NCBI GenBank assembly: GCA_016283155.1
Contig: JAEEMI010000019.1
Coordinates: 64,093 to 128,092 of the forward strand
Reading direction: 5' to 3'
From: Clostridia bacterium
GTDB lineage: Bacteria > Bacillota > Clostridia > Christensenellales > UBA1242
Length of the DNA: 64,000 nucleotides
In this document: positions 1-64,000 of the stretch, one piece after another
Numbering within the stretch: position 1 is the stretch's first letter
Layout of the letters: every line of letters starts with the position of its first letter
The notes under the pieces: model-generated
Databases searched by the model: none
What the model was told of the DNA's origin: nothing
The model's input: the letters and a program-made list of their open reading frames with translations, nothing else
Position numbers and translations under genes: made by a program

Positions 1-1
1 A

Positions 2-2086
2 TTTTTTGCGGACAAAACAGCAGATGAAATTTTAAATTTAGCTGAAACACAGGGAATGGTTTTTAATCAACCAGAAATCTATAGTGAAGCACTGTTATAT
101 GTATTATGTACGAAATGTAAACAAACCAAAGCTGCAATTGATAAAATTAATCCTGGAGCATCAAAACGAATAGTTCAGAAAATTATTAATGAAATTGAAG
201 GTGTCAGTGTTGAAAAAACACAACAATCTCGTGTTACAAATTATCAATCAGTATCAAACTCAACACCGCAAACGAATTCTAATTTAATGGTTAATAAAAA
301 TTCTGAACGAGTGACAGTACCTAATCCGACAGTAGTTACTGCTGGTTTGTCACCGCTTTTATCAGAATATGGTCAAGATTTAACGACTAAAGCACGACAA
401 GGTAAAATTGACCGTATTATTGGTCGCGATGAAGAAACTAACCATTTAATTGAAATTCTTTGTCGTAAAACCAAAAATAATCCAGTTTTAATTGGCGAAG
501 CAGGGGTGGGTAAAAGTGCAATTATTGAAGGATTAGCAAAACGAATCGTAGAACAACAAGTGCCAGAAAATTTACAAAACAAAATTGTTTATTCACTCGA
601 TGTCGGCTTGTTGTTGGGTGGTTCAAAATACCGTGGTGAATTAGAAGGACGTTTAAATAAAGTATTACAAGAATTGAAGAGTCGTGATGACATCATTTTA
701 TTCATTGATGAAATCCATAATATTGTTGCAAGTGGTAACAAAGAAGGCGAGATGAGCGTTGCGGAAATTTTAAAACCAGTTTTAGCACGTGGAACTTTGC
801 GCTGTGTTGGAGCAACAACAATTGATGAATATCGTGAATACATTGAAAAAGATCCGGCATTGGAGCGTCGCTTTGATCCCGTAATGGTTTATCCCCCAAC
901 TTTGGAACAAACTGTGGAAATCTTGGAAGGTTTAAAATCAAGTTTTGAAAACTATCATAAAGTGCAAATTAATCATAGCGCGTTGAATGCAGCGGTTCTA
1001 TTATCTAATCGCTATATTTTTGATCGTAATTTACCCGATAAAGCAATTGATGTTTTAGACAAAGCGTGTGCAAAAACTAAAATTAAAGCAGGACATAATT
1101 TATCAACGATTACTGATAATGAAATTGCTACAGTAATATCCGAAATGACTAAGATTCCTTTAAACAAGATTAATACAGATGACCAAAAAAATTTAATGAA
1201 CTTGGAAAAAGATTTACAGGCAATTATTATTGGACAGGACAAAGCAATAAGCGTTGTTGCAAAAGCAATTCGTCGCAATCGAAGCGGAATTAATGATGCC
1301 AACCGTCCAATTGGCTCATTCTTTTTTCTGGGAAGGACAGGAGTTGGCAAAACTGAAGTTTGTAAACAATTATCACAAATTTTATATGATACAGAAAAGG
1401 CATTCATTAAACTAGATATGAGCGAATTTAGCGAAGCGCACAGTGTGAGCAAGATAGTAGGTGCGCCTCCCGGATATGTTGGCTATAGTGATGGTTCTAA
1501 TTTATGTAATCGTGTACGTCGTAATCCATATTGTTTGGTGCTTTTTGATGAAATTGAGAAAGCCCATTCGGATATTTATAATTTAATGTTACAAATTTTG
1601 GATGAAGGGCGTTTAACAGATTCGCACGGAAAAGTTGTTTCTTTCCGTAATGCTTTGATTGTATTGACTTCTAATGTAGGAGTTAATGAAATTCCTAATG
1701 ATTGCGAACTCACTCCAGAGGAAGAGGAACAATATATTCTTGAAGGAATGCGTAAGAAATTCAGTCCAGAATTTATCAACCGTATTGATAATGTTGTTGT
1801 ATTTAACACTTTGACACAAAGTGATATTGAAAAAATTGTTGCTTTGCAAATGCAAAAACTAACTAAACGATTGTCAGCTGTCAATGTTAGTATGCATTAT
1901 ACCGATGCCGTAGTCACTTGGTTAGCTATTCATGGTTATCAAAAGAATTATGGTGTACGTCCAATCCGTCGTTTGATTCAGACTCAAATTGAAGATAAAA
2001 TATCAGAACAAATAATTACTGAGCAAATTCATTTTGCCGAAATTGATATTGTTAATGATGCCGTTGTGGTTCAATCAAGACGTTGA
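2..2086 (+). CDS. Hsp100/Clp-family double AAA+ ATPase (ClpC/ClpA-like), 5' end outside window
   Basis: The frame is open from nt 2 (FFADKTADEILNLAETQG, Clp_N-like repeat). There are two AAA+ modules, with Walker A GEAGVGKSA and GRTGVGKTE and Walker B ILFIDEIH and LVLFDEIE. Confidence 0.85.
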   Translation, partial: FFADKTADEILNLAETQGMVFNQPEIYSEALLYVLCTKCKQTKAAIDKINPGASKRIVQKIINEIEGVSVEKTQQSRVTNYQSVSNSTPQTNSNLMVNKNSERVTVPNPTVVTAGLSPLLSEYGQDLTTKARQGKIDRIIGRDEETNHLIEILCRKTKNNPVLIGEAGVGKSAIIEGLAKRIVEQQVPENLQNKIVYSLDVGLLLGGSKYRGELEGRLNKVLQELKSRDDIILFIDEIHNIVASGNKEGEMSVAEILKPVLARGTLRCVGATTIDEYREYIEKDPALERRFDPVMVYPPTLEQTVEILEGLKSSFENYHKVQINHSALNAAVLLSNRYIFDRNLPDKAIDVLDKACAKTKIKAGHNLSTITDNEIATVISEMTKIPLNKINTDDQKNLMNLEKDLQAIIIGQDKAISVVAKAIRRNRSGINDANRPIGSFFFLGRTGVGKTEVCKQLSQILYDTEKAFIKLDMSEFSEAHSVSKIVGAPPGYVGYSDGSNLCNRVRRNPYCLVLFDEIEKAHSDIYNLMLQILDEGRLTDSHGKVVSFRNALIVLTSNVGVNEIPNDCELTPEEEEQYILEGMRKKFSPEFINRIDNVVVFNTLTQSDIEKIVALQMQKLTKRLSAVNVSMHYTDAVVTWLAIHGYQKNYGVRPIRRLIQTQIEDKISEQIITEQIHFAEIDIVNDAVVVQSRR

Positions 2087-2310
2087 TAATTAGTTAAATC
2101 AATCGTACGTGGTTGCTCTGGTGATGCAGTTCCGGTTTTATTAGTATTATTTTGATTACGTAAATTGATAATTTGGGTTAGTCCGCCTGATAATAAAAAT
2201 TTAATTAATAAAGTTTGAATATCATTATTAGTTGATGCGTTGTTGTTAGTATTATTACTGGTTGCGTTTTGTAATAAGTTCAAAACATTATTTAAGGTTT
2301 CGTCTTCCAT
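2071..2310 (-). CDS. hypothetical small Asn-rich protein (79 aa)
   Basis: ORF with an AGAGGT SD about 7 nt upstream. Low-complexity sequence with no recognisable motif. Confidence 0.35.
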   Translation of the reverse strand: MEDETLNNVLNLLQNATSNNTNNNASTNNDIQTLLIKFLLSGGLTQIINLRNQNNTNKTGTASPEQPRTIDLTNYQRLD

Positions 2311-2322
2311 TAATTACCTCTT

Positions 2323-2529
2323 TTATTGGTTTTGAATTGTTTGAAAAATTTTTGTTAAACGAATCCGTTGATCATTGTTTAACATTGGGATAATGATCCG
2401 CATTATTTTTTCAAAATCTCCCAGTGTTCCATTTTCTTTTTTTTTACGAATTTGTTCTGCTAATAAATTTGTTAACTCATCATCACTTAATCTAGATAAT
2501 TGCTCAAAAGTTTTCTGATTAAATTCCAT
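2323..2529 (-). CDS. hypothetical small helical protein (68 aa)
   Basis: ORF divergent from obg. No SD and no recognisable motif. Confidence 0.35.
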   Translation of the reverse strand: MEFNQKTFEQLSRLSDDELTNLLAEQIRKKKENGTLGDFEKIMRIIIPMLNNDQRIRLTKIFQTIQNQ

Positions 2530-2565
2530 ATACTTTTGTATGAGGTTCTGTTATAATATGTTCAT

Positions 2566-3822
2566 ATGTTTGTTGATAGTGTTGATATTACGATTCAAGC
2601 TGGTTCTGGAGGAACTGGAGCCGCAACCTTTTATCGTGATACATTAACGATGTTTGGCGGACCTAATGGTGGTGATGGTGGTCGCGGTGGCGATGTTATT
2701 TTTGTTGGTACAAACAATCTTGATAATTTGGTTGATTTTCATTATCACCAAAAATTTAAAGCTGGTGATGGCGCAAATGGTCAAGGGGGGAATAAAACAG
2801 GTTCAGATGGAGAAGATGCAATTATCCCTGTACCATTGGGTACAAAAATTTTGGACGAAGACGGTAAGTTGCTTTGTGATATTACAACGATTGACCAAAA
2901 ATATATTGCGTTAAAAGGTGGGGCTGGCGGATTTGGTAATACACATTTCGCTACTGCGGCACGTCAAACACCAAATTTTGCCAAGACTGGTGTTAAAACG
3001 CAACCATACCACGTACGTTTAGAACTGAATTGTATTGCAGATGTTGGAATTATAGGTTATCCAAATGTCGGTAAAAGCACATTGCTATCCGTAATTAGTC
3101 GAGCACGACCCAAGATTGCAAATTATCAATTCACAACGTTATATCCTAATATTGGTGTCTCTCAGGTACACGGCCAAAATTTACTGTTTGCTGATATTCC
3201 TGGTTTAATTGAAGGTGCAAGTGATGGAGTCGGTTTAGGAATCGATTTCTTAAAGCACATTTCACGTACACGCTTATTGTTACACGTAATTGACATTGCT
3301 GCTATGGAAGGACGTGATCCATATCGAGATTATCAAATTATCAATCAAGAACTAAAAAAATATCACGCTGATTTGGAAAATAAAAAACAAATTATAGTTT
3401 TAAATAAAATTGATAGTGCAACACCTGAACAAATACAAGACTTTAAATCCAAGTTAGGAAACAAAATTCCAGTTTATGAAATTTCAGCTTTAAATCATAC
3501 TGGATTACAAGATTTATTAGATGCTTGTTTGCAAACTTTAAATACAATTCCAAAGCCAAAACCATTATTAGTTGAAGCAATTTTAGAAAAAAAGATTGAT
3601 AAAAATCAATTTATAGTTACAGGTGGTAATGGTGAATATCAAGTAACAGGTCCGTTTATTGATAATTTAATTCGCGGTGTGGTTTTGGAAGATACTGAGA
3701 GTAACCGTTATTTTCAAAGGCGTTTGGTTCAGCACGGTGTAATCGCTGAGTTGAAAAATATTGGTTTAACAGACGGTGACACAATTCAAATTGCTGGACA
3801 TTTTTTTACATACACTGAATAA
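2566..3822 (+). CDS. obg: GTPase Obg/CgtA
   Basis: MFVD start, Gly-rich Obg fold (GGPNGGDGGRGGD), G1 GYPNVGKST, G3 DIPGLIEGA, G4 NKID, and a C-terminal OCT-like domain. Confidence 0.95.
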   Translation: MFVDSVDITIQAGSGGTGAATFYRDTLTMFGGPNGGDGGRGGDVIFVGTNNLDNLVDFHYHQKFKAGDGANGQGGNKTGSDGEDAIIPVPLGTKILDEDGKLLCDITTIDQKYIALKGGAGGFGNTHFATAARQTPNFAKTGVKTQPYHVRLELNCIADVGIIGYPNVGKSTLLSVISRARPKIANYQFTTLYPNIGVSQVHGQNLLFADIPGLIEGASDGVGLGIDFLKHISRTRLLLHVIDIAAMEGRDPYRDYQIINQELKKYHADLENKKQIIVLNKIDSATPEQIQDFKSKLGNKIPVYEISALNHTGLQDLLDACLQTLNTIPKPKPLLVEAILEKKIDKNQFIVTGGNGEYQVTGPFIDNLIRGVVLEDTESNRYFQRRLVQHGVIAELKNIGLTDGDTIQIAGHFFTYTE

Positions 3823-3911
3823 GCATAATTATCGACGATATATATGCAGGTTACCAGTTACAACGTCGTTTTAAACACCGTCGCAAACATCTTGGATCAA
3901 TTATCGTTATT

Positions 3912-4598
3912 GTGTTAGTTGTGATTACGATGGGAAGTATTACGGCTTTGTTTTTACGTGGTTTTAATTTAAAAGAATTTAATAATCATTTAAAATGTAA
4001 AGTTTTAGAAACACCTACAATGAAAGTTTGGTTACTGGAAAAGCAAAATTATAATGATAAATTAGATGCATATAAAGCTGGAATGGCTGCTGAGAATGTG
4101 GGATTAGGTGTTTATGTATTACCAGATAAAACTCAATGGATATGGGTTGCAGGTGTTTATCTGACAGAAAGTGATGCTGCTGATGCATTACGACGAAGTG
4201 GAATGTCAAATGATGTTATTATTCAATCGTATCAAATTTTGGGTAAAAAAATTCAAGTTGATAGTGAAGTATTTGAGTCTTGTCAAAATATTTTAAAGTC
4301 TATAGAAAACATCTTTCAATTATTATTGGATTTGCGTTCGGCCATTAACATAACAACAAAAAAGAATAATATACAATTAGATTTAACAGTGCAATACAAT
4401 CAAATTAGAAACAGTGCAGAAAATTTACAAACAATTAATGCAACATTGCATGATCTATTTGTTACAACTTTAATTTACACGGCTAATCAAAACACTCTGT
4501 GTTTGCAGGATATTATTAACACAAATTCGGATTCAATTGATTTAGCGATAATTAATACTGCATTGTTGAAAACAATTTTCTCGCTAGACAATTTTTAA
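3912..4598 (+). CDS. hypothetical single-pass membrane protein, possible SPOR-like domain
   Basis: N-terminal TM segment (IIVIVLVVITMGSITALFL). The stretch VWLLEK...GVYVLPDKTQWIWVAGVYLTESDAADALRRSG resembles a SPOR beta-alpha-beta-beta pattern. The frame is open from 3819, so a non-canonical earlier start is possible. Confidence 0.5.
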   Translation: MLVVITMGSITALFLRGFNLKEFNNHLKCKVLETPTMKVWLLEKQNYNDKLDAYKAGMAAENVGLGVYVLPDKTQWIWVAGVYLTESDAADALRRSGMSNDVIIQSYQILGKKIQVDSEVFESCQNILKSIENIFQLLLDLRSAINITTKKNNIQLDLTVQYNQIRNSAENLQTINATLHDLFVTTLIYTANQNTLCLQDIINTNSDSIDLAIINTALLKTIFSLDNF

Positions 4599-4631
4599 TT
4601 GTTTTGCTACCATAAACGCGGGGGATTTATT

Positions 4632-5579
4632 TTGGGATTTTCAGAAGAATTTGTAAAAAAAGCATCTGAGGAAGTAACTTCACTTTCAATGCAAGCAGAT
4701 TATAATTATATGAAAAAAAACTTACGCCAGGCAGTTGCTAATGTTTCGCGTTTGGCTCCTTATTTTGACCCGAACGATGTCGTAATTTATTTACAAGGTT
4801 GTTATGCCTGTAAAACAAATACACGCTTTCAATCTAAACTAGAAATGATTGTTGAAATTACAAAAACGCGTGAATATGATTATGCCACAATGACGCGTTC
4901 AGATATGAAAATGCGTGATAATTTCTTTATTGATTTTGACCATTATTTTGATGTTAAACACTTTAAAGATTTATTAGCTGATGAAATCAGTCGTATTTTA
5001 CGTATAGAAGTTTCAACTAGCACAACGACCATTTTAGTTCCAGCATTTGGTGACTTACAACATTCAATTGATATTTTCCCGTGTTTTAAATATAAATATT
5101 TTCGTCCAGAGGGTGGTAGTATCCGTAGTAAATTAGTATATGACCAAAACTTAGATGAACACTTTTTAATGTTTACTAATCTACACGCAGTTAATGGTAA
5201 TTTGAAAGATACGATGACACAAGGTAATTTTAAACGTATGGTGCGTTTAATGAAGAACTTAGTGGCTATTAGTGCACGTGAAGATAATATTATTCATTTT
5301 GTACGTGGCTATTATGTAGAATGTTTGTTATATAATGTTCCCAATGAAATGTATTTCACAACTGATGGTAAATTATCTTCAATTTTCTTAAAAATTGTCA
5401 ATTGGTTAAATTTTGCTAATTTAGATGAATTTGTTTGTCAAAATCAAATTTGGTCATTATGGGGCAACGCTGACGGATTTTGGAATCAAAATTCAGCGCG
5501 TCAATTCATTAACGATGTAATTGAGTTCTATGAAGCATTCCCTGAGAAACGTACTGAAATAATTAAAGAAGACGAATAA
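4632..5579 (+). CDS. cGAS/DncV-like (CD-NTase/SMODS/OAS-fold) nucleotidyltransferase-like protein with degenerate catalytic triad
   Basis: Pol-beta NTase pattern VVIYLQGCYACKTNT...SKLEMIVEI in place of GS...DxD, and a retained third acidic site HSIDIFP. The helical lobe carries FKRMVRLMKNLV and GYYVECLLYNVP. The TTG at 4632 follows a GGGGGA SD. The ORF track starts at 4599. Confidence 0.55.
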   Translation: MGFSEEFVKKASEEVTSLSMQADYNYMKKNLRQAVANVSRLAPYFDPNDVVIYLQGCYACKTNTRFQSKLEMIVEITKTREYDYATMTRSDMKMRDNFFIDFDHYFDVKHFKDLLADEISRILRIEVSTSTTTILVPAFGDLQHSIDIFPCFKYKYFRPEGGSIRSKLVYDQNLDEHFLMFTNLHAVNGNLKDTMTQGNFKRMVRLMKNLVAISAREDNIIHFVRGYYVECLLYNVPNEMYFTTDGKLSSIFLKIVNWLNFANLDEFVCQNQIWSLWGNADGFWNQNSARQFINDVIEFYEAFPEKRTEIIKEDE

Positions 5580-5581
5580 AA

Positions 5582-6397
5582 ATGATTGCAACTATGATCA
5601 ATAATCACACCCTGCGTGTTGATGATTTAACTCAATTTGATCCATATGCAATTTTGCATAGTGGACAGGTTTTTCGTTACTGGCAAACGAAGCAGGGATG
5701 GTTAGTGATGTCGGGCAGTCACTGGGCGAAAATTATAATTGATAATCGTCAAATAATAATCAGTTGTGATGATGCAAATTATTTTTATCATTACTTTGAT
5801 TTTGATACTGATTACAAGACAATTAAAGCGACTTTAAATGCTCCAAAATTGCAAAATGCTTTAATTAGTGGTGGCGGTATTAGAATTTTAAATGCCGATT
5901 TTGTTGAAGTCGTCTTATCATTTATTATTTCGGCGAACAATAATATTAAACGTTTTACTAAAACCATTAATGAAATTTGTCAAAGATATGGTACACAAAC
6001 AGATTGTGGTTATTGGAGTTTTCCTAATCTAGAACAGTGTTCACAAATAAAAGAAACAGATTTTAAACGATTCGGGTGTGGTTATCGTGCACCATATCTT
6101 GTTAAAGCAATTCAACAATTAAAGCAGTTGGAGTTTAAACAATTACAAAAATTATCCAATCAAGAACTACAACGTATATTATTAAGTATTAGTGGAGTTG
6201 GACCAAAAGTTGCGGCGTGTATAATGCTATTTGCCTTTCATCGTCTAGACACTGCACCCGTTGATACGTGGATAAAAAAGGCGATCGCCCAATTATCAGT
6301 TGCTGAACAAAAAGTTATTCTACAAGGATCATATGCAGGTATAGCGCAACAGTATATTTTTTATTACTTACAACATTTGCATAAGGAAGTGCTCTAA
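5582..6397 (+). CDS. ogg: 8-oxoguanine DNA glycosylase/AP lyase (Ogg family)
   Basis: HhH-GPD motif ISGVGPKVAACIMLF followed by APVDTWIKK, with the catalytic Lys and Asp positions retained. N-terminal OGG_N-like FDPYAILHSGQVFRY. Confidence 0.85.
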   Translation: MIATMINNHTLRVDDLTQFDPYAILHSGQVFRYWQTKQGWLVMSGSHWAKIIIDNRQIIISCDDANYFYHYFDFDTDYKTIKATLNAPKLQNALISGGGIRILNADFVEVVLSFIISANNNIKRFTKTINEICQRYGTQTDCGYWSFPNLEQCSQIKETDFKRFGCGYRAPYLVKAIQQLKQLEFKQLQKLSNQELQRILLSISGVGPKVAACIMLFAFHRLDTAPVDTWIKKAIAQLSVAEQKVILQGSYAGIAQQYIFYYLQHLHKEVL

Positions 6398-6402
6398 TAA
6401 AA

Positions 6403-6424
6403 AAAGACCAACAAAGTGGTCTTT
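6403..6424. terminator. bidirectional rho-independent terminator between ogg and tRNA-Tyr
   Basis: Stem AAAGACCA / TGGTCTTT with a 6-nt loop. It is flanked by an A-run on the left, which reads as a T-run on the minus strand. Confidence 0.6.
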
Positions 6425-6430
6425 GGTAAT

Positions 6431-6516
6431 TGGTGGAAGGGGATGGATTCGAACCATCGAAGTCGTGAGACGACGGATTTACAGTCCGTAGCATTTGACC
6501 GCTCTGCAACCCTTCC
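6431..6516 (-). tRNA. tRNA-Tyr (GTA), CCA encoded, long variable arm
   Basis: The reverse complement reads GGAAGGG...GGACTGTAAATCC...GGTTCGAATCC...CCCTTCCACCA. The cloverleaf has a class II variable arm. Confidence 0.92.
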
Positions 6517-6526
6517 GAATATTTTT

Positions 6527-6555
6527 ACTATAACATAAGAATTTATCGTTCGCAA
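6527..6555 (-). promoter_or_regulatory. sigmaA-type promoter for tRNA-Tyr
   Basis: On the minus strand: TTGCGA, 17-nt spacer, TATAGT, preceded by TG (extended -10). The -10 box ends about 10 nt before the tRNA 5' end. Confidence 0.5.
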
Positions 6556-6590
6556 CTGTTTATTTTTAGATATACATATTAAGAGTTAAA

Positions 6591-6619
6591 TTGACTGAAA
6601 ATTGAATTCAAGATAAAAT
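6591..6619 (+). promoter_or_regulatory. sigmaA-type promoter abutting the CaCA start codon
   Basis: TTGACT, 17-nt spacer, TAAAAT. The ATG at 6627 lies 8 nt after the -10 box and there is no SD. Confidence 0.45.
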
Positions 6620-6626
6620 AAAATTT

Positions 6627-7682
6627 ATGGAACTTTTTTTAGCAGTTTTAATGTTTGCTGCAGGTATGGTTTTAATTATCAAAGGCGGTGATTGGTTTGT
6701 TGATAGTGCTACCTGGATTGCTAAAGCTGCTAAGATTCCATCTTTTATTATTGGTGCAACAATTGTTGGACTTGCAACGTCGTTACCAGAAGTTATTGTT
6801 TCGGTGGTCGCAAGTATCCAAGGGAAAAACGATATGGCAGTTGGTAACGCTGTTGGTTCTGTGATTGCTAATACGGGATTGATTATTGCGATTGCCTTTT
6901 CCTTTATGAATTTAGTTACTCCACGTAAAGAATATTGGCAACAATGTCTTATGTTAGTTGCCACTATTGCCGTATTATGGGTTGGTAGTTCGCAGGGCAT
7001 TTTGAACATATGGGCGAGCATCATTATGGCTTTGATTTGTATTGCATTTATTGTCGTAAGTATTATTCAAGGACGACGTAGTATCAATACAGAAAAACCA
7101 ATTGAAATTAAAGAAGCAAAAAAATTAACTGAAACTCTAACAACCAATCAAAGAGAAAGGACAGTGGTTTCAGAGATTAAAAATCAAGAGGATTCAAAAA
7201 AAGATGACGAAATTTTGATTAACAAGAAAAATATTATAAAAAACATATTTTTCTTCTTTTTAGGTGCGGCTTGCGTAATTCTTGGTTCGAATTTTTTGAT
7301 TGACGGTGGTTCAACAATTGCGAGTACGTTGGGTGTACCAGAAAGAATTATTGCGATTACATTAGTTGCAGTTGGTACTTCTTTGCCCGAATTAGTAACA
7401 ACCATTGTTGCAATTCGCAAAAAAGAAGGGGGACTAATGGCTGGTAACATTATTGGTTCAAATATTATTGACTTGTGTTTAATTTTACCAATTTGTAGTT
7501 TTGTTGCTTACGACTCTTTTGTAGTTTCGCACCAAAGTTTAATTATTGATATCCCTTTCTGTTTAGCATTAAGTTTAATTATGGTAGTCCCGATGCTTTG
7601 GAAACAGCGATCTTATAAATGGCAAGGTGTGTTGTTATTGTTGGTTTATGCGACTTATTTAACAGTTAGTTTTATTGTTTAA
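6627..7682 (+). CDS. Ca2+/cation antiporter (CaCA, YrbG-like Na+/Ca2+ exchanger)
   Basis: Two alpha-repeats (GATIVGLATSLPEV and AVGTSLPELVTT), about 10 TM segments, and a charged central loop. Confidence 0.85.
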   Translation: MELFLAVLMFAAGMVLIIKGGDWFVDSATWIAKAAKIPSFIIGATIVGLATSLPEVIVSVVASIQGKNDMAVGNAVGSVIANTGLIIAIAFSFMNLVTPRKEYWQQCLMLVATIAVLWVGSSQGILNIWASIIMALICIAFIVVSIIQGRRSINTEKPIEIKEAKKLTETLTTNQRERTVVSEIKNQEDSKKDDEILINKKNIIKNIFFFFLGAACVILGSNFLIDGGSTIASTLGVPERIIAITLVAVGTSLPELVTTIVAIRKKEGGLMAGNIIGSNIIDLCLILPICSFVAYDSFVVSHQSLIIDIPFCLALSLIMVVPMLWKQRSYKWQGVLLLLVYATYLTVSFIV

Positions 7683-7701
7683 ACCTGAACGGATAAAAGG
7701 G

Positions 7702-7730
7702 TTGACATTCGCATATGAATAGCATACACT
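7702..7730 (+). promoter_or_regulatory. sigmaA-type promoter for tRNA-fMet
   Basis: TTGACA, 17-nt spacer, TACACT, ending 8 nt before the tRNA 5' end. Confidence 0.5.
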
Positions 7731-7738
7731 TGCTATAT

Positions 7739-7815
7739 CGCGGGGTAGAGCAGTCCGGCAGCTCGTTGGGCTCATAACCCAAAGGTCACTGGTTCAAATC
7801 CAGTCCCCGCCACCA
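7739..7815 (+). tRNA. initiator tRNA-fMet (CAT), CCA encoded
   Basis: CGCGGGG acceptor arm with an unpaired 1:72 position. Three consecutive G:C pairs close the anticodon stem (TTGGGCTCATAACCCAA). T-loop GGTTCAAATCC. Confidence 0.9.
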
Positions 7816-7860
7816 GTGGGAAGTCAAAAGAACCAGACTAAAATTAAGCCATTTTAAGTC

Positions 7861-7917
7861 TGATTATTTCGGTATAGAGCTTCCAAAAAAATGGTCTTAA
7901 CTAAGACCATTTTTTTT
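7861..7917. repeat. direct repeat copy 1 (~57 bp, includes terminator hairpin)
   Basis: TGATTATTTCGGTATAGAGCTTCCAAAAAAATGGTCTTAACTAAGACCATTTTTTTT is nearly identical to 9031..9086 (2 substitutions and 1 indel). Confidence 0.9.
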
Positions 7918-7918
7918 A
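7891..7918 (+). terminator. rho-independent terminator after tRNA-fMet
   Basis: Stem ATGGTCT / AGACCAT with loop TAACTA, followed by a T8 run. Confidence 0.8.
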
Positions 7919-8027
7919 TACATTGAATCATTCTAATTTAATTAATAACGCTGGCACTATTCTGTAACAAAATAAAAAACATGTGATATAAAATAATATT
8001 TAAATCTTTAATTATTTACTTGATTTT

Positions 8028-8068
8028 TAGGGAACAATATTATATTATTTATGCAGAAAAGTTCCCTA
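8028..8068 (+). promoter_or_regulatory. 8-bp inverted repeat (TAGGGAAC ... GTTCCCTA) spanning the likely fic promoter/leader
   Basis: Perfect 8-bp arms separated by 25 nt. TTGATT (8020-8025) and TATTAT (8043-8048) are promoter-like. The GGAGGTG SD follows directly. Confidence 0.35.
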
Positions 8069-8078
8069 TGGAGGTGTA

Positions 8079-9011
8079 ATGAATAATTTTGAATTAATTC
8101 AATCATTATTAAGAGATCGAGCGGAATTACGGTCAAGATTAAATTTACTGCCGTATGATGGCACGCCCGAGGTTAAAGAGGCATCTAACAAAAAATATTT
8201 ATATATTCGAAAAAGGGTATTAGATAAAGTTACCTCAACATATGTCGGGCAATATTCGGATGAATTATACAATTTGTTAATTAGAAATTCTAACGAAGCA
8301 AAATTAATTAAAAAACAAATAAGAAAGGTAGAAAAAGAATTAGTTAAGCAAGGTTATTCTGAAAAAGGTATTACTCCAAATGTTTTGCGTAATTTGGAAT
8401 TTGCTAGAAGTAATTTAAAAAAAATTATATATGACCAAGCAGTTTTGGAAGGTGTTGGTACAACTTTCCCAGATACTGAAACCATTATTGACAACGGAAA
8501 AGTTAATAATGTTAGCGCAGAAGACGTACAGAAAATTTTAAATTTAAAACATGCATGGGAATTTATCTTTGATAAAGATGTTCTAAATGCACCATCTAAT
8601 TATTATTTATCATCGTATATTGCCAAATTAGTAAATGAAGGTTTTTATCAAGATGGCGGAAAAATTAGGGGAGTACCAGTAACAATTGGTGGATCATCTT
8701 ATATACCACCATTACCAAGTGAAATTAATGTTAAAGAAAATATAAATAATATTTTGAGTATGAATATTGCTAAAGAGGACATTGCGATTGAATTGTTACT
8801 TTACGTAATGAAAACTCAAATATTTAACGATGGTAACAAGAGAACTGCGGTAATCTTTGCAAATCATTATATGATTGCTAATAGTCTCGGTTTGATAATT
8901 ATTCCATTTGATCAGGTGTCGAATTTTAAAAAGTTGTTAGTAGAATATTACGAGGATAAAGATTTAAATTCTATTAAACAATTCTTAAAAAACTGTATCA
9001 ATAAAATATAA
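8079..9011 (+). CDS. Fic/Doc-family protein with non-canonical active-site motif
   Basis: C-terminal motif QIFNDGNKRTAVIFANHY, compared with Fic HxFxDGNGRxxR and Doc HxFx(D/N)(A/G)NKR. An upstream YDQAVLEGVG resembles the (S/T)xxxE(G/N) inhibitory helix. Strong GGAGGTG SD. Confidence 0.7.
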   Translation: MNNFELIQSLLRDRAELRSRLNLLPYDGTPEVKEASNKKYLYIRKRVLDKVTSTYVGQYSDELYNLLIRNSNEAKLIKKQIRKVEKELVKQGYSEKGITPNVLRNLEFARSNLKKIIYDQAVLEGVGTTFPDTETIIDNGKVNNVSAEDVQKILNLKHAWEFIFDKDVLNAPSNYYLSSYIAKLVNEGFYQDGGKIRGVPVTIGGSSYIPPLPSEINVKENINNILSMNIAKEDIAIELLLYVMKTQIFNDGNKRTAVIFANHYMIANSLGLIIIPFDQVSNFKKLLVEYYEDKDLNSIKQFLKNCINKI

Positions 9012-9030
9012 AAAATATCTTCTATATGTT

Positions 9031-9086
9031 TGATTATTTCGGTATAGAACTTCCAATAAATGGTCTTAACTAAGACCATTTTTTTT
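9031..9086. repeat. direct repeat copy 2 (~56 bp, includes terminator hairpin)
   Basis: TGATTATTTCGGTATAGAACTTCCAATAAATGGTCTTAACTAAGACCATTTTTTTT matches 7861..7917. The hairpin is at 9060..9079 and is followed by a T-run. Confidence 0.9.
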
Positions 9087-9190
9087 GTTTTCGCATTATG
9101 CTTTTAAAAATAGTATTTATTTTTTCATTTAGTATTGTTTTCTGATAATGAATTGATTAGAATATAATTGGAAGGATTAAAATAAGGAAA

Positions 9191-10519
9191 ATGAATCAAG
9201 AAACAACTGAAATTTATTTACGTGTTAAAGATGGCCCAAAACCATTAAAATTGGTTGATATAAATCAATTAAGCTTTAATAAGCCAACTGTTTGCTGTAT
9301 TTCGGGGAATGGGGCAGTAACACCTGAATCTGCTTATGGTTTTGCAAGAATGGCTGAAACATATTTAGAATTATTATTTAGAACAAAAGATGGTTGTAAC
9401 GTTTTAGATAACGTTGATGTGATGACAATTAAATATGCTAAACCAGAAGGAATAGTTACAGGTGGCTACATTAGTGATTCGTTTTCTGAACAATTCGCCA
9501 ATGCATTGTTAAAATTGTTAACTGATGCCAATGGTAATAAGTTAAATCTTGAAACAGCAAAAAAGAATATGTCAAAAATTACTTTTTTTACTTATTGTGC
9601 TGGTGATATTAATTTACAAAATATTTTAAGTAGATTTTTAGATAAAAAATTATTAAACATTGGCTACAGTGAAGAGGAAATAGTTACTATTTATAATGCA
9701 AGTTTTAACGTATCATATGCATCGGTAAGTAGTTGTCAAAATAAAATTCCAAGTGTTAAAGCAGTTAGTTTAAATGATTCGTTAATTGGACAAGACGTAT
9801 ATAATTATTTATTAGAGGATGTCTGGGATGATTCTCGACGCGATGCTATATATCACAGTATTGATGGAATTTTTTTACATAAAGATCAGGCTGGAACTTT
9901 ATATGGGCATTTGAGTAAAAGTGCGACAGCTGAAAGTATTCAAATTTTAAGTAGTGGTTTAAATAATGCTTATCCTGAGAAAGTTTGTGATCATAATATT
10001 GCTTATCTTGCTCGTAATAAGAAAAATTGGAAACTTAGAACTTGTGTTATTAATGGTGATAAATATTATTCAAACAATGCTGATTGTGTATCTGAATTAT
10101 TAGCTTGGGCACTTTGCAGAGGAGTAGAAGGAAGTGTTAATAATTTCAAAGCTCAAGAATATATTCCAAATCATTATTGGAAAGATTTAACTTCTGAGTT
10201 TAAATCAATTATTCATAGTTATGATCAAGAAAAATTAGCCAGAAATCCAGTGTATGAAGAAAAACTTTGCAAGAAATTTTTTGGAAACTTAAAAAAAAAG
10301 TATCAAAAGTTTTACCATATACCTAGTTATCAAAAAATGCTTGATACTATCAATAATGCAAATTCATTAGAAGCAATTATTGATTATATTAAAGGAAAAT
10401 ACTTCGCAGGAATTGAATATGTTTTACCTGCTGCTCAAGTTTTAACAAACAACGAAAAAACAAAAATTTTAAAGGCTGGTAAGGATAAACTTTTAGATGA
10501 AATTAAACTTGAAAAGTAA
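9191..10519 (+). CDS. hypothetical protein (442 aa), possible alpha/beta-hydrolase-like fold with Cys at the elbow
   Basis: Long ORF with an AAGGA SD. CCISGNG and FFTYCAGD resemble oxyanion-hole and nucleophile-elbow patterns, but only weakly. No secure family assignment. Confidence 0.6.
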   Translation: MNQETTEIYLRVKDGPKPLKLVDINQLSFNKPTVCCISGNGAVTPESAYGFARMAETYLELLFRTKDGCNVLDNVDVMTIKYAKPEGIVTGGYISDSFSEQFANALLKLLTDANGNKLNLETAKKNMSKITFFTYCAGDINLQNILSRFLDKKLLNIGYSEEEIVTIYNASFNVSYASVSSCQNKIPSVKAVSLNDSLIGQDVYNYLLEDVWDDSRRDAIYHSIDGIFLHKDQAGTLYGHLSKSATAESIQILSSGLNNAYPEKVCDHNIAYLARNKKNWKLRTCVINGDKYYSNNADCVSELLAWALCRGVEGSVNNFKAQEYIPNHYWKDLTSEFKSIIHSYDQEKLARNPVYEEKLCKKFFGNLKKKYQKFYHIPSYQKMLDTINNANSLEAIIDYIKGKYFAGIEYVLPAAQVLTNNEKTKILKAGKDKLLDEIKLEK

Positions 10520-10600
10520 TTAAAATACCTGAAATAAGTTTTTATTGTTTTAATGGATAATTAATGTTATTATTTAGAAGAGTAAATGGAAGGGGTAACG

Positions 10601-13420
10601 ATGGAAAAGAAGAAAAAATCTTTTTTTATAGTTTTTTTTAATGTTTTAGCCGTTATTTTGTTTTTGGTCGTAATTGCTGTTGGTGGTGCAATTGGATTTG
10701 TTTATTTTAAATATAAAGTTAATGTATTTGCCTGCATCGATCAAATTAGTAAATTAAATGGAGAAGTGAATGTTTCAACATTGGTTACGAATAGTCCAGA
10801 TGAAGCAGATTACAATTCGATTAATAATAAAATCGAAAATGGTAGCAGTGTTCAATTAAGTCTTAATGACCGGGAATTATGTGCATATTTAAGTCACAAT
10901 TTAGACAAAATTAACGATCTTGAAATTGCTGGAACTACGTTAAATATCAAAGATTCTAAGTTGGAAATTTTACAAATTACTTTAAGTAATATTGACGAAG
11001 TGCAACCGAGTGAACATTACTGCGATTTAAATGTAATTTTTAAAATTGATATTTCATCTTTAAAAAATGAAAAATTAAAAAGTTTTCCTATTAGTTTACT
11101 TAAAAATTTTATTCCTAATGAATTATACGTTAATGCTAATTGCAGTCTTGATAAAGATGGGGAAAGTTATCAGGTTACGCCGCTTAACATAAGCATTAAT
11201 AATCTTTCTGTCGAAAAAACTAAAAGTTTCTTTGCAAATATAAATAAGTTCGCACAGTTTATTTCTGTCGAGGACCTCAATAAAAATATATCAACAATAT
11301 TTACCGAAGCGTTAATTGGTCAAAACAGCATTTATGATAAATTAAAGCAGGACCATAATGCACAAGGTTATGGTTGGCAAAAAGACAACAAATTCTTGGT
11401 TTATTTTGTTGATGTAACTACATCATATTCAATTACATATCACGACACGCGTAATGCAGATAATCCAAACATTAATGCGTATACCATTCAAAATAATATT
11501 ATTACGTTACAAGATTTGTCTTGTGATGGATACAACTTCTTAGGTTGGTATCTTGATGTTAACGATGAAAATACTAAAATTACAACCATTGATGCATCAT
11601 CATTACAACCTTATGATTTAACTTGTAAATGGGAAATAATTGTATATTCAATTACGTATGACCTGCGTGGCGGAACAGACAGTAACATCTCATCATATCA
11701 TTCAACGTATACGATAGAATCTGAATTATATACTTTACCTAAAACAGCAACTAAAAAAATTAATGATTCAATAACGTTACTTTTCCGTGGTTGGCTCTTA
11801 GATGGTTCAACTGAAATTATTGAAAATGCAACCATTCCACAAGGTACTTTCGGTAATCGTCATTATTACGCTTATTATATTGGAGAAGAAATTGAGTTAA
11901 CTTTGGTGGTTGATGGGGTAACCGTTTACACAAGCAATGTCAATACTGGTACTGAATTATCCTGCAATGATTTAAATAATTTAGTTAAAGATAAATTATC
12001 TGGTTATAACATTGAACATTGGTATATTGATAACGCCCAAACTAATGAATATAATTATTCTGCAGAACTAGTTAACGATGCAGAACTATATGCAACAGCG
12101 TTATATTTGAATGACTGTGTTTATTTTTATCCTTATCTTACACAAATTGAAAACGCAATTAACAATTTGCCGCATCAATTAACCATTACGTCACGTCCAA
12201 TGCTAATCGGTTATATCGATTACTGTATGTTTTATAATATTACTGATGAAGAAAATATCACCTTTACCTTATCTTATATGGCAGGACACACTAATCAGGA
12301 AAAAGTGAACGAGATAAGAGCAGCATTAAATGAATTGGAAGCCCGCAATCACTTTACTCGCGATTGCACTCCGACTTGGACAAGTAGTCAATTCTATTTG
12401 ACCGAATCCAATGAAGTCACAACTTTTAATCATTTTAACGGTAATGTCTATACTCAACAAGATTATGTTTTAAGAGCTGACGATGTAAATGTTCGATCAA
12501 ATGATTATGATGATTTTATGATTAATTATGTTGGTAAACGTTTGCGAGTTTCAACCACAGAACAATTAGTTTGGGCGTTGGAAAACGGATATAATCCAGA
12601 ATGTGTACCAGCATCAAGCGCCGAAGATATTTATCAAAAAGCTAAAGCGGTATTGGTTGATATTTGTTCTGATGATATGGATGAAATTACAAAATTACAA
12701 GCTATCTATAAATGGTTAGCTTTGCACGTTAATTATGACCAAGAAGCATTAGCAACATTTACAGGAATTGCAGATCCAAAAGTAGCAAGTGCAATGGCAA
12801 GAACTTATGACTCTTGGTATGCAGAGGGTGTATTCAATTATAAAAAGGCGGTTTGCGAAGGTTATGCTAAAGCATTATTAATTATGGCTAAATTGGAAGG
12901 TATTCCAACAATATGTGTTTCTGGAAATCAACATAAGTGGAATCGAGTATATCTTGATGGTAAATGGTATGGTATTGATGCTACACACGGCGATATGGGA
13001 CTTAATTTTAATGGTGATATGGAAGAAATCTTTACATATACTTCGTTCTTGTTTACTGATGCATATAAAACTGGTCGTGGTTACACGGCAACTAACTATA
13101 CTGAGTTTGCAGCTACCGAAAATATTAATGCCTATGCTAATATTATATTTAATGATTCCGCAAATTTATTGATTGAAAATCAATCTGAATTAAGTGCGTT
13201 ATTCAGTTATGTAAATGGTTATACCGTTGATACCAGTTGCAATAATTGTTCAATCTATACCTTGGAAGTAGCAGTATTATACGAAGATAAAGACGAGTTT
13301 ATAACTTGGTTTAATAATACAACACATACGGGTTGGACAAAGATACAATTTTCGAACGAACGCGCTTACGAACTCGACAGTTTTGGTAATGCAGTTTATA
13401 CATTAATTCACAATAAATAA
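10601..13420 (+). CDS. membrane-anchored surface protein with Listeria-Bacteroides (Flg_new) repeats and a C-terminal transglutaminase-like cysteine protease core
   Basis: N-terminal TM segment. Repeats with YSITY...GYNFLGWY and FRGWLLDG signatures. Cys-His-Asp core: KKAVCEGYAKAL, QHKWNRVYLDGKWYGIDATHGD. The ATG at 10601 follows a GGAAGGGG SD. The ORF track starts at 10586. Confidence 0.8.
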   Translation: MEKKKKSFFIVFFNVLAVILFLVVIAVGGAIGFVYFKYKVNVFACIDQISKLNGEVNVSTLVTNSPDEADYNSINNKIENGSSVQLSLNDRELCAYLSHNLDKINDLEIAGTTLNIKDSKLEILQITLSNIDEVQPSEHYCDLNVIFKIDISSLKNEKLKSFPISLLKNFIPNELYVNANCSLDKDGESYQVTPLNISINNLSVEKTKSFFANINKFAQFISVEDLNKNISTIFTEALIGQNSIYDKLKQDHNAQGYGWQKDNKFLVYFVDVTTSYSITYHDTRNADNPNINAYTIQNNIITLQDLSCDGYNFLGWYLDVNDENTKITTIDASSLQPYDLTCKWEIIVYSITYDLRGGTDSNISSYHSTYTIESELYTLPKTATKKINDSITLLFRGWLLDGSTEIIENATIPQGTFGNRHYYAYYIGEEIELTLVVDGVTVYTSNVNTGTELSCNDLNNLVKDKLSGYNIEHWYIDNAQTNEYNYSAELVNDAELYATALYLNDCVYFYPYLTQIENAINNLPHQLTITSRPMLIGYIDYCMFYNITDEENITFTLSYMAGHTNQEKVNEIRAALNELEARNHFTRDCTPTWTSSQFYLTESNEVTTFNHFNGNVYTQQDYVLRADDVNVRSNDYDDFMINYVGKRLRVSTTEQLVWALENGYNPECVPASSAEDIYQKAKAVLVDICSDDMDEITKLQAIYKWLALHVNYDQEALATFTGIADPKVASAMARTYDSWYAEGVFNYKKAVCEGYAKALLIMAKLEGIPTICVSGNQHKWNRVYLDGKWYGIDATHGDMGLNFNGDMEEIFTYTSFLFTDAYKTGRGYTATNYTEFAATENINAYANIIFNDSANLLIENQSELSALFSYVNGYTVDTSCNNCSIYTLEVAVLYEDKDEFITWFNNTTHTGWTKIQFSNERAYELDSFGNAVYTLIHNK

Positions 13421-13586
13421 AATTGAATTATTAAAAAAGACATCAAATAAAATATATAAGGTCTGTTTTGCAAATTAACTTGCAAAAGTAAAGAGTTTTT
13501 GATATAAATTTAACAATCGTATGGTTATGAAAATATAATCTGAATTAGTTAATGCGGTTAATATGATCAAGTAATCACTATACGGA

Positions 13587-15356
13587 TTGGAGGATGTATA
13601 CCAAGTGTTCAAAATTATGAGGCGTTTACAATTAATCGATTGGCTGTATTTTGTAATGGCCGTTGGTTTTATTGTGTTGCAAGTTTGGTTAGACATTCGC
13701 GTTGTTGATTATAGTCGCAAAATTTTATTACTGATTCAAAATGGCGGAACAATTAACCAAATACTAGAGCAGGGCAGATATATGTTACTTTGCTCGTTGA
13801 TTAGTTTAATTGGTGCAGTTTTATGCGGTTTATGTTTTTCATTAATTTCCGCACGTTTCTCTCGTAATATGCGCCGTGAGATATATTTGAAGGTTCAAAA
13901 TCTATCGATGGCAGATATAAAAAAATTTTCGGTATCAAGTTTGATTACACGTACAACTAATGATATTTCACAAGTTCAAATTCTCATCGCTATGGGGATG
14001 CAAATGATTATTAAAGCACCAATTACTGCAATTTGGGCAATCACTAAAATAGCAAACAAGAGTTGGGAGTGGAGTACTTTAACCGCTGGATCCGTAATTA
14101 CAATTTTAGTTGGCGTAGCAATTATAATGTCGTTAGTTTTACCAAAATTCAAAAAAGTACAATCATACATTGATGATATTAATAATGTTACTGAGGAACA
14201 ACTTGCTGGAATTCGTGTCGTACACGCTTTTAATGCAGAAAAATATCAAGAAGATAAATTTGAAGAGAAAAACCAAACTTTAACCAAAACCCTAATTTTC
14301 AATCAAAAGACATTAGGATTTATGAATCCATTAATGTATTTAGTAATGAACTTAATGTCATTAGGAATTTATTGGATTGGTGCATTTTTAATTAATGGTG
14401 TTGATGTTAGTAAAGATATTTTATTTGCTGATATGGGTACATTTAATGGTTATGCCGGTCAAATAGTTTCATCATTTTTAATGCTTGTGGGAATCTTTAT
14501 TATGTGGCCACGTGCTAGTGTTTCAGCAGCACGAATTAATGAAGTACTGAATAGTAAAAACAGTATTCTCAATGGCAATTTTTCGGATAACACAACGATG
14601 AAAGGTGTCATTGAATTTAAAAATGTTAGTTTTAAATATCCTGACAGTGAAGAAATGATGTTACGTAACATTTCATTTAAAACACAAATGGGTGATACAT
14701 TGGCGTTTATTGGTTCAACAGGTAGTGGTAAGACAACAATTGTTAATTTAATGATGCGTTTTTATGATTGTACCGAAGGTGAAATTTTAATTGATGGTGT
14801 TAACATTCAAGATTATCAATTAGAAAATTTATACAATAAAATTGGCTACGTGCCACAACGAGCAGTTTTATTATCAGGAACAGTCAGTGATAACATTGCT
14901 TTCGGTGATAATGGCAAAACTCAAATTACTGAGGAACAAATCAAAGAAGCAGTTGCTATTGCGCAAAGTACAGACTTTGTTGAAAAAATGGAAAATGGAT
15001 ATCAGGGTAGTATTGCACAAGGGGGAACAAATCTTTCTGGTGGACAAAAACAACGTTTGTCAATCGCCCGTGCTGTAGCACGTGATCCTGAATTTTACAT
15101 TTTTGATGATTCTTTTTCCGCATTAGACTATGTTACAGATTATAAATTACGTTCTGAATTAAAAAAACATACAAAAAATGCAACAAACATAATTGTTGCG
15201 CAACGTATTGGTACCATTATGAATGCAGACACAATTGTTGTTTTAGAAAAAGGTGAATGCGTTGGAATTGGTACACATCGTGAATTACTGAAAAATTGTA
15301 AAACATACCAAGAAATTGCTTATTCACAATTAAGCAAGGAGGAACTAAATGGCTAA
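13587..15356 (+). CDS. ABC exporter, fused permease-ATPase, subunit with non-canonical Walker B (heterodimer partner 1)
   Basis: Six-TM exporter domain followed by an NBD with GSTGSGKTT, LSGGQKQR and YIFDDSFSALD (Asp in place of the catalytic Glu). Likely starts are the GTG at 13605 or the ATG at 13617. Confidence 0.88.
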   Translation: MEDVYQVFKIMRRLQLIDWLYFVMAVGFIVLQVWLDIRVVDYSRKILLLIQNGGTINQILEQGRYMLLCSLISLIGAVLCGLCFSLISARFSRNMRREIYLKVQNLSMADIKKFSVSSLITRTTNDISQVQILIAMGMQMIIKAPITAIWAITKIANKSWEWSTLTAGSVITILVGVAIIMSLVLPKFKKVQSYIDDINNVTEEQLAGIRVVHAFNAEKYQEDKFEEKNQTLTKTLIFNQKTLGFMNPLMYLVMNLMSLGIYWIGAFLINGVDVSKDILFADMGTFNGYAGQIVSSFLMLVGIFIMWPRASVSAARINEVLNSKNSILNGNFSDNTTMKGVIEFKNVSFKYPDSEEMMLRNISFKTQMGDTLAFIGSTGSGKTTIVNLMMRFYDCTEGEILIDGVNIQDYQLENLYNKIGYVPQRAVLLSGTVSDNIAFGDNGKTQITEEQIKEAVAIAQSTDFVEKMENGYQGSIAQGGTNLSGGQKQRLSIARAVARDPEFYIFDDSFSALDYVTDYKLRSELKKHTKNATNIIVAQRIGTIMNADTIVVLEKGECVGIGTHRELLKNCKTYQEIAYSQLSKEELNG

Positions 15357-17187
15357 AACAAAACTTTCGATGCAGCGTCGTGGTTTTGGTGGACGTGGCC
15401 GTGGTATAATTGAAAAGCCCCAAAACTTAAAAAAAGCATTAAAAAATATGTTATTTTATTTGAAACCTTTTTTAGTTCCTGTGATTATAGCAATAATTTT
15501 AGCGGTTACATCTTCAATTTTATCAATTATTGGACCAAACCAAATTTCTAAATTAAGTAACACAATTTTAGCAGGTGTTCCTTCGGTAATTAATCCAACG
15601 CCTGAACCAATTAAATTTAGTGTTGTTAATCGTATAGCGTTAACTTTACTAATTATTTATATTTGTAGTGCATTATTTTCGTTAATTGAACATTTAATAA
15701 TGGCTTCAACGTCAAATTGTTTTGCAAAAGGTTTACGCACAGAAATTTCAAAAAAAATTAATCGTATTCCATTATCATATATGGACACTCATACCCGTGG
15801 TGATGTTCTTTCTCGCGTAACAAATGATGTTGATACTTTAACCCATTCACTATCTAATTCATTGGGGACTTTGTTTAGTGCTATTGCATTATTATTAGGG
15901 TCAACATTAATGATGTTTATTACTAATTGGATTTTAGCTTTAACAGCAATTGGCACATCGTTAATTGGTACAATTTTAATGGTATTTATTTTGAAATATT
16001 CACAAAAATATTTCACACGCCGACAGAAAGAACTAGGTGAAATTAATGGACATATCGAAGAAATCTATATGGCACATAATATTGTCAAAGCCTATAATGC
16101 GCAAACAAACACAACTCAAGAATTCGATGAATTAAATAACAAACTTTATAAAAGCAATAAAATGAGTGAATTTTTTGGTGGGTTAATGCCGCAAATAATG
16201 GGTTTTATTAGAGAATTAGGTTACTTGGCAGTGGCAATTGTCGGAGCAATTTTATTCATTAATGGAATCATTAATGTCGGAGTAATTTTTGCTTTTGTGA
16301 TTTATGTCCGATTGTTTACTAATCCACTTTCACAAATCTCACAATGTATGAATCGTCTGCAATCGGGTATAGCCGCTTCTGAACGTGTGTTTGAATTTAT
16401 TGAAGAAATCGAAATGCCAAAGCAAGACCATTGTTGTGAAACTATTGATTCTAAAACAGCAAAAGGTGCAATCACTTTTAAGAATGTTAAATTTGGTTAC
16501 CGCCCAAATGAGTTAGTAATTAAAAATTTTTCGTGCGAAGTTAAACCAGGACAAAAGATTGCTATTGTTGGTCCGACTGGTGCAGGTAAGACTACATTGG
16601 TTAATTTATTAATGAAATTTTATGACATTGATGATGGGGACATTATCATTGACGGTAAATCTATTAAAAATTTAACGCGCGAAAATGTGCACGACCTATT
16701 TGCAATGGTATTACAGGATACTTGGTTGTTCAAAGGAACAGTACGGGAAAATCTATGTTATAACCGACAAGGTATTACCGACGATGAAATCATGAATGTT
16801 TGCCGAATTATTGGAATTGATAACTTTATTAAAACTTTACCAAATGGTTTAGATACAATTTTAGATGATAATAAAAGCATTTCAGCAGGGCAACGACAAT
16901 TATTTACAATTGCACGTGGTATGTTGCAAGATTCACCATTCTCAATCTTAGATGAAGCCACATCCTCAGTTGATACTCGCACCGAAGAATTGGTTCAAAA
17001 AGCGATGGACCGCCTATCTACCAATAAAACTTCATTTATTATTGCGCATCGTCTTTCAACAATTCGTAACGCTGACAAAATTTTAGTTTTGGAACACGGA
17101 GACATTGTTGAACAGGGTACACATACCGAATTAATGGCACAAAACGGTGCTTATGCTAAGCTTTATAATTCGCAATTTAAGAAATGA
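15349..17187 (+). CDS. ABC exporter, fused permease-ATPase (heterodimer partner 2)
   Basis: AAGGAGG SD and an 8-nt overlap with the upstream gene. NBD with GPTGAGKTT, signature ISAGQRQL and Walker B SILDEATS. Confidence 0.9.
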   Translation: MAKTKLSMQRRGFGGRGRGIIEKPQNLKKALKNMLFYLKPFLVPVIIAIILAVTSSILSIIGPNQISKLSNTILAGVPSVINPTPEPIKFSVVNRIALTLLIIYICSALFSLIEHLIMASTSNCFAKGLRTEISKKINRIPLSYMDTHTRGDVLSRVTNDVDTLTHSLSNSLGTLFSAIALLLGSTLMMFITNWILALTAIGTSLIGTILMVFILKYSQKYFTRRQKELGEINGHIEEIYMAHNIVKAYNAQTNTTQEFDELNNKLYKSNKMSEFFGGLMPQIMGFIRELGYLAVAIVGAILFINGIINVGVIFAFVIYVRLFTNPLSQISQCMNRLQSGIAASERVFEFIEEIEMPKQDHCCETIDSKTAKGAITFKNVKFGYRPNELVIKNFSCEVKPGQKIAIVGPTGAGKTTLVNLLMKFYDIDDGDIIIDGKSIKNLTRENVHDLFAMVLQDTWLFKGTVRENLCYNRQGITDDEIMNVCRIIGIDNFIKTLPNGLDTILDDNKSISAGQRQLFTIARGMLQDSPFSILDEATSSVDTRTEELVQKAMDRLSTNKTSFIIAHRLSTIRNADKILVLEHGDIVEQGTHTELMAQNGAYAKLYNSQFKK

Positions 17188-17247
17188 TAATTATTAAATG
17201 CTTCATACATTGACAAAACAGGGAATATGTGATATTCCATATAACTT

Positions 17248-18129
17248 ATGGATTATTTTGATAAACAAGAAATTACTAGGATGCTTGCAAGTCTTAAAAA
17301 TGAATCGGTAACGAAATGTATTATATCTTTAGCCAATCAAGAAAGATCAATCAGTGCCTTTTCACGTGGATTAAGGGCTTTATTATCTGCACGAAATCCA
17401 TTTGATTTAACTAGTGTCGAATCAGCTTTTCAATTAGCGATTGACGAAATTTCTAATCTCAAAAACACTGGTTACAAAAGTTGGACGGCAGAAAAAACCG
17501 GTTTATATTTGTTCGCTTTACAATATATTATATTGCATTTAAATGAAATTGAATTACCATATCAGAAACAAAATACCTATAAACCTAAATTAGTTACATC
17601 AATTAATGAAATTGACCAAAAATGTCGTGATTTAGGAGTCTCTCCGAAAATTATGCACGAACAATGTTATAGCACTGAGTATAAATTTCCGGAAGTCGCC
17701 ATTTTAAGTAATTTTGAATTGTTTGAAGTTAATCGTGCCAATGACTTTAAAATTCGTTTAGAGAAATATAAAACAACCCATAAAAAAGAAGACCTTTATG
17801 AGGTTGGTACTTATCATAAATTATCTAAACAAAACTTAAACGTACAACAAACGCAAACTGAATTAACCCAAAATCAATATCAAAATTTAATGGAAGGATT
17901 GATTCGTCATATGAAACGTGTTTTTCTCTTTGCAGATTTTGATTTAAAAACTTATAACGAAAATTACATTAAAGTGAATAACGAAATCCGTAAATTATGG
18001 AAAATGAGTGGAAAAGATATTAAAGCAGCTAATAATGCAATTAAATCGTTCCATAAATATTTGATTGAAAAAGAGAACAATCCAATTGTTGCATACGAAT
18101 CAGGAAAAAACTCAGGTAAAATTCAATAA
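17248..18129 (+). CDS. hypothetical protein (293 aa)
   Basis: Long ORF with no recognisable motif. Arg-codon usage is mixed (AGG/AGA and CGN). Confidence 0.55.
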   Translation: MDYFDKQEITRMLASLKNESVTKCIISLANQERSISAFSRGLRALLSARNPFDLTSVESAFQLAIDEISNLKNTGYKSWTAEKTGLYLFALQYIILHLNEIELPYQKQNTYKPKLVTSINEIDQKCRDLGVSPKIMHEQCYSTEYKFPEVAILSNFELFEVNRANDFKIRLEKYKTTHKKEDLYEVGTYHKLSKQNLNVQQTQTELTQNQYQNLMEGLIRHMKRVFLFADFDLKTYNENYIKVNNEIRKLWKMSGKDIKAANNAIKSFHKYLIEKENNPIVAYESGKNSGKIQ

Positions 18130-18144
18130 ATTTGGTTTTATAAT

Positions 18145-18173
18145 TTGCCCATAACCACTTCTTATGCTATAAT
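18145..18173 (+). promoter_or_regulatory. sigmaA-type extended -10 promoter placed 7 nt from the ATG of the ABC ATPase
   Basis: TTGCCC, 17-nt spacer, TGCTATAAT. The predicted +1 coincides with the A of the ATG at 18180. No SD. Confidence 0.5.
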
Positions 18174-18179
18174 AGTTAA

Positions 18180-18881
18180 ATGTTAAAGATTAATCATTTA
18201 AGTAAAACTTACGCTGATGGCAAGGTTGGTGTTAAGGATTTAAACTTGTCAGTTGATGCAGGAGACATCTGCGCTTTTATTGGACCAAACGGTTCAGGTA
18301 AGACTACAACGATTCGTTGTGTAGTAGGAACATTAAACTTTGAAGAAGGTGAAATTTTAATTGATAACCATTCTGTTAAAGCTGACCCAATGGCTTGCAA
18401 ACGTATCACTGCTTACATTCCTGACAATCCGGATGTTTATACAACCTTAACTGGTAACGAATATTTGAATTTTGTGGCATCAGTTTATCGTATTTCAGTC
18501 GAAGAGCGTGATAAAGCAATCAAATATTATGCTGAACAATGGGGGTTAACTAATGATTTAGGTTTACCAATCAAATCATATTCTCACGGAATGCGCCAAA
18601 AATTAGTTTTAATTGCGGCTTTTATGCGTAAACCCAAATTATTGGTCTTAGACGAACCATTTGTTGGACTCGATCCACAAGCATCATTTACTTTGAAAAC
18701 TATTATGCAAGAGTTTGTAAAAAATGGTGGTGCAATTTTCTATTCTACTCACGTTTTGGATGTTGCTGAAAAACTTTGTAATAAAGTTGTAATGATTAAA
18801 AACGGAACAATTATTAAACAAGGTACGATGAAAGATATTAAAGCTGATAAGAGTTTGGAAGAGGTATTCTTGAATGCGTAA
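18180..18881 (+). CDS. ABC transporter ATP-binding protein (ABC-2 type)
   Basis: Walker A GPNGSGKTT, signature-like YSHGMRQKL, Walker B LLVLDEPFVGLD, H-loop STH. Confidence 0.9.
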   Translation: MLKINHLSKTYADGKVGVKDLNLSVDAGDICAFIGPNGSGKTTTIRCVVGTLNFEEGEILIDNHSVKADPMACKRITAYIPDNPDVYTTLTGNEYLNFVASVYRISVEERDKAIKYYAEQWGLTNDLGLPIKSYSHGMRQKLVLIAAFMRKPKLLVLDEPFVGLDPQASFTLKTIMQEFVKNGGAIFYSTHVLDVAEKLCNKVVMIKNGTIIKQGTMKDIKADKSLEEVFLNA

Positions 18882-20400
18882 CATAGGAATCTTGTTCAAA
18901 AATTACATTCTTTGTGGAATTGGTAATTTACGCCGTAAAAAAGCAAGAGCAAAAACAATTGTTGGTTTTTGCCTTATCACATTAATATTTGTGGCTAACG
19001 CAGCATTATTTACTTGGATGATGCTTAATATGGCCAAATATTTGGCAGAAACCAATACCCAAGCCGGTGTTTTAGTTTATGGTTTAGTGATTTCGCTGTT
19101 TATGTCGATTATTTTTGCTTTACAAAAAATTACCGGTGGTAAAAAAGCAAACGACACAGAATTACTGTTAAGTATGCCATTCACAAAGGTTGAAATTATG
19201 ATAGCCAAAGCGTTATCACGTCTTTGCTTTAATTTCTTAATAGTAATTATGTTCTTTTTGCCAAGCGTCATTGCTTATATGGTATACACACCATTCAGTA
19301 TTGCAGCCTTTGCTGGTTGTATTACGGTAATGATATTAATCCCATTAATGGCAGTAGGACTTTCGTCATTGGTTGATTATTTAGTTACAGTTTGTTTTTC
19401 TAATTCTAAATTTGGGAACATTTCCAAAGCTGTTATGACATTAATCATTTTAGTTGGCGTAGTCTTCGTTTATGAATTTGCTATTATAGATCCTGCTTCA
19501 CCTTTAATGTTAAAAATGGTGTCTTGGATGATTACTTTTAATCCTTTTGTTATGTGGCCGTTAATTGGTGGTTTTGTCGCATTTTTCGTAATTGGTAACT
19601 GGTTAAACGCATTGTTATTAAACAGGGAAGGACGCGCAACACAATATAAGTCAGTTGCAATTAGTTCAAAAACAACAACACCATTTAAATCAATTTTAAA
19701 AAATGAAACTAACCGCTATTTTAATTCACCAACAATGATGTTAAATACTTTAATTGGTCCATTAGGTATGATAGCGCTAACCATTTGGTTAGCGGTTGAT
19801 CACGCACAGACAGTACTAACAATGGTTTGCTTTGCAATGGGATTACCAGTTGAAATTGGATATCTAATTATTGCTTTGGTTTTTGCTGCTTTAACAATAT
19901 TAACTTATCCAGCGGCATTTTCAATTTCATTAGAAGGCAAACAATTATGGATTTTACGTAGTATGCCAATACCAGCTCACACAATTTTAAACGCAAAAAT
20001 TTTATTCAACATTATTTTGGTTGCTCCTATATCATTAATTTGTAGCGTAATTTTACAAATTACATTGCAATTATCTGCATTTAATTTCATTATGTTACTT
20101 GTAATTCCAATTTTGGCTAACGTTCTAATATCTTATATGGGAGTTTTTATTAATTTATGTTTTCCAAAACTTGAATTTGAAAGCGAAAATGCTGTGATTA
20201 AACAAAGTATGAGTTCGTTGATTATGATGTTAGGTGGTATGATTGTTATCATGGCATTAATCGGTTTAACAATTCTTTTAATTCAATATATTTCTGCCAT
20301 CTTTATCGCAATCATTATTATTGGAATTTTGACAATAATGCTCGGCGTTGCAATGACATTAAATTATACTATTGGACAACGCATTTTTAATCGTTTGTAA
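18874..20400 (+). CDS. polytopic membrane protein, putative ABC-2 permease partner
   Basis: 8-nt overlap with the ATPase gene. More than 10 hydrophobic segments in 508 aa. Confidence 0.7.
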   Translation: MRNIGILFKNYILCGIGNLRRKKARAKTIVGFCLITLIFVANAALFTWMMLNMAKYLAETNTQAGVLVYGLVISLFMSIIFALQKITGGKKANDTELLLSMPFTKVEIMIAKALSRLCFNFLIVIMFFLPSVIAYMVYTPFSIAAFAGCITVMILIPLMAVGLSSLVDYLVTVCFSNSKFGNISKAVMTLIILVGVVFVYEFAIIDPASPLMLKMVSWMITFNPFVMWPLIGGFVAFFVIGNWLNALLLNREGRATQYKSVAISSKTTTPFKSILKNETNRYFNSPTMMLNTLIGPLGMIALTIWLAVDHAQTVLTMVCFAMGLPVEIGYLIIALVFAALTILTYPAAFSISLEGKQLWILRSMPIPAHTILNAKILFNIILVAPISLICSVILQITLQLSAFNFIMLLVIPILANVLISYMGVFINLCFPKLEFESENAVIKQSMSSLIMMLGGMIVIMALIGLTILLIQYISAIFIAIIIIGILTIMLGVAMTLNYTIGQRIFNRL

Positions 20401-20416
20401 CCTATAATATATTATA

Positions 20417-20920
20417 GTGAAAAAATTTATTACGGTAACAGTTTTGTTACTGGTTATTTTAGTGGGTACCTGGATAATCCTTTTTAATATTTGTTACCCA
20501 CTACAATATCAACAAGAAATTTTGGCCGCATCAATAGAATATAATGTTGACCCCGTATTAATCGCATCAGTTATTAATGCCGAAAGCAGTTTTGATAAAA
20601 ACAAAGTTTCTCCTAAATCAGCAATTGGTTTAATGCAACTTTTACCATCAACAGCAACGTCAATTACAAATGAAACAGAAATTAACTTATTTGATCCGGC
20701 TACAAATATAATGCTTGGTGTGAAATACTTAGCTTATTTAATTAATAAATTTGGCGATGTTGATACAGCTTTATTTGCTTATAATGCAGGAGAGGGCAAT
20801 GTTAGTAAATGGTTAACACAACAAGAGAAAAACAAATTAAACACTTGTCCATTTAAAGAAACCAATGCTTATGTTGCAAAAATAAAAAAGAGTTTGAAAT
20901 ACTATCGTGGCAGAATTTAA
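20417..20920 (+). CDS. lytic transglycosylase (SLT domain), membrane-anchored
   Basis: N-terminal TM segment. Catalytic motif INAESSFD and GLMQLLPSTA, plus AYNAGEGNV. Confidence 0.85.
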   Translation: MKKFITVTVLLLVILVGTWIILFNICYPLQYQQEILAASIEYNVDPVLIASVINAESSFDKNKVSPKSAIGLMQLLPSTATSITNETEINLFDPATNIMLGVKYLAYLINKFGDVDTALFAYNAGEGNVSKWLTQQEKNKLNTCPFKETNAYVAKIKKSLKYYRGRI

Positions 20921-20957
20921 TGTCAACTTTTACTATATAAAGTCATATTGATTGGTT

Positions 20958-21584
20958 ATGGAAAATACAATACAAAATTGGGAACAAATGACATATCCAT
21001 TTACTAATTTAACATTAAATTATAATTTAAATGCTTTAGAACCTTATATTGACACTAGAACGATGCACGAACATTATGATTTGTTAGCAGATTATATTAA
21101 AAACCTTAATCAGATTATAGCAACACGCATTGATTTGCAAAATATGAATTTAATTGATTTGTTAAATTACGCGGTTAACAATCAAGATATTGATTTACAT
21201 CGTCAAGCGGGCGGTGTATATAATCACTTTTTCTTTTTCAGTGAATTAAGACCTGCAACTGGACAAATCATTATCGGTATTACACCACAAGCAACAAATA
21301 AGATTATAGCAGCATTCGGTGGCTGGAAAAATTTTAAAGAAAAATTTGCTGAAGTATCTTTAAATTTTTTTGGTTCAGGTTACACTTGGTTAATCAAAAA
21401 CAACAAGAATGAATTAAAAATAATTACAACAACAAACCAGGAGGTACCACTAGGCTGTACACCAATTTTATGTTTAGATATTTGGGAACACGCTTATTAT
21501 TTGCAACATTTAAAAAAGCGCCATACTTATATTGACGCTTTTTGGAATATCGTTGACTGGGTTAAGTTCAGCGAGAAACTTTAA
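20958..21584 (+). CDS. Fe/Mn superoxide dismutase
   Basis: LNALEPYIDTRTMHEH, GGVYNHFFF and DIWEHAYYL. The four metal ligands (His, His, Asp, His) are retained. The ATG at 20958 is preferred over the TTG at 20952. Confidence 0.85.
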   Translation: MENTIQNWEQMTYPFTNLTLNYNLNALEPYIDTRTMHEHYDLLADYIKNLNQIIATRIDLQNMNLIDLLNYAVNNQDIDLHRQAGGVYNHFFFFSELRPATGQIIIGITPQATNKIIAAFGGWKNFKEKFAEVSLNFFGSGYTWLIKNNKNELKIITTTNQEVPLGCTPILCLDIWEHAYYLQHLKKRHTYIDAFWNIVDWVKFSEKL

Positions 21585-21585
21585 T

Positions 21586-22701
21586 TTATTTCAAATTCTC
21601 AGGATTTAAACATTTTAATTCAGGTAATACAAACAAACCATTATCACGAATCAAAACATTATCAAAATAAATCTGACCACCATTATATTCAGGACGCATT
21701 GATAACACAATATCCCAGTGATTTTGACTGTGATTACCATTTGGCGCATCATCATAAGCATTACCTAACGCCATATGGATGGAACCAGAAATTTTTTCGT
21801 CAAATAACGTATCATACATTGGCTTCGTAATATACGGATTAACGCCAAACGAAAACTCTCCCACATATCGAGCACCTTCGTCAACGTTCAATTCAGCGGT
21901 TAATTCTGCGGTATGTGATGAACTCTCTTTAATAACTTTACCGTCTTTAAACTCTAAAGTAATATCATCGTGAATAATACCTTTATGTAAAGATGGAATA
22001 TTAAAATGAATCTTACCATTGATTGATGTTTTCAATGGGGAAGTGTAAATTTCGCCATCTGGAATATTGCAAGAACCAGAACAAATAACAGCTGGTTGAC
22101 CTTTAATAGAGAACGTCAAATCAGTATCTTTAGCGACTAAACGTACTTTATCCGTCTTTTCCATTAACTTTTTCAAATGTTGCATCGCTTTATCCATTTT
22201 TGAATAATCCAGAGTACAAACATCAAAAAAGAAATCTTCAAAAACATCACTGGGCATTTGTGCTAATTGTGCTAACGCTGGGTTAGGATAATTCAAAATT
22301 ACCCAATTAGTTTTACAAACACGTGTATCCATATGAACAGGTTTACCATAAAATTTACTGTAAATCTTTTTCTTCTCATCAGGCACATCACTATTTTCAA
22401 ATTTATTATGCGGTGAACTAATACCAATATAAGCGGATGCTCCTTCAAAAAGAGGTAACGTATATTCACACGCTTTTTTTGCTTGAGTTTCAGTCATTCC
22501 CATCATTACTTCACGACTAATTTCACCATCACTTAAACGAACAAACGGATAAGCACCGATTTGATAGGTTTGACGAACTAATTCTTTAATTAAATCTTTA
22601 GCTTCAACACTAGCTTCAATAATGATTGATTGTCCTTTCTGTAGTTTACAACTGTAATTCAATAAATTGTGGGCTAATTTAACAATACGTTCGTCTTTCA
22701 T
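21586..22701 (-). CDS. aminopeptidase, M29 (AmpS/PepS) family
   Basis: Length and collinear motifs typical of M29: N-terminal KLAHNLLNYSCKLQKGQ and C-terminal GSIHMALG...HWDIV. Confidence 0.8.
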   Translation of the reverse strand: MKDERIVKLAHNLLNYSCKLQKGQSIIIEASVEAKDLIKELVRQTYQIGAYPFVRLSDGEISREVMMGMTETQAKKACEYTLPLFEGASAYIGISSPHNKFENSDVPDEKKKIYSKFYGKPVHMDTRVCKTNWVILNYPNPALAQLAQMPSDVFEDFFFDVCTLDYSKMDKAMQHLKKLMEKTDKVRLVAKDTDLTFSIKGQPAVICSGSCNIPDGEIYTSPLKTSINGKIHFNIPSLHKGIIHDDITLEFKDGKVIKESSSHTAELTAELNVDEGARYVGEFSFGVNPYITKPMYDTLFDEKISGSIHMALGNAYDDAPNGNHSQNHWDIVLSMRPEYNGGQIYFDNVLIRDNGLFVLPELKCLNPENLK

Positions 22702-23928
22702 TTATTTTACCTCCATTTTAAAGATATTCAATTTACCAACTTTAATTTTGACATTTTTTGTCAAATTATAGTTGATTCCTAATTTTTCTTTTGTTTCGAT
22801 ATCTGTTACTGCACCAGCTAAAATCAAACGTTTAATTTCACCATTAGAAGCAAATTTTCCAGAAGTCGCAATTGCATTAAGTAGTGGGGTATTTGGTGCA
22901 ACAGTAACTGTGATAAAATCATCTTCGGTTAATTCACGTTTAGAGAATTTACGTTCAAAATTTTCCCGTTCAGTGCGTCCAATATCCAAATTATTGCCAT
23001 CAATTGAAACAAAATATGTTGCTAATTGTTTTTTAGCCTCTAATGGATTGGCTTCAATAAATTTCTTTAATTCTGGAATTTCTTCGGCATACAAATAACC
23101 GAATGCCTGATAATATTTTAATAATAAATTATCTGGTAACGACATAAATTTACCAAATTTATCTGTTGCTGACGATGTTACAGCAATATAGTTATTGTAA
23201 CTTTTACTCATTTTACGACCATCGCCACTTAAACCTTCCAAAATTGGTGTTCCAAATGCATATTCAGGTTTTTGATTATAAATTTCTTGAACTAAACGAC
23301 ATTGTGAGAAATTCAAAATTTGATCAAGACCACCAAGTTCAATATCCGAGTGCAAATTAACGGAATCCAAACCCATTAATACTGCATAAGTGACTTCGGC
23401 TAATGATACATTTTCAATACGTTTGCGGAAATCTTCGCGTTGAGTTGCAACAGCCAATTTTATGCGTTGTAAAACTGCTAAAAATTCAGTCAACGACATT
23501 TTCGATAACCATTCGCTATTTTTATGAACATTAATTTTATTAATATTGATATATGGCGAAATTTGTTTTACATATGTGGCAAAATTAGCTGCAATTTGTT
23601 CATCAGTAATCATTGCACGTTCTGTATTACGTCCACTGGGATCACCAATTTTAGCGGTATAATCACCAATAATAAAATCAATGTTATGACCACATTTTGA
23701 AAAAATATTCAACATAAAGATAGGGCATAGGTGACCTATATGAATATCGGCACCAGTCGGATCGATCCCAAATTTGATATTCATTTTACCTTTAATGGTT
23801 TTTGGATCAATTGTAGCAGGCAAAGTAACTTGTGTTTTAACACTTACTAATGATAACATTTTTTCCGCTGGTAATTTACTCCAATCTTCATTGAAACGTT
23901 CAAATAATAATTCATCATATCTTTTCAT
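22702..23928 (-). CDS. tyrS: tyrosyl-tRNA synthetase (type 2)
   Basis: GIDPTGADIHIGHL (HIGH), GDYTAKIGDPSG, ELGGLDQILNF, KMSKS, and a C-terminal S4-like domain. Confidence 0.88.
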   Translation of the reverse strand: MKRYDELLFERFNEDWSKLPAEKMLSLVSVKTQVTLPATIDPKTIKGKMNIKFGIDPTGADIHIGHLCPIFMLNIFSKCGHNIDFIIGDYTAKIGDPSGRNTERAMITDEQIAANFATYVKQISPYININKINVHKNSEWLSKMSLTEFLAVLQRIKLAVATQREDFRKRIENVSLAEVTYAVLMGLDSVNLHSDIELGGLDQILNFSQCRLVQEIYNQKPEYAFGTPILEGLSGDGRKMSKSYNNYIAVTSSATDKFGKFMSLPDNLLLKYYQAFGYLYAEEIPELKKFIEANPLEAKKQLATYFVSIDGNNLDIGRTERENFERKFSKRELTEDDFITVTVAPNTPLLNAIATSGKFASNGEIKRLILAGAVTDIETKEKLGINYNLTKNVKIKVGKLNIFKMEVK

Positions 23929-23950
23929 ATTTATCTCCTTAACGACTTAA

Positions 23951-25522
23951 TTAATATGCCTTTGCAAAAAATATTTCGACTTTAGCTGGTTTACCACATT
24001 TAATACAAGTAGCACCTTTTTCGACCACATTATCTAACGGCATTACACGAGTAGAAACTCCGTTAGTTTCGGTTTTAATTACTTCCTCACATTCTGTACA
24101 ATTACACCAAGGTGCTAAAACAAAATTACCTGCATTGATTGCTTTTTTAAATTCAGTAAAGTTTTTAACACGTTTAATATGTTTATCACGATTCTGTTCA
24201 GCATTGGTAAGCATTGTATGCTGAATATTTTCTAACAAATCAGCGACATATCGTTCAATTTGATTTAATTTAATTGTAGTTTTAACTAAAGTATCACGAC
24301 GGAAAATTTGACATTCATTATTTTCAATATCGCGTGGACCGACTTCGATACGCACCGGTACACCTTTCATTTCCCATTGGTTAAACTTCCAGCCTGGGGT
24401 ATTGTTACTATCGTCAATTGCAACACGATAATGTAAATTTAGTAATGTACGTTTAATATTTTCTGCAGTATTTAAAACACCAGGTTTATGTTGTGCCACT
24501 GGAACAATAATAACTTGAATTGGTGCCACACGAGGTGGTAAAACTAAACCTCGATCATCACCGTGCGTCATTACCAACGCACCAATCAAACGGGTAGAAG
24601 TACCAACACTGGTTGTATAAGCATAACGTGAAGTTTTTTGTTCATCTTGAAATTTAATATTAAAGGACTTACTAAAATTTTGTCCTAAATAGTGACTAGT
24701 ACCAACTTGTAGACTTTTGCCGTCTTTCATCATTCCTTCAACACCATATGTAATTTCAGCACCAGCAAACTTTTCCTTTTCGCTCTTTTGACCAATTAAG
24801 ACGGGGAGTGCTAAATAATCGCGGAAAAATTTTTCGTATAAATACAAATCGTCAAGAGCATTTTTCTTGGCCGATTTTGCATCAGCAAAAACTGCGTGTG
24901 CTTCGTGCCACAAAAATTCACTGGTACGCAAGAATGGACGAGTAGTTTTTTCCCAACGAACCACATTACACCATTGATTTAGTTTCATTGGCAATTCTTT
25001 ATGACTTTGTAACCATTTAGACAACATATTCCCAATAATTGTTTCAGAAGTAGGGCGGATGTATAATTTTTCTGGTAAGGCTTCAACACCAACGTGAGTT
25101 ACAGTTGCTAATTCAGGCGCAAAACCAGCTACGTGCTCTTTTTCTTTTTCGATGAACGATGATGGAATCAACATTGGGAAATATGCATTCTGATATTCAC
25201 GTTCTTTTAATTTTTTATCAAGTGCATTTTTAATATTTTCCCATAAAGCAAATCCATATGGGCGAATAACCATTGTGCCTTTAACCGGACCATAATCACA
25301 TAATTCAGTTTTTAAAACAATATCAGTATACCACTGTGGAAAATCCTTTAGCAGGGCAGTAATATTTGACACAAATTTTTTATCTGCCGTGTTTGAATTT
25401 TTGCCATTATTCTTAGTCGTTTTAACTGTCGTTGCTGTATCTTTTTTTATATTTTGTGCAGCGACCGTTGTTTTTCCATTTTTCTTATCGTTTTTCTTAT
25501 CCACAATGATGGTAGTTTTCAT
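23951..25522 (-). CDS. proS: prolyl-tRNA synthetase (archaeal/eukaryote-like type) with Lys/Thr/Asn-rich N-terminal extension
   Basis: DFPQWYTDIVLKTELCDYGPVKG start of the catalytic core, class II motifs, and a C-terminal Zn-binding-type domain ending in AKAY. The ATG is at 25522. The ORF track begins at the TTG at 25540. Confidence 0.9.
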   Translation of the reverse strand: MKTTIIVDKKNDKKNGKTTVAAQNIKKDTATTVKTTKNNGKNSNTADKKFVSNITALLKDFPQWYTDIVLKTELCDYGPVKGTMVIRPYGFALWENIKNALDKKLKEREYQNAYFPMLIPSSFIEKEKEHVAGFAPELATVTHVGVEALPEKLYIRPTSETIIGNMLSKWLQSHKELPMKLNQWCNVVRWEKTTRPFLRTSEFLWHEAHAVFADAKSAKKNALDDLYLYEKFFRDYLALPVLIGQKSEKEKFAGAEITYGVEGMMKDGKSLQVGTSHYLGQNFSKSFNIKFQDEQKTSRYAYTTSVGTSTRLIGALVMTHGDDRGLVLPPRVAPIQVIIVPVAQHKPGVLNTAENIKRTLLNLHYRVAIDDSNNTPGWKFNQWEMKGVPVRIEVGPRDIENNECQIFRRDTLVKTTIKLNQIERYVADLLENIQHTMLTNAEQNRDKHIKRVKNFTEFKKAINAGNFVLAPWCNCTECEEVIKTETNGVSTRVMPLDNVVEKGATCIKCGKPAKVEIFFAKAY

Positions 25523-25650
25523 ACAAATATCAGTATACAATAGATTATATTTTGTTACAAGTTTTAATTCTGTACGGGAATAATTATTTCTGATAAATTT
25601 TTTTGCATTTTTTTAATTTCTTTTATGTTATTTTGTGTTATTTTATATAT

Positions 25651-25684
25651 AAAACTTCGCAAAACTTGTCTTTTGCGAAGTTTT
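25651..25684. promoter_or_regulatory. perfect 14-bp-arm palindrome in the proS/tspO divergent intergenic region
   Basis: AAAACTTCGCAAAA cttgtc TTTTGCGAAGTTTT. It lies upstream of both predicted promoters. Confidence 0.4.
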
Positions 25685-25798
25685 ACAAGGAAAACAAAGT
25701 ACTGGTTTTTTAACACAAATTTAATGGTTTGTATACTCTATTTTACTCGTGTTAAAAATTTTGGTATAAAAATTGCGTTAATTGCACTCAATAATAGC

Positions 25799-26296
25799 AT
25801 GAACATTATGAACGCACAGCCACAAAATAAAAAATTAAAACCTTGGGCAATTGCTTTAATTATTATTGGTGCTACCCTACTTGTCGGAATGATCGGCTCA
25901 CTACTTGGTGGCAAAATGAAGGATACATATATACAACCACCATTATCCCCCGCCAATTGGGTTTTTCCGCTAGTTTGGACCATTAACTATGTGACAATCG
26001 GTTTTGCGGCGTTTTTAACTTTTCAAGCAAACCAAAATCGTGCACGTCGTCGTAATGATTTGATCTGGTATGGGATTCATTTGTTTTTTAATTTACTGTG
26101 GCCATTATTCTTTTTTCGTTTAAATTTATTAGCTTTCTCAATTGTATGGTTAGTTTTAAATATAGTTTCCGCCATTATTGTGGCGTGTCGTTTTTATAAA
26201 TCTTATCTAGCATCCGGAATCATTATGATTATTTATATTACGTGGCTATTTTATGCCTTTTACCTGAACTGCGGCGTAATGGTTTTAAATATCTAA
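25799..26296 (+). CDS. tspO: TspO/MBR family tryptophan-rich sensory protein
   Basis: PPLSPANWVFPLVWTINY and LLWPLFFF, with 5 TM segments. The start is placed at MNIMNAQ. The first 58 codons in the ORF track are unlikely to be translated. Confidence 0.8.
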   Translation: MNIMNAQPQNKKLKPWAIALIIIGATLLVGMIGSLLGGKMKDTYIQPPLSPANWVFPLVWTINYVTIGFAAFLTFQANQNRARRRNDLIWYGIHLFFNLLWPLFFFRLNLLAFSIVWLVLNIVSAIIVACRFYKSYLASGIIMIIYITWLFYAFYLNCGVMVLNI

Positions 26297-26303
26297 ATGA
26301 TTA

Positions 26304-27467
26304 TTATACATTTTCATCATAAAATCTAAGCACTGCTTCCTTATATTGTTTTTTTATGTCAATTTGATTCATTTTACAGAATTGGATTAGTTCAAGTTCA
26401 CGTCCTTTAGCATATTCAAGTGCATTTAATAAATGTTTTTCCGGAGCTGAATTCATTTTAATAATTTTTTGTAATGTTTTCTTTCGACGAAATGCCGCAA
26501 TTAAGATTCCCGTTGAAGCACCAAAAAGTAAGACAGCAATGGCACCTCCACCACCCCAAACCATCATATCAACCCAATTAGAATTATCTTCAACCAAATC
26601 CTTTTCAAATTCAACAACCAATTCAGTATTAGAAATGATTGAATATAAACGTATTTGATACGTACCGTCAGGTTCAATTTCGGGTAATTTTAGCACGACA
26701 TTATCACGAGAAATGGAACGTAATTTATAACCTTGATCAGGTGTAATTTTGAAATCTTTTCCTTCCGCATAATAAGCAGTAATACTATCTGATGTTACTG
26801 AACCATTTCCAATAATTTTAACTGTAATTAAGAAAACAGTTGGTTGCGCATATCCAGTTAAAACAAGATCAGTTGCCGGCATAGCGAAAGACTGTTGACC
26901 AAGATTTAGTTTGAAATTTTGTGAAAAATCAGTATCATTACATTCATCAATTTTCCAAGTATACCATTCGTTTCCCTTACGTAAAGTAGGTATCAAATCG
27001 ACAGTTGAGCCATATAGATATTCTCCCCCACCTGTTATCTCTGAAATACCAGTTCCCGCCGTATCAATTGTTACAGTATAAAGATTACGTTGATAATAAA
27101 TATTTACCACAGTATCGTCCATATTACTTATAACTTCTTGATTAAAAGCCATAGCGGTAAAACCTTTAATAGATTTAGCTGATGCTGCAGTAATTGAACC
27201 ATCAAGACCAGTAAGTTCATCAGTTGTATACAATTCATATTGATGTGGCTCACTTGAGTTTAAATCATAGATTTCTTCTAAGTAATGATTAACAATATAA
27301 TGATGTTCAGAAGACATTGGATATATTTTTAAAGTTTCTTTTTGAGTTAATTGAAAGAAATAATCATATTCAATAATTGGTTTCGAAACTAACATTACCA
27401 GCGAAAAACAGATTAAAACAACAATAGAATAAATTAATTGCTTAAACCTATCCCCCACTTGTTTCAT
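26304..27467 (-). CDS. membrane protein with divergent InlB B-repeat-like domains
   Basis: N-terminal TM segment. Repeats YTVTIDTAGTGISEITGGGEYLYGSTVDL and ITVKIIGNGSVTSD...ITPDQGYKL. C-terminal TM segment plus a short cytoplasmic tail. Confidence 0.6.
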   Translation of the reverse strand: MKQVGDRFKQLIYSIVVLICFSLVMLVSKPIIEYDYFFQLTQKETLKIYPMSSEHHYIVNHYLEEIYDLNSSEPHQYELYTTDELTGLDGSITAASAKSIKGFTAMAFNQEVISNMDDTVVNIYYQRNLYTVTIDTAGTGISEITGGGEYLYGSTVDLIPTLRKGNEWYTWKIDECNDTDFSQNFKLNLGQQSFAMPATDLVLTGYAQPTVFLITVKIIGNGSVTSDSITAYYAEGKDFKITPDQGYKLRSISRDNVVLKLPEIEPDGTYQIRLYSIISNTELVVEFEKDLVEDNSNWVDMMVWGGGGAIAVLLFGASTGILIAAFRRKKTLQKIIKMNSAPEKHLLNALEYAKGRELELIQFCKMNQIDIKKQYKEAVLRFYDENV

Positions 27468-27520
27468 AATTTGTTATAAACAACATAATTTGCCAAACCT
27501 TTTTTGTCAATGAATTTAGA

Positions 27521-27550
27521 TTGACAAGGATAAAACACTTATAGTATAAT
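27521..27550 (+). promoter_or_regulatory. consensus sigmaA promoter for tRNA-Asp
   Basis: TTGACA, 18-nt spacer, TATAAT, located 13 nt upstream of the tRNA. Confidence 0.65.
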
Positions 27551-27562
27551 CATAATGTGTTT

Positions 27563-27639
27563 GGCCCGCTAGCTCAGTTGGTTAGAGCGCATGCCTGTCA
27601 CGCATGAGGTCGACAGTTCAAGTCTGTTGCGGGTCGCCA
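27563..27639 (+). tRNA. tRNA-Asp (GTC), CCA encoded
   Basis: GGCCCGCTAGCTCAGTTGGTTAGAGC...CCTGTCACG...GGTCGACAGTTCAAGTCTGTTGCGGGTCGCCA cloverleaf. Confidence 0.92.
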
Positions 27640-27669
27640 AAAAAGGAGTTGGAAACAACTCCTTTTTTG
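27640..27669. terminator. bidirectional rho-independent terminator
   Basis: Stem AAGGAGTTG / CAACTCCTT with loop GAAA, flanked by an A-run and a T-run. It serves tRNA-Asp (+) and the convergent MBL gene (-). Confidence 0.8.
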
Positions 27670-27687
27670 TTGTCTTAAATTTAATAA

Positions 27688-28848
27688 TTATACAATCCAA
27701 GCAGTTGGCGTTCGTCGATTTGATTTAAACCAATCCGTATCTTTTAGCAATGTGCCATTATTACTACACGCAACGGTTACAGTTGTATCATCACGATTAC
27801 AATAAACAACAATGTTTCCATTCATTGATTCAAATTTGCATGCTTTGTAATCAACACATAAGGTTGTAACAAAAACACGCGCAGTACCATATTGGGCAAC
27901 ACGATCAATAAAATCTTGAGTTGGAAATTGATTATCATTATTAGTAGTATACTCACTACTACCGGCACAACAACAAACACAAACATTTTTAGGTTTGATG
28001 ACATTTAACAACGTAGCAGATGAACTAGTTTTAGACCCGTGATGACCTGCTTTATAAAGTTCAACTTGATGTAAAGTGTTACGATTAACCAAAGATTCTT
28101 CTCCGTCGGATTCTAAATCTCCGGTGAACAAATAATATTTATTATTTTGGACAACTTGACAACATACAGAGTTATTATTTTCATCGCTTGCTGCTTCGTA
28201 ATAATATTTTTGATCCAAAATTTCTAATTTGACATCGGTACTCAAATTATAAATTCTTTGTGCTCCATCTGTTTCTTCAATGCATTGACGAGCATTATAA
28301 ACTGTAGTATGACAACGTGATTTTAATTCGTCAATTTCACGACAATAATTGTTATAAACTATAGTCGAACTAGTGTGATAAACAAATTGAATTACATTCT
28401 CAACATCATAACTATCAAAAATACTTTTTGTATTCTCAGAAGTACCAAAACCAGCAATATGATCACGGTGTGCGTGAGTAACAATAACATATTCAATTGT
28501 GCCATCTTCAATATATTGATCAAGATAGTTTTTAATTACTGGAACAGAATTTACACGTGAACCAGCATCAATTAAGACTTCAGTATTACCGACTTTGATT
28601 AAAGTACAATCTCCCGCATATTTGTTTCCTAACTCAAGAAAATGGATGGAAAGGTCTTGACTTTTAATCGTTGCAATATCAAGTTCACCACTAACAACCA
28701 CACCACTATCAAATTTTTGTGTAGTTGGAATGGTAAAACTATCAGGAATTGTTAGATAGATTACAGCAATTGCACTAAAAACAAATCCAATCAAAAAACT
28801 AAAAATCGAAGATATTATAATCGGTTTTTTTGAACGTTTTTTTGCCAT
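27688..28848 (-). CDS. membrane-anchored MBL-fold hydrolase (ComEC C-terminal-domain-like)
   Basis: N-terminal TM segment. Motifs VIVTHAHRDHIAGF, FTGDLESDGE and YKAGHHGSKTSS. Confidence 0.75.
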   Translation of the reverse strand: MAKKRSKKPIIISSIFSFLIGFVFSAIAVIYLTIPDSFTIPTTQKFDSGVVVSGELDIATIKSQDLSIHFLELGNKYAGDCTLIKVGNTEVLIDAGSRVNSVPVIKNYLDQYIEDGTIEYVIVTHAHRDHIAGFGTSENTKSIFDSYDVENVIQFVYHTSSTIVYNNYCREIDELKSRCHTTVYNARQCIEETDGAQRIYNLSTDVKLEILDQKYYYEAASDENNNSVCCQVVQNNKYYLFTGDLESDGEESLVNRNTLHQVELYKAGHHGSKTSSSATLLNVIKPKNVCVCCCAGSSEYTTNNDNQFPTQDFIDRVAQYGTARVFVTTLCVDYKACKFESMNGNIVVYCNRDDTTVTVACSNNGTLLKDTDWFKSNRRTPTAWIV

Positions 28849-28849
28849 A

Positions 28850-29329
28850 TCAATCCTCCGACCTTAAAACTGTAACATTACGTATTAATTGCACAGTTCG
28901 ATATTTTAAATTAGTCGAAGTATATACAACATAATAAAAACCATCGATAGACGGGTCGATTTGCTCAACTTCACAGGTATCATGCGTAATATCTTCACGA
29001 TATAAATATTTTATTTTAACACTATCAGAAACATCCTGTCCAAAAGCCACACATTTTACATTTAATTCTTCATAAGTACTAGGATTACCTTCGCCGCCAA
29101 TCGTCAAATCTATTTTTCCTGCTAATTGAATCATTTCAAAACAGTCATCTTTTGTTAAGACGTGCAAACCGAAACCACCTAATAATATGCCTATAATTAA
29201 ACAAGCTAAAGTTATAATTATAAAACTTGATGACATTCCACGATTGTCAATTTTAAAACCAGTAACCTTTAGCTTCGGTTTAGTGGTTTTAACAGCTTTA
29301 ACATTATGATATTTTTTCGTTATTGCCAC
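28850..29329 (-). CDS. single-pass membrane protein with Ig-like (DUF5011-type) ectodomain
   Basis: TM segment FIIITLACLIIGILLGGFGL. The ectodomain ends in GFYYVVYTSTNLKYRTVQLIRNVTV. Confidence 0.5.
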   Translation of the reverse strand: MAITKKYHNVKAVKTTKPKLKVTGFKIDNRGMSSSFIIITLACLIIGILLGGFGLHVLTKDDCFEMIQLAGKIDLTIGGEGNPSTYEELNVKCVAFGQDVSDSVKIKYLYREDITHDTCEVEQIDPSIDGFYYVVYTSTNLKYRTVQLIRNVTVLRSED

Positions 29330-29387
29330 AATAAATTATATCGTGTAATTAAGATTGGGGCAACCTATTCAAATTACCTCTTATCAA

Positions 29388-29645
29388 TTATTTTTCAGTT
29401 GAATTTGATGTATTCTTATCAAATGTCATTTTAGAATTTTTATGACTTGATTTCGTTTTTTTACTACTAAATTGAGTACCTGTATCATCAATCCAACCAG
29501 CTAAACTACTACTCATTTCAATAAAAGTATCTTTAATTGATTTACCAATTTTTTTCATTGGATTATTTCGTTTCTGTTTTTGATGTGTTGCATTTGTTTT
29601 ATTTTCCATATCGTTATTATGTGTCACCGGTGGCAAATTATACAC
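29388..29645 (-). CDS. hypothetical small basic protein (85 aa or shorter)
   Basis: ORF only, with several internal Met alternatives. Confidence 0.3.
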   Translation of the reverse strand: MYNLPPVTHNNDMENKTNATHQKQKRNNPMKKIGKSIKDTFIEMSSSLAGWIDDTGTQFSSKKTKSSHKNSKMTFDKNTSNSTEK

Positions 29646-29772
29646 TTATTTGCATACAAGTATTTATGACAATCAAACAAGATTTTTATGAATCCCCTGC
29701 TGCTACAGAAATGACAAATGCTTACAATAAATGTATCAATAACCAATATCATAATGACTGTTTTTTTTTGGT

Positions 29773-29801
29773 TTGCTTATTTTTAGCGCTGAATATATAA
29801 T
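29773..29801 (+). promoter_or_regulatory. sigmaA-type promoter placed 7 nt from the glyA ATG
   Basis: TTGCTT, 17-nt spacer, TATAAT. The predicted +1 is the A of the ATG at 29808. No SD. Confidence 0.5.
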
Positions 29802-29807
29802 GTATTA

Positions 29808-30992
29808 ATGAGCAAAATACAAAAACTAATCAAAGAAGAAAACAAACGTCAATGGAGTAAAATTAATCTAATTGCTAGCGAAAACATCGCTAGTAAAGAT
29901 GTAATGAAAGCAATGGGAAGTTGCTTAACCAACAAATATGCAGAAGGATATCCAGGAGCACGTTACTATTCTGGATGTGAGGTGGTTGACAAAGTTGAAG
30001 ATTATTGTCGCGAGTTAGCGTGTAAATTATTCAATGCTGATCACGCAAACGTGCAACCACACTGCGGATCTGGCGCTAATATGGCAGTTTATATGGCTGT
30101 GTTGAAACCTGGCGACACAATTCTATCAATGTCATTGGACGCTGGTGGACATCTTTCACACGGAGCTAAAGTTTCTTTTTCAGGTAAACTTTACAATGTA
30201 ATTAATTATGGTTTAGACGAAAATGGAATTTTGGATTACAAAAACTTGGAAAAACTAGCCAAAGAAAATCAGCCCAAAATCATTGTTGCAGGATGTAGTG
30301 CTTACAGTTTAATCATTGATTTTGAACGAATCGCCAAAGTCGCTAAGTCTGTTGGGGCAATCTTTATGGTTGATATGGCACACTTCGCTGGTTTAGTGGC
30401 AGCTGGTCTCTATCCAAATCCAATGAAGTGGGCTGATATTGTTACTACAACCACACATAAAACTTTACGTGGTCCTCGTGGTGGTATGATTTTATGTAAA
30501 GAAGAATTTGCAAAAGCCATCGATAAAGCGGTTTTCCCCGGCTGTCAAGGTGGTCCATTGATGCACGTAATTGCAGCTAAAGCAGTTTGTTTGGAAGAAG
30601 CATTCAAAAAAGAATATCGCAACTATATTGCACGCGTTGTACAAAATGCAAACTATCTATGCGAAGAATTAAAGAAAGCCGGTATTAAAATTATTTCTGA
30701 AAAAACACAAACCCATATGTTCTTAATCGATTTACGTGACACTAATAAATCAGGTCGTCAAGTACAAGATGAATTGGAACAAAAATATGGCATTGTTACT
30801 AACAAAAATAAAATTCAAAACGACCCACGCACCGCTGTCGAAACCAGTGGTGTGCGCATCGGCTTACCATTTATTACTAACTTGAAAAAAGTCGACCATA
30901 ATGTTTTGGACGAAATTAAAGAATGTATTGTTTCGGTTGTCTTAGATAAACCTGCCCCAGTACTAAAATACATTCCGAAAATTTTTAAATAA
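29808..30992 (+). CDS. glyA: serine hydroxymethyltransferase
   Basis: LIASENIASKDVM, NKYAEGYPGARYY, TTTTHKTLRGPRGG (PLP Lys), and FPGCQGGPLMH. Confidence 0.95.
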   Translation: MSKIQKLIKEENKRQWSKINLIASENIASKDVMKAMGSCLTNKYAEGYPGARYYSGCEVVDKVEDYCRELACKLFNADHANVQPHCGSGANMAVYMAVLKPGDTILSMSLDAGGHLSHGAKVSFSGKLYNVINYGLDENGILDYKNLEKLAKENQPKIIVAGCSAYSLIIDFERIAKVAKSVGAIFMVDMAHFAGLVAAGLYPNPMKWADIVTTTTHKTLRGPRGGMILCKEEFAKAIDKAVFPGCQGGPLMHVIAAKAVCLEEAFKKEYRNYIARVVQNANYLCEELKKAGIKIISEKTQTHMFLIDLRDTNKSGRQVQDELEQKYGIVTNKNKIQNDPRTAVETSGVRIGLPFITNLKKVDHNVLDEIKECIVSVVLDKPAPVLKYIPKIFK

Positions 30993-31000
30993 ACAATAAA

Positions 31001-31789
31001 TTATTTAGTTTTTGAAGCGGTTTGACCATTTGGTTTAATCGCTTTTTTAGTTTCATTTTTCTTTGCAGTTTCAGAAGCAAAAATTTTGTCAAAATGATCT
31101 AACATTTTTTGATCAGCAGCAGCAATATGATTACCTTGACAATTCTTAGTTAATCCACCAGCCATTTTAACTAAATACATTCCCGGTAAATAATCCCATT
31201 TACTATCGGCACGCAAATAATATCCCTTAAGACGTCCTGCCGCCACCCAAGCATAAACTACCGCAGCAGAGTTAATTTCACGGAAATTACGATAATTAAC
31301 CAAATCACGTTCGTGTATGGTTATTGCCGGTAAATTATTTCCAGTTATTGCAAAAATTTGGTTTTTGTCTTGATTATTCGGCACAATTTCCAAACGTTCA
31401 CCATTCAAGAATGCACCATCGCAATCCGCATAATACAATTCGTCCAATTTAGGTAAATAAATTACACTACAAACGACTTCACCATTCTCTACTGCAGCAA
31501 TTTGCAACCCCCACAATGGAATACCCGCAGCAAAATTTATTGTGCCATCGATTGGATCAATTACAAAACAATTTGAAGTTAATGGCTTATCCGGATTAAA
31601 TTCTTCGCTAATAATTTCATAGTCAGGATATTTATGAATTAATTTATCAATTAAAAAGTTTTCAACTTCGTGATCACAATCGGTGACTAAATCACCATAG
31701 TTATCTTTGTTATAAATTTTAAATGATTTTTCGGTTATTTTTGCGGCTTGTTGGATGATTCCGCAAAGATATTTTGTAATCTTTTGCAT
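31001..31789 (-). CDS. inositol monophosphatase/SuhB-family phosphatase (paralog 1) with Lys-rich C-terminal tail
   Basis: ISEEF, VIDPIDGTINFAAGIPLWG and WDYLPG motifs. Confidence 0.85.
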   Translation of the reverse strand: MQKITKYLCGIIQQAAKITEKSFKIYNKDNYGDLVTDCDHEVENFLIDKLIHKYPDYEIISEEFNPDKPLTSNCFVIDPIDGTINFAAGIPLWGLQIAAVENGEVVCSVIYLPKLDELYYADCDGAFLNGERLEIVPNNQDKNQIFAITGNNLPAITIHERDLVNYRNFREINSAAVVYAWVAAGRLKGYYLRADSKWDYLPGMYLVKMAGGLTKNCQGNHIAAADQKMLDHFDKIFASETAKKNETKKAIKPNGQTASKTK

Positions 31790-32916
31790 ATGACGTTATT
31801 ATAACAATTCTCAACTAACGTGTCAAAATCTAATTTTTTTTCTTCTTCTAAGACTGTATTAAGATTAGGTTTTATTGTTGGATGAGTTGGTACAAATACA
31901 GTACAACAGTCTTCATATGGTAAAATACTAATTTGATATGTTCCGATTTGTTTAGCGACATCAATAATTTCGTTTTTATCAAAACAAATCAATGGTCTTA
32001 AAATCGGTAGTCGTTTGGCTACAAAATTATTACTTGTTATACCTTGAATAGTTTGACTAGCAACTTGTGCTAAATTTTCACCTGTAAAAATACAATCTGC
32101 ACCATTTGCAACGCCAATTTTTTCAGCTAGCGCAACCATAAAACGGCGCATTAATGTAATTGTATATTGGTCGTGGCATTTCTTTTGAATTTGTGAACCA
32201 ATTTCAGTAAATGGCACGACGTATAAATTACCGGTATTACCGTAAGAATTTACTTTCTCACACAAGGAAACAACTTTTTGTAAGGCTAATTCACTGGTAT
32301 ATGGTGGCGTTGAGAAATGCACAAAATCAACTACCAATCCACGTTTCATCGCCAAGAAAGCGGCTACAGGACTATCAATACCACCCGAAATTAAACAAAC
32401 AGCACGACCAGAAACACCAACAGGTAGACCTCCTAAACCACGTTCACAACCAGTTGAAATAAATGCTATTCCATTTTGACGAATTTCAATTTGGACTATT
32501 GTTTCTGGATTTTGCACGTCAACTTTAGCTGATGAATTATGCTTTAATATAACGTCGCCACATTGTGGTGCAAAAATCGGACTTTTAACTGGGAAATTTT
32601 TATCAGCACGATTTACGACAACTTTAAAAGTTCCACTGACTTTAACTGTCGTTAAATAATTCAATATATCTGTTGGTGTTGTATAATTAATTGAATCACA
32701 AACACGAATATGTGTTAATCCGAACACTTTTTTTAATGCGGCAACAACTGGTTGAGATTCCGTAAAATTTGTAACTAAAATCCTTGTATCTTTAACTTCT
32801 GCCCTTACATTTTGAGGTAATGAGCGACGAATGTTTTGCATCAATGTACGCAAAAAGAAACCACGGTTAGCGCCCTTCAAATGAATTTCGCCATAACTAC
32901 AAACAATAATACTCAT
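31735..32916 (-). CDS. thiI: tRNA 4-thiouridine synthase ThiI
   Basis: THUMP-like N-terminus and PP-loop LISGGIDSPVA. The 3' end overlaps the IMPase start by 55 nt. Confidence 0.88.
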   Translation of the reverse strand: MSIIVCSYGEIHLKGANRGFFLRTLMQNIRRSLPQNVRAEVKDTRILVTNFTESQPVVAALKKVFGLTHIRVCDSINYTTPTDILNYLTTVKVSGTFKVVVNRADKNFPVKSPIFAPQCGDVILKHNSSAKVDVQNPETIVQIEIRQNGIAFISTGCERGLGGLPVGVSGRAVCLISGGIDSPVAAFLAMKRGLVVDFVHFSTPPYTSELALQKVVSLCEKVNSYGNTGNLYVVPFTEIGSQIQKKCHDQYTITLMRRFMVALAEKIGVANGADCIFTGENLAQVASQTIQGITSNNFVAKRLPILRPLICFDKNEIIDVAKQIGTYQISILPYEDCCTVFVPTHPTIKPNLNTVLEEEKKLDFDTLVENCYNNVICKRLQNIFAESSNKPQK

Positions 32917-33368
32917 TTATTTTTACGAGCCTCAATTTTTGAAAGAATTTTTTCGGCTTTTTTCTTATATGGATTATTCATATAAAAATCAAAATCTGTT
33001 AATGCTTGATCTAAATTTAAATTATGATCTTGATCTAATAATTGAAAAAAATCATTTTTCAAATCTTGATCGTCAGCTGACAAAATATAATTTAATAAAT
33101 TAGCTAGACATATTTCAGGGTTGTAATTAGGGCTATAACGTTCTGCCGAGATTTCAACAGCTAGTGATTTAATTTTATTTAATTTTTCTGCTAATTCATT
33201 ATCATTTTTAACAACTTGGTTGTTATTGGAAACACTGTTAACTTCACTGTTAACTTCACTGCTAACCTCAACATTATTAACGACATATGACTCTGGAAAT
33301 GGAATCACTAAAGATTCAAACTCTTGGTCAAATTCATTAATGAGTTGATTTAAGTAAGTGTTTGTCAT
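32913..33368 (-). CDS. hypothetical acidic protein (151 aa)
   Basis: ORF overlapping both neighbours by a few nt, consistent with an operon. Contains an SEVNSEVNS micro-repeat. Confidence 0.5.
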   Translation of the reverse strand: MTNTYLNQLINEFDQEFESLVIPFPESYVVNNVEVSSEVNSEVNSVSNNNQVVKNDNELAEKLNKIKSLAVEISAERYSPNYNPEICLANLLNYILSADDQDLKNDFFQLLDQDHNLNLDQALTDFDFYMNNPYKKKAEKILSKIEARKNK

Positions 33369-34128
33369 TTTGCGATAACTTCCCCTTTTTATTCAAAAAT
33401 AATAATACCATACCTACCACTACTAATGCAATACTTAAAACAAAAGAAATACGATTAAATACAAAATCAGCAGTTGTTCCTGGAAATAAAAGACTATCAG
33501 TACGCATCGGTTCAATTAACGCACGTACGACACCATACCAGATTAAATAAGTTGCCGTTGCTGTACCGTGTTTTTTTTGTTTTAAATAAACCATTAACAA
33601 AATCCAAAAACCGATGAAGTTCAAAAAACTTTCATAAAAAAATGTAGCTAAATGGTATTCTTGTACTGCATCAATATAAACAGTAAACGGAAAGCAATGC
33701 CAATTCGTAACAGCACCATAGGCTTCTTGATTAACAAAGTTTCCCCAGCGACCGATACTTTGTCCTAAAATCAAGGACGGGACAATTAAATCAGTGACTG
33801 CAAAAACACTACATTTCTTAATTAAGCAATAAATTATTACGCCAAGTAAACCCCCAATTTCGGCACCATAGATAGCTAACCCTTGAAAACCACCATTTGA
33901 CATATCAAAAAAATCTGCCATTGTTAATTTATCAGAGAAAATAATATAATAAAGACGTGCGCCTAATATCGCTAATGGAACAAGTATTAACACTAAAACA
34001 TATGGAATATTACTGTCATAGCCACGTTTATGGCATAAAAAGTCACACAGAATAATACCAACCAAAAGTCCAATGGCTATGATTACACCATAATACGCGA
34101 TATGAATTCCGAAGATTTCAAATCCCAC
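33337..34128 (-). CDS. lgt: prolipoprotein diacylglyceryl transferase
   Basis: IHIAYYGVIIAIG, GRWGNFVNQEAYG and PMRTDSL motifs. Polytopic. Confidence 0.9.
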   Translation of the reverse strand: MGFEIFGIHIAYYGVIIAIGLLVGIILCDFLCHKRGYDSNIPYVLVLILVPLAILGARLYYIIFSDKLTMADFFDMSNGGFQGLAIYGAEIGGLLGVIIYCLIKKCSVFAVTDLIVPSLILGQSIGRWGNFVNQEAYGAVTNWHCFPFTVYIDAVQEYHLATFFYESFLNFIGFWILLMVYLKQKKHGTATATYLIWYGVVRALIEPMRTDSLLFPGTTADFVFNRISFVLSIALVVVGMVLLFLNKKGKLSQNDKHLLKSTH

Positions 34129-34156
34129 AATTTAATTATACCACATAAAATGAAAT

Positions 34157-34513
34157 ATGGAAGTAAAACGCGGCGAGATCTATTTCGCTAACCTTGGTGA
34201 CAGTACTTGTAACTTAAATAGTGAACAAGAAGGTTTTCGTCCCGTTTTAATCTTACAAAATAATATTGGTAATAAATATAGTCCCACTGTTATTGTGGCT
34301 TGTTTAACATCAAAAATATATAAGAACAGAATTCCAACTCACGTATTTATTAGTGCTGAAGATTATAATTTAAACTGTGATAGTCTGATTTTATGTGAAC
34401 AAATTAAAACCATTGACAAAGTTCGGCTGAAACATAAATTGACAACAATTAATTCTACCGACCAACAAAGAATTGACCGTGCCTTAAAATTAAGTTTGGG
34501 ACTTACCAATTAA
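34157..34513 (+). CDS. mazF: MazF/PemK/EndoA-family endoribonuclease toxin (solitary)
   Basis: Collinear with Bacillus EndoA/NdoA: VKRGEIYFANL, SEQEGFRPVLILQNNIGNKYSPTVIVACLTS, IPTHVFI, DSLILCEQIKTIDKVRL. Confidence 0.88.
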   Translation: MEVKRGEIYFANLGDSTCNLNSEQEGFRPVLILQNNIGNKYSPTVIVACLTSKIYKNRIPTHVFISAEDYNLNCDSLILCEQIKTIDKVRLKHKLTTINSTDQQRIDRALKLSLGLTN

Positions 34514-36377
34514 AACTGCGTTCGCGATAACCACCAAAATAACCTAATTCCATTAGAAATTGACTTGGTACAGTACGACTAATTTCGCCATTCAGAAAAC
34601 GCGAACGTGCATAAGAAATATTTAAATTACGCATTGCGCGAGTAATTGCAACATACAACAAACGACGTTCTTCTTCTAAGATTGCCTCGTTATACTGTGA
34701 TTTATAAGATGGGAACAAGCCATCTTCCATCCCTACAATATAGACATTTTTGAATTCCAAACCTTTAGCACTGTGAATCGTTGAAATAATCACACAATCA
34801 GTAGCATCAGGATTTTCACCACCAGCCAATGTAACGCTCTGCAAATAACTACTTAAATCCGCAGTTGGATTCATTGATGCATATTCACGAATTGAACCAC
34901 ACAACTGGTAAATATTTTCTAAACGGCTTTCGCTATCATCTTTATCGTTTTCATAAAATTCTTGCAAACCAGTTACATCAACGATTTCATTAGCTAAAGC
35001 AATTAGCCCTTGTTTTAACAATTCTTGTAATTTTTGAATTAATTTTGCAAAACTTTGAATTGCGGTTTTGGTTTTAGTTGTCAGTCCTAAATCATCATAT
35101 AAATCAATATTAGATACAACTTGAAAAGAGGTTAAATTATGTTCGCGTGCAAAAGTTTTAATTTTAGAAAGACACGCATCGCCAATACCACGTTTAGGAA
35201 AATTAATTACATTAAACAAGGCAACTTCATCTTCTTGATTAACTAATAAACGAAGATAATCCAACACGATTTTTACTTCGGCCCGTTCATAAAATTTAAA
35301 ACCACCCCAAACGACATAGGGAATATTATACATTCTTAGTGCTTCTTCAAAGCGGCGGGACAAAGCATTGATACGCATTAAAATCGCACAATCCGACCAA
35401 GTACCACCGTTGCGTCGATTTTCCAAAATATGACTAATGATACCTAATGCTTCCTGTTTATCATCATAAAAATCTTCATAATTAATCAACCCATCATTAA
35501 GATGACTATACAAATTTTTCGCAATACGATTGTTATTTTTTGATACTAAGCCACTGGCAAGTTTTACAATATTTCCTGAACTACGAAAGTTTTCTTCTAA
35601 TCGATAAATTTTAACATCTGGGAAATCGGTCTGAAATCGATTAATATTTTCCACACTTGCCCCACGCCAAGAATAAATACATTGGTCTTCATCGCCAACC
35701 ACCATAATGTTACGATGCTTTTGTGCCAAAAGCGATACAATTTGGTATTGAATTTCATTTGTATCTTGGAATTCATCGACTAAAATATATTGAAAATAAT
35801 TTTGCAATTTATCACAAATTACAGCATTATTTTTTAATAGATGCAAAGTTTCTAACAATAAATCATCAAAATCATAAGCATTATTTTTCTGCAATTGTTC
35901 ACGATACTCATTAAAAATTCTAACCAATGCATCGTGATTACTGGTAAATTCGACAATGCCGGTGTGCTTCCAACGTGATAAACCATCAGTAGCAGCTTTA
36001 TATAAATCGTTATCTACATCCTTAAACAACTCTTTAATGATATCTTTTAATACTTTGTTTGTATCAGCCGTAGCATAAATTGAAAAATTAGGTTTGCCAC
36101 TGTGTTTACGTAATAAACGTACACAAAAACTATGAAATGTTCCAATAAAAGTATTAAAAGGACGACCCAACATTTTTTCAACACGTTCCCGCATTTCATT
36201 ACCTGCTTTATTGGTAAACGTCAAAGCAACAATTGCCTGTTCGGGAATTCCACTTTGTAATAAATGTAAAAGACGTGTGGTTAAAACTCGCGTTTTACCC
36301 GACCCCGCACCGGCCGTAACTAATATTGGTCCAAAAGGAGCATTTACAATTTCCGACTGCGCGACGGTTAATCCCAT
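34503..36377 (-). CDS. pcrA: ATP-dependent DNA helicase PcrA/UvrD (short form)
   Basis: AGAGSGKTRV, LVDEFQDTN, VGDEDQCIYSWRGA, STIHSAKGLEF and YVAITRA. The ATG at 36377 avoids overlap with the upstream ORF. The protein ends soon after motif VI. Confidence 0.9.
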   Translation of the reverse strand: MGLTVAQSEIVNAPFGPILVTAGAGSGKTRVLTTRLLHLLQSGIPEQAIVALTFTNKAGNEMRERVEKMLGRPFNTFIGTFHSFCVRLLRKHSGKPNFSIYATADTNKVLKDIIKELFKDVDNDLYKAATDGLSRWKHTGIVEFTSNHDALVRIFNEYREQLQKNNAYDFDDLLLETLHLLKNNAVICDKLQNYFQYILVDEFQDTNEIQYQIVSLLAQKHRNIMVVGDEDQCIYSWRGASVENINRFQTDFPDVKIYRLEENFRSSGNIVKLASGLVSKNNNRIAKNLYSHLNDGLINYEDFYDDKQEALGIISHILENRRNGGTWSDCAILMRINALSRRFEEALRMYNIPYVVWGGFKFYERAEVKIVLDYLRLLVNQEDEVALFNVINFPKRGIGDACLSKIKTFAREHNLTSFQVVSNIDLYDDLGLTTKTKTAIQSFAKLIQKLQELLKQGLIALANEIVDVTGLQEFYENDKDDSESRLENIYQLCGSIREYASMNPTADLSSYLQSVTLAGGENPDATDCVIISTIHSAKGLEFKNVYIVGMEDGLFPSYKSQYNEAILEEERRLLYVAITRAMRNLNISYARSRFLNGEISRTVPSQFLMELGYFGGYRERSFNW

Positions 36378-36390
36378 ACGCTCATTATAC

Positions 36391-36801
36391 TTACATTGAC
36401 ATCGTTTGACAATTAAACTGTCGTTCTTTTTCGTAACGTTCACGATATTCTTGCAATTTACTGCTTAAACCGAAAATATATCTTTGACGTGCTCCATCAT
36501 TCATATTCTGCATTAAATTTCGATCCATTAAAACTGCTAAAGCATTTTCACTGTCACCAGATTCAAAAACTGCTTTAACACGTGCATACTGTGCTTCTTC
36601 TACTGGATTGATTACCGCGGCTAATTGTTGTTTTGTATGGTCAACAAGATATTTTTTTGCAGCAATTGTATCTGCACCTTGATTTTTTAATAGCATCAAA
36701 GTATTTTTTCGACGTAATTTTTCTTCTTGCCAAAATCCTGATGATAATCTTTTGAAAGCTAATTTAGCCATTGTGCGTAAAGCAGAACTTTCTGTGCTCA
36801 T
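36391..36801 (-). CDS. hypothetical helical protein (136 aa)
   Basis: GGGGGAATG SD region. No recognised motif. Confidence 0.5.
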   Translation of the reverse strand: MSTESSALRTMAKLAFKRLSSGFWQEEKLRRKNTLMLLKNQGADTIAAKKYLVDHTKQQLAAVINPVEEAQYARVKAVFESGDSENALAVLMDRNLMQNMNDGARQRYIFGLSSKLQEYRERYEKERQFNCQTMSM

Positions 36802-36918
36802 TTACATTCCCCCAAATAATTAATTTTTTTGTATTTCGGTTGTTGTTTTCATCATAAAAAAACTGTAAATATTTGTCTAATTAAATCGTTCAACAAATTT
36901 CGACAAAATAAGAACAAC

Positions 36919-36948
36919 AAAAAGCGACACGGTGATTTCCAGTGTCGC
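36919..36948 (-). terminator. rho-independent terminator downstream of alaS and the small ORF
   Basis: On the minus strand: GCGACAC, 11-nt loop, GTGTCGC, followed by TTTTTG. Confidence 0.7.
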
Positions 36949-36975
36949 AATTTGTTTTCGTGTGGCTTTTAGCGG

Positions 36976-37047
36976 TTATTCAGCCCTGGACGAACTTGTT
37001 TTTTTACTACAACAACCTTTCGTCTTTTTTTGTGCTGCTTTTGCCAT
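36976..37047 (-). CDS. unannotated 23-codon ORF (MAKAAQKKTKGCCSKKTSSSRAE)
   Basis: Perfect AAGGAGGTG SD 4 nt from the ATG (6 nt from its GGAGG core). A TAA stop, then the terminator about 28 nt downstream. Below the length cutoff of the ORF track. Confidence 0.5.
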   Translation of the reverse strand: MAKAAQKKTKGCCSKKTSSSRAE

Positions 37048-37121
37048 TGTCCACCTCCTTCATCCGATGTTTTTCTTTCGGACTATTACTATCTTGTGTA
37101 GAACGACAAATTTTATACAAA

Positions 37122-38888
37122 TTATTTTTTAATTACAGCTTTAATACGGCGAATACCAGCGCTACTGCTTTCTTCTTTAACAATTTTAAAGTTAACTAGT
37201 TCAGCTGTGTTCTTTGCGTGTGGACCACCACAAATTTCTTTTGATACATCACCAATTGTGTAAACCTTGACCATTTCACCATATTTATTAGCGAACGAAC
37301 CTTCGGCGCCTATGGCTTGTGCTTCTTTCAAAGACATTTCTTCCATTGTAACAGGAATCTTACGTTGAATAGCATCGTTAACAAATTTTTCTAAGAATGC
37401 AATTTCTTCTGGGGTCAATTTATGGTCACAATTAAAATCAAAGCGCAAACGCTCGGGTGTAATGTTACTACCTTTTTGGGTAGTATCTTTACCTAACAAT
37501 TTTTTCAAACCAGCCAATAATAAGTGGGTTGCCGTATGCAAATGTGCTGTTTCATCGCTGGTATCTGCTAAACCACCTTTAAACATACCTGCCGAAGCGG
37601 TATGACTTAATTCACTGTGTTTATTTTTAGCAGTTTCAAATTCCTCCATATTAATGGTTAAACCGTTTTCAGAAGCTAATTCTTGTGTTAATTCGATTGG
37701 AAAACCATATGTTTCATACAAGCGGAAAGCTGTCTTACCCGAAAGTTGTTTATCTTTCAAGAAAGGTAAAATTTTATTAAATTCACGTATACCCTGTTCT
37801 AAGGTTTTTGAAAATTTATCTACTTCGTCTAAATAATTCTTGGTTACATTTTCGTCAATTTGATAAATACCTTTAAAGAAATCACGATAAAACTGAATCA
37901 GTTTACCATAGACATCACGCGAACATCCTAATTGATTGGCCATACGTACTGCACGACGAATCAAACGACGTAAAACATAACCTTGTCCATTTGGGGAAGG
38001 CAAAACTCCATCACTTAAAATCATAGTTGCAGTTCGAGTATGTTCAACCAAAACACGGAAAGGTTTTAAATTTTCTGCATATGCCAAGCCACAATCGTCC
38101 ACAACAATTTTAATGGCTGGTGCGAAGGCTTCACTTTCATAAACATTTTTATAACCATTAATAAAACACAATAAACGTTCTAATCCCATACCTGTATCAA
38201 CATTACGTTGTTGAGCTGTCACTGCTTTACCACCTTTTTCGTGGATAACGTATTGCATATAAACATCATTACCAATTTCAATATATTTGCCACAACTGCA
38301 ACTTGGATTACATTCTGGCGAACAAGGTGCTTTACCCGTATCGTAGAACATTTCGCTGTCTGGGCCACACGGACCAGTACCAGTTGCTAATTGCCACCAG
38401 TTTTCACTCTTCGGTAAGAACCAAATGCGATTTGCGGGAATACCAACTTCCTGCCAATATTGCGCAACTTCGGTATCGCGTGGTGCCACTTCATCACCTT
38501 CAAAAGCAGTTACAGCAATGCGATCTTTTTCCAAACCTAAATATTTTGGATTAGTTAAAAAATCATACGACCAAGCCACTTTTTCTTTTTTGAAATAATC
38601 ACCTAGCGACCAATTTCCCATCATTTCAAAAAATGTTAAATGACTCTCATCACCGACTTCATCAATATCGCCAGTACGTACGCATTTTTGGATATCACAA
38701 ATACGTTTACCAGATGGATGTGTTTCTCCCAGTAAGAATGGAACTAAGGGTTGCATTCCAGCCGTTGTAAATAAAACACTGCCATCATTTTCAGGCACCA
38801 AAGATGCTGACGGAATCACACAGTGTTGGTGTGCTTGATAAAAATCAAACCACATCTGACGTAAATCGTGATAACTAATTTTCCTCAT
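37122..38888 (-). CDS. alaS: alanyl-tRNA synthetase, short form lacking the C-Ala domain
   Basis: FTTAGMQPLVPF and GMGLERL (class II motifs). Editing-site HTATHLLL and CGGPHAKNT. The protein ends at GIRRIKAVIKK (588 aa). Confidence 0.9.
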   Translation of the reverse strand: MRKISYHDLRQMWFDFYQAHQHCVIPSASLVPENDGSVLFTTAGMQPLVPFLLGETHPSGKRICDIQKCVRTGDIDEVGDESHLTFFEMMGNWSLGDYFKKEKVAWSYDFLTNPKYLGLEKDRIAVTAFEGDEVAPRDTEVAQYWQEVGIPANRIWFLPKSENWWQLATGTGPCGPDSEMFYDTGKAPCSPECNPSCSCGKYIEIGNDVYMQYVIHEKGGKAVTAQQRNVDTGMGLERLLCFINGYKNVYESEAFAPAIKIVVDDCGLAYAENLKPFRVLVEHTRTATMILSDGVLPSPNGQGYVLRRLIRRAVRMANQLGCSRDVYGKLIQFYRDFFKGIYQIDENVTKNYLDEVDKFSKTLEQGIREFNKILPFLKDKQLSGKTAFRLYETYGFPIELTQELASENGLTINMEEFETAKNKHSELSHTASAGMFKGGLADTSDETAHLHTATHLLLAGLKKLLGKDTTQKGSNITPERLRFDFNCDHKLTPEEIAFLEKFVNDAIQRKIPVTMEEMSLKEAQAIGAEGSFANKYGEMVKVYTIGDVSKEICGGPHAKNTAELVNFKIVKEESSSAGIRRIKAVIKK

Positions 38889-38902
38889 AATTGGACATTA
38901 TA

Positions 38903-40099
38903 TCACAAATCGCCAATTGTGTCTTCATATTTTAATTCTTTTTCTTCCATAAATCCATCCAATCCTGCTTGTTTCAACATATCCATAAAGATACTTGAAT
39001 TTGTGCTTGAAATATTTTCGGTATTATTTGCTTGAGCTTCAAGTTCTTCATTACTAGGAATCTGCAAATTTAATTTACGAGCAATTTCTTCTACTAACGA
39101 TTTTGGTGCTACATCTGTTTCTTCTGCCACTGATTCTTGTATTTCTTCTGACTTTTCTTTGTGAGTATCTTCAGATTCAAACTTATTTTCTGTTACGGGT
39201 TCAACTTCTGTTTTAGATTCAGATTCATTCATAATTTCAGGTTGAGACTCTGTTTGTTTTGGTTTCGGATTTAATGATGTAGTATTAGAACGTTCAGGGA
39301 TTGAACGACGCGGTAACACTGGAGGAATAACGCCATCTATCATTGTTGTATGTTCTTGATTTACAACTTCCTGGTTATCAGTTTTAAGTTCTGTTATAGA
39401 TGTTTGTGTGTTTTCAGTTTTATTTGTTAAAGAATTACTTGATTCATTCTTCACTTTGCCATAAGTTGATTGACTAAACTCAAAATTATAAGGTGAATAT
39501 AATTTAAAAGTTTGTGAAACAAATTTATTCTTACAGTCAAAAATATTATTATTAATAATAGCGGTATTAATACCCAATGCAATAATTTTTTCAAATAAAT
39601 CAGCCAAATCGCAAGGATAACACCACAAGAAAATAGTATCGATTTTATTTTTATTATTTAAAGCACATTCATATGCATCAATTAACAAACGAGAATCTAA
39701 ACAGTTTACATTAGGTTGTTTAAATTTCATTTTGCCAACCGTGATAACATTATATTCATTTGCAATATCACGAATACCAGGTAAGGTAGTATCACTAAAA
39801 CCATATAATTTACAAATTTCTATTTTGTACTTTCCATTAGCATAAAATAAAATTTCTAATAAATTTTCACGACTAATGCCAGCGTTATCAACATCAATAA
39901 ACATTGCTATACGCGGCTTAGAGGCGACAATTTTGCTGACTGGTTTAGCATTGGTTGATTTTGATGTTGTTTTTTTTGTGGAGATTGTCTTTTTTGCTAC
40001 AGCCAAAACTTTCGGTGAAGCCGATTTTGTTTTTGCAGATTGCGAACTTGATGAAGTTCGTTTATATCCTTCGTAAACTTTTTTTTCAGTATCCCCCAC
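38903..40099 (-). CDS. NYN (LabA/DUF88, PIN-like) domain protein with basic N-terminal and long acidic disordered C-terminal regions
   Basis: IAMFIDVDNAG...LDSRLLIDAY...IFLWCYPCDLADL pattern of NYN domains, flanked by low-complexity tails. Confidence 0.6.
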   Translation of the reverse strand: MGDTEKKVYEGYKRTSSSSQSAKTKSASPKVLAVAKKTISTKKTTSKSTNAKPVSKIVASKPRIAMFIDVDNAGISRENLLEILFYANGKYKIEICKLYGFSDTTLPGIRDIANEYNVITVGKMKFKQPNVNCLDSRLLIDAYECALNNKNKIDTIFLWCYPCDLADLFEKIIALGINTAIINNNIFDCKNKFVSQTFKLYSPYNFEFSQSTYGKVKNESSNSLTNKTENTQTSITELKTDNQEVVNQEHTTMIDGVIPPVLPRRSIPERSNTTSLNPKPKQTESQPEIMNESESKTEVEPVTENKFESEDTHKEKSEEIQESVAEETDVAPKSLVEEIARKLNLQIPSNEELEAQANNTENISSTNSSIFMDMLKQAGLDGFMEEKELKYEDTIGDL

Positions 40100-40134
40100 T
40101 CTATTACTATAAATTAATTTTCAAAAATTGACAA

Positions 40135-41073
40135 TTATTTTATACCAAGTACTGCGGCAGCGGCAATCATTGCTGCATTGTCACCACATAATGTTGGAGT
40201 TGGTAAATATAATTTTACACCTAATTCTTCGCAAAGAATTTTAAATTGTTCACGCAGATATTGATTAGCCGATACGCCACCACAGACGCCTAAAGTTTTG
40301 ATTTGAGTTTGTTCTAAAAATTCCCTAACCTTTATTAATAATTGATTAATCGCACAATATTGAAAATTTGCGCAAATCTCTGGTAAATTAATTAGATTAT
40401 TTTTTTGTTTTTCGTGATTAATATAGTTTAAAACCGCAGTTTTTAATCCAGAATATGAAAATGTATTCTTCGGGAATTTATTTAAAATTGGTATAAATGA
40501 TAAATTCATATTAGCATTTTGAGAAATTTTTGGACCACCCGGATAAGCTAAACCCAAAACACGAGCAACTTTATCAAAAGCCTCACCAATCGCATCATCT
40601 GCAGTTGTACACAACATTTGAGTTTCCCATTGTTCATTAACTTTAAATAATATTGTATGACCACCTGAGACCAACAAACATAACATCGGTGGTCGTAAAT
40701 CTGGATTTGATAGACGTAAACTAGCCATATGACCATTTAAATGATTTACTGGAATGAATGGAACATTCAATGCGTTAGCTAAACTTTTACCAAAAACACG
40801 TCCCACCATTACTGCACCAGGCAAACCTGGTTGAGTTGTAGCGGCAACTTGATCAATCTGTGATAATGTTAAATTGGCTTTGTGTAGAGCCTCATCTAAA
40901 ACTGGTAAAATATTTTCAATATGATTTCTGGCTGCAATTTCAGGAACAACACCACCATATACTTGATGAATTTCGATTTGCGAAATAATAACATTTGATA
41001 AAATTTTAAATTGGTCATCAATAACTGCAACACTTGTTTCGTCACAGGAAGTTTCAACACCCAAAGTTAGCAT
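40135..41073 (-). CDS. tsaD: tRNA N6-adenosine threonylcarbamoyltransferase TsaD
   Basis: LGVETSCDETSVAV, VNHLNGH, LLVSGGHT and GGVSAN motifs. Confidence 0.92.
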   Translation of the reverse strand: MLTLGVETSCDETSVAVIDDQFKILSNVIISQIEIHQVYGGVVPEIAARNHIENILPVLDEALHKANLTLSQIDQVAATTQPGLPGAVMVGRVFGKSLANALNVPFIPVNHLNGHMASLRLSNPDLRPPMLCLLVSGGHTILFKVNEQWETQMLCTTADDAIGEAFDKVARVLGLAYPGGPKISQNANMNLSFIPILNKFPKNTFSYSGLKTAVLNYINHEKQKNNLINLPEICANFQYCAINQLLIKVREFLEQTQIKTLGVCGGVSANQYLREQFKILCEELGVKLYLPTPTLCGDNAAMIAAAAVLGIK

Positions 41074-42125
41074 TATTGATTTTCCTCTGCGTTTTGTAAT
41101 AAGAATGCATCAGAGAACATTTTTAAATCACCATCCATAACTTTTTCAACATTAGATGTTTCCGCACCTGTACGATGATCTTTAACCATTGTATATGGGC
41201 AGAAAACATAACTGCGAATTTGACTGCCCCATTCGATTTTCATTTGAACTGGTTGTAAATTTTTTAATTTGCGTCGTTCATTTTCAAAATGAATGTATTC
41301 CAATTTTGATAATAGATTTTGCATACAAGTTTGACGGTTTTGAATTTGGCTACGTCCATTTTGACAAGTACAAACAATTCCCGTCGGAATGTGTGTAATG
41401 CGTACCGCACTTTCAGTCTTATTAATATGTTGACCGCCCGCACCAGATGCGCGGTAAACATCAATTCTTAAATCTTTTTCGTCAACTTTATATTCAGTCT
41501 TTTCAATTTGTGGGATAACCTCAACCGCTACAAAGCTGGTATGACGACGCTTATTTGCATCAAATGGACTAATACGAACCAATCGGTGCACACCTGCTTC
41601 ACTCTTAAAAATACCATAAGCATTAACACCGTTAACGGCAATTGATGCTCCTTTAACACCTGCACCATCACCTTCTTCAACATCGGTAATTTCATATTCA
41701 AAATTTTGTTGTTCGGCAAAACGACACATCATACGCATTACCATTTCTGCCCAGTCTTGTGCTTCAGTACCACCAGCACCAGCCGTAATGTTTAACACGC
41801 AATTACATCCATCATATTTACCAACCAGTAAAGTTTTAACATAGAAATCGTCAAACTGTTTTTTTACACGAGCATATTCATCAACCAATTCAGTTTCAGA
41901 ACACACAACTGTTAATTCTAAAAAATCATCAATATCGTTACTAACGGTATCAAATTCATTGACAAACTCTTGTAGTGATTTAATTCGTTTATTCTGTTCA
42001 ATATTATTCCAATCTTGTTCTTGTTTTTTTAGCAAATCATCTAGTTCCTGTTTCTTGGCAGTAACTAAATCATTAATTGCATTAAGTTTTAATTTTGCTT
42101 TTTGAATTATACTGTAATCTAACAT
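41073..42125 (-). CDS. prfB: peptide chain release factor 2, uninterrupted ORF
   Basis: SPF tripeptide (RISPFD) and GGQ (SGAGGQHINKTESAVR). There is no in-frame TGA or frameshift site near codon 25. Confidence 0.92.
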   Translation of the reverse strand: MLDYSIIQKAKLKLNAINDLVTAKKQELDDLLKKQEQDWNNIEQNKRIKSLQEFVNEFDTVSNDIDDFLELTVVCSETELVDEYARVKKQFDDFYVKTLLVGKYDGCNCVLNITAGAGGTEAQDWAEMVMRMMCRFAEQQNFEYEITDVEEGDGAGVKGASIAVNGVNAYGIFKSEAGVHRLVRISPFDANKRRHTSFVAVEVIPQIEKTEYKVDEKDLRIDVYRASGAGGQHINKTESAVRITHIPTGIVCTCQNGRSQIQNRQTCMQNLLSKLEYIHFENERRKLKNLQPVQMKIEWGSQIRSYVFCPYTMVKDHRTGAETSNVEKVMDGDLKMFSDAFLLQNAEENQ

Positions 42126-42131
42126 CGCCTA

Positions 42132-42518
42132 TCACTTCTTTATATTTAATTTTGCTATTTTTTTATGATAATCTTCAACCGCGTCAGCAATCACCGCCTG
42201 TGCCAAATCTGCTATATATAATTTATTTTCTGGTAATCCCTTTAACATTTTTATAATGTCATTGCTATTAATCGTTAACGCATCTGTCAGAGAGCAATCT
42301 CTTAACAAATCACAAACAACATCACTGGCAGCTAAAGTATAAACACCGCCCAAGGATTTAAATTTTGCTTCAACAATATTATTATTAGCAATTCTTAAAT
42401 AAATTTTAATTAAATCTCCTGAACCAATACTGCCAACTTGTCCAACAGCATCAGCATTGGTAATAATGCCAGCATTTTGTAAATTTTGAAAACGTTCAAT
42501 AATTACTGGACTATACAT
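42132..42518 (-). CDS. IscU/NifU-like protein lacking all three cluster-ligating cysteines
   Basis: Collinear with IscU (YSPVIIERFQNLQNAG, AKFKSLGG, ADAVEDYHKK), but GSGD replaces CGD, LGGV replaces GCG, and LYIADLAQ replaces HCSxLAE. Confidence 0.75.
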   Translation of the reverse strand: MYSPVIIERFQNLQNAGIITNADAVGQVGSIGSGDLIKIYLRIANNNIVEAKFKSLGGVYTLAASDVVCDLLRDCSLTDALTINSNDIIKMLKGLPENKLYIADLAQAVIADAVEDYHKKIAKLNIKK

Positions 42519-43698
42519 TTTCTGACACCTCCGTCTTTATATTAATCGGACTTAACGCACGTAACTTCTTTACAACATTAACCAAACACGCTACCGTATA
42601 ATCCAAATCTTCTTTTGTAGTTGCACGTCCTAAAGTAAAACGTACCGCCCCGTTAATATAATCATCATTAACTCCAATTGCTTGTAATACATAGCTACGG
42701 CTTAACATTTCACTGGTACTAGCTGTTCCTGTTGAAGCACAAATTCCCATAGTATCAAGCATTGCTGTAATGCTCTCACCTGAGATTCCTTGGAATGAAA
42801 AATTAACATTATTATTTAAACGTTGTGTACGGTGCCCATTTAATTTTACACCAGGAATTTTGGCTTCAATTTCCTTAATCAAATAATCGCGTAACTGTTT
42901 CATACGTGTATTATTAGTGTTACCATCACGCATACAAATTTCAACGGCTTTTCCTAAACCTACAATTGCTGGTAAATTATAAGTACCTGCACGCATTCCA
43001 TTTTCTTGATAACCACCGTGAATAAATGTTTCAATTGGTGTTCCACGTTTTAAATATAAAACACCAACACCTTTTGGACCATATATTTTATGTCCAGATA
43101 ATGATAAAGCCGTAATCTGCATTTCTTTAACATTAATGTGGACACTTTCTAAAGCCTGGGTTGCATCCGTGTGAAAATACACATTATTTTTGCTGCAAAT
43201 ATTAGCAATTGTATTAATGTATTGTACTGTACCAACTTCATGATTAGCCGTCATTACGGACACTAGACAAGTCGGTTTGGATAATTTAGCCAATAAATCA
43301 GGAATTGAAATAATTCCATTTTCATCGACTTTAATATAATCGACTTCAACACCATTTTCAGTTAACCATCGTGCTGTTTCAGTTATACTTGGATGTTCAA
43401 TCGCACTAACTAAAACACGTTTAATTGGAGATGCCGCGACTATACCTTTTAAAACCCAATTATTAGCTTCTGTTGCACCTGAAGTAAAATAAATTTCGTC
43501 AGGATCAGCATTAATAATTTTAGCCACACTTGCACGAGCGTTTTCGATAGCCTCACGTGCTGTATAACCAATCTGATGTAATGAATTTGGGTTACCATAA
43601 TTGGTAATAAAGTACGGTTGCATCGCATAAAAGACTTCGCCATTACAATATGTTGTAGCCGCATTATCCAAATAAACTTCCCTATCTATTGCCATCAC
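42511..43698 (-). CDS. NifS/IscS-like class V PLP enzyme with Ser at the persulfide Cys position
   Basis: YLDNAATT, ANHEVG and SLSGHKIYGPKGVG (PLP Lys204). The active-site loop reads GICASTGTASTSEMLSRSYVL where SSGSACTSGSLEPSHVL is expected. Ser327 is the AGT codon at 42718-42720. Confidence 0.8.
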   Translation of the reverse strand: MMAIDREVYLDNAATTYCNGEVFYAMQPYFITNYGNPNSLHQIGYTAREAIENARASVAKIINADPDEIYFTSGATEANNWVLKGIVAASPIKRVLVSAIEHPSITETARWLTENGVEVDYIKVDENGIISIPDLLAKLSKPTCLVSVMTANHEVGTVQYINTIANICSKNNVYFHTDATQALESVHINVKEMQITALSLSGHKIYGPKGVGVLYLKRGTPIETFIHGGYQENGMRAGTYNLPAIVGLGKAVEICMRDGNTNNTRMKQLRDYLIKEIEAKIPGVKLNGHRTQRLNNNVNFSFQGISGESITAMLDTMGICASTGTASTSEMLSRSYVLQAIGVNDDYINGAVRFTLGRATTKEDLDYTVACLVNVVKKLRALSPINIKTEVSENV

Positions 43699-43704
43699 TA
43701 TAGT

Positions 43705-44382
43705 TTACTCCTTCCTAAACAACAAAATCAAGTAATTTAGACACTTTAAGTGTTTTCTTAACATTTGATAATCTGGGATTACATTACCAACAACATTCCA
43801 AAATGCAGTCGTATGATTAAACTCTAACAAATGACATAATTCGTGAACAACAATATAATCAAGCAAGTTTGGCGGTAAAAAAATAGCACGCCAATTAATT
43901 GCAATATTACCGTGACTATCACAAACACCCCAACGTGTTTTGTTATTATTTGTTGTTACCGCATTAGGACGTAAACGTAGTTTTTGTGCCATATAATAAA
44001 CTCTTTCAACCAAAATCTCAGCAGCTACTTTACGGTACCATTTATCTATCTTACTTAAAATTTTATCACTGGAAATTTTTGCAGGAATTAATAATTTATT
44101 ATCACTAATCATTATTTCTTTTACATCGTTTGAAATCAGCGGTGTTAATTCTTTACCTAAAAATAAAAAGATTGTGTAATTAACAACATTAGGATTAATA
44201 TACGAATTATTGCGAATTGCATTTTGTTTTTTTATAATCCAAGCTTCTTTCTCCTTAACAAAAGCAAAAATTTTATTTTCGGGATAATGATAAGGCGCAC
44301 GAACAATCAATTCGCCTTTTGCATTAACCATCAACGATAAAGTACGTTTATTTGTACGAATAATATTACGTGGATCAAGCAT
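43705..44382 (-). CDS. YgjP/DUF45 (SprT-like, M48-related) zinc metallohydrolase
   Basis: WGVCDSHGNIAINWRAIFLPPNLLDYIVVHELCHLLEFNHTTAFW (HExxH...H). Confidence 0.8.
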   Translation of the reverse strand: MLDPRNIIRTNKRTLSLMVNAKGELIVRAPYHYPENKIFAFVKEKEAWIIKKQNAIRNNSYINPNVVNYTIFLFLGKELTPLISNDVKEIMISDNKLLIPAKISSDKILSKIDKWYRKVAAEILVERVYYMAQKLRLRPNAVTTNNNKTRWGVCDSHGNIAINWRAIFLPPNLLDYIVVHELCHLLEFNHTTAFWNVVGNVIPDYQMLRKHLKCLNYLILLFRKE

Positions 44383-44449
44383 CTCGAAAAATGATACCGC
44401 AACCCAGTTTAACTTGACAAGGAGATAATTTCGACATTAAAATTATATT

Positions 44450-45481
44450 GTGGCACGCGGTAAGATGACAGAAATTACCATTTTAAATTTGCTCAACACA
44501 CGCCCAATGTATGGCGCGGAAATGATTGATGAAATCAAACGTTTATCGGGCAATACTGTTATAATGTCTTTACCAACCTTATATTCATCATTGCACCGAA
44601 TGGCTACTAAAGAATACGTACGCAGTTATCAAAAAGAATCTGCTATCGGCGGTCGTTGCCGAGTCTATAATATAACAAGTTTAGGTCGTGAATATTTAGC
44701 TAAAAATCCAATTAAAATTGATTATAAAAAGATTGTTGATAATTCTGTTACTGCTCATAAAACTTTCACTTCATTAGAAGAAGCATATTCCTTACCATTA
44801 AGTAAGAATTCAAATACAAACCCATTACCTGAAGATAAACGCAGGTTACAAATTACCCCAACAATTGATTCAACAACTTTATTTACTACTACCCCGAAAA
44901 TTGAAACACAACCAGAGGTTAAAACAGAATCTAAAACTGAAACAAAATCTTCACCTTATGCACCCTATATTGCACCTAATGAAAAAATCACAGCTACACC
45001 AGAACCACAATATCAACAAACAACTATTGGATTATCAGGAACTTTGGGCGGCAATGATTTACGCCCACTTCTAAATTTAAATAACATTTCAGTTGGCAAT
45101 GATTATGTTTTAATTAATCGTTTACGAATTGTATCAGTAACATTAACAACCATTATCTTTTTATTTATTAATTTATTCTGTTCGTTAACTCATACAGTAT
45201 GTCAAGAATATTACAGTTTGGTTTATATTGCTTTAATGGTTTATGCCCTAATATGGCTAGCCATATACTTTGTATACCCACGTATTAAAACGGTATTTAA
45301 AATTAAAACCAATGGTATTCGTCAAACCATTATTACAGTAGTTTTAATGGCCATTATTATTACTTGTAGTATTATTGCAAGTACAACACAATTTATTTGG
45401 TTATTAATTTTTGCAACACTACCTTTAGTCGAATTCATTCTAATGGTTATCTTACGTAAAAGGAGTTGGTTTGTATGTTAA
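44450..45481 (+). CDS. PadR-family winged-helix regulator fused to a Thr/Pro/Glu-rich linker and four C-terminal TM segments
   Basis: ILNLLNTRPMYGAEMIDEIKRLSG...LPTLYSSLHRMATKEYV...RVYNITSLGREYL, followed by 4 hydrophobic helices. The start is either the GTG at 44450 or the ATG at 44465. Confidence 0.75.
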   Translation: MARGKMTEITILNLLNTRPMYGAEMIDEIKRLSGNTVIMSLPTLYSSLHRMATKEYVRSYQKESAIGGRCRVYNITSLGREYLAKNPIKIDYKKIVDNSVTAHKTFTSLEEAYSLPLSKNSNTNPLPEDKRRLQITPTIDSTTLFTTTPKIETQPEVKTESKTETKSSPYAPYIAPNEKITATPEPQYQQTTIGLSGTLGGNDLRPLLNLNNISVGNDYVLINRLRIVSVTLTTIIFLFINLFCSLTHTVCQEYYSLVYIALMVYALIWLAIYFVYPRIKTVFKIKTNGIRQTIITVVLMAIIITCSIIASTTQFIWLLIFATLPLVEFILMVILRKRSWFVC

Positions 45482-46362
45482 CCATTTCTAATTTAGAGAA
45501 AATTGATTCAAAAAAAACATTGATGTCAGATGTTAATTTAACCTTACACGAAGGCGAAATTTTAGCGCTTGTTGGTGAACACCAAAGTGGTAAAAGTTTA
45601 TTAGCTAAATTAATTTTAACTTTGTCAAAGAAAACCAGCGGTAAAATCAAAGTCCGTGCTAACCAATATCTTGGTGCATTTGTTCCTAATGAACAATTAA
45701 TGTCTAATATTACGGTAGAAATGGCAATAAAAGATTATTGCCAGCTACGTGACTATAGTTACAACAGTAAAAACGTTAAAAACATTTTAGCGATTTTTAA
45801 TTTACGAAAATTGCTTAACCGTAAAATTTCCAAGTTATCAGTCAGTGAACGTGATTTAGTTAAAATCGCAATGCCATTAATCTTAAGAACAGACATTTTA
45901 ATTCTTGATAGTCCATTTAGTAATTTAAATGAACAACAAGCGAAAGATTTACGTGTTTTATTAAGAAAAATTAGTCAAGAGTTGAAAACCTCTATTATGA
46001 TAACAGCTCGAAAAATTTCCGAAGTTGAAGAATTTTGTGATACGATAGCAATCATTGATGATGGCGCAATTATAAGCATCCAAACATACAACGAAATGAT
46101 TGCACGCGAAGTTGACCAAGCGAAACTAGGTGTAACGGTAGCTGAACCTAATTTTGCTGCTAAAGTTGTTGAAGATACTTTTCACGTTCCCGCTCGTTTA
46201 TGTGGCGATCAGATAGTAATTAACTTAAAGCCAGAACGTGTACAAGATGTGGTTAATGCCTTGATTAATGCTCACGTTACGGTCATCAGTGCCCAACGCG
46301 TGCTACGTTCATTGGATTACCAATACTGGGAATTAATTAATAGCCGTAAAAAATATTATTAA
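45475..46362 (+). CDS. ABC-type ATPase with degenerate catalytic motifs, no adjacent permease
   Basis: AAGGAG SD. The ATG overlaps the PadR stop (ATGTTAA). Walker A GEHQSGKS is intact, the signature is LSVSER, Walker B is ILILDSPF (no Glu), and the H-loop position is Arg (ITARK). Confidence 0.8.
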   Translation: MLTISNLEKIDSKKTLMSDVNLTLHEGEILALVGEHQSGKSLLAKLILTLSKKTSGKIKVRANQYLGAFVPNEQLMSNITVEMAIKDYCQLRDYSYNSKNVKNILAIFNLRKLLNRKISKLSVSERDLVKIAMPLILRTDILILDSPFSNLNEQQAKDLRVLLRKISQELKTSIMITARKISEVEEFCDTIAIIDDGAIISIQTYNEMIAREVDQAKLGVTVAEPNFAAKVVEDTFHVPARLCGDQIVINLKPERVQDVVNALINAHVTVISAQRVLRSLDYQYWELINSRKKYY

Positions 46363-47231
46363 TCTTGTAACCATTGGGCTTGATTACGCCATCCTTCGCG
46401 TACAATTACATAAGTATGTAGCACCACGTGTTGCCCCAATAATTTTTCTAACTTTTGACGTGCATTAATTCCAATTGAGTGGATTAATTTTCCTTGCTTA
46501 CCAATAATAATGCGTTTATGATTTGGTTTGTCACAAACAATATCGGCATCAATATTAATGGTTCGATTTTCAGTTTCAAATTTAGTAATCACAACCTTTA
46601 CCCCAGTTGGAACTTCATCACGTAATTGGTTAATAATTGATTCACGAATAGCTTCCGCTGCCATTGTACGCTCACTACTATCAGTATACATTGTATCATC
46701 ATAAATCGGAGTTCCCTCCGGTAAATATTTTTCAAAACAATTAATTAAGGTATCTAAACCAATTTTTTTTACTGAAGAAACTGGAATAAATTCTTTAACA
46801 AATTGGTATTTTTTTAACTGATCCAAAACTTGAAATAATTTTGCTGGCTGAACACTGTCAATTTTTGACACAGCCACTATTACAGGTACACCAAAGTCTT
46901 GGTAATTTGCCAGTTTAGTTAATGCTTTAGGTGAAACATGAGTAACATCCAAAACGAAACAAATCACATCTGCAGATTTTACTGCCCCTGAAATCACACG
47001 GTTCATTTTATGCTCCAATAAATTAGTAGCACGTTGCATACCTGGTGTATCAACAAAAATAATTTGTGATTGTTTAGTGTTTAATATGCCACGAATAGCA
47101 TCACGAGTTGTACCAGCCATTGGCGCAGTAATCGTAACCTTACACCCCACTAATGCATTAACCAGAGAACTTTTACCAGCATTTGGTTCGCCCAATAATG
47201 CTACACAGCCACATTTGTAAATTGTGTTCAT
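46359..47231 (-). CDS. era: GTPase Era
   Basis: GEPNAGKSSLVNAL, DTPG, SKID, and a C-terminal KH domain (IIIGKQGKLIHSIG). Confidence 0.93.
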   Translation of the reverse strand: MNTIYKCGCVALLGEPNAGKSSLVNALVGCKVTITAPMAGTTRDAIRGILNTKQSQIIFVDTPGMQRATNLLEHKMNRVISGAVKSADVICFVLDVTHVSPKALTKLANYQDFGVPVIVAVSKIDSVQPAKLFQVLDQLKKYQFVKEFIPVSSVKKIGLDTLINCFEKYLPEGTPIYDDTMYTDSSERTMAAEAIRESIINQLRDEVPTGVKVVITKFETENRTINIDADIVCDKPNHKRIIIGKQGKLIHSIGINARQKLEKLLGQHVVLHTYVIVREGWRNQAQWLQD

Positions 47232-47656
47232 ACGTCAGCCTGGTCTCCATCTGAAATAACTGGCGGAAATAAATAAATTGCGCCTAAACTATCAATAACT
47301 TCATAAGTTTGATCATTTGCAACAATAATTTTAATATCACCATTAAATTCACATAGGTATTGACGAGTGGTTGCATTAGGATAAACTAAACGATCTTTGG
47401 AATAAAAACACATCGCTAACATTTGGTTATACCCCTCACTAATTGCTTTAGCAATTGCAGTATCACCGGCACCAAACGAAGGTGCAGCATAATCACCTGT
47501 TTCAATATTACAACCACCTAAAATGATATTATCACTACATAAAAGTGCAGCACCGACTGCGACACCTGAATATGGGCAATAAGCATTATCAGCATATGAT
47601 TTGGCCGTATCAATTAAACGTGCAATGATTTCTTTACTTAACATAAAATCCATCAA
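47228..47656 (-). CDS. cytidine deaminase-fold protein lacking Zn ligands and catalytic Glu
   Basis: Collinear with Cdd (AYCPYSGVAVGAALL, GGCNIE, AKAISEG), but AGD replaces CAE and PNATTRQ replaces PCGACRQ. It keeps the ybeY-cdd-era position. Confidence 0.7.
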   Translation of the reverse strand: MMDFMLSKEIIARLIDTAKSYADNAYCPYSGVAVGAALLCSDNIILGGCNIETGDYAAPSFGAGDTAIAKAISEGYNQMLAMCFYSKDRLVYPNATTRQYLCEFNGDIKIIVANDQTYEVIDSLGAIYLFPPVISDGDQADV

Positions 47657-48030
47657 GATAATAATGCCATAATTTTGCGTTGTAGTCCAAACATTTTTGC
47701 TTCATCATCTGGGTCAATGTGATCATAACCAAATAGATGCAATGTACCGTGGACTTGTAAAAAAATAATTTCTCGTGCCAAACTATGTCCAAGTGCTTTT
47801 GCCTGTTGTCGTGCAACCGAACGACAAATCAATACATCGCCCATAAAGCGTCGATTAGTCTCAGGGTTAATATCACCATCAGGAAAAGAAAGCACATCAG
47901 TTACTTTATCAACCTGACGAAACTTTTGATTCAATCGATGAATTTGACGCGGACTAACAAAAGCATAATTAACTTCAACAGTTTTTGGGTCAACAGATAA
48001 TATTTGACAAACAGCATTTAAAACTTCCAT
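47653..48030 (-). CDS. ybeY: rRNA maturation endoribonuclease YbeY
   Basis: HGTLHLFGYDH zinc motif. Length 125 aa. Confidence 0.92.
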   Translation of the reverse strand: MEVLNAVCQILSVDPKTVEVNYAFVSPRQIHRLNQKFRQVDKVTDVLSFPDGDINPETNRRFMGDVLICRSVARQQAKALGHSLAREIIFLQVHGTLHLFGYDHIDPDDEAKMFGLQRKIMALLS

Positions 48031-48048
48031 AGAGTATTATATTGTAAC

Positions 48049-48786
48049 CTAAATTATCCAAATTACCAACCGACTAATTTGCCCTCCATTCTCAAATGCA
48101 ACCTCGCCAGTAGCAACCACACTATCAGGATAAGCATCAGCGACCAATAAATCTCCTCTTTTTACAACATCACCTACTGTAACCAAAGCTGTACCACTAT
48201 ACGCTGTAATTTCCTTAATTACTGCATCATATTGCGCATAAAAATTAGTTTTCTGTTTGATTGAATGGTTATTTGCAGCAACTAAATTTACCACCAAAGT
48301 ATTACCAGCAATTTTAACGTGTGCGTGAGCAATGTTATTAAAGTTATCAACTAATTCTGTTGCTAAATCAAAGTTTTGTAATTTGTTTTTCCACATAAAC
48401 TTTTTCACACCTAGTTGAGTTAAATATTCATAGATTGCTGGAACCAGATTATTATCGTCACATTGTACACGTACAGTATAAATTTTCATATCCGCAATTA
48501 GAAGCACCATAACAGCGACAATAATAGAAGTTACTAAAACTAAATGATTCAATAAAAAATTCACACCACGAAATATATTAAAATTTTCTGTTACCTGACA
48601 TTCAAAATTATTTACCATCTTTTTTACGGCGAAATAATGAACTAATGGTATATAAAAAGTGATAATATCGTTATCAATTCTAATATGCGAAATACGATAA
48701 ATACGCAGTTTATTCAGGTAAAATATTGGCAATCCTTGCACACGAAATTTGACCCGACCTATCAGAAAATTTTTAACGTGCGACAT
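48049..48786 (-). CDS. yqfD: sporulation protein YqfD (short form)
   Basis: Sits downstream of yqfC, with a central TM segment and collinear YqfD N-terminal and middle regions. It is 245 aa, compared with about 400 aa in Bacillus. Confidence 0.65.
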   Translation of the reverse strand: MSHVKNFLIGRVKFRVQGLPIFYLNKLRIYRISHIRIDNDIITFYIPLVHYFAVKKMVNNFECQVTENFNIFRGVNFLLNHLVLVTSIIVAVMVLLIADMKIYTVRVQCDDNNLVPAIYEYLTQLGVKKFMWKNKLQNFDLATELVDNFNNIAHAHVKIAGNTLVVNLVAANNHSIKQKTNFYAQYDAVIKEITAYSGTALVTVGDVVKRGDLLVADAYPDSVVATGEVAFENGGQISRLVIWII

Positions 48787-48988
48787 TTGTCAGTACTCCA
48801 TTAATTTTACCGACAATTGTAATTTCATTTTCGTCAAAACGACCAATAACTAAATTTTTACCAACAACTTCAATTAATCCATTTTTAACACGCACAACAA
48901 TTTTATCCACCGCAAAATCCATTAACGAAACAACACCACCAATTACAACCTCATAATCTTGCTTCTGATGCACAAAAAAATCTTTCAC
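48773..48988 (-). CDS. yqfC: sporulation protein YqfC
   Basis: Small beta-rich protein with the VVGKNLVIGRFDENEITIVGKI pattern, located upstream of yqfD. Confidence 0.7.
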   Translation of the reverse strand: MKDFFVHQKQDYEVVIGGVVSLMDFAVDKIVVRVKNGLIEVVGKNLVIGRFDENEITIVGKINGVLTNVAR

Positions 48989-48994
48989 ATCTAT

Positions 48995-49477
48995 TTATAA
49001 TGGTTTTTTATCTTTAATATTACTTAAAGCCATAAATTTTTTATAATCTTCACGAGAGAATGTTAATGGTTCGTTGTCATCATCTTCTATCGGCTCATCA
49101 TCAACTTTACCAAAATCAAAACTACGATATTTTTTTTCTCGAATATATTTGCTAATATTACTTTCGCGATTCTTACGGTTTTCAATTTGTAAACGTGATG
49201 ATTCATTATTACTTGATTGTTTTAGCATTGCATTTAAATCATCAGCTAATTCACTATTATAAATTTTCATTGTCGGACGCGATTTTATTTCGCTTATTTG
49301 TTCATTAGACGTTTTTTCACTAACGATAGGTTTTGATTCTGTTTTTTTCTCATCTGCTTTTTTTGTTGCGCCACTTTTTTTGAAAATGCGGTCAACAACA
49401 GCAAAAAGTAATACAACAACGCCAAGGGCAATCAGTAAAATTATAATGAGAGTAACAGAATTATCATTAGCGAACAT
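48995..49477 (-). CDS. hypothetical membrane-anchored charged protein (160 aa)
   Basis: N-terminal TM segment followed by a Lys/Glu/Asp-rich region. It sits in the yqfB position. Confidence 0.5.
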   Translation of the reverse strand: MFANDNSVTLIIILLIALGVVVLLFAVVDRIFKKSGATKKADEKKTESKPIVSEKTSNEQISEIKSRPTMKIYNSELADDLNAMLKQSSNNESSRLQIENRKNRESNISKYIREKKYRSFDFGKVDDEPIEDDDNEPLTFSREDYKKFMALSNIKDKKPL

Positions 49478-49488
49478 AATGCCCTCCT

Positions 49489-50508
49489 TTATTGTAATTT
49501 AGTTTTCTTTTTAGGTGGATTTAATGATGGCGTTAACATATCAGAATTAGCACTGCCACTTAAAGCCTTACGCATTAAAGTATCACTTTGCATATTTTCC
49601 ATTTGCATATACTCTTTGACATTAATATTACCATATTTTAAAGCGCCAGCAAGTGCCTTAGGAACTTCGGATTCTGCAGCAACAACACGTGCACGCATTT
49701 CTTGGGTTAAAGCACGCATTTCTTGTTCCGCAGCGACAGCTTCGGCACGACGTTTTTCAGCATCTGCTTGACTGATATATTTAACTGCTTCTGCTTTATC
49801 AATTTCCAATTCAGCACCAATATTACGACCAACTTTCATATCAACAACGTCCAAAGACAGTACGTCAAAAGCCGTATCAGCTGCTAAATCTTTATTAGCC
49901 ATAATTGTTTTTGTAATAATATTGGGACCTTCCAATATTTCATTATGTGTTTTGGCATTACCAATTACAGTCATAATGCCTTCACTGATACGGGCAATAA
50001 TAGTTTCTTCCAAAGCACCACCAATAATCCGTTTTAAATTCACACGCACGGTAACTTTAACACTAACTGACACCTCAATACCATTTTTTGCCATTGCTGT
50101 AATATTATTAATTTGAATAATTTGTGGCATAATACGATGCTTTACAGCATCATTAATATCTCGACCGGACAAATCAACCGCAATTGCAGTTTTCAAATCA
50201 AGTTCTTCCAAATTTGCACTTTGTGCTGCAATCAATGCATTAATAACTAGTTCAATATTACCGTGTGCCTGTAAGTGGTTTTCAATTTGTGCGATGGTAA
50301 TATCAACACCTGCTTTTTTTGCTTTAATATAATTATTAACAATACTACGAGCATCAAGTTTCTTAACTGTCATTGAAATTAGTTCGGCAATTGAAACGTG
50401 TGCACCGGAAAACAAGGCACGAATCCACAAAACCATATTAAAGAACGAACAAAAGGTGATAATTGCAATTACAACCACCAAAACAATAATCCAAGGTATG
50501 AAATTCAT
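49489..50508 (-). CDS. floA: flotillin-like protein FloA (YqfA, UPF0365)
   Basis: MNFIPWIIVLVV..., WIRALFSGAHVSIAELI, an SPFH-like core, and an EA-rich C-terminal repeat. The ATG at 50508 avoids overlap with sigE. Confidence 0.85.
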   Translation of the reverse strand: MNFIPWIIVLVVVIAIITFCSFFNMVLWIRALFSGAHVSIAELISMTVKKLDARSIVNNYIKAKKAGVDITIAQIENHLQAHGNIELVINALIAAQSANLEELDLKTAIAVDLSGRDINDAVKHRIMPQIIQINNITAMAKNGIEVSVSVKVTVRVNLKRIIGGALEETIIARISEGIMTVIGNAKTHNEILEGPNIITKTIMANKDLAADTAFDVLSLDVVDMKVGRNIGAELEIDKAEAVKYISQADAEKRRAEAVAAEQEMRALTQEMRARVVAAESEVPKALAGALKYGNINVKEYMQMENMQSDTLMRKALSGSANSDMLTPSLNPPKKKTKLQ

Positions 50509-50545
50509 CACATTATGATAGCATAAAAACTTCTCATTGTCTAGA

Positions 50546-51271
50546 TTAGTTATCAATTTTGTTAAATTCTTTTTTTAAACGATTTAAAATCTTTTTTTCT
50601 AATCGCGAAATATACGACTGTGAAATTTCCAGCATATTAGCTACTTCTTTTTGTGTACGTTCTTTACCTCCTCCTAAGCCAAATCTTAATTGCATAATTT
50701 CTTGCTCGCGAATTGATAATTTATCAACTGCCAGCCACAACAAGTTTTTTTCAACTTTCATATCAAGTTCTTCATCAACATTATTTTCCGTGGTACAAAT
50801 TACATCACCCAATCGAATTTCCGTACCATCACTATCAGCATTAATCGCTTCGTCCATTGATACATCGCTACGCGTCTTTTGTACTTTACGTAAATACATT
50901 AAAATTTCATTTTCAATGCACCGACTGCTGTAAGTAGCCAATTTAATGTTTTTATCATATTTGAAACTATTAACTGCCTTAATTAAGCCAATCGAACCAA
51001 TACTAATTAAATCTTCAATATCAATGCCAGTATTTTCAAATTTTTTAGCGATATAAACAACTAAACGCAAATTGTGTGAAATCAACTTTTGTCGTGTTTC
51101 TGGTTTTCCTTGGTCTAATTCTTGTAATAAAATTTCTTCTTCAGCTTTTGGCAACGGTCGCTCAAGTGCTTCCGTTCCATTAACAAAGAAAATACCTGCA
51201 TTTGTCCAATCATCATTTTCTGTCCAGTTAATTTGTTTAAATAATGCTATTGCTTTCGTAATTAAGTTCAT
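50546..51271 (-). CDS. sigE: sporulation sigma factor SigE (pro-sigma-E)
   Basis: [12 protein letters not shown] after an N-terminal pro-sequence. [34 protein letters not shown] and [18 protein letters not shown]. Lies directly downstream of spoIIGA. Confidence 0.88.
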
Positions 51272-51786
51272 ATGATTCCTCCTAATTTAGTATTTAAAAT
51301 CGCATCATATTTTTGATTACTAAAATTTTGCGTACTTACGCCCAACATACTTTGTACTGTTGTTCCGTTAATTTGAATTTTATCAGGTGGAAAAACAAAC
51401 AACTGACTTTTACCATTAACAGTTTGACAATTGATATAATGACCGTCTGTCACACATTTTTCTAATTCGTTTAATAAAATTTTATCTGCAGAGATTTTAG
51501 GAAACATTCTTAAAAAAACTGCCAAAGAAATTATTGAAACTGGTGTTTTTGAAATTGGATCAACTAAAGCATTACCCGAATCTAATAAAGCATTTATACG
51601 ATAAGATTTACCACCATATTCAATTAGTGTTCGATGAAATAATTTTTGTCGCCGATGCCAAAACAATAATTTTTGCAAAATTATATAAAACAACAAAACC
51701 ACAATAACAAGCAAGTATCTATTGGTAAAAGCATACATTGCCGAACCGAAAGCAAACGCAAATGTAATAATTGCTGCCATATGCAT
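51268..51786 (-). CDS. spoIIGA: sigma-E processing aspartic peptidase SpoIIGA (minimal form)
   Basis: [17 protein letters not shown] (DSGN motif). Has a 4-nt ATGA overlap with sigE. Only about 2 N-terminal TM segments in 172 aa. Confidence 0.75.
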
Positions 51787-51901
51787 TATGATAAATATGT
51801 TTACAGTAGCGAATTTATGCTAATCAAATCATTTTATGTAAGAAGATGACGAAGCAAAAAAGTAATGGAAAAAATTTCAATTTTGTGTTAAATAATAAGT
51901 G

Positions 51902-52870
51902 ATGAAATATGTTACCGAACGCGATATTTATAATACTGAACAGTTGAATCGTGTCTTGGAAAATTTACCACCTTTTTGTAATGCATTCTTTTTAGGCATA
52001 GAACAAAACACATCACCATTAACACGTTTAGGTTACGCACGCGATTTAGAAATTTTTTTTAATTTTCTAATCACAGAAACAGAAAAATTTCATTCTTATC
52101 ATATAATTGACTTTGACAAATCTGATTTAAATCAAATTACAATTGACGATTTAGAACTTTATATGTCTTTTTTAGGTCATTATAAAAAATGCGACCGTGA
52201 TTACCTAAATGGTGAGCGCGGGAAAATGCGAAAAATGGCTGCCCTACGTTCATTTTTTAAATACTTTTATCGACGCGGCGATTTACAAGAAAATATTATG
52301 ACTAAAATTGATTTACCCAAAATTCACGAAAAAAGCATTATTCGTTTATCCGATGATGAAGTTGCTAAAATGATTAGTGAAGCTGCAAAAAATCCACGCG
52401 ATGAAATGATTATCAGTCTATTTTTACTTTCGGGCGTTCGTGTTAGCGAATTGGTAGGTTTAGATTATCAAGATATTGATTTAGTTAATAAAACATTCTT
52501 AATCACTCGTAAAGGTGGTAAACAATCTATCTTGCATATGGGACAACAATTACACGACAAATTTGTAGTTTATTTTGCCAATGGAGAATGGACACCAACC
52601 ACTCCGCTATTTACGAAATGTGGACATCGTCTATCGGTACGTGCTATTGAAAACATTGTAAAAAAATATGCTACGATTGCGGCACCTTTAAAAAAGATTA
52701 GTCCTCATAAATTGCGTTCAACATACGGAACTAATCTTTATAAAGCAACAAATGATATTTATGTAGTTGCCGATGTACTTGGACATAAAGACATAAATAC
52801 AACAAAAAAACATTATGCTGCCATCAGCGATGATATTCGCATCAAAGCCGCTGATATGGTTAAGTTATAA
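51902..52870 (+). CDS. tyrosine site-specific recombinase (XerC/XerD-like)
   Basis: N-terminal SAM-like domain. Catalytic residues in GVRVSEL, HKLRSTYGTNLY and LGHKDINTTKKHY. Confidence 0.85.
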   Translation: MKYVTERDIYNTEQLNRVLENLPPFCNAFFLGIEQNTSPLTRLGYARDLEIFFNFLITETEKFHSYHIIDFDKSDLNQITIDDLELYMSFLGHYKKCDRDYLNGERGKMRKMAALRSFFKYFYRRGDLQENIMTKIDLPKIHEKSIIRLSDDEVAKMISEAAKNPRDEMIISLFLLSGVRVSELVGLDYQDIDLVNKTFLITRKGGKQSILHMGQQLHDKFVVYFANGEWTPTTPLFTKCGHRLSVRAIENIVKKYATIAAPLKKISPHKLRSTYGTNLYKATNDIYVVADVLGHKDINTTKKHYAAISDDIRIKAADMVKL

Positions 52871-52921
52871 GTTCAATAAATTTTTATTGTTACAAAATTT
52901 AATTTATGTTACTTTTCCGGT

Positions 52922-53698
52922 ATGGAAATTAATTTTATACTTACTGAAAAAATAACAGAATTAATTAAAAATGCTTACGCAGATTCAAAAACAATTCAAA
53001 ATAAAAACATTCAAAATAAAGAATTGAACGATATAGTTACGGATGTTGATGTTTTTATGGAAAAGAAAATCGTCGATGCAATTAAAGAATGGTTTCCATC
53101 ACATTCAATTTTAGCTGAAGAATGCGGCCAAATTAAAAAAGAAAGTGAATACGAATGGTTAATTGACCCGATTGATGGCACAATTAATTTTGCCGCCGGA
53201 ATTCCACTGTTTTCAACTACAGTTGCCTTAAGAAAAAATGGCGAGACAATTTTAGGTATTATTTATGATTATAACCAAAACGATGTTTATACTTGTATTA
53301 AAGGACAAGGCGCATACTGCAATGGAAAACCAATTTCTGTTTCTGGCACTACACAATTAAAAGACAGTATCATCTCATTTTGTATGACTTCACACTACAA
53401 CGAAAAACATATCCAGAAAGTATTGAATGTCGAAAGTAAATTAGCACCAAAAGTTCGTGGTTTACGTTTAATTGTTTCGTCAGCGATTGAGTTAGCTTGG
53501 TGTGCTTCTGGTAAAATAGACGGAGTTTTAAATGTGAAACCTAGCGTCGGTTTAAGTTCGGCAGCTGGAAAATTATTAGTACAAGAAGCCGGTGGTAAAG
53601 TCACCAATTTAAGTGGTAAACCCCGCGAAAACATCGACACAATGTTGGTAACAAATGGTAAAATTCACACCGACTTAGTTAATGCAATTAATAACTAA
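52922..53698 (+). CDS. inositol monophosphatase/SuhB-family phosphatase (paralog 2)
   Basis: LAEECG, LIDPIDGTINFAAGIPLFS and a C-terminal GG...NGK pattern. Confidence 0.85.
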   Translation: MEINFILTEKITELIKNAYADSKTIQNKNIQNKELNDIVTDVDVFMEKKIVDAIKEWFPSHSILAEECGQIKKESEYEWLIDPIDGTINFAAGIPLFSTTVALRKNGETILGIIYDYNQNDVYTCIKGQGAYCNGKPISVSGTTQLKDSIISFCMTSHYNEKHIQKVLNVESKLAPKVRGLRLIVSSAIELAWCASGKIDGVLNVKPSVGLSSAAGKLLVQEAGGKVTNLSGKPRENIDTMLVTNGKIHTDLVNAINN

Positions 53699-53715
53699 CG
53701 ATTAGAAAAATAGGT

Positions 53716-54285
53716 TTATTTTTTGATTGTTTCATCTAAATATGAACTGCCAATATCGGCAATAAACATCATTAAACTCAAAGGAAATTTTTTAAATGCG
53801 TCTGCCAAAGCGAAACTTCCTCCCATTACTCTAGTATCATATGGTCCCATATGCCAATTAATCGCCATTGCTTCTTCGCGAGTTAATTTCATAAAACCTG
53901 AAATAATGTAAACAGATTTTTCCCCGTGTCCATACGGTAACTGATCATCAACCGAATAATATGGTTCTTTAACCCATTCTCCGTCACGTTTAACATTCCG
54001 GTAATCAACTTTGTACGTATTAGCTTTACAAACATCGTGTAATAAAGCTGTAATAGCTATTGTTTCGTCATTATACGACATTTGTTCAGTAGCAATAATC
54101 TTTTTTAGACGATGATAAACTTTTACCGAGTGCTCAACCAAACCACCTTCAAAATTACTATGAAATTTAGTCGATGCTGGGCAAGTAAAAAAATCAGTGG
54201 ATTCCAACCATGCTAACAACTTGTCCGCACCTTCGCGTTTAATATTTTGTTGATAAATTGAAATAAATTCTTCTTTTGCTCCCAT
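53716..54285 (-). CDS. HD-domain phosphohydrolase
   Basis: GGLVEHS...TALLHDVCK (H...HD) pattern. Confidence 0.7.
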   Translation of the reverse strand: MGAKEEFISIYQQNIKREGADKLLAWLESTDFFTCPASTKFHSNFEGGLVEHSVKVYHRLKKIIATEQMSYNDETIAITALLHDVCKANTYKVDYRNVKRDGEWVKEPYYSVDDQLPYGHGEKSVYIISGFMKLTREEAMAINWHMGPYDTRVMGGSFALADAFKKFPLSLMMFIADIGSSYLDETIKK

Positions 54286-54294
54286 ACAAATAGT

Positions 54295-55347
54295 TTACTG
54301 CAAAAACATACAATCGCCAAACGAATAGAATCGAAAACTATTTTGCTTTGCCATTTCATAAAGTTCCAGAACTTTTTCTCGACCAATAAATGCCGAAACC
54401 AACATTAGCAAAGTTGATTTAGGTAAATGAAAATTTGTGATTAATGCAGAAATAACTTTAAATTGATATGGTGGATAAATAAAAATATCAGTAGTATCTA
54501 TAACGGCTTTAATTACCCCATATTTAGCAAAACACCCCTCTAAAGTACGTAAACTGGTAGTACCGGTTGCGATAATTCTACGACCATCACGTAAAGCATC
54601 ATTAATGATTCGAGCTGTTGATTCTGAAATCTGATATCGTTCAGTATGCATTACGTGTTTAGTAATATCATCAACCTTAACTGGACGAAAAGTACCTAAA
54701 CCAACGTCTAATACAACCGGCGCAAAAATAACTCCTTTAGCACGTGCTTCCGCCATTAAGGTTTTAGTCCAATGTAAACCTGCGGTTGGAGCGGCTGCAC
54801 TGCCATCAACTTTAGCATAAACTGTATTATAATTTTCTTTGGTAGCGTTACCATTTTGAATATAATGAGGCAATGGAATTTCACCAACTTCGTCAATTAC
54901 CGCTTCTAAATTTTGTGATCCTTCGGAACAACTTAATTGCATTATAGCTGTACCTGCATCAGTGTTTTTATTGATTAATGTTGCTTGTAAGCGTCCAGAA
55001 ATATCCACCACATCACCAGGTTTTAAACGGCGCAAAGGTTTTACTAAAACTTCGTAATGATTTAAATCAATTTTTTTTAACAATAAAATTTCAATCACTG
55101 CTCCAGTTGACTTTTTTCCCATTAAACGCGCAGGAATAACACGTGTTTCATTAATTACCACAACATCCCCACTTCGTAAAAAAGACAAAATATCCTTAAA
55201 TTGATTGATTTGTGTTTGTTTAGTTTGACGATTGTAAACCAACATCTTACAAGCATCACGCGGTTCAATTGGTGCCGATGCAATCATACTATCGGGTAAT
55301 TCATAATCATAATCAGATAAAAATTCCACATAAATTATATACAACAA
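54295..55347 (-). CDS. queA: S-adenosylmethionine:tRNA ribosyltransferase-isomerase QueA
   Basis: DYDYELPDSMIASAPIEPRD, VINETRVIPARL, APTAGLHWT and FYSFGDCMFL. An alternative start is the GTG at 55329. Confidence 0.92.
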   Translation of the reverse strand: MLYIIYVEFLSDYDYELPDSMIASAPIEPRDACKMLVYNRQTKQTQINQFKDILSFLRSGDVVVINETRVIPARLMGKKSTGAVIEILLLKKIDLNHYEVLVKPLRRLKPGDVVDISGRLQATLINKNTDAGTAIMQLSCSEGSQNLEAVIDEVGEIPLPHYIQNGNATKENYNTVYAKVDGSAAAPTAGLHWTKTLMAEARAKGVIFAPVVLDVGLGTFRPVKVDDITKHVMHTERYQISESTARIINDALRDGRRIIATGTTSLRTLEGCFAKYGVIKAVIDTTDIFIYPPYQFKVISALITNFHLPKSTLLMLVSAFIGREKVLELYEMAKQNSFRFYSFGDCMFLQ

Positions 55348-56224
55348 AACTTACTCCATAAGCAAGCAACAAATTAGTAAAAAACACTTTAATACCAGTT
55401 TTGTGTCCACAATGACAATTAATTGCTGTTTGCGCTGCAATACACTTTGGATACAATGCAAAGAAAGTTATTAATGACAATACCATTGGAACAGATAAAA
55501 TGTTTATGACATTAGGGAAAAATAACAAAACTGAAACAGCTGCTTCTTTGGCAATGATACCAAACAATAATGCGCATATAATTACTGGATGGTTCAAACC
55601 GACTGACACAAAGATTGGTGAGAAAAGACCACAGATTGAAAATAAGATTGATTGTTGAGAATCATTAACAAATTTGAAATTAAATGAAAATCGTGCTAAA
55701 ACAACGATTATAAAAGCGCTTATTATAAAAGCAATAATAATTTTCTTTGCAAAAATTAACGTTTGCCTTAAAGTATCTAGCAAACATTTACCAAGATTGG
55801 GAAAAGTTAATTGAATGTTTGTATCATAATTAATTTTTTCTACATTGTTTTTAGGCACAAACATTATCACTAAAATAGCAATAATTATACAAAACAAATA
55901 TACAACAAAAATGGACCCAAAAGGTAAACCAAGTACAGTTAATAACAAAAAAATTAGCATTGGTAACTGTGCCGTACAAGGAATTAACGATAAAAAATAC
56001 ACCAAACGCTTACGTTGCGGATTATCACGCGCTGAACATACAGCCATTGTTGTACAATTAAAAGTTAAACAAATTGGTAAAACATTATTGATTGGTAAAT
56101 GAAAAATACGAGCAATCTTTGCCAAAAGTCCACTCTTCTCTAATATCGATAAAATTAGATACAAAAGGAAAACTTGCGGAATAAATTCAACCAATGTACA
56201 TAAAATTTCCCAAATTGATGGCAC
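55313..56224 (-). CDS. FeoB-like membrane (Gate/nucleoside-recognition) domain protein without G-domain
   Basis: ILEKSGLLAKIARIF and LTFNCTTMAVCSARDNPQRKRLVYFLSLIPCTAQLP match the FeoB permease core (LEDSGYMAR..., GFGCNVPA...R...CSARLP). There is no GTPase domain. Confidence 0.6.
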   Translation of the reverse strand: MPSIWEILCTLVEFIPQVFLLYLILSILEKSGLLAKIARIFHLPINNVLPICLTFNCTTMAVCSARDNPQRKRLVYFLSLIPCTAQLPMLIFLLLTVLGLPFGSIFVVYLFCIIIAILVIMFVPKNNVEKINYDTNIQLTFPNLGKCLLDTLRQTLIFAKKIIIAFIISAFIIVVLARFSFNFKFVNDSQQSILFSICGLFSPIFVSVGLNHPVIICALLFGIIAKEAAVSVLLFFPNVINILSVPMVLSLITFFALYPKCIAAQTAINCHCGHKTGIKVFFTNLLLAYGVSFVVYNLCGIFI

Positions 56225-56236
56225 ATAAAATGTATA

Positions 56237-57166
56237 TTATTGAACAGTAGTGATTTTGCGTTGTCTAGTATATAAACGAGCAGTTTCAAATTGTTTATAC
56301 AACGGTGCAATTAAAAATAGCGACGAATAAGTACCAGCAAACAAACCGAAGATAATTGGTAACGCAAATTCAATTAACGAAGATAAATTCATAACTAAAC
56401 TAATTATCGTTAAAACCAACAAAGTTGCCAAGGTTGTTGCAACCGTAAGAATACTACGTCCTAACGTACGGTTAATTGAGCGGTTAACAATCTGTTCCAA
56501 AGTATAATTTTCCGTATTATTCTTTTCGTAATTACGAACTCGGTCAAAGACAACTAAACTATTATTAATTGAATATGCCATAACTGTAAGAATTGCCGCG
56601 ATAAAAGAAGCATTAATTTCAATTTGGAAAATTGCCATTAAAGCACAAATCATTAATACATCGTGAGCCAAAGCTAAAACAGTTGCCATACCTGCCGTAA
56701 ATTTAAAGCGAATCAACATATAAACAATCAAACCAGCCAACGCAGCCAAAATTGACCAGAAAACCGAAACAATGGTTTCTTTAGTAGTACCTGCTTGAAT
56801 ACTATCGGCAGAATTCCAATCTTCAGTATTAAAATACGATTGCAAATCGGCAATAATTGCCTCAGTTTTATCGACAGCATTAAATTTAATTGAATAATTA
56901 TTACCACCACTAGTGTTCTGTTCTTCGGTAATTGTATATTTAACATCAAACGAATCCATTTTTTCTTCAATTTCGGCTTTAGTGTGTTCACCATTGGCAT
57001 TAACACTAACGATTGTACCACCGGTGAATTCTAGACCTAAATTAAAGCCTAAAACAGCTAACATAATAACACCAATCACAAGGATTACAGCTGGGGCAAT
57101 AAAAAACCAACGACCATTACGTACATAGTTAAAATTTGAATTTTTAATTTTATCTACTAGTTTCAT
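56237..57166 (-). CDS. secF: protein translocase subunit SecF
   Basis: LGLEFTGGT and a six-TM SecF topology. Has a 4-nt overlap with secD. Confidence 0.9.
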   Translation of the reverse strand: MKLVDKIKNSNFNYVRNGRWFFIAPAVILVIGVIMLAVLGFNLGLEFTGGTIVSVNANGEHTKAEIEEKMDSFDVKYTITEEQNTSGGNNYSIKFNAVDKTEAIIADLQSYFNTEDWNSADSIQAGTTKETIVSVFWSILAALAGLIVYMLIRFKFTAGMATVLALAHDVLMICALMAIFQIEINASFIAAILTVMAYSINNSLVVFDRVRNYEKNNTENYTLEQIVNRSINRTLGRSILTVATTLATLLVLTIISLVMNLSSLIEFALPIIFGLFAGTYSSLFLIAPLYKQFETARLYTRQRKITTVQ

Positions 57167-58566
57167 TTAGCACCACCCATATTTAATTTACGCTTTTGTG
57201 GAACAACTGGCTTTTCTTCAATTACATCTTCGCCATTGGTATTTTTCTTTAACTTAATATTGGCTCGATTTGCATTGTCTGGATTAATATATAAATACAA
57301 TTTTGCTAAACTACGAGTTATTACTAGACCAACAAACATTGAAATTGCCACACCTAAAGCTAATGTAATTGCAAAGCCACGGATTGAACCAGAACTCAAG
57401 AAATACAGGATCAAACTAACAATAATTGTGGTAACGTTTGCGTCCAAAATTGTAATTACCGATTTATTAAAACCTGAATGTGTTGCTGCAGCAAAACGCT
57501 TGCCAGAACGATATTCTTCTTTAATTTGTTCAAAAATCAAAATGTAAGCATCAACCGCCATTCCTATGGATAGAATAATACCCGCGATACCAGGTAACGT
57601 TAATTGAATTGAATCAATAATTGCCAAACAGAAAATGAAGATAGCTGTATAAATAATTAATGATAAATTCGCAATTAAACCAAAATCACGATATACAATA
57701 ATCATCAAAACAAAGATTAATAATAAACCAATCGCTAAAGCAATTAAGCCAGCCTTAATTGCCCCCTCGCCCAAAGTTGCAGGAATGTAACTCATTTGAC
57801 TAACGTTTAATCCAACATTATACATACCTGATTCAATTTGTAACGCAAATTTATCCGCACTTTCTTTGGTATATTGCCCTGTAATCAAAACCTTGCCATC
57901 TGATCCTAATGTGCTAGCATTTTCTGAATTAATTTGTGGTGAACTAATTAATGTTTTATTAGAAAAAATTGGCAAATATTGTCCACCAGCATCTTTTACT
58001 TTTTCACGAAATTTAGTTTTACCTTCTGGGGTAAATGTTAGTTGAATCGCATAATTCGAAGCATTTTCTGGATCAGAAATAACTTTAACACTAGATAATC
58101 CTTCACCAGTTAAAAATTTTTTTGATGCATCATAAGTTTTACTAGATTCATAATCACTATTTGGTTCTAAGAACTCAATATTGGCAGGAGTACCAATGGC
58201 ATCCATAATGTCTTCCGTATCACTCATACCTGGAACTTCAATACGGATTTTATAATTTGGATTTGTCCCTTGTTTCGTAACAGTTGATTCCAAATAACCT
58301 TGCTTAGATAATGTGTTCTTAATGCGGTTAATTGTCGCATCCACTTCAGCCTCTAAATCAGCACTGTTTTCGGCTGGTTCGACCGTATACACTGCCAAGA
58401 CACCACCATTCAAATCAATGCCCATTTTGTTTTTAATTGCTTGATAACAACCAACGTATTTTGTATTTGTAAACGGGAAAGTAAACTCAACAAAACACAA
58501 TGCTACCGCAATGGCAACAATAACACATATGACACAATATTTAATAATTGCCCGTGTTTTATTCAT
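57163..58566 (-). CDS. secD: protein translocase subunit SecD
   Basis: MGIDLNGGV, a periplasmic P1-type domain, and C-terminal TM bundle motifs LTLPGIAGIILSIGMAVD. The ATG at 58566 is preferred over 58620. Confidence 0.9.
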   Translation of the reverse strand: MNKTRAIIKYCVICVIVAIAVALCFVEFTFPFTNTKYVGCYQAIKNKMGIDLNGGVLAVYTVEPAENSADLEAEVDATINRIKNTLSKQGYLESTVTKQGTNPNYKIRIEVPGMSDTEDIMDAIGTPANIEFLEPNSDYESSKTYDASKKFLTGEGLSSVKVISDPENASNYAIQLTFTPEGKTKFREKVKDAGGQYLPIFSNKTLISSPQINSENASTLGSDGKVLITGQYTKESADKFALQIESGMYNVGLNVSQMSYIPATLGEGAIKAGLIALAIGLLLIFVLMIIVYRDFGLIANLSLIIYTAIFIFCLAIIDSIQLTLPGIAGIILSIGMAVDAYILIFEQIKEEYRSGKRFAAATHSGFNKSVITILDANVTTIIVSLILYFLSSGSIRGFAITLALGVAISMFVGLVITRSLAKLYLYINPDNANRANIKLKKNTNGEDVIEEKPVVPQKRKLNMGGAK

Positions 58567-58648
58567 ATAAGTTTGATTATACCACAAATATTGCATTGCT
58601 ACAAAGTATTTTATTGCCAAATTTCAAATTAAACTCATATACGAAGTT

Positions 58649-59494
58649 ATGGAACCAATTTTTACTGGAATAGCAACCGCATTAGTTACACCTTTTAATT
58701 CTCAGGGAAAAGTCGACTTTCTAATTTTGCGTCATCTAATTGAACGTCAAATCAAAATGGAAGTTGATGCTTTGGTAATTTTAGGAACAACTGGAGAAAT
58801 CTCAACCTTATCAACAAAAGAACGGCACTCTATTATTGACTGTTCTTTAAAAACCGTTAATGGACGTATCCCTTTGATTTTTGGTATTGGTGGAAATGAC
58901 CCAACTAACATTATAAATTTAGGAAAGTATGTTGCTACGGCGGCGCAAAACATACCTGGTCAAGTTGGTATTATGGTAACAGCACCTTATTACAACAAAG
59001 GAACTCCTAATGGAATTTATACATATTACAAAACCATTACCGAAGCTGTTAAATTACCAATGATTGTTTATAATATTCCCTCACGTACTAGCGTTAATAT
59101 CACGCCAGATAATCTAGCTAGAATCGCGACTCTTCCCTATATTGCAGGAATTAAAGAAGCTAGTGGTAATCTACAGCAAATCACACAAACCGCCTTACTC
59201 TGTCCTAATATCGCAGTTTACAGCGGTGATGATACTTTATCATTACCATCTTACTCTGTTGGTTGTCGTGGTATCATATCAGTAGCAACTAATTTAGATG
59301 TCATACCGGTCAAAAGAATTTGGCAACTATATAACGATGGTAAAACAAAACTTGCCTTAAAATGTTTTCAAAAAGAACTTCCTTTTTACCAATCGTTATT
59401 TCACGTTGTAAATCCAATTCCGATTAAAGCCGAATTAGCTAAAAAAGGGTTAATAAAAAACGTATTACGCTTGCCACTGCTACCGATTCAATGA
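58649..59494 (+). CDS. dapA: 4-hydroxy-tetrahydrodipicolinate synthase
   Basis: ALVTPF, GTTGE, YNIPSRT and GIKEASG (Schiff-base Lys). Confidence 0.92.
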   Translation: MEPIFTGIATALVTPFNSQGKVDFLILRHLIERQIKMEVDALVILGTTGEISTLSTKERHSIIDCSLKTVNGRIPLIFGIGGNDPTNIINLGKYVATAAQNIPGQVGIMVTAPYYNKGTPNGIYTYYKTITEAVKLPMIVYNIPSRTSVNITPDNLARIATLPYIAGIKEASGNLQQITQTALLCPNIAVYSGDDTLSLPSYSVGCRGIISVATNLDVIPVKRIWQLYNDGKTKLALKCFQKELPFYQSLFHVVNPIPIKAELAKKGLIKNVLRLPLLPIQ

Positions 59495-59500
59495 TATAAT
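59471..59500 (+). promoter_or_regulatory. sigmaA-type extended -10 promoter placed 7 nt from the ATG of the dnaB/dnaD-like gene
   Basis: TTGCCA, 18-nt spacer, TGATATAAT. The predicted +1 is the A of the ATG at 59507. No SD. The promoter lies within the 3' end of dapA. Confidence 0.5.
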
Positions 59501-59506
59501 GCCGAT

Positions 59507-60226
59507 ATGGGTTTAGTTTCGTTTTCGCGTGGTTATATGACCTCAGGATACACTAATATATCCAATATATTTATGGAAGAACATCTGCCATATGCCAATG
59601 GCGATTGTGTCCGAGTTTATTTATATGGTCTCTATCTTTGTCAAAATTCAACTAGCGCAGACAATACCATTGAAATGATGAGTACCAAATTAGGTATTAG
59701 TGTTACCAACATTAAGGATGCTTTTGAGTACTGGGAAAAACAAAACCTTGTTCAAATTTTAGACACCGTACCAATGGAAATTAAATATTTACCAATTAAA
59801 CGCAATTCAGCTAAAGTTCGTGAATTGCCCAAAGGACAATACGATGACTTTAATACAAAAGCCCAATCAATTCTGGATGGGCGTATGATTACCACAACCG
59901 AGTTTCACGAATACTATGCTTTTATGGAAAGTATGCACTTTGAACCCGAAGCACTGTTATTAGTAATTAGAAGTTGTGTTGACATTAAAGGCTTTACCGT
60001 TGGCTATGCCTATATTTTAACGGTTGCAAAAAACTTAGCTTATGAAGGTTTAACAACCTACACTGCTGTTTCCACAAAATTCAAAGAAGCCCAAAGTGAT
60101 AAAAATGCTTTAACTGATTTAATTAAACAAATTCGTAAGAATAAACCCAATACAAAAGAATTTATTCGTCATAGTTATTCTGCAGAAGCATTAAAGGAGA
60201 AAGAAACTGATGTTAGCGAATTTTGA
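59507..60226 (+). CDS. DnaD-domain replication initiation protein (Bacillus DnaB/DnaD family)
   Basis: N-terminal winged-helix-like region and a DnaD-type C-terminal domain. Lies upstream of a dnaI-like loader, as in the dnaB-dnaI operon. Confidence 0.65.
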   Translation: MGLVSFSRGYMTSGYTNISNIFMEEHLPYANGDCVRVYLYGLYLCQNSTSADNTIEMMSTKLGISVTNIKDAFEYWEKQNLVQILDTVPMEIKYLPIKRNSAKVRELPKGQYDDFNTKAQSILDGRMITTTEFHEYYAFMESMHFEPEALLLVIRSCVDIKGFTVGYAYILTVAKNLAYEGLTTYTAVSTKFKEAQSDKNALTDLIKQIRKNKPNTKEFIRHSYSAEALKEKETDVSEF

Positions 60227-60932
60227 CCGTTATGATTTAATTATTCAAGCCCGCAAGAGTAAAAAGTTTCGCGAACTTGATGACAAAGTGCGCGTGATGG
60301 CCTTTGAACTGGGTAAAAAAAATCCAGATGTTAATAAAAATGAATATTATAAATTAAAGTTACAACGCGATAAACAATTAACCGAATTCATCAAAAACGT
60401 TGAGCCAACCATCAACGATATAAAACCATTCGACCGCACTGTCTATCAAAAGATAGATTCAAAAACCATACAAAAAATTGATATTTACATCAGTAAATTT
60501 CCAAACACAAAACGAAAGAATATTGTATTTACTGGACCAACCGGAACTGGTAAGACGTATTGTGCTAATTTAATTCTACACGAATTAACGCAAAAAGGTT
60601 TTAACGTCCATTTAACAAGCACTTTCAACTTAATTAAAAGAATGAAGGATTATCTCTTTGGACAAGATACTGACGTACCATATGATTTTTTTGAAAGTGA
60701 TTTACTGATTATTGATGATCTTGGTGCCGAACCAAGTATTAAAAATAGCGATGAAATGTTACACACAGTAATAAATGAACGTTATAGTAACAACAAAGCA
60801 TTTATAGTAACCACAAATCTTACAAAAGATCAAGTTTCAACACGTTATGGTGACCGTATTTTAGGTCGTATTTACGACAATAATAAATCCGCAATTTTAA
60901 TTTTTAACGGGAAAGACCTCCGCATAGAGTAA
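60210..60932 (+). CDS. dnaI: helicase loader ATPase (DnaI/DnaC, IstB-like AAA+)
   Basis: Walker A FTGPTGTGKTY, Walker B LLIIDDLGAE, and sensor TTN. Confidence 0.8.
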   Translation: MLANFDRYDLIIQARKSKKFRELDDKVRVMAFELGKKNPDVNKNEYYKLKLQRDKQLTEFIKNVEPTINDIKPFDRTVYQKIDSKTIQKIDIYISKFPNTKRKNIVFTGPTGTGKTYCANLILHELTQKGFNVHLTSTFNLIKRMKDYLFGQDTDVPYDFFESDLLIIDDLGAEPSIKNSDEMLHTVINERYSNNKAFIVTTNLTKDQVSTRYGDRILGRIYDNNKSAILIFNGKDLRIE

Positions 60933-61398
60933 ATGCGTGAGTTAACGCAATTGCTAAAGCATCGGCGGCATCGTCAGGCTTAATTTTTTGTTCTTGATTT
61001 AAAATTTTACCGACAGCTGCTTGCATCTCTTTTTTCTTAGCCTTGCATCCACCTGTCATCGCAATTTTAATTTGATTTGGTTTATAATTAAATACTTCAC
61101 CGTGATAATAAGTTGCACGCATTAAAGCAATACCCCGTGCTGCCGCAACCTTTAAGCCTGTAGTAACATTGGCAGCAAAAAACAGTTCTTCAATCGCAAT
61201 ATCATCTGGTTTGTATTCTTCAAACAAGCGCGCCAAATCTTCGTTAATTTGACATAAGCGCTTTCCGAAATCTTGTTCTTTATCGGTTTCAATTGCACCA
61301 TAATCAATTAAACTAACTTCTTCACCTGTTAATTTAATTACACCCCAGCCCATAATGCCAAAGCCGGGATCAATTCCCATAATAATTTTATTCGGCAT
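60904..61398 (-). CDS. ruvC: Holliday junction resolvase RuvC
   Basis: IMGIDPGFGIMGWGVI, IAIEELFF and DAADALAIALTHA. Confidence 0.92.
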   Translation of the reverse strand: MPNKIIMGIDPGFGIMGWGVIKLTGEEVSLIDYGAIETDKEQDFGKRLCQINEDLARLFEEYKPDDIAIEELFFAANVTTGLKVAAARGIALMRATYYHGEVFNYKPNQIKIAMTGGCKAKKKEMQAAVGKILNQEQKIKPDDAADALAIALTHAFTLCGGLSR

Positions 61399-62101
61399 TA
61401 TGATAAACCGCTTGTACGTCGTCGTTACTTTCTAAAGTATCAATTAATTTTTCAAATGCCGCCGATTTATCATCAGGAATCGTAACAGTTGATAATGGAA
61501 CCCACGCGACTTCCGCACTTTCTGTCTTAATTTGATTTTGTTCTAAAACATTTAATACTGCATTGAAATTTTCAGGTTTAACTGTAATTGTGACAATTTC
61601 ATCTTCTGTTGATAAATCCTCAATCGGACTATCAATTAAAACTTCCAATAAACTATCTTCGGTTTGGTTAGCCACATTTATCACACCCAAACGATTAAAT
61701 AAGAATGACACTGAACCAGAAACACCTAAAGCTCCACCTGACTTATCGAAATACGAACGAACATCACCGGCAGTACGATTTTTATTATTAGTTAAAGCTT
61801 CAACGATAACGGCAACACCAGCTGGACCATAACCTTCATAGACCATTGCATCATAGTTGTTCGCATCGCCATCTCCAAGACCTTTGGCAATCGCACGTTT
61901 AATATTATCGTTTGGCATATTATTACTTTTTGCCTTAGCAATAACTTCTTTTAATTTACTGTTATGTTCAGGGTCACCACTACCCCCCATTTTGACCGCA
62001 ACAATAATTTCTTTACCCAATTTCGTATAGATATTGCTACGTTCTGCATCAGCAAGTCCTTTTTTACGGTGTATTTTACTCCATTTATTATGTCCACTCA
62101 T
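61388..62101 (-). CDS. YebC/PmpR-family transcriptional regulator
   Basis: MSGHNKWSKIHRKKG start and YEGYGPAGVAVIVE. The ATG is at 62101. The ORF track starts at 62137. Confidence 0.92.
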   Translation of the reverse strand: MSGHNKWSKIHRKKGLADAERSNIYTKLGKEIIVAVKMGGSGDPEHNSKLKEVIAKAKSNNMPNDNIKRAIAKGLGDGDANNYDAMVYEGYGPAGVAVIVEALTNNKNRTAGDVRSYFDKSGGALGVSGSVSFLFNRLGVINVANQTEDSLLEVLIDSPIEDLSTEDEIVTITVKPENFNAVLNVLEQNQIKTESAEVAWVPLSTVTIPDDKSAAFEKLIDTLESNDDVQAVYHNAE

Positions 62102-62723
62102 AGAAATGAGTATAACACATAATAATTCCGCCGGCAACTGCTACGTTTAAAGATTCACACCCATCATTCATTGGAATAGTTACCACTTGATAATGTGGCA
62201 TTTGATAAAATATCGGATTAATTCCTTGTCCCTCATTTCCTAATACAATACCAAAGTTAGTCGTTTTAACTGGTGTTGGTTTTGAACCGTTTAAGTCCGC
62301 CAGATAATACAAAGTATCTGTTGGTAAATGTGCATAATCAGTATCAATAATATTAACGCGCAGAGCCATACCGCTACTGGCACGAATTACTTTTGGTGAA
62401 TACGGGTCAACGCAATCAATGGTATAAACCGTCTTAAAACCAAATGCTAAAGCCGTTCTCAAAATTGTTCCCATATTACCAGGATCTTGAATCCTATCTA
62501 ATACTAAAAAAGGTGTGGTCGGTGTCGATGGTTTTGGGATTCGTGCAACTGCGACACGTCCGTGATAATTCTCTAAGTTTTGTAGACTATCTTCGGAGAA
62601 AACTTTAACCACTAAATCCTTGTGATCTTTAATGATTTTTTCGCCCTCAAGAATACACAAAGAAAACTCCTGTCGATATTTTTTCGACAGAAGTTTCTTT
62701 AAAATTTTTGATGTAATTTCCAT
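62088..62723 (-). CDS. TrmH/SpoU-family RNA 2'-O-methyltransferase
   Basis: DRIQDPGNMGTILRTA, VLGNEGQGI and ESLNVAVAGGI motifs. Confidence 0.85.
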   Translation of the reverse strand: MEITSKILKKLLSKKYRQEFSLCILEGEKIIKDHKDLVVKVFSEDSLQNLENYHGRVAVARIPKPSTPTTPFLVLDRIQDPGNMGTILRTALAFGFKTVYTIDCVDPYSPKVIRASSGMALRVNIIDTDYAHLPTDTLYYLADLNGSKPTPVKTTNFGIVLGNEGQGINPIFYQMPHYQVVTIPMNDGCESLNVAVAGGIIMCYTHFYEWT

Positions 62724-62725
62724 TA

Positions 62726-63079
62726 TTATGCCAAATTTTTCTTGGCAACTTCTACTAAAGCAGTAAAAGCTGCAGCATCATTAATTGCCATTTCTGACAA
62801 CATTTTACGGTTAATATCAATGTTAGCCTTTTTCAAACCATCCATTAAACGACTGTATGTAATATCATTTTGACGTGCGGCGGCGTTGATACGCGCAATC
62901 CATAATTTACGGAAATCACGTTTTTTCAAACGACGACCAACATAAGCATATTGACCAGATTTCATTACTTGTTCACGGGCAACACGATACAAATTTGATT
63001 TAGTACCACGATAACCTTTAGCAAGTTTTAACGTCTTACGGCGTTTCTTCAAAGCATTAACACTACGTTTAATTCTCAT
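62726..63079 (-). CDS. rplT: 50S ribosomal protein L20
   Basis: [15 protein letters not shown]...AKGYRG...[19 protein letters not shown]. Confidence 0.97.
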
Positions 63080-63267
63080 TTTTGAATTAACCTCCTAATT
63101 GTTTTTTCGTTCGCACTATCAACAGTTGCACCGTGACGTAATTTACGTTTACGTTCACGTTTCTTTTTGTTTAAGATGTGATTTTTGTTTTTCATAGTAC
63201 GTTTAACGTCATTTTTACGGGCATTAAATCTTTTTTTTGCACCGCTATGCGTCTTCATCTTGGGCAT
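63076..63267 (-). CDS. rpmI: 50S ribosomal protein L35
   Basis: [23 protein letters not shown] lies 7 nt upstream of the ATG at 63267. Confidence 0.95.
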
Positions 63268-63281
63268 AATCATTCTCTCCT

Positions 63282-63821
63282 TTATTTCTTTTTCTTCGGC
63301 GCTAACATTGTCATAATATTAATGTTACGTCCTGGAACACCAGATTTTGCAACTGGCGCTTCGATGTCGGCAATGTCTAACATTCTTTCGGCGAATTGTG
63401 ACACCACAGCAACACCCTTGTCAGCTAATTGAGTTTTTCGTCCACGAAGTCGATTAATACAAACTTTAACCTTATCGCCGTCCATAATAAATTCACGGGC
63501 TTTGTTTAGTTTGAATGCAATTTCGTTTTCTTGAATACCGATTGATAATTGGACCTCTTTAATATCAACCATATTTTTACGTTGTTCTTTACGTTGAGTT
63601 TTCTCTTTTTTGATTTGTTCGTAACGGAACTTTGAATAGTCAATAATTTTTGCAACAGGTGGTTTTGAAGTTTCAGTAATCAAAACTAAATCCATCCCTG
63701 CTTCATCTGCCAATTTCAATGCCTGTGCCAAAGTGATGATTCCAATCATTTCATTATTCACCCCAATGACCCTTAATTCCGGACAAGAAATTTCGCTGTT
63801 AATTTTCAATTCTTTAAAAAT
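63282..63821 (-). CDS. infC: translation initiation factor IF-3, probable AUU start
   Basis: INSEI...ELRVIG, the DLVLI...PVAKIIDYSKFRYE linker, and the C-domain. An in-frame ATT at 63821 lies 9 nt after GGAGG. An in-frame TAA at 63830..63828 closes the frame upstream. A TTG at 63809 is the alternative. Confidence 0.9.
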   Translation of the reverse strand: MFKELKINSEISCPELRVIGVNNEMIGIITLAQALKLADEAGMDLVLITETSKPPVAKIIDYSKFRYEQIKKEKTQRKEQRKNMVDIKEVQLSIGIQENEIAFKLNKAREFIMDGDKVKVCINRLRGRKTQLADKGVAVVSQFAERMLDIADIEAPVAKSGVPGRNINIMTMLAPKKKK

Positions 63822-63975
63822 GTTAAATTACCTCCTTATAATGAAAAAAGAAGTGTTGATAACCACTTCTTAATACATTCCACAAAAAAATTTTGGGGGT
63901 AATTTTTTTGTTCGACCTTCCCGCACAAATAATCGGCAAGTAAGGTGAGAAATGGTTATTTCTTCTTTTTTTCAA
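63822..63975 (-). promoter_or_regulatory. infC-rpmI-rplT leader with terminator/antiterminator (L20-leader-type attenuator)
   Basis: Terminator AAGAAGUG-GUUAUCAA-CACUUCUU followed by U6 (63843..63871) immediately 5' of the SD. Upstream AUAACCAUUUCU (63948..63959) is complementary to AGAAGUGGUUAU in the terminator 5' arm and loop. Extended -10 TGATATAAT at 63981..63989. Confidence 0.6.
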
Positions 63976-64000
63976 TTATGATTATATCATATAACAACCA

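Follow-up and report, generated by a model that had tools for sequence, protein, structure and literature searches.

Results

Three closely packed genes lie downstream of obg

The window, a 64,000-nucleotide stretch of contig JAEEMI010000019.1 from a Clostridia bacterium, carries a compact block on its forward strand that opens with obg (positions 2566..3822). The product is the GTPase Obg, with Pfam matches to GTP1_OBG (7.5e-50), MMR_HSR1 (6.7e-26) and DUF1967 (2.4e-14), and wherever a same-genus locus has flanking sequence, obg stands 5' of the block. Downstream of obg are the genes for a single-pass membrane protein (3831..4598, + strand), a 315-residue CD-NTase (4632..5579, + strand; hereafter the NTase) and an intact Ogg glycosylase (5582..6397, + strand), with gaps of 33 nt between the first two and 2 nt between the NTase gene and ogg. 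A previous reading made from the sequence only had described three packed ORFs 3' of obg, and we found them as described except for the start of the membrane-protein gene. An ATA start at 3819 is unlikely. No ATG, GTG or TTG codon precedes the membrane helix, and the start common to the orthologues is the ATC at 3831, which is the start candidate in 14 of 15 loci and lies 14-36 codons ahead of the first canonical start. Counted from this ATC, the genus-specific membrane protein has 255 residues. Fusion of Obg to the membrane protein through readthrough or frameshifting was ruled out, because the two genes stand in different relative frames at different loci and two in-frame stops separate them at locus L003.

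The NTase gene begins with TTG at 4632, and a Shine-Dalgarno-like GGGGGA read from the sequence (4620..4625, + strand) ends 6 nt ahead of it. NTase homologues start with MGFSEEF or LGFSEEF at the position of this codon. An earlier TTG at 4599 would give an ORF of 326 residues, but this candidate was dropped in favor of TTG 4632 with its Shine-Dalgarno-like sequence and conserved MGFSEEF N-terminus. At the other end of the block, ogg converges with a tRNA-Tyr gene on the minus strand (6431-6516), and a hairpin of sequence AAAGACCA-ACAAAG-TGGTCTTT lies between the two (6403..6424, unstranded). This hairpin probably marks the 3' end of the obg-to-ogg block. Promoter-like sites were no more common in a promoter and terminator scan than in shuffled sequence, and transcription units were therefore not drawn from the scan.

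The middle gene encodes a CdnE-type CD-NTase

By both sequence and fold, the product of the middle gene is a genuine clade-E (CdnE-type) CD-NTase. The protein matches the PADLOC model Cyclase PDLC00788 (5e-38) and the CdnE structure PDB 6e0k, the latter with E-values of 1e-19 by phmmer and 1e-60 by profile search. Its AF2 model has a pLDDT of 87, and the best Foldseek matches to that model are CdnE structures with TM scores of 0.74-0.79. These searches bear out the cGAS/DncV-type fold that had been read from the letters, and the proposed fold search returned CdnE structures at the top instead of an unrelated family. The motifs cited for that fold (QGCYACKTNT, SIDIFP, FKRMVRLMKNLV and GYYVECLLYNVP) are all present, as is SKLEM, and the GS loop, DxD dyad, third Asp and helical-lobe positions align residue for residue with solved CdnE enzymes. 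The protein has the two-lobed nucleotidyltransferase core, the helical lobe and the homology to solved CD-NTases that define membership of the superfamily.

Assignment to named families was less uniform. Precomputed tables assign the protein to Pfam PF26305 (CD_NTase_C), and a separate Pfam scan of the NTase produced chance-level matches only, with PF26305 not among them. The best-scoring named family is NCBIfam NF053871 ("DS2_2 anti-phage nucleotidyltransferase"), for which residues 1-300 align with model positions 1-293 of 294. At 107.8 bits the NTase falls far under the cut-off of 350 and is therefore not a member of NF053871. Sister proteins with an intact DxD motif score 256-287 bits against this model, compared to 100-124 bits for members of the remodelled clade described below. 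A literature search found nothing relevant on naturally inactive CD-NTases or on "DS-2".

The catalytic center of the NTase is remodelled

We took residue roles from the LpCdnE and ClCdnE complexes (PMC10442399) and mapped them onto the NTase by alignment. In this alignment K69 falls at LpCdnE Asp65, the first catalytic Asp, while E71 falls at Asp67 and D147 at Asp139. The three-carboxylate signature G[S]...[DE]-h-[DE]...[DE] is thus replaced by G-C...K-L-E...D. The GS loop (codons G56-C57, 4797..4802, + strand) is equivalent to LpCdnE Gly52-Ser53; its sequence is G-C in this protein and those nearest to it, and the other clade members have G-S. Codons K69-L70-E71 (4836..4844, + strand) correspond to D-x-D in the sister proteins, where both dyad positions are Asp in 133/133 canonical sequences. 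All 23 members of the remodelled clade have K, N or S at position 69 and E at position 71, and the variation among K, N and S suggests that a carboxylate is no longer needed at the first position. The third acidic residue, D147 (5070..5072, + strand), is retained as D or E across the clade. G226 (5307..5309, + strand) takes the place of LpCdnE Ser220, the residue that makes a hydrogen bond to the gamma-phosphate of the donor (PMC10442399) and that is Ser in 132 of the 133 canonical sisters. The clade has therefore changed throughout at three sister-invariant positions (Asp to K/N/S, Asp to Glu and Ser to Gly). It has kept the other nucleotide-contacting residues, namely the GS loop, Asn63, lid Asn188, Lys192, Arg205, Lys208 and the stacking Tyr227. 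The earlier observation that the dyad reads K-L-E, with Lys for the first Asp, was correct, and the suggestion that the NTase may be a pseudoenzyme is reasonable from these residues.

The same residues could also be read as those of an active signaling enzyme with an unusual metal site formed by Glu71, Asp147 and K/N/S69. The product of such an enzyme would act on a receptor encoded elsewhere in the genome and so regulate some cellular process. In both the LpCdnE and the ClCdnE complexes, direct contacts to Mg-A and Mg-B come from Asp67 and Asp139 or their counterparts, with Asp139 as a Mg-A ligand, and no direct contact of the first Asp to either ion is described (PMC10442399), so some catalysis could survive its replacement. 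The counterparts of the metal-binding residues, E71 and D/E147, are retained. Moreover, the remaining acidic residues and nearly all nucleotide-contacting residues are invariant in the clade, and the constant Glu at the second acidic position resembles compensation rather than decay. However, the first Asp, universal in the sisters, has given way to the chemically different K, N and S, and the Ser220 equivalent has been lost as well. Receptor and effector domains of the SAVED, patatin and Cap15 types were also not found in this genome, which is 88% complete, though none of the 14 control genomes gave a positive control for the SAVED and Cap15 searches. We consider an active enzyme of this kind unlikely, but a serious contender.

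The remodelled NTase is a conserved core gene

Proteins with the [K/N/S]-x-E…[D/E] pattern form one branch of about 14 protein clusters, all from small-genome gut Clostridia, whereas D-x-D…D is retained in more than 130 sister proteins. The branch that divides the remodelled clade from its DxD sisters has an SH-aLRT support of 100. The remodelled subfamily is small and of single origin. Genomes of the clade are only about 1 Mb, and the genome examined here has a single CD-NTase-like gene.

Within the genus, the NTase gene occurs in 16 of 18 genomes (species), and a 17th assembly ends at a contig break just past the membrane-protein gene. The GC content of the gene equals that of its surroundings. 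Its dN/dS is 0.03-0.09, and it changes 1.4 times more slowly than ogg and 2.8 times more slowly than the membrane-protein gene, with dN values that follow those of obg (r = 0.93). The NTase is a vertically inherited core gene of this genus, within a block of obg, membrane-protein gene, NTase gene and ogg.

Loss of both the catalytic Asp and the effector would be expected of a functionless relic decaying after the loss of a CBASS system. We rejected this explanation, to which we give almost no credence, because it is contradicted by the low dN/dS and by reading frames that are intact in 19/19 genomes with a match. The slower evolution of the NTase compared to Ogg, and the long invariant motifs that persist throughout the remodelled clade, also argue against decay.

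The upstream membrane protein has no recognizable effector domain

From the N-terminus onward, the membrane protein has a conserved tail (I-D-D-L/I-Y-x-G-Y) with a basic patch after it, then a single membrane helix and a domain of ferredoxin-like, possibly SPOR-like, fold. A four-helix bundle with an invariant SLDNF at its end completes the protein. Its AF2 model has a pLDDT of 87. Searches of Pfam, NCBIfam and PADLOC, including the Cap15 and SAVED models, gave no family match, and homologues are confined to this genus. The net charge is about +5.4 on the N-terminal flank of the helix and about +2 on the C-terminal flank, and by the positive-inside rule the folded part of the protein is predicted to lie outside the cell.

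The sequence-only reading had called this protein SPOR-like. One structural match agrees with that label: the best domain match is the CwlC SPOR domain (1x60), with a TM score of 0.71 over 77 columns and an E-value of 0.015, in a comparison where many ferredoxin-like folds score similarly. By sequence the label is weak, with a Pfam SPOR (PF05036) match in 1 of 25 family members at an E-value of 0.067. The C-terminal four-helix bundle had no structural match. In layout the membrane protein resembles SPOR-domain proteins of the FtsN/CwlC type, with a cytoplasmic tail that is short and basic, one membrane helix and a beta-alpha-beta-beta-alpha-beta domain predicted to face outward. In SPOR domains such a fold binds denuded glycan. 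Unlike these proteins, the membrane protein lacks a significant Pfam SPOR match, carries the additional C-terminal bundle and belongs to a one-genus family.

We considered whether the NTase and the membrane protein could constitute a minimal CBASS-like defense module in which the NTase triggers the upstream protein as its effector. The two genes are tightly packed and are kept together in every same-genus locus with flanks, the canonical sister clade has the membrane effector Cap15, and the conserved cytoplasmic tail could dock a partner. CBASS operons, however, pair a CD-NTase with an adjoining effector activated by cyclic oligonucleotides, such as Cap15, CapV patatin, Cap4/Cap5 or SAVED or TIR fusions. 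The canonical DxD sisters adjoin Cap15, patatin or Cap2, whereas the neighbors here are Ogg and a membrane protein that matches neither Cap15 nor SAVED nor any PADLOC model and has its folded domains predicted outside the cell. The remodelled subfamily is without a CBASS effector partner, in agreement with the earlier remark that the arrangement differs from canonical CBASS. The broken catalytic dyad and the core-gene behavior of the NTase, which is unlike that of mobile defense genes, also speak against a defense module.

Gene neighborhoods outside the genus point the same way. Co-occurrence of the three genes across genomes had been proposed as a check, with consistent lack of linkage to count against a module. 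We found the linkage within one genus; elsewhere the NTase homologues have other neighbors, so the proposal is partly refuted on its own terms. Homologues in three genomes (G007, G020 and G023) lack the membrane protein. The NTase gene of G023, a relative from another genus, has a defense-like setting, with Abi_alpha and a KAP NTPase beside it. The idea of an NTase plus membrane effector, as first put forward, is not supported by these results, and we regard a CBASS-like role as very improbable.

The downstream gene encodes a catalytically intact Ogg

The ogg gene encodes a clostridial-type Ogg, an 8-oxoguanine DNA glycosylase/lyase. It matches Pfam OGG_N (2.5e-11) and HhH-GPD (4.6e-9), both above cut-offs, and PDB 3f0z (9e-39). 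The catalytic Lys (in GVGPKVA) and Asp (in PVDTW) align with those of Clostridium acetobutylicum Ogg, and the GVGPKVA Lys aligns with the K-versus-Q difference between the near-identical entries 3f0z and 3f10. With both domains and both catalytic residues present, the protein belongs to the Ogg family, although its TIGR00588 score of 129.8 bits is under the subfamily cut-off of 397.85. The glycosylase is intact, as had been proposed.

It had also been suggested that the NTase is a sensor linked to DNA damage, which would work with Ogg in repair. The NTase stop and the ogg start are only 2 nt apart, and the two genes stay side by side throughout the genus, even where the NTases are only 57% identical. 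Yet this adjacency is absent beyond the main lineage of the genus, the NTase gene adjoins a tyrosine recombinase in other genera, and the NTase has no sequence sign of DNA binding. The window also contains a tyrosine recombinase (51899-52870). The suggestion thus depends solely on within-genus adjacency, and we think such a role highly unlikely. Conserved gene order within one genus can be explained by descent alone, and so a functional link between the NTase and its neighbors is neither proven nor excluded.

Discussion

We favor, with modest confidence, the interpretation that the NTase is a domesticated CD-NTase with a cellular role, which would still bind nucleotide but is probably not a cyclase. 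The CdnE-type catalytic center of this subfamily has been rebuilt, with the first Asp changed to N, S or K, the second Asp to Glu and the gamma-phosphate Ser to Gly, and the rest of the nucleotide pocket has remained under strong selection. As judged from the residues, the protein would bind nucleotide and probably one metal through Glu71 and Asp147, and would have lost canonical two-metal cyclization. Its role would be cellular and not one in abortive infection: it may sense or regulate by binding nucleotide, and any remaining transferase activity would be slow or altered. The membrane protein and Ogg would then be co-expressed neighbors with no evident signaling partnership. The NTase probably serves a new function outside immunity. 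More tentatively, an immune cyclase that lost its effector and first carboxylate may have become fixed in the core housekeeping set of reduced-genome gut Clostridia, where it would be co-expressed with Obg and work as a nucleotide sensor or regulator.

Bacterial CD-NTases are treated almost entirely as phage-defense enzymes, and as a rule they are mobile, have a patchy distribution and come with an effector that kills the cell. The NTase described here is the opposite: it belongs to a single-origin clade with a rebuilt center, has no effector, occupies fixed chromosomal positions and is under housekeeping-like purifying selection. It is also retained in genomes of about 1 Mb, where little persists without need. 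If the NTase binds nucleotide without cyclizing it, then it would be a natural bacterial pseudo-cGAS and a tractable model of immune-sensor re-use. If it is still active, then the first carboxylate would be dispensable in the CD-NTase fold.

Among known systems, the CdnE enzymes of CBASS (RmCdnE 6e0k/6e0l, EmCdnE 6e0m, ClCdnE 7x4a, LpCdnE 7x4f and EfCdnE 7x4c) have the same fold and domain order as the NTase and share its GS loop, Asn63, lid Asn188, Lys192, Arg205, Lys208, stacking Tyr227 and ECLLYNVP helix. The NTase differs from them in having Lys for the first Asp, Glu for the second and Gly for the gamma-phosphate Ser, and in being a core chromosomal gene without an adjoining effector and outside any defense island. 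The animal Mab21-type proteins and MiD51 are inactive relatives with the cGAS fold, which have kept the ligand pocket, lost the catalytic carboxylates and taken on non-immune roles. Their likeness to the NTase would be conceptual, with an independent origin and no specific sequence relationship. If the NTase is indeed a domesticated sensor, then CD-NTases would have been recruited to cellular physiology in bacteria as well as in eukaryotes, as a counterpart of the animal Mab21-type story.

A clade-E CD-NTase of one divergent clade

From sequence alone, the middle protein of the block (the NTase, 315 aa, 4632-5579) had been given a cGAS/CD-NTase fold, and PADLOC, PDB and structure searches bear this out. 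It matched PADLOC cyclase models at 5e-38, and RmCdnE, EmCdnE, ClCdnE, EfCdnE and LpCdnE in the PDB at 1e-19 in a single-sequence search and at 1e-60 in a profile search. CdnE structures are the top matches to its AF2 model (pLDDT 87, pTM 0.82) with target-normalised TM of 0.74-0.79, followed by CdnC, CdnD and cGAS. The middle protein is therefore a genuine clade-E CD-NTase, of a fold and family that are already known. At 107.8 bits it lies under the cut-off (350) of the nearest named family, NCBIfam NF053871, and so is not a member; relatives with a canonical DxD dyad score 256-287 bits. Residues 272-315 (5445-5579) hold two strongly conserved parts, both modelled at low confidence: an aromatic loop, QNQIWSLWGNADGFW, with pLDDT <50 at residues 274-282, and a clade-specific C-terminal tail, FP-x-KRTEIIKE. 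Both are candidates for binding a partner or acting as a lid.

When 1.84 billion representative proteins were searched with a profile, 1,952 relatives emerged. Among the best 150 of these and the close homologues, D-x-D…D occurs in about 130 proteins and [K/N/S]-x-E…[D/E] in the window's own group and about 14 further clusters. The degenerate dyad marks one clade: on a maximum-likelihood tree, a branch supported at SH-aLRT 100 separates 23 of 24 sampled non-DxD proteins from the remainder. The lone outlier, P0116 (N-x-D…D), groups with canonical CdnE proteins and, at 614 aa, is longer by ~300 residues; either a fusion or a separate loss of the first Asp could account for it.

The nucleotide pocket is largely retained and the first carboxylate is replaced

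We mapped the NTase onto LpCdnE, whose chain numbering equals the published numbers (Arg29, Gln51, Ser53, Asn59, Asp65 and Asp67 all in place), and compared columns between 23 clade members and 133 canonical sisters. The degenerate dyad of the sequence-only reading was confirmed, since K69 aligns with LpCdnE Asp65 and this position is Asp in all 133 sisters; in the clade it is Lys (12), Asn (9) or Ser (2). Position 71 (LpCdnE Asp67) is Asp in 133/133 sisters and Glu in 23/23 clade members, and position 226 (Ser220) changes from Ser (132/133) to Gly (23/23). D147 corresponds to Asp139. Common to both groups are G56, S57, Y58, N63, H185, N188, G189, K192, T196, R205, K208, Y227, C231 and N235-P237, position 57 being Cys rather than Ser in the window's protein and its closest kin.

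In published LpCdnE and ClCdnE complexes, Asp139 is a ligand of Mg-A, and Asp67 links Mg-A to Mg-B; the donor has its gamma-phosphate held by Ser53, Asn59, Lys201 and Ser220, its beta-phosphate bound by ClCdnE Arg197 and its base stacked against Tyr221, and a lid Asn reads the acceptor base (PMC10442399). Taken with these roles, the conserved columns indicate that the clade keeps nearly all of the nucleotide pocket and both direct metal-binding carboxylates, and that it has lost one phosphate-binding Ser besides the first Asp. Position 69 holds Asn, Ser or Lys, each a single base change from the next along D→N→K/S, and such variety suggests a site freed from the constraint to bind metal. On balance, we favor a domesticated CdnE-type protein that would still bind nucleotide, probably no longer performs canonical cyclase chemistry and would serve a cellular function in this reduced-genome lineage. 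Less probable is that the enzyme remains active around an unusual metal site, a reading supported by the invariance of Glu71 and Asp/Glu147 and by the intact nucleotide pocket.

The NTase gene behaves as a core gene

The NTase has the profile of a core gene and not that of a mobile defence gene. Within the genus, 16 of 18 species genomes have it, as do two of six other genera of the family; no match came from the 16 other families sampled from the order. Of the two genus genomes that gave no match, one has its membrane-protein gene at the end of a contig and probably just lacks the NTase through incomplete assembly. Homologues are labelled, for example, "Clostridia bacterium", "Eubacteriales bacterium" or "Christensenellaceae bacterium" and come from the guts of ruminants, deer and termites. 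The window's own assembly (0.96 Mb, ~32% GC) is 88% complete and yielded a single CD-NTase-like gene. Across 14 loci the NTase dN/dS is 0.03-0.09, with dS mostly saturated; its median dN is 1.6x that of the obg C-terminal half, 0.7x that of ogg and 0.36x that of the membrane protein, and it correlates with obg dN (r = 0.93). We consider it very unlikely that the gene is a functionless relic.

A conserved block within the genus

The block follows a clpC-like gene (56-2086) and comprises obg (2566-3822), the membrane-protein gene (ending at 4598), the NTase and ogg (5582-6397); a 33-nt gap precedes the NTase and a 2-nt gap precedes ogg. A hairpin (6403-6424) and a convergent tRNA-Tyr gene (6431-6516) come next, and GC content is constant across the block. 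Between clpC and obg, two small minus-strand ORFs (79 and 68 aa, 2071-2529) are conserved at the protein level in two distant same-genus loci (L013 and L017) and are thus probably real genes.

Every same-genus locus that has flanks, to an NTase identity as low as 57%, shows obg, membrane protein, NTase and ogg in this order. The gene that follows downstream encodes a CaCA transporter and differs in position or orientation between loci. Outside the genus lineage the linkage is lost, and the three-gene association drawn from sequence alone thus stops at that boundary. In G007, a genome outside that lineage, the NTase neighbors a TMEM164-like membrane protein and a GNAT. In G023, from a sister genus, its neighbors are Abi_alpha and a KAP NTPase: at L015 (C11, 2107-6655) the degenerate NTase sits between a KAP-family P-loop NTPase and an unannotated 339-aa gene, followed by the Abi_alpha gene, a setting that is defence-island-like, unlike the window's.

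In five N-x-E lineages of other genera (L016, L019-21, L022, L024, L025) the neighbor is a tyrosine recombinase (L016:884-1885; L022:6943-7998; L024:4934-5896; L025:4611-5585). This recombinase is chromosomal; its identity between genera is 44-50%, and its window orthologue (51899-52870) lies 47 kb from the NTase, adjoining spoIIGA-sigE-floA. The SpoIIGA-like ORF there (51268-51786, minus strand) has only 172 aa, matches the Pfam model at C-terminal positions 89-284 only, and may be truncated or have another start.

The glycosylase was rightly described as catalytically intact: its closest match is Clostridium acetobutylicum Ogg (3f0z, 9e-39), and the catalytic Lys and Asp both align. A role for the NTase as partner of Ogg in a damage response appears quite improbable; the flanking genes are best regarded as its operon mates.

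The membrane protein and comparison with CBASS

The membrane-protein family is limited to the genus. In its AF2 model (pLDDT 87) the membrane segment is part of one long N-terminal helix, which is joined by a beta-alpha-beta-beta-alpha-beta domain and a four-helix bundle. The earlier label "SPOR-like" survives as a weak lead: the CwlC SPOR domain is the only specific structural match (TM 0.71 over 77 columns, E 0.015) beside many generic ferredoxin-like folds, and Pfam SPOR matched one of 25 members, at E 0.067. Translation of the gene probably begins at a near-cognate codon that follows the obg stop by 8 nt, and would presumably be coupled to that of obg. An ATC directly precedes a conserved D/E-D-L/I-Y-x-G-Y peptide in 14 of 15 loci (ATA in the other), variation in the peptide is mainly at third codon positions, and the first in-frame ATG/GTG/TTG lies 14-36 codons on, at non-conserved sites in or by the membrane helix. 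Some metagenomic homologues have an ATG two codons past the ATC. Neither the start region (3819-3850) nor the same place in L002-L018 and L104 has a Shine-Dalgarno sequence, and gene callers chose many differing downstream starts (products of 215-256 aa).

Net charge around the membrane helix is about +5.4 on its N side and +2 on its C side, a difference that predicts an outward-facing folded part. Such a domain would fit poorly as a receptor for a cytoplasmic nucleotide. We rate as improbable a minimal CBASS in which the membrane protein is the effector. SAVED, patatin and Cap15-receptor searches of the window's 88% complete genome gave no match, two of the three having no positive control. 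Among the papers searched, we found no account that combines a single-origin clade with a replaced first carboxylate, effector loss and core chromosomal fixation. In contrast to the clade, DxD sisters from several phyla directly adjoin CBASS genes, namely Cap15 (three loci), patatin (one) and a Cap2-like E1/E2/JAB protein (one).

Follow-up and report, generated by a model that had tools for sequence, protein, structure and literature searches.

Few biological machines are as conserved as the IscS/NifS–IscU pair, whose defining feature is its cysteines. In the canonical form, a group I desulfurase, which yields alanine and an enzyme persulfide, is joined to a single-domain NifU_N protein (NCBIfam TIGR03402 and TIGR03419). 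The chemistry that may stay open to a natural Cys-less NifS is suggested by laboratory-made mutants: Mihara et al. are said to have found in 2000 that Cys-to-Ala versions of E. coli IscS, CsdA and SufS lose cysteine desulfuration but still act as selenocysteine lyases and cysteine sulfinate desulfinases. A naturally "crippled" IscS is found in Archaeoglobus fulgidus (PDB 4EB5, 4HVK), where the PLP lysine is absent and the loop cysteine is kept; the protein still complexes with its IscU, in which no ligand is missing and a [2Fe-2S] cluster is bound. SufU, which derives from IscU, has the IscU fold and has abandoned the scaffold role to become a zinc-dependent sulfurtransferase, the obligate partner or activator of its desulfurase, with three cysteines and an aspartate that serve as zinc site and persulfide acceptor. 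The L-cyst(e)ine C–S lyase C-DES of Synechocystis is a class V PLP enzyme that has no active-site cysteine and yet is active (PMC8300815); it forms a distant, separate branch and is a reported monomer with no IscU partner (PMC8300815). The clostridial and archaeal type of NifS–IscU is the "MIS" of Garcia et al., as set out in a review (PMC13066941). In the literature searched, we found no description of a natural, conserved Cys-less IscS with a Cys-less IscU partner.

Such a pair lies within the window, by which we mean the whole 64-kb stretch of DNA analysed, from a gut Clostridia bacterium. A NifS/IscS-like class V PLP protein of 395 residues (42511..43698, minus strand; Pfam Aminotran_5, 3e-76) is followed by an IscU-like NifU_N protein of 128 residues without cluster-ligand cysteines (42132..42518, minus strand; Pfam NifU_N, 3.6e-27). 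An earlier note on this DNA had described the two overlapping reading frames and assigned them to a long operon, and both descriptions hold. The start of the iscU-like gene and the stop of the nifS-like gene overlap by 8 nt (ATGTATAG), and the genes for YgjP-like, NifS-like, IscU-like, PrfB, TsaD, NYN and AlaS proteins form one co-directional cluster with gaps of at most 35 nt. Its first gene encodes a YgjP-like metallopeptidase (43705..44382, minus strand; Pfam YgjP-like, 2.7e-52) and lies 6 nt upstream of the nifS-like gene, a position common to all relatives. A candidate operon promoter, TTGTCA-18-TATCAT, is suggested by its match to the consensus in the divergent padR/ygjP intergenic region (44391..44420, minus strand). 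On the other side, prfB for release factor 2 (41073..42125, minus strand; Pfam PCRF and RF-1) lies 6 nt downstream of the iscU-like gene, and tsaD (40135..41073, minus strand; Pfam TsaD, 6.6e-88) overlaps the prfB stop by 1 nt. The cluster also holds alaS in its known 588-aa short form (37122..38888, minus strand; NCBIfam NF002436, 782 bits against a cutoff of 529). The same strand carries thiI, the gene for tRNA 4-thiouridine sulfurtransferase (31735..32916, minus strand; TIGR00342, 347 bits against a cutoff of 264.5).

The NifS-like protein has the fold and the PLP site of a group I desulfurase. It belongs to fold type I with the class V aminotransferase fold: the Aminotran_5 match covers residues 8–367, and the AF2 model (pLDDT 87) matches NFS1/IscS in Foldseek with a TM of 0.92. 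Identity is 42–43% to solved NFS1 and 38–40% to solved IscS. Most of the 29 PDB matches (E <= 1e-30) are group I desulfurases; selenocysteine lyases and DndA/SspA proteins occur among the weaker ones, and none of the 29 bears a cystine lyase or C–S lyase name. Against the NCBIfam NifS model TIGR03402, the protein scores 468 bits and falls under the cutoff of 530.75, as does the canonical relative at locus L088 with 483 bits. The residues typical of group I desulfurases (E. coli His104, Asp180, Gln183, Arg354 and the S-x-H-K lysine) are all present, and the PLP site (H102, D178, Q181, S201, H203, K204, R353) is intact and invariant in relatives; Asn152 is also invariant in the window's own clade. 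The PLP Schiff-base lysine of the SLSGHK motif, Lys204 (codon AAA, 43087..43089, minus strand), which the earlier note had reported as kept, is invariant in 120/120 of the closest homologues.

The catalytic loop is where the protein departs from its relatives. A serine, Ser327 (codon AGT, 42718..42720, minus strand), stands where E. coli IscS has its catalytic persulfide cysteine, Cys328, as had been proposed: in a HMMER alignment to solved NFS1 and IscS the query reads STGTASTSE against SSGSACTS, and the codon was checked. The same column is cysteine in 69/69 more distant relatives. A second proposed change, tyrosine for histidine after the loop (SHVL to SYVL), carries no meaning, since SYVL is common in active enzymes, among them human NFS1 and many of the canonical relatives. 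The earlier note had conceded that its reading would fall if another cysteine occupied the mobile loop, and no other loop cysteine is conserved. Cys320, in the "GIC" upstream of the lost residue, was considered as a displaced nucleophile and rejected: it occurs in just 13% of Cys-less relatives and is also found in canonical ones that keep their cysteine. Cys18, Cys144, Cys168 and Cys255 are conserved and were considered as a new compensating thiol, but the canonical members L086, P0050 and P0052 carry them too, so these four residues predate the cysteine loss.

In the IscU-like protein the fold is likewise kept, and the cluster ligands are gone. Its AF2 model (pLDDT 92) matches the IscU structures 7C8M, 4EB5_C and 3LVL_A with TM 0.84–0.88. 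The protein is about 33% identical to solved IscU, and the A. fulgidus IscU is both the top structural and the top sequence match. Alignment with HMMER to solved IscU structures, together with a codon check, bears out the ligand losses listed in the earlier note. Ser33 (codon TCA, 42420..42422) stands at the first ligand cysteine (E. coli IscU Cys37), Gly58 (codon GGT, 42345..42347) at the second (Cys63), and Tyr101-Ile102 (codons TAT ATA, 42213..42218) at His105-Cys106, all on the minus strand. None of the three cluster-ligand cysteines is present in any of 37 close homologues (37/37). The His105 column, tyrosine in the window, is Y/Q/H/K/F/P across the clade, and the Asp39 equivalent, here Asp35, varies between D, E, N and T. 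The family scores are low: the protein reaches 94 bits against the NifU_clost model TIGR03419 (cutoff 187.9), half of the 177 bits of the canonical relative L088, and it matches the SufU model TIGR01994, whose cutoff is 92.5 bits, only weakly, with 37 bits. Unlike SufU, it has none of the three cysteines of the zinc site.

The earlier note had also allowed that the scaffold might bind a cluster through other ligands, and this escape fails. The former ligand columns lie at the 81st–95th entropy percentile, with that of the third cysteine near the median. As a set of non-Cys replacement ligands, the five positions are not conserved, and four of the five are among the most variable columns of the protein; there is therefore no replacement cluster site. 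The best conserved part is instead a surface formed by the N-terminal region, Lys54 and Lys99, with G34, K54 and K99 invariant or nearly so. We take this surface to be the IscS contact region in E. coli (PDB 3LVL).

We then compared the locus with its relatives. Nine loci have identical synteny (padR, ygjP, nifS, iscU, prfB, tsaD, NYN, alaS ... thiI), and the adjacency or overlap of nifS and iscU is kept in all relatives. At two of these loci, L088 and L086, the pair is wholly canonical (GSAC in NifS; C, C and HC in IscU), and the other syntenic loci are degenerate. The degenerate pair is directly orthologous to the canonical, Cys-containing NifS/IscU pair at the same locus. It shares with the canonical system the fold, the gene order, the locus, the PLP site and the IscS–IscU contact set, whereas the persulfide cysteine has become serine, the three cysteines and the histidine of the scaffold are replaced, and the former cluster site drifts. 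A scan of genome contigs returned one close genome, L006 (Clostridia bacterium RGIG7181), and a scan of metagenome contigs with generic peptide patterns had only distant canonical NifS among the matches listed.

The order of the losses can be read from these loci. At L169 the IscU is Cys-less and the NifS cysteine is kept, and this locus is nested among Ser-bearing lineages (bootstrap 94–98%). L087 and L171 show further, separate replacements of the NifS cysteine (Ser, and His with a 2-aa deletion). The scaffold cysteines were lost first, and the NifS cysteine was lost afterwards, repeatedly. In the NifS tree, the window protein falls inside clostridial NifS and the canonical L086-type sequences are nested among degenerate ones, whereas a tree built from 10 housekeeping genes joins L086, L087, L171 and clade A in a polytomy (bootstrap ~40%), so the number of scaffold-cysteine losses lies between one and three.

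The same decay is seen in a second, larger clade of Clostridia, where the synteny differs yet the pair is kept. Among the 150 best representatives found with a profile of the Cys-less IscU-like protein, 67 have fewer than three cysteine ligands, and 27 of these 67 have none; at loci L173–L176 the ligand-poor IscU-like proteins are paired with NifS genes. The GSAC motif is kept in only about 30 of the 121 NifS-like proteins of the L175 clade. Decay of the NifS/IscU cysteines is recurrent and clade-wide in related uncultured lineages.

Taken together, we estimate at roughly 60% the probability that this orthologous NifS/IscU pair has given up the chemistry of persulfides and clusters and is maintained as a complex with a different, Cys-independent role. 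The earlier note had proposed a repurposed pair (a non-desulfurase PLP enzyme with a structural partner) or a pseudo-ISC module, and this proposal gains support from a loss that is reproduced and shared by homologues, from the canonical locus, from the signs of purifying selection, from the intact PLP site and from the drift of the former cluster site. We infer the new role solely from what is conserved, and the formation of a complex from the conservation of residues that contact IscS in E. coli. Once the scaffold had lost its ligand cysteines, the loop cysteine of the enzyme became dispensable and disappeared more than once. The NifS-like dimer would still bind PLP, an amino-acid substrate and the IscU-like subunit, and could either catalyse a PLP reaction independent of any enzyme thiol or serve as a module with a structural or ligand-binding purpose. 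Among the reactions to consider are those that remove a good beta-leaving group, such as selenocysteine lyase, cysteine sulfinate desulfinase or C-DES-type C–S lyase chemistry. In comparison with the two natural precedents, the window protein is the opposite of A. fulgidus IscS (lysine kept, cysteine gone), with a partner that has no ligand cysteines, and it differs from C-DES in being a true orthologue of group I NifS/IscS whose cysteine was lost recently.

The second clade bears on whether catalysis is retained. In one sublineage, represented by L175, the NifS-like protein has lost the PLP lysine (SAHT), the Gln181 equivalent and the cysteine, yet it is very common, occurring on more than 100 contigs; at least there, catalysis may not be what selection preserves. 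The Gln of the HTDAxQA motif is also variable in many second-clade members. Both observations, and the high conservation of the IscU-like surface that corresponds to the IscS contact, would suit a non-catalytic pseudoenzyme complex in which PLP is at most structural and protein binding or regulation is selected. For the pair we consider this unlikely, because the lysine is kept in 114/121 NifS-like proteins of the second clade, and Lys204, His102, Asp178, Gln181, Arg353 and Asn152 are invariant in the window's clade across saturated dS, which a mere binding platform would not obviously need.

On the reading of a Cys-independent role, the sulfur demand of the cell has to be served in another way. 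ThiI is apparently intact, with its SGGIDS PP-loop and EDCC motif. It needs a sulfur donor and, judged by its sequence, the Cys-less NifS-like protein cannot supply persulfide, so another sulfur source is implied. ThiI and any Fe–S proteins would then have to obtain their sulfur through another system, SUF for example, or from sulfide free in the gut; searches of the 64-kb window with Cys-motif regular expressions and Pfam returned no SUF genes, second desulfurase or recognisable Fe–S proteins. Alternatively, the pair itself could still serve sulfur or Fe–S trafficking by an unconventional route: through a product persulfide that the PLP enzyme makes from cystine, in the manner of the C-DES-type beta-elimination to cysteine persulfide, pyruvate and ammonia, through an acceptor thiol in trans (ThiI, MnmA or thioredoxin attacking the PLP-bound cysteine), or with free sulfide as in methanogens. 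The PLP site and the substrate-carboxylate arginine are intact, the intact thiI gene is nearby, a thioredoxin gene adjoins the pair in the second clade, and on the flexible loop some clade members keep the cysteine or carry one displaced by a single residue (ASC). C-DES provides a precedent for a Cys-less NifS-like enzyme (PMC8300815). We nevertheless regard unconventional trafficking as quite unlikely. None of the ligand positions of the IscU-like protein carries a thiol, and these positions drift, which excludes a role as scaffold or persulfide acceptor. The loop residue varies as expected for an unconstrained position (Ser and His, and Tyr, Phe or Thr in the second clade), the nearest relatives are group I desulfurases rather than C-DES, and the lineage-specific Cys18, Cys144 and Cys255 were in place before the loss, being shared with canonical members.

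Finally, the tight packing of the genes, with an 8-nt overlap and 6-nt gaps, raises the question of whether they are relics nearing loss that stay open only through operon or translational coupling to the essential prfB and tsaD. Measured against tsaD, the IscU-like protein does evolve about threefold faster than in lineages with a canonical pair. However, coupling puts no constraint on amino-acid sequence, and dN is far below dS. The dN of the NifS-like gene (0.04–0.20) equals that of tsaD (0.09–0.23), and omega is about 0.03–0.1 for the NifS-like gene, with 0.03 (NifS-like) and 0.06 (IscU-like) in the closest pair; these omega values are approximate because dS is saturated (>1.2) in all pairs compared. 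Clade A keeps 115 of the 127 NifS sites that are conserved in 69 canonical relatives, and the exceptions cluster at residues 323–329, in the catalytic loop. No frameshifts were seen among more than 100 intact full-length homologues from the two clades, and the second clade holds on to the pair in spite of its different synteny. These substitution patterns indicate that both genes are under purifying selection and are not dying pseudogenes, and we find the relic explanation very improbable. The earlier note had already argued from the double loss against a sequencing error. A sequencing, assembly or genetic-code artefact can be set aside with near certainty, as this DNA recurs at 99.9–100% nucleotide identity in five assemblies made independently, two of them (L002 and L003) span the Ser327 codon with a 100% match, dozens of diverged homologues have the same substitutions, and the intact prfB and uninterrupted standard-code reading frames speak against recoding.

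More broadly, and only tentatively, the uncultured low-GC gut Clostridia may harbour widespread, previously undescribed complexes derived from IscS/IscU that have abandoned sulfur chemistry, with neither scaffold thiols nor the persulfide cysteine and, in one sublineage, without the PLP lysine, for a function unrelated to Fe–S assembly, perhaps in cells with no working type I cysteine desulfurase that draw the sulfur for tRNA thiolation and Fe–S clusters from SUF or directly from sulfide. Automatic annotation labels such NifS-like proteins "cysteine desulfurase" and their IscU-like partners "iron-sulfur cluster assembly scaffold protein"; the scaffold label is wrong, and the desulfurase label is probably wrong for the enzyme. 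Because of these labels, the capacity for Fe–S assembly will be overcalled when metabolism is reconstructed from these abundant gut and rumen MAGs. For the family, natural and selected Cys-less versions have emerged more than once, at one and the same locus, from canonical ancestors, and together they form an evolutionary series that leads from the canonical pair, through a dead scaffold with a live enzyme, to a pair in which both partners are Cys-less and on to one in which the PLP lysine is gone as well. This series can be used to find what else the NifS–IscU complex does, and it can show how sulfur is supplied to ThiI and Fe–S proteins in gut anaerobes without a type I desulfurase.

The minus-strand genes for the NifS-like protein (42511–43698; 395 aa; Pfam Aminotran_5, 3e-76) and the IscU-like protein (42132–42518; 128 aa; Pfam NifU_N, 3.6e-27) overlap by 8 nt (ATGTATAG), where the IscU-like start meets the NifS-like stop, and together are an orthologue of the NifS/IscU Fe–S assembly pair. 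Their top NCBIfam models, NifS TIGR03402 (468 bits) and clostridial NifU TIGR03419 (94 bits), both score below the curated cutoffs. Alignment to solved NFS1 structures places Ser327 (AGT, 42718–42720) at the persulfide cysteine of the NifS-like protein, and alignment to IscU structures places Ser33 (TCA), Gly58 (GGT) and Tyr101-Ile102 (TAT-ATA) at the Cys, Cys and His-Cys ligands of the scaffold, bearing out the substitutions proposed in an earlier note. The PLP lysine, which that note had described as kept, is K204 (AAA, 43087–43089), and H102, D178, Q181, S201, H203 and R353 are also retained. Sequencing error, already doubted there, is excluded by five independent assemblies that carry the same DNA at 99.9–100% identity; two of the five cover the catalytic loop codon, both 100% identical. 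The AF2 model of the NifS-like protein (pLDDT 87, falling below 50 only in the loop (327–331) and at the C-terminus) matches NFS1/IscS with a TM of 0.92, and that of the IscU-like protein (pLDDT 92) matches IscU with a TM of 0.84–0.88. Fold and descent place the two in the class V/NifS and NifU_N superfamilies, and the pair does not have the catalytic features that define a cysteine desulfurase and an IscU scaffold. As judged from its residues, it cannot form an enzyme persulfide or ligate a cluster.

The window has a GC content of 31–35% and carries sporulation (spoIIGA, sigE, yabP, yqfD) and housekeeping genes. Across nine loci (NifS identity 67–100%), the order padR (divergent), ygjP-like, nifS-like, iscU-like, prfB, tsaD, NYN, alaS (short form), uvrD, pemK, lgt, thiI is conserved. 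Source names and the one GTDB representative among the matches listed indicate uncultured Clostridia of the gut and rumen; more distant relatives are labelled Christensenellaceae. Within this array, prfB (41073–42125, minus) is one unbroken 350-aa ORF that requires no programmed +1 frameshift, and alaS (37122–38888, minus) encodes a 588-aa form lacking the C-terminal domain, which is no oddity, being a known family (NF002436, 782 bits). The NYN-domain gene between tsaD and alaS (38903–40099, minus) is kept in most related loci and encodes long low-complexity Ser/Thr/Lys/Glu-rich tails, its product ranging from ~370 to 460 aa. A PemK/MazF-type toxin gene (34157–34513, plus), convergent with uvrD/pcrA, is also kept in relatives, and no antitoxin gene lies beside it among the called genes. 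Near 21 kb, gene orientation flips from plus to minus and GC skew changes sign (~20000–22000), as would fit a replication origin or terminus. The gene for an Fe/Mn superoxide dismutase (20952–21584, plus) is present in this apparently anaerobic, spore-forming gut member of the Clostridia. Pfam gives no match (E ≤ 1e-5) for five window ORFs of 230–510 aa (3912–5579, 9191–10519, 17248–18129, 18874–20400 and 55313–56224).

Relatives sharing this gene order form a graded series. Two loci, L088 and L086, are fully canonical, each with a GSAC loop in NifS and C, C, HC at the three IscU ligand positions. The remainder read GSAS with S, G, HS (L087); GSVHHH, with a 2-aa loop deletion, with S, G, YC (L171); GTAC, the NifS Cys being kept, with A, G, QI (L169); GTAS with S, G, HI (L172); GTAS with S, G, YI (window); STTSY with L, G, HV (L170); and GAASC, the Cys moved by one position, with T, G, YM (L006). 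All 37 close IscU-like homologues (57–100% identity) lack the three ligand cysteines, and the third is still present in L171. Among the 120 closest NifS-like proteins, GSAC is universal below ~70% identity, and closer members mix Ser, Cys, shifted Cys and His. In a neighbour-joining housekeeping tree of few taxa (10 genes, 3189 columns), the window groups with L169, L172, L170 and L006 (clade A) at 100% support. Cys-bearing L169 is nested there with Ser-bearing L172 (98%) and the window (94%), and thus the NifS Cys underwent at least three losses in clade A, or one loss and one reversal; L087 and L171 represent further losses. The node that decides between one and up to three losses of the scaffold cysteines has ~40% bootstrap, and the NifS tree, likewise neighbour-joining with few taxa, conflicts with the housekeeping tree on this point. 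The sequence of events is clear: the scaffold ligands went first and the enzyme Cys later.

Both genes remain constrained. Since dS is saturated (> 1.2) in all pairs, the lineages are old and dN/dS values are approximate. Among Cys-less lineages, NifS-like dN (0.04–0.20) is on par with that of tsaD (0.09–0.23) and ygjP, and L169/L172, the closest pair, give omega values of 0.03 (NifS-like) and 0.06 (IscU-like), compared with 0.02–0.04 for prfB, tsaD and ygjP. Relative to tsaD, IscU-like dN rises about threefold once the ligands are lost (for example, 0.28/0.13 versus 0.18/0.28 in canonical L086/L088), yet stays well below dS. In 69 canonical relatives, 127 NifS sites are ≥95% conserved; clade A retains 115 of them at ≥90%, and the poorly retained ones cluster in loop residues 323–329, plus R45Y. 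What selection maintains in this clade is the binding of PLP and of an amino acid, the fold and probably the heterocomplex.

Cys320, in the 'GIC' that had been raised as a possible substitute nucleophile, is ruled out: it occurs in 13% of Cys-less relatives and also in canonical ones. Cys18, Cys144, Cys168 and Cys255 are conserved equally in canonical members, and so predate the loss. NifS-like Cys18, Cys144 and Cys255 and IscU-like Cys69 (42312–42314) are invariant or nearly so in canonical and degenerate clade members and uncommon in remoter relatives. Four of the five former IscU-like ligand positions lie at the 81st–95th percentile of column entropy (S/A/V/T/L, D/E/N/T, G/N/S/T, Y/Q/H/K/F/P), and the fifth, former C3, is only I/L/V, with about median entropy; by this pattern, no new ligand set has taken their place. 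IscU-like Y2, F10, G34, K54 and K99, which correspond to residues at the IscS contact of E. coli IscU (PDB 3LVL), are conserved, and the NifS-like protein likewise conserves its C-terminal LRxxSP helix and the GE308 region. From these residues, we infer that the two proteins would still form a complex.

We searched 1.84 billion representative proteins with a profile built from the Cys-less IscU-like proteins. Of the top 150 matches, 83 carry the complete set of three ligand cysteines (the canonical C-D-C-H-C pattern is intact in 81) and the other 67 retain two or fewer, 27 of these having none, counts that are not prevalence estimates since the profile is biased toward Cys-less matches. Degenerate matches are 28–43% identical to the window protein, and canonical ones are equally distant. 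Some representatives (P0158–P0307) are 200–580 aa fusion proteins (e.g., P0185, P0198, P0248, P0270). Four degenerate IscU-likes (L173–L176) come from other low-GC uncultured Clostridia with synteny unlike the window's (dprA, topA, trmFO, hslVU, thioredoxin, nifS, iscU, ...). In L173 and L174 the IscU-like protein has no ligand Cys, in L176 it has only C3, and in all three the adjacent NifS is canonical. In L175 (6815–8381), from a very common organism, the IscU-like protein has no ligand Cys, and the NifS has lost not only the Cys (GSSFGA) but also the PLP lysine (SAHT) and the Gln181 equivalent. Its NifS-like clade (P0358–P0477; 120 relatives, 70–100% identity) shows hypervariability in the catalytic loop, with GSAC in only ~30/121, and Lys is present in 114/121. 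As this clade repeats the pattern, the same decay with both genes kept has occurred in at least two clades. In L176, a ThiF-family gene (5584–6255; E1-like, possibly TcdA-like) immediately precedes thioredoxin, nifS and iscU-like and, speculatively, may be tied to the ct6A pathway of CsdA, CsdE and TcdA.

Mechanistically, the simplest account is a PLP protein with a structural partner, doing something for which no enzyme thiol would be required. NifS-homologue mutants with Ala in place of the Cys reportedly can still act as selenocysteine lyases and cysteine sulfinate desulfinases (Mihara et al. 2000). The Synechocystis enzyme C-DES, NifS-like and without the Cys, is a cyst(e)ine C–S lyase (PMC8300815). 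By analogy, these mutants and C-DES would offer candidate chemistries. The L175 sublineage, in which the lysine is also lost, cautions that selection may act on a non-catalytic function. An intact thiI (31735–32916, minus), with the PP-loop SGGIDS and an EDCC motif, sits 9 kb away from the NifS-like gene; with the nearby 'desulfurase' unable to make a persulfide, ThiI would therefore need another sulfur donor. Neither a SUF gene nor a further desulfurase nor a recognisable Fe–S protein was found within the 64-kb window.

The closest natural 'defective' precedent is A. fulgidus IscS, whose defect is opposite to the window's, the PLP lysine being absent and the loop Cys kept. C-DES and SufU are functional analogies to the window pair, not relatives. 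Full-text literature searches turned up no account of a conserved IscS/IscU pair without the cysteines, and a 2026 review of Fe–S biogenesis does not mention one. The interest of the pair is that the loss is recurrent, staged and under selection.
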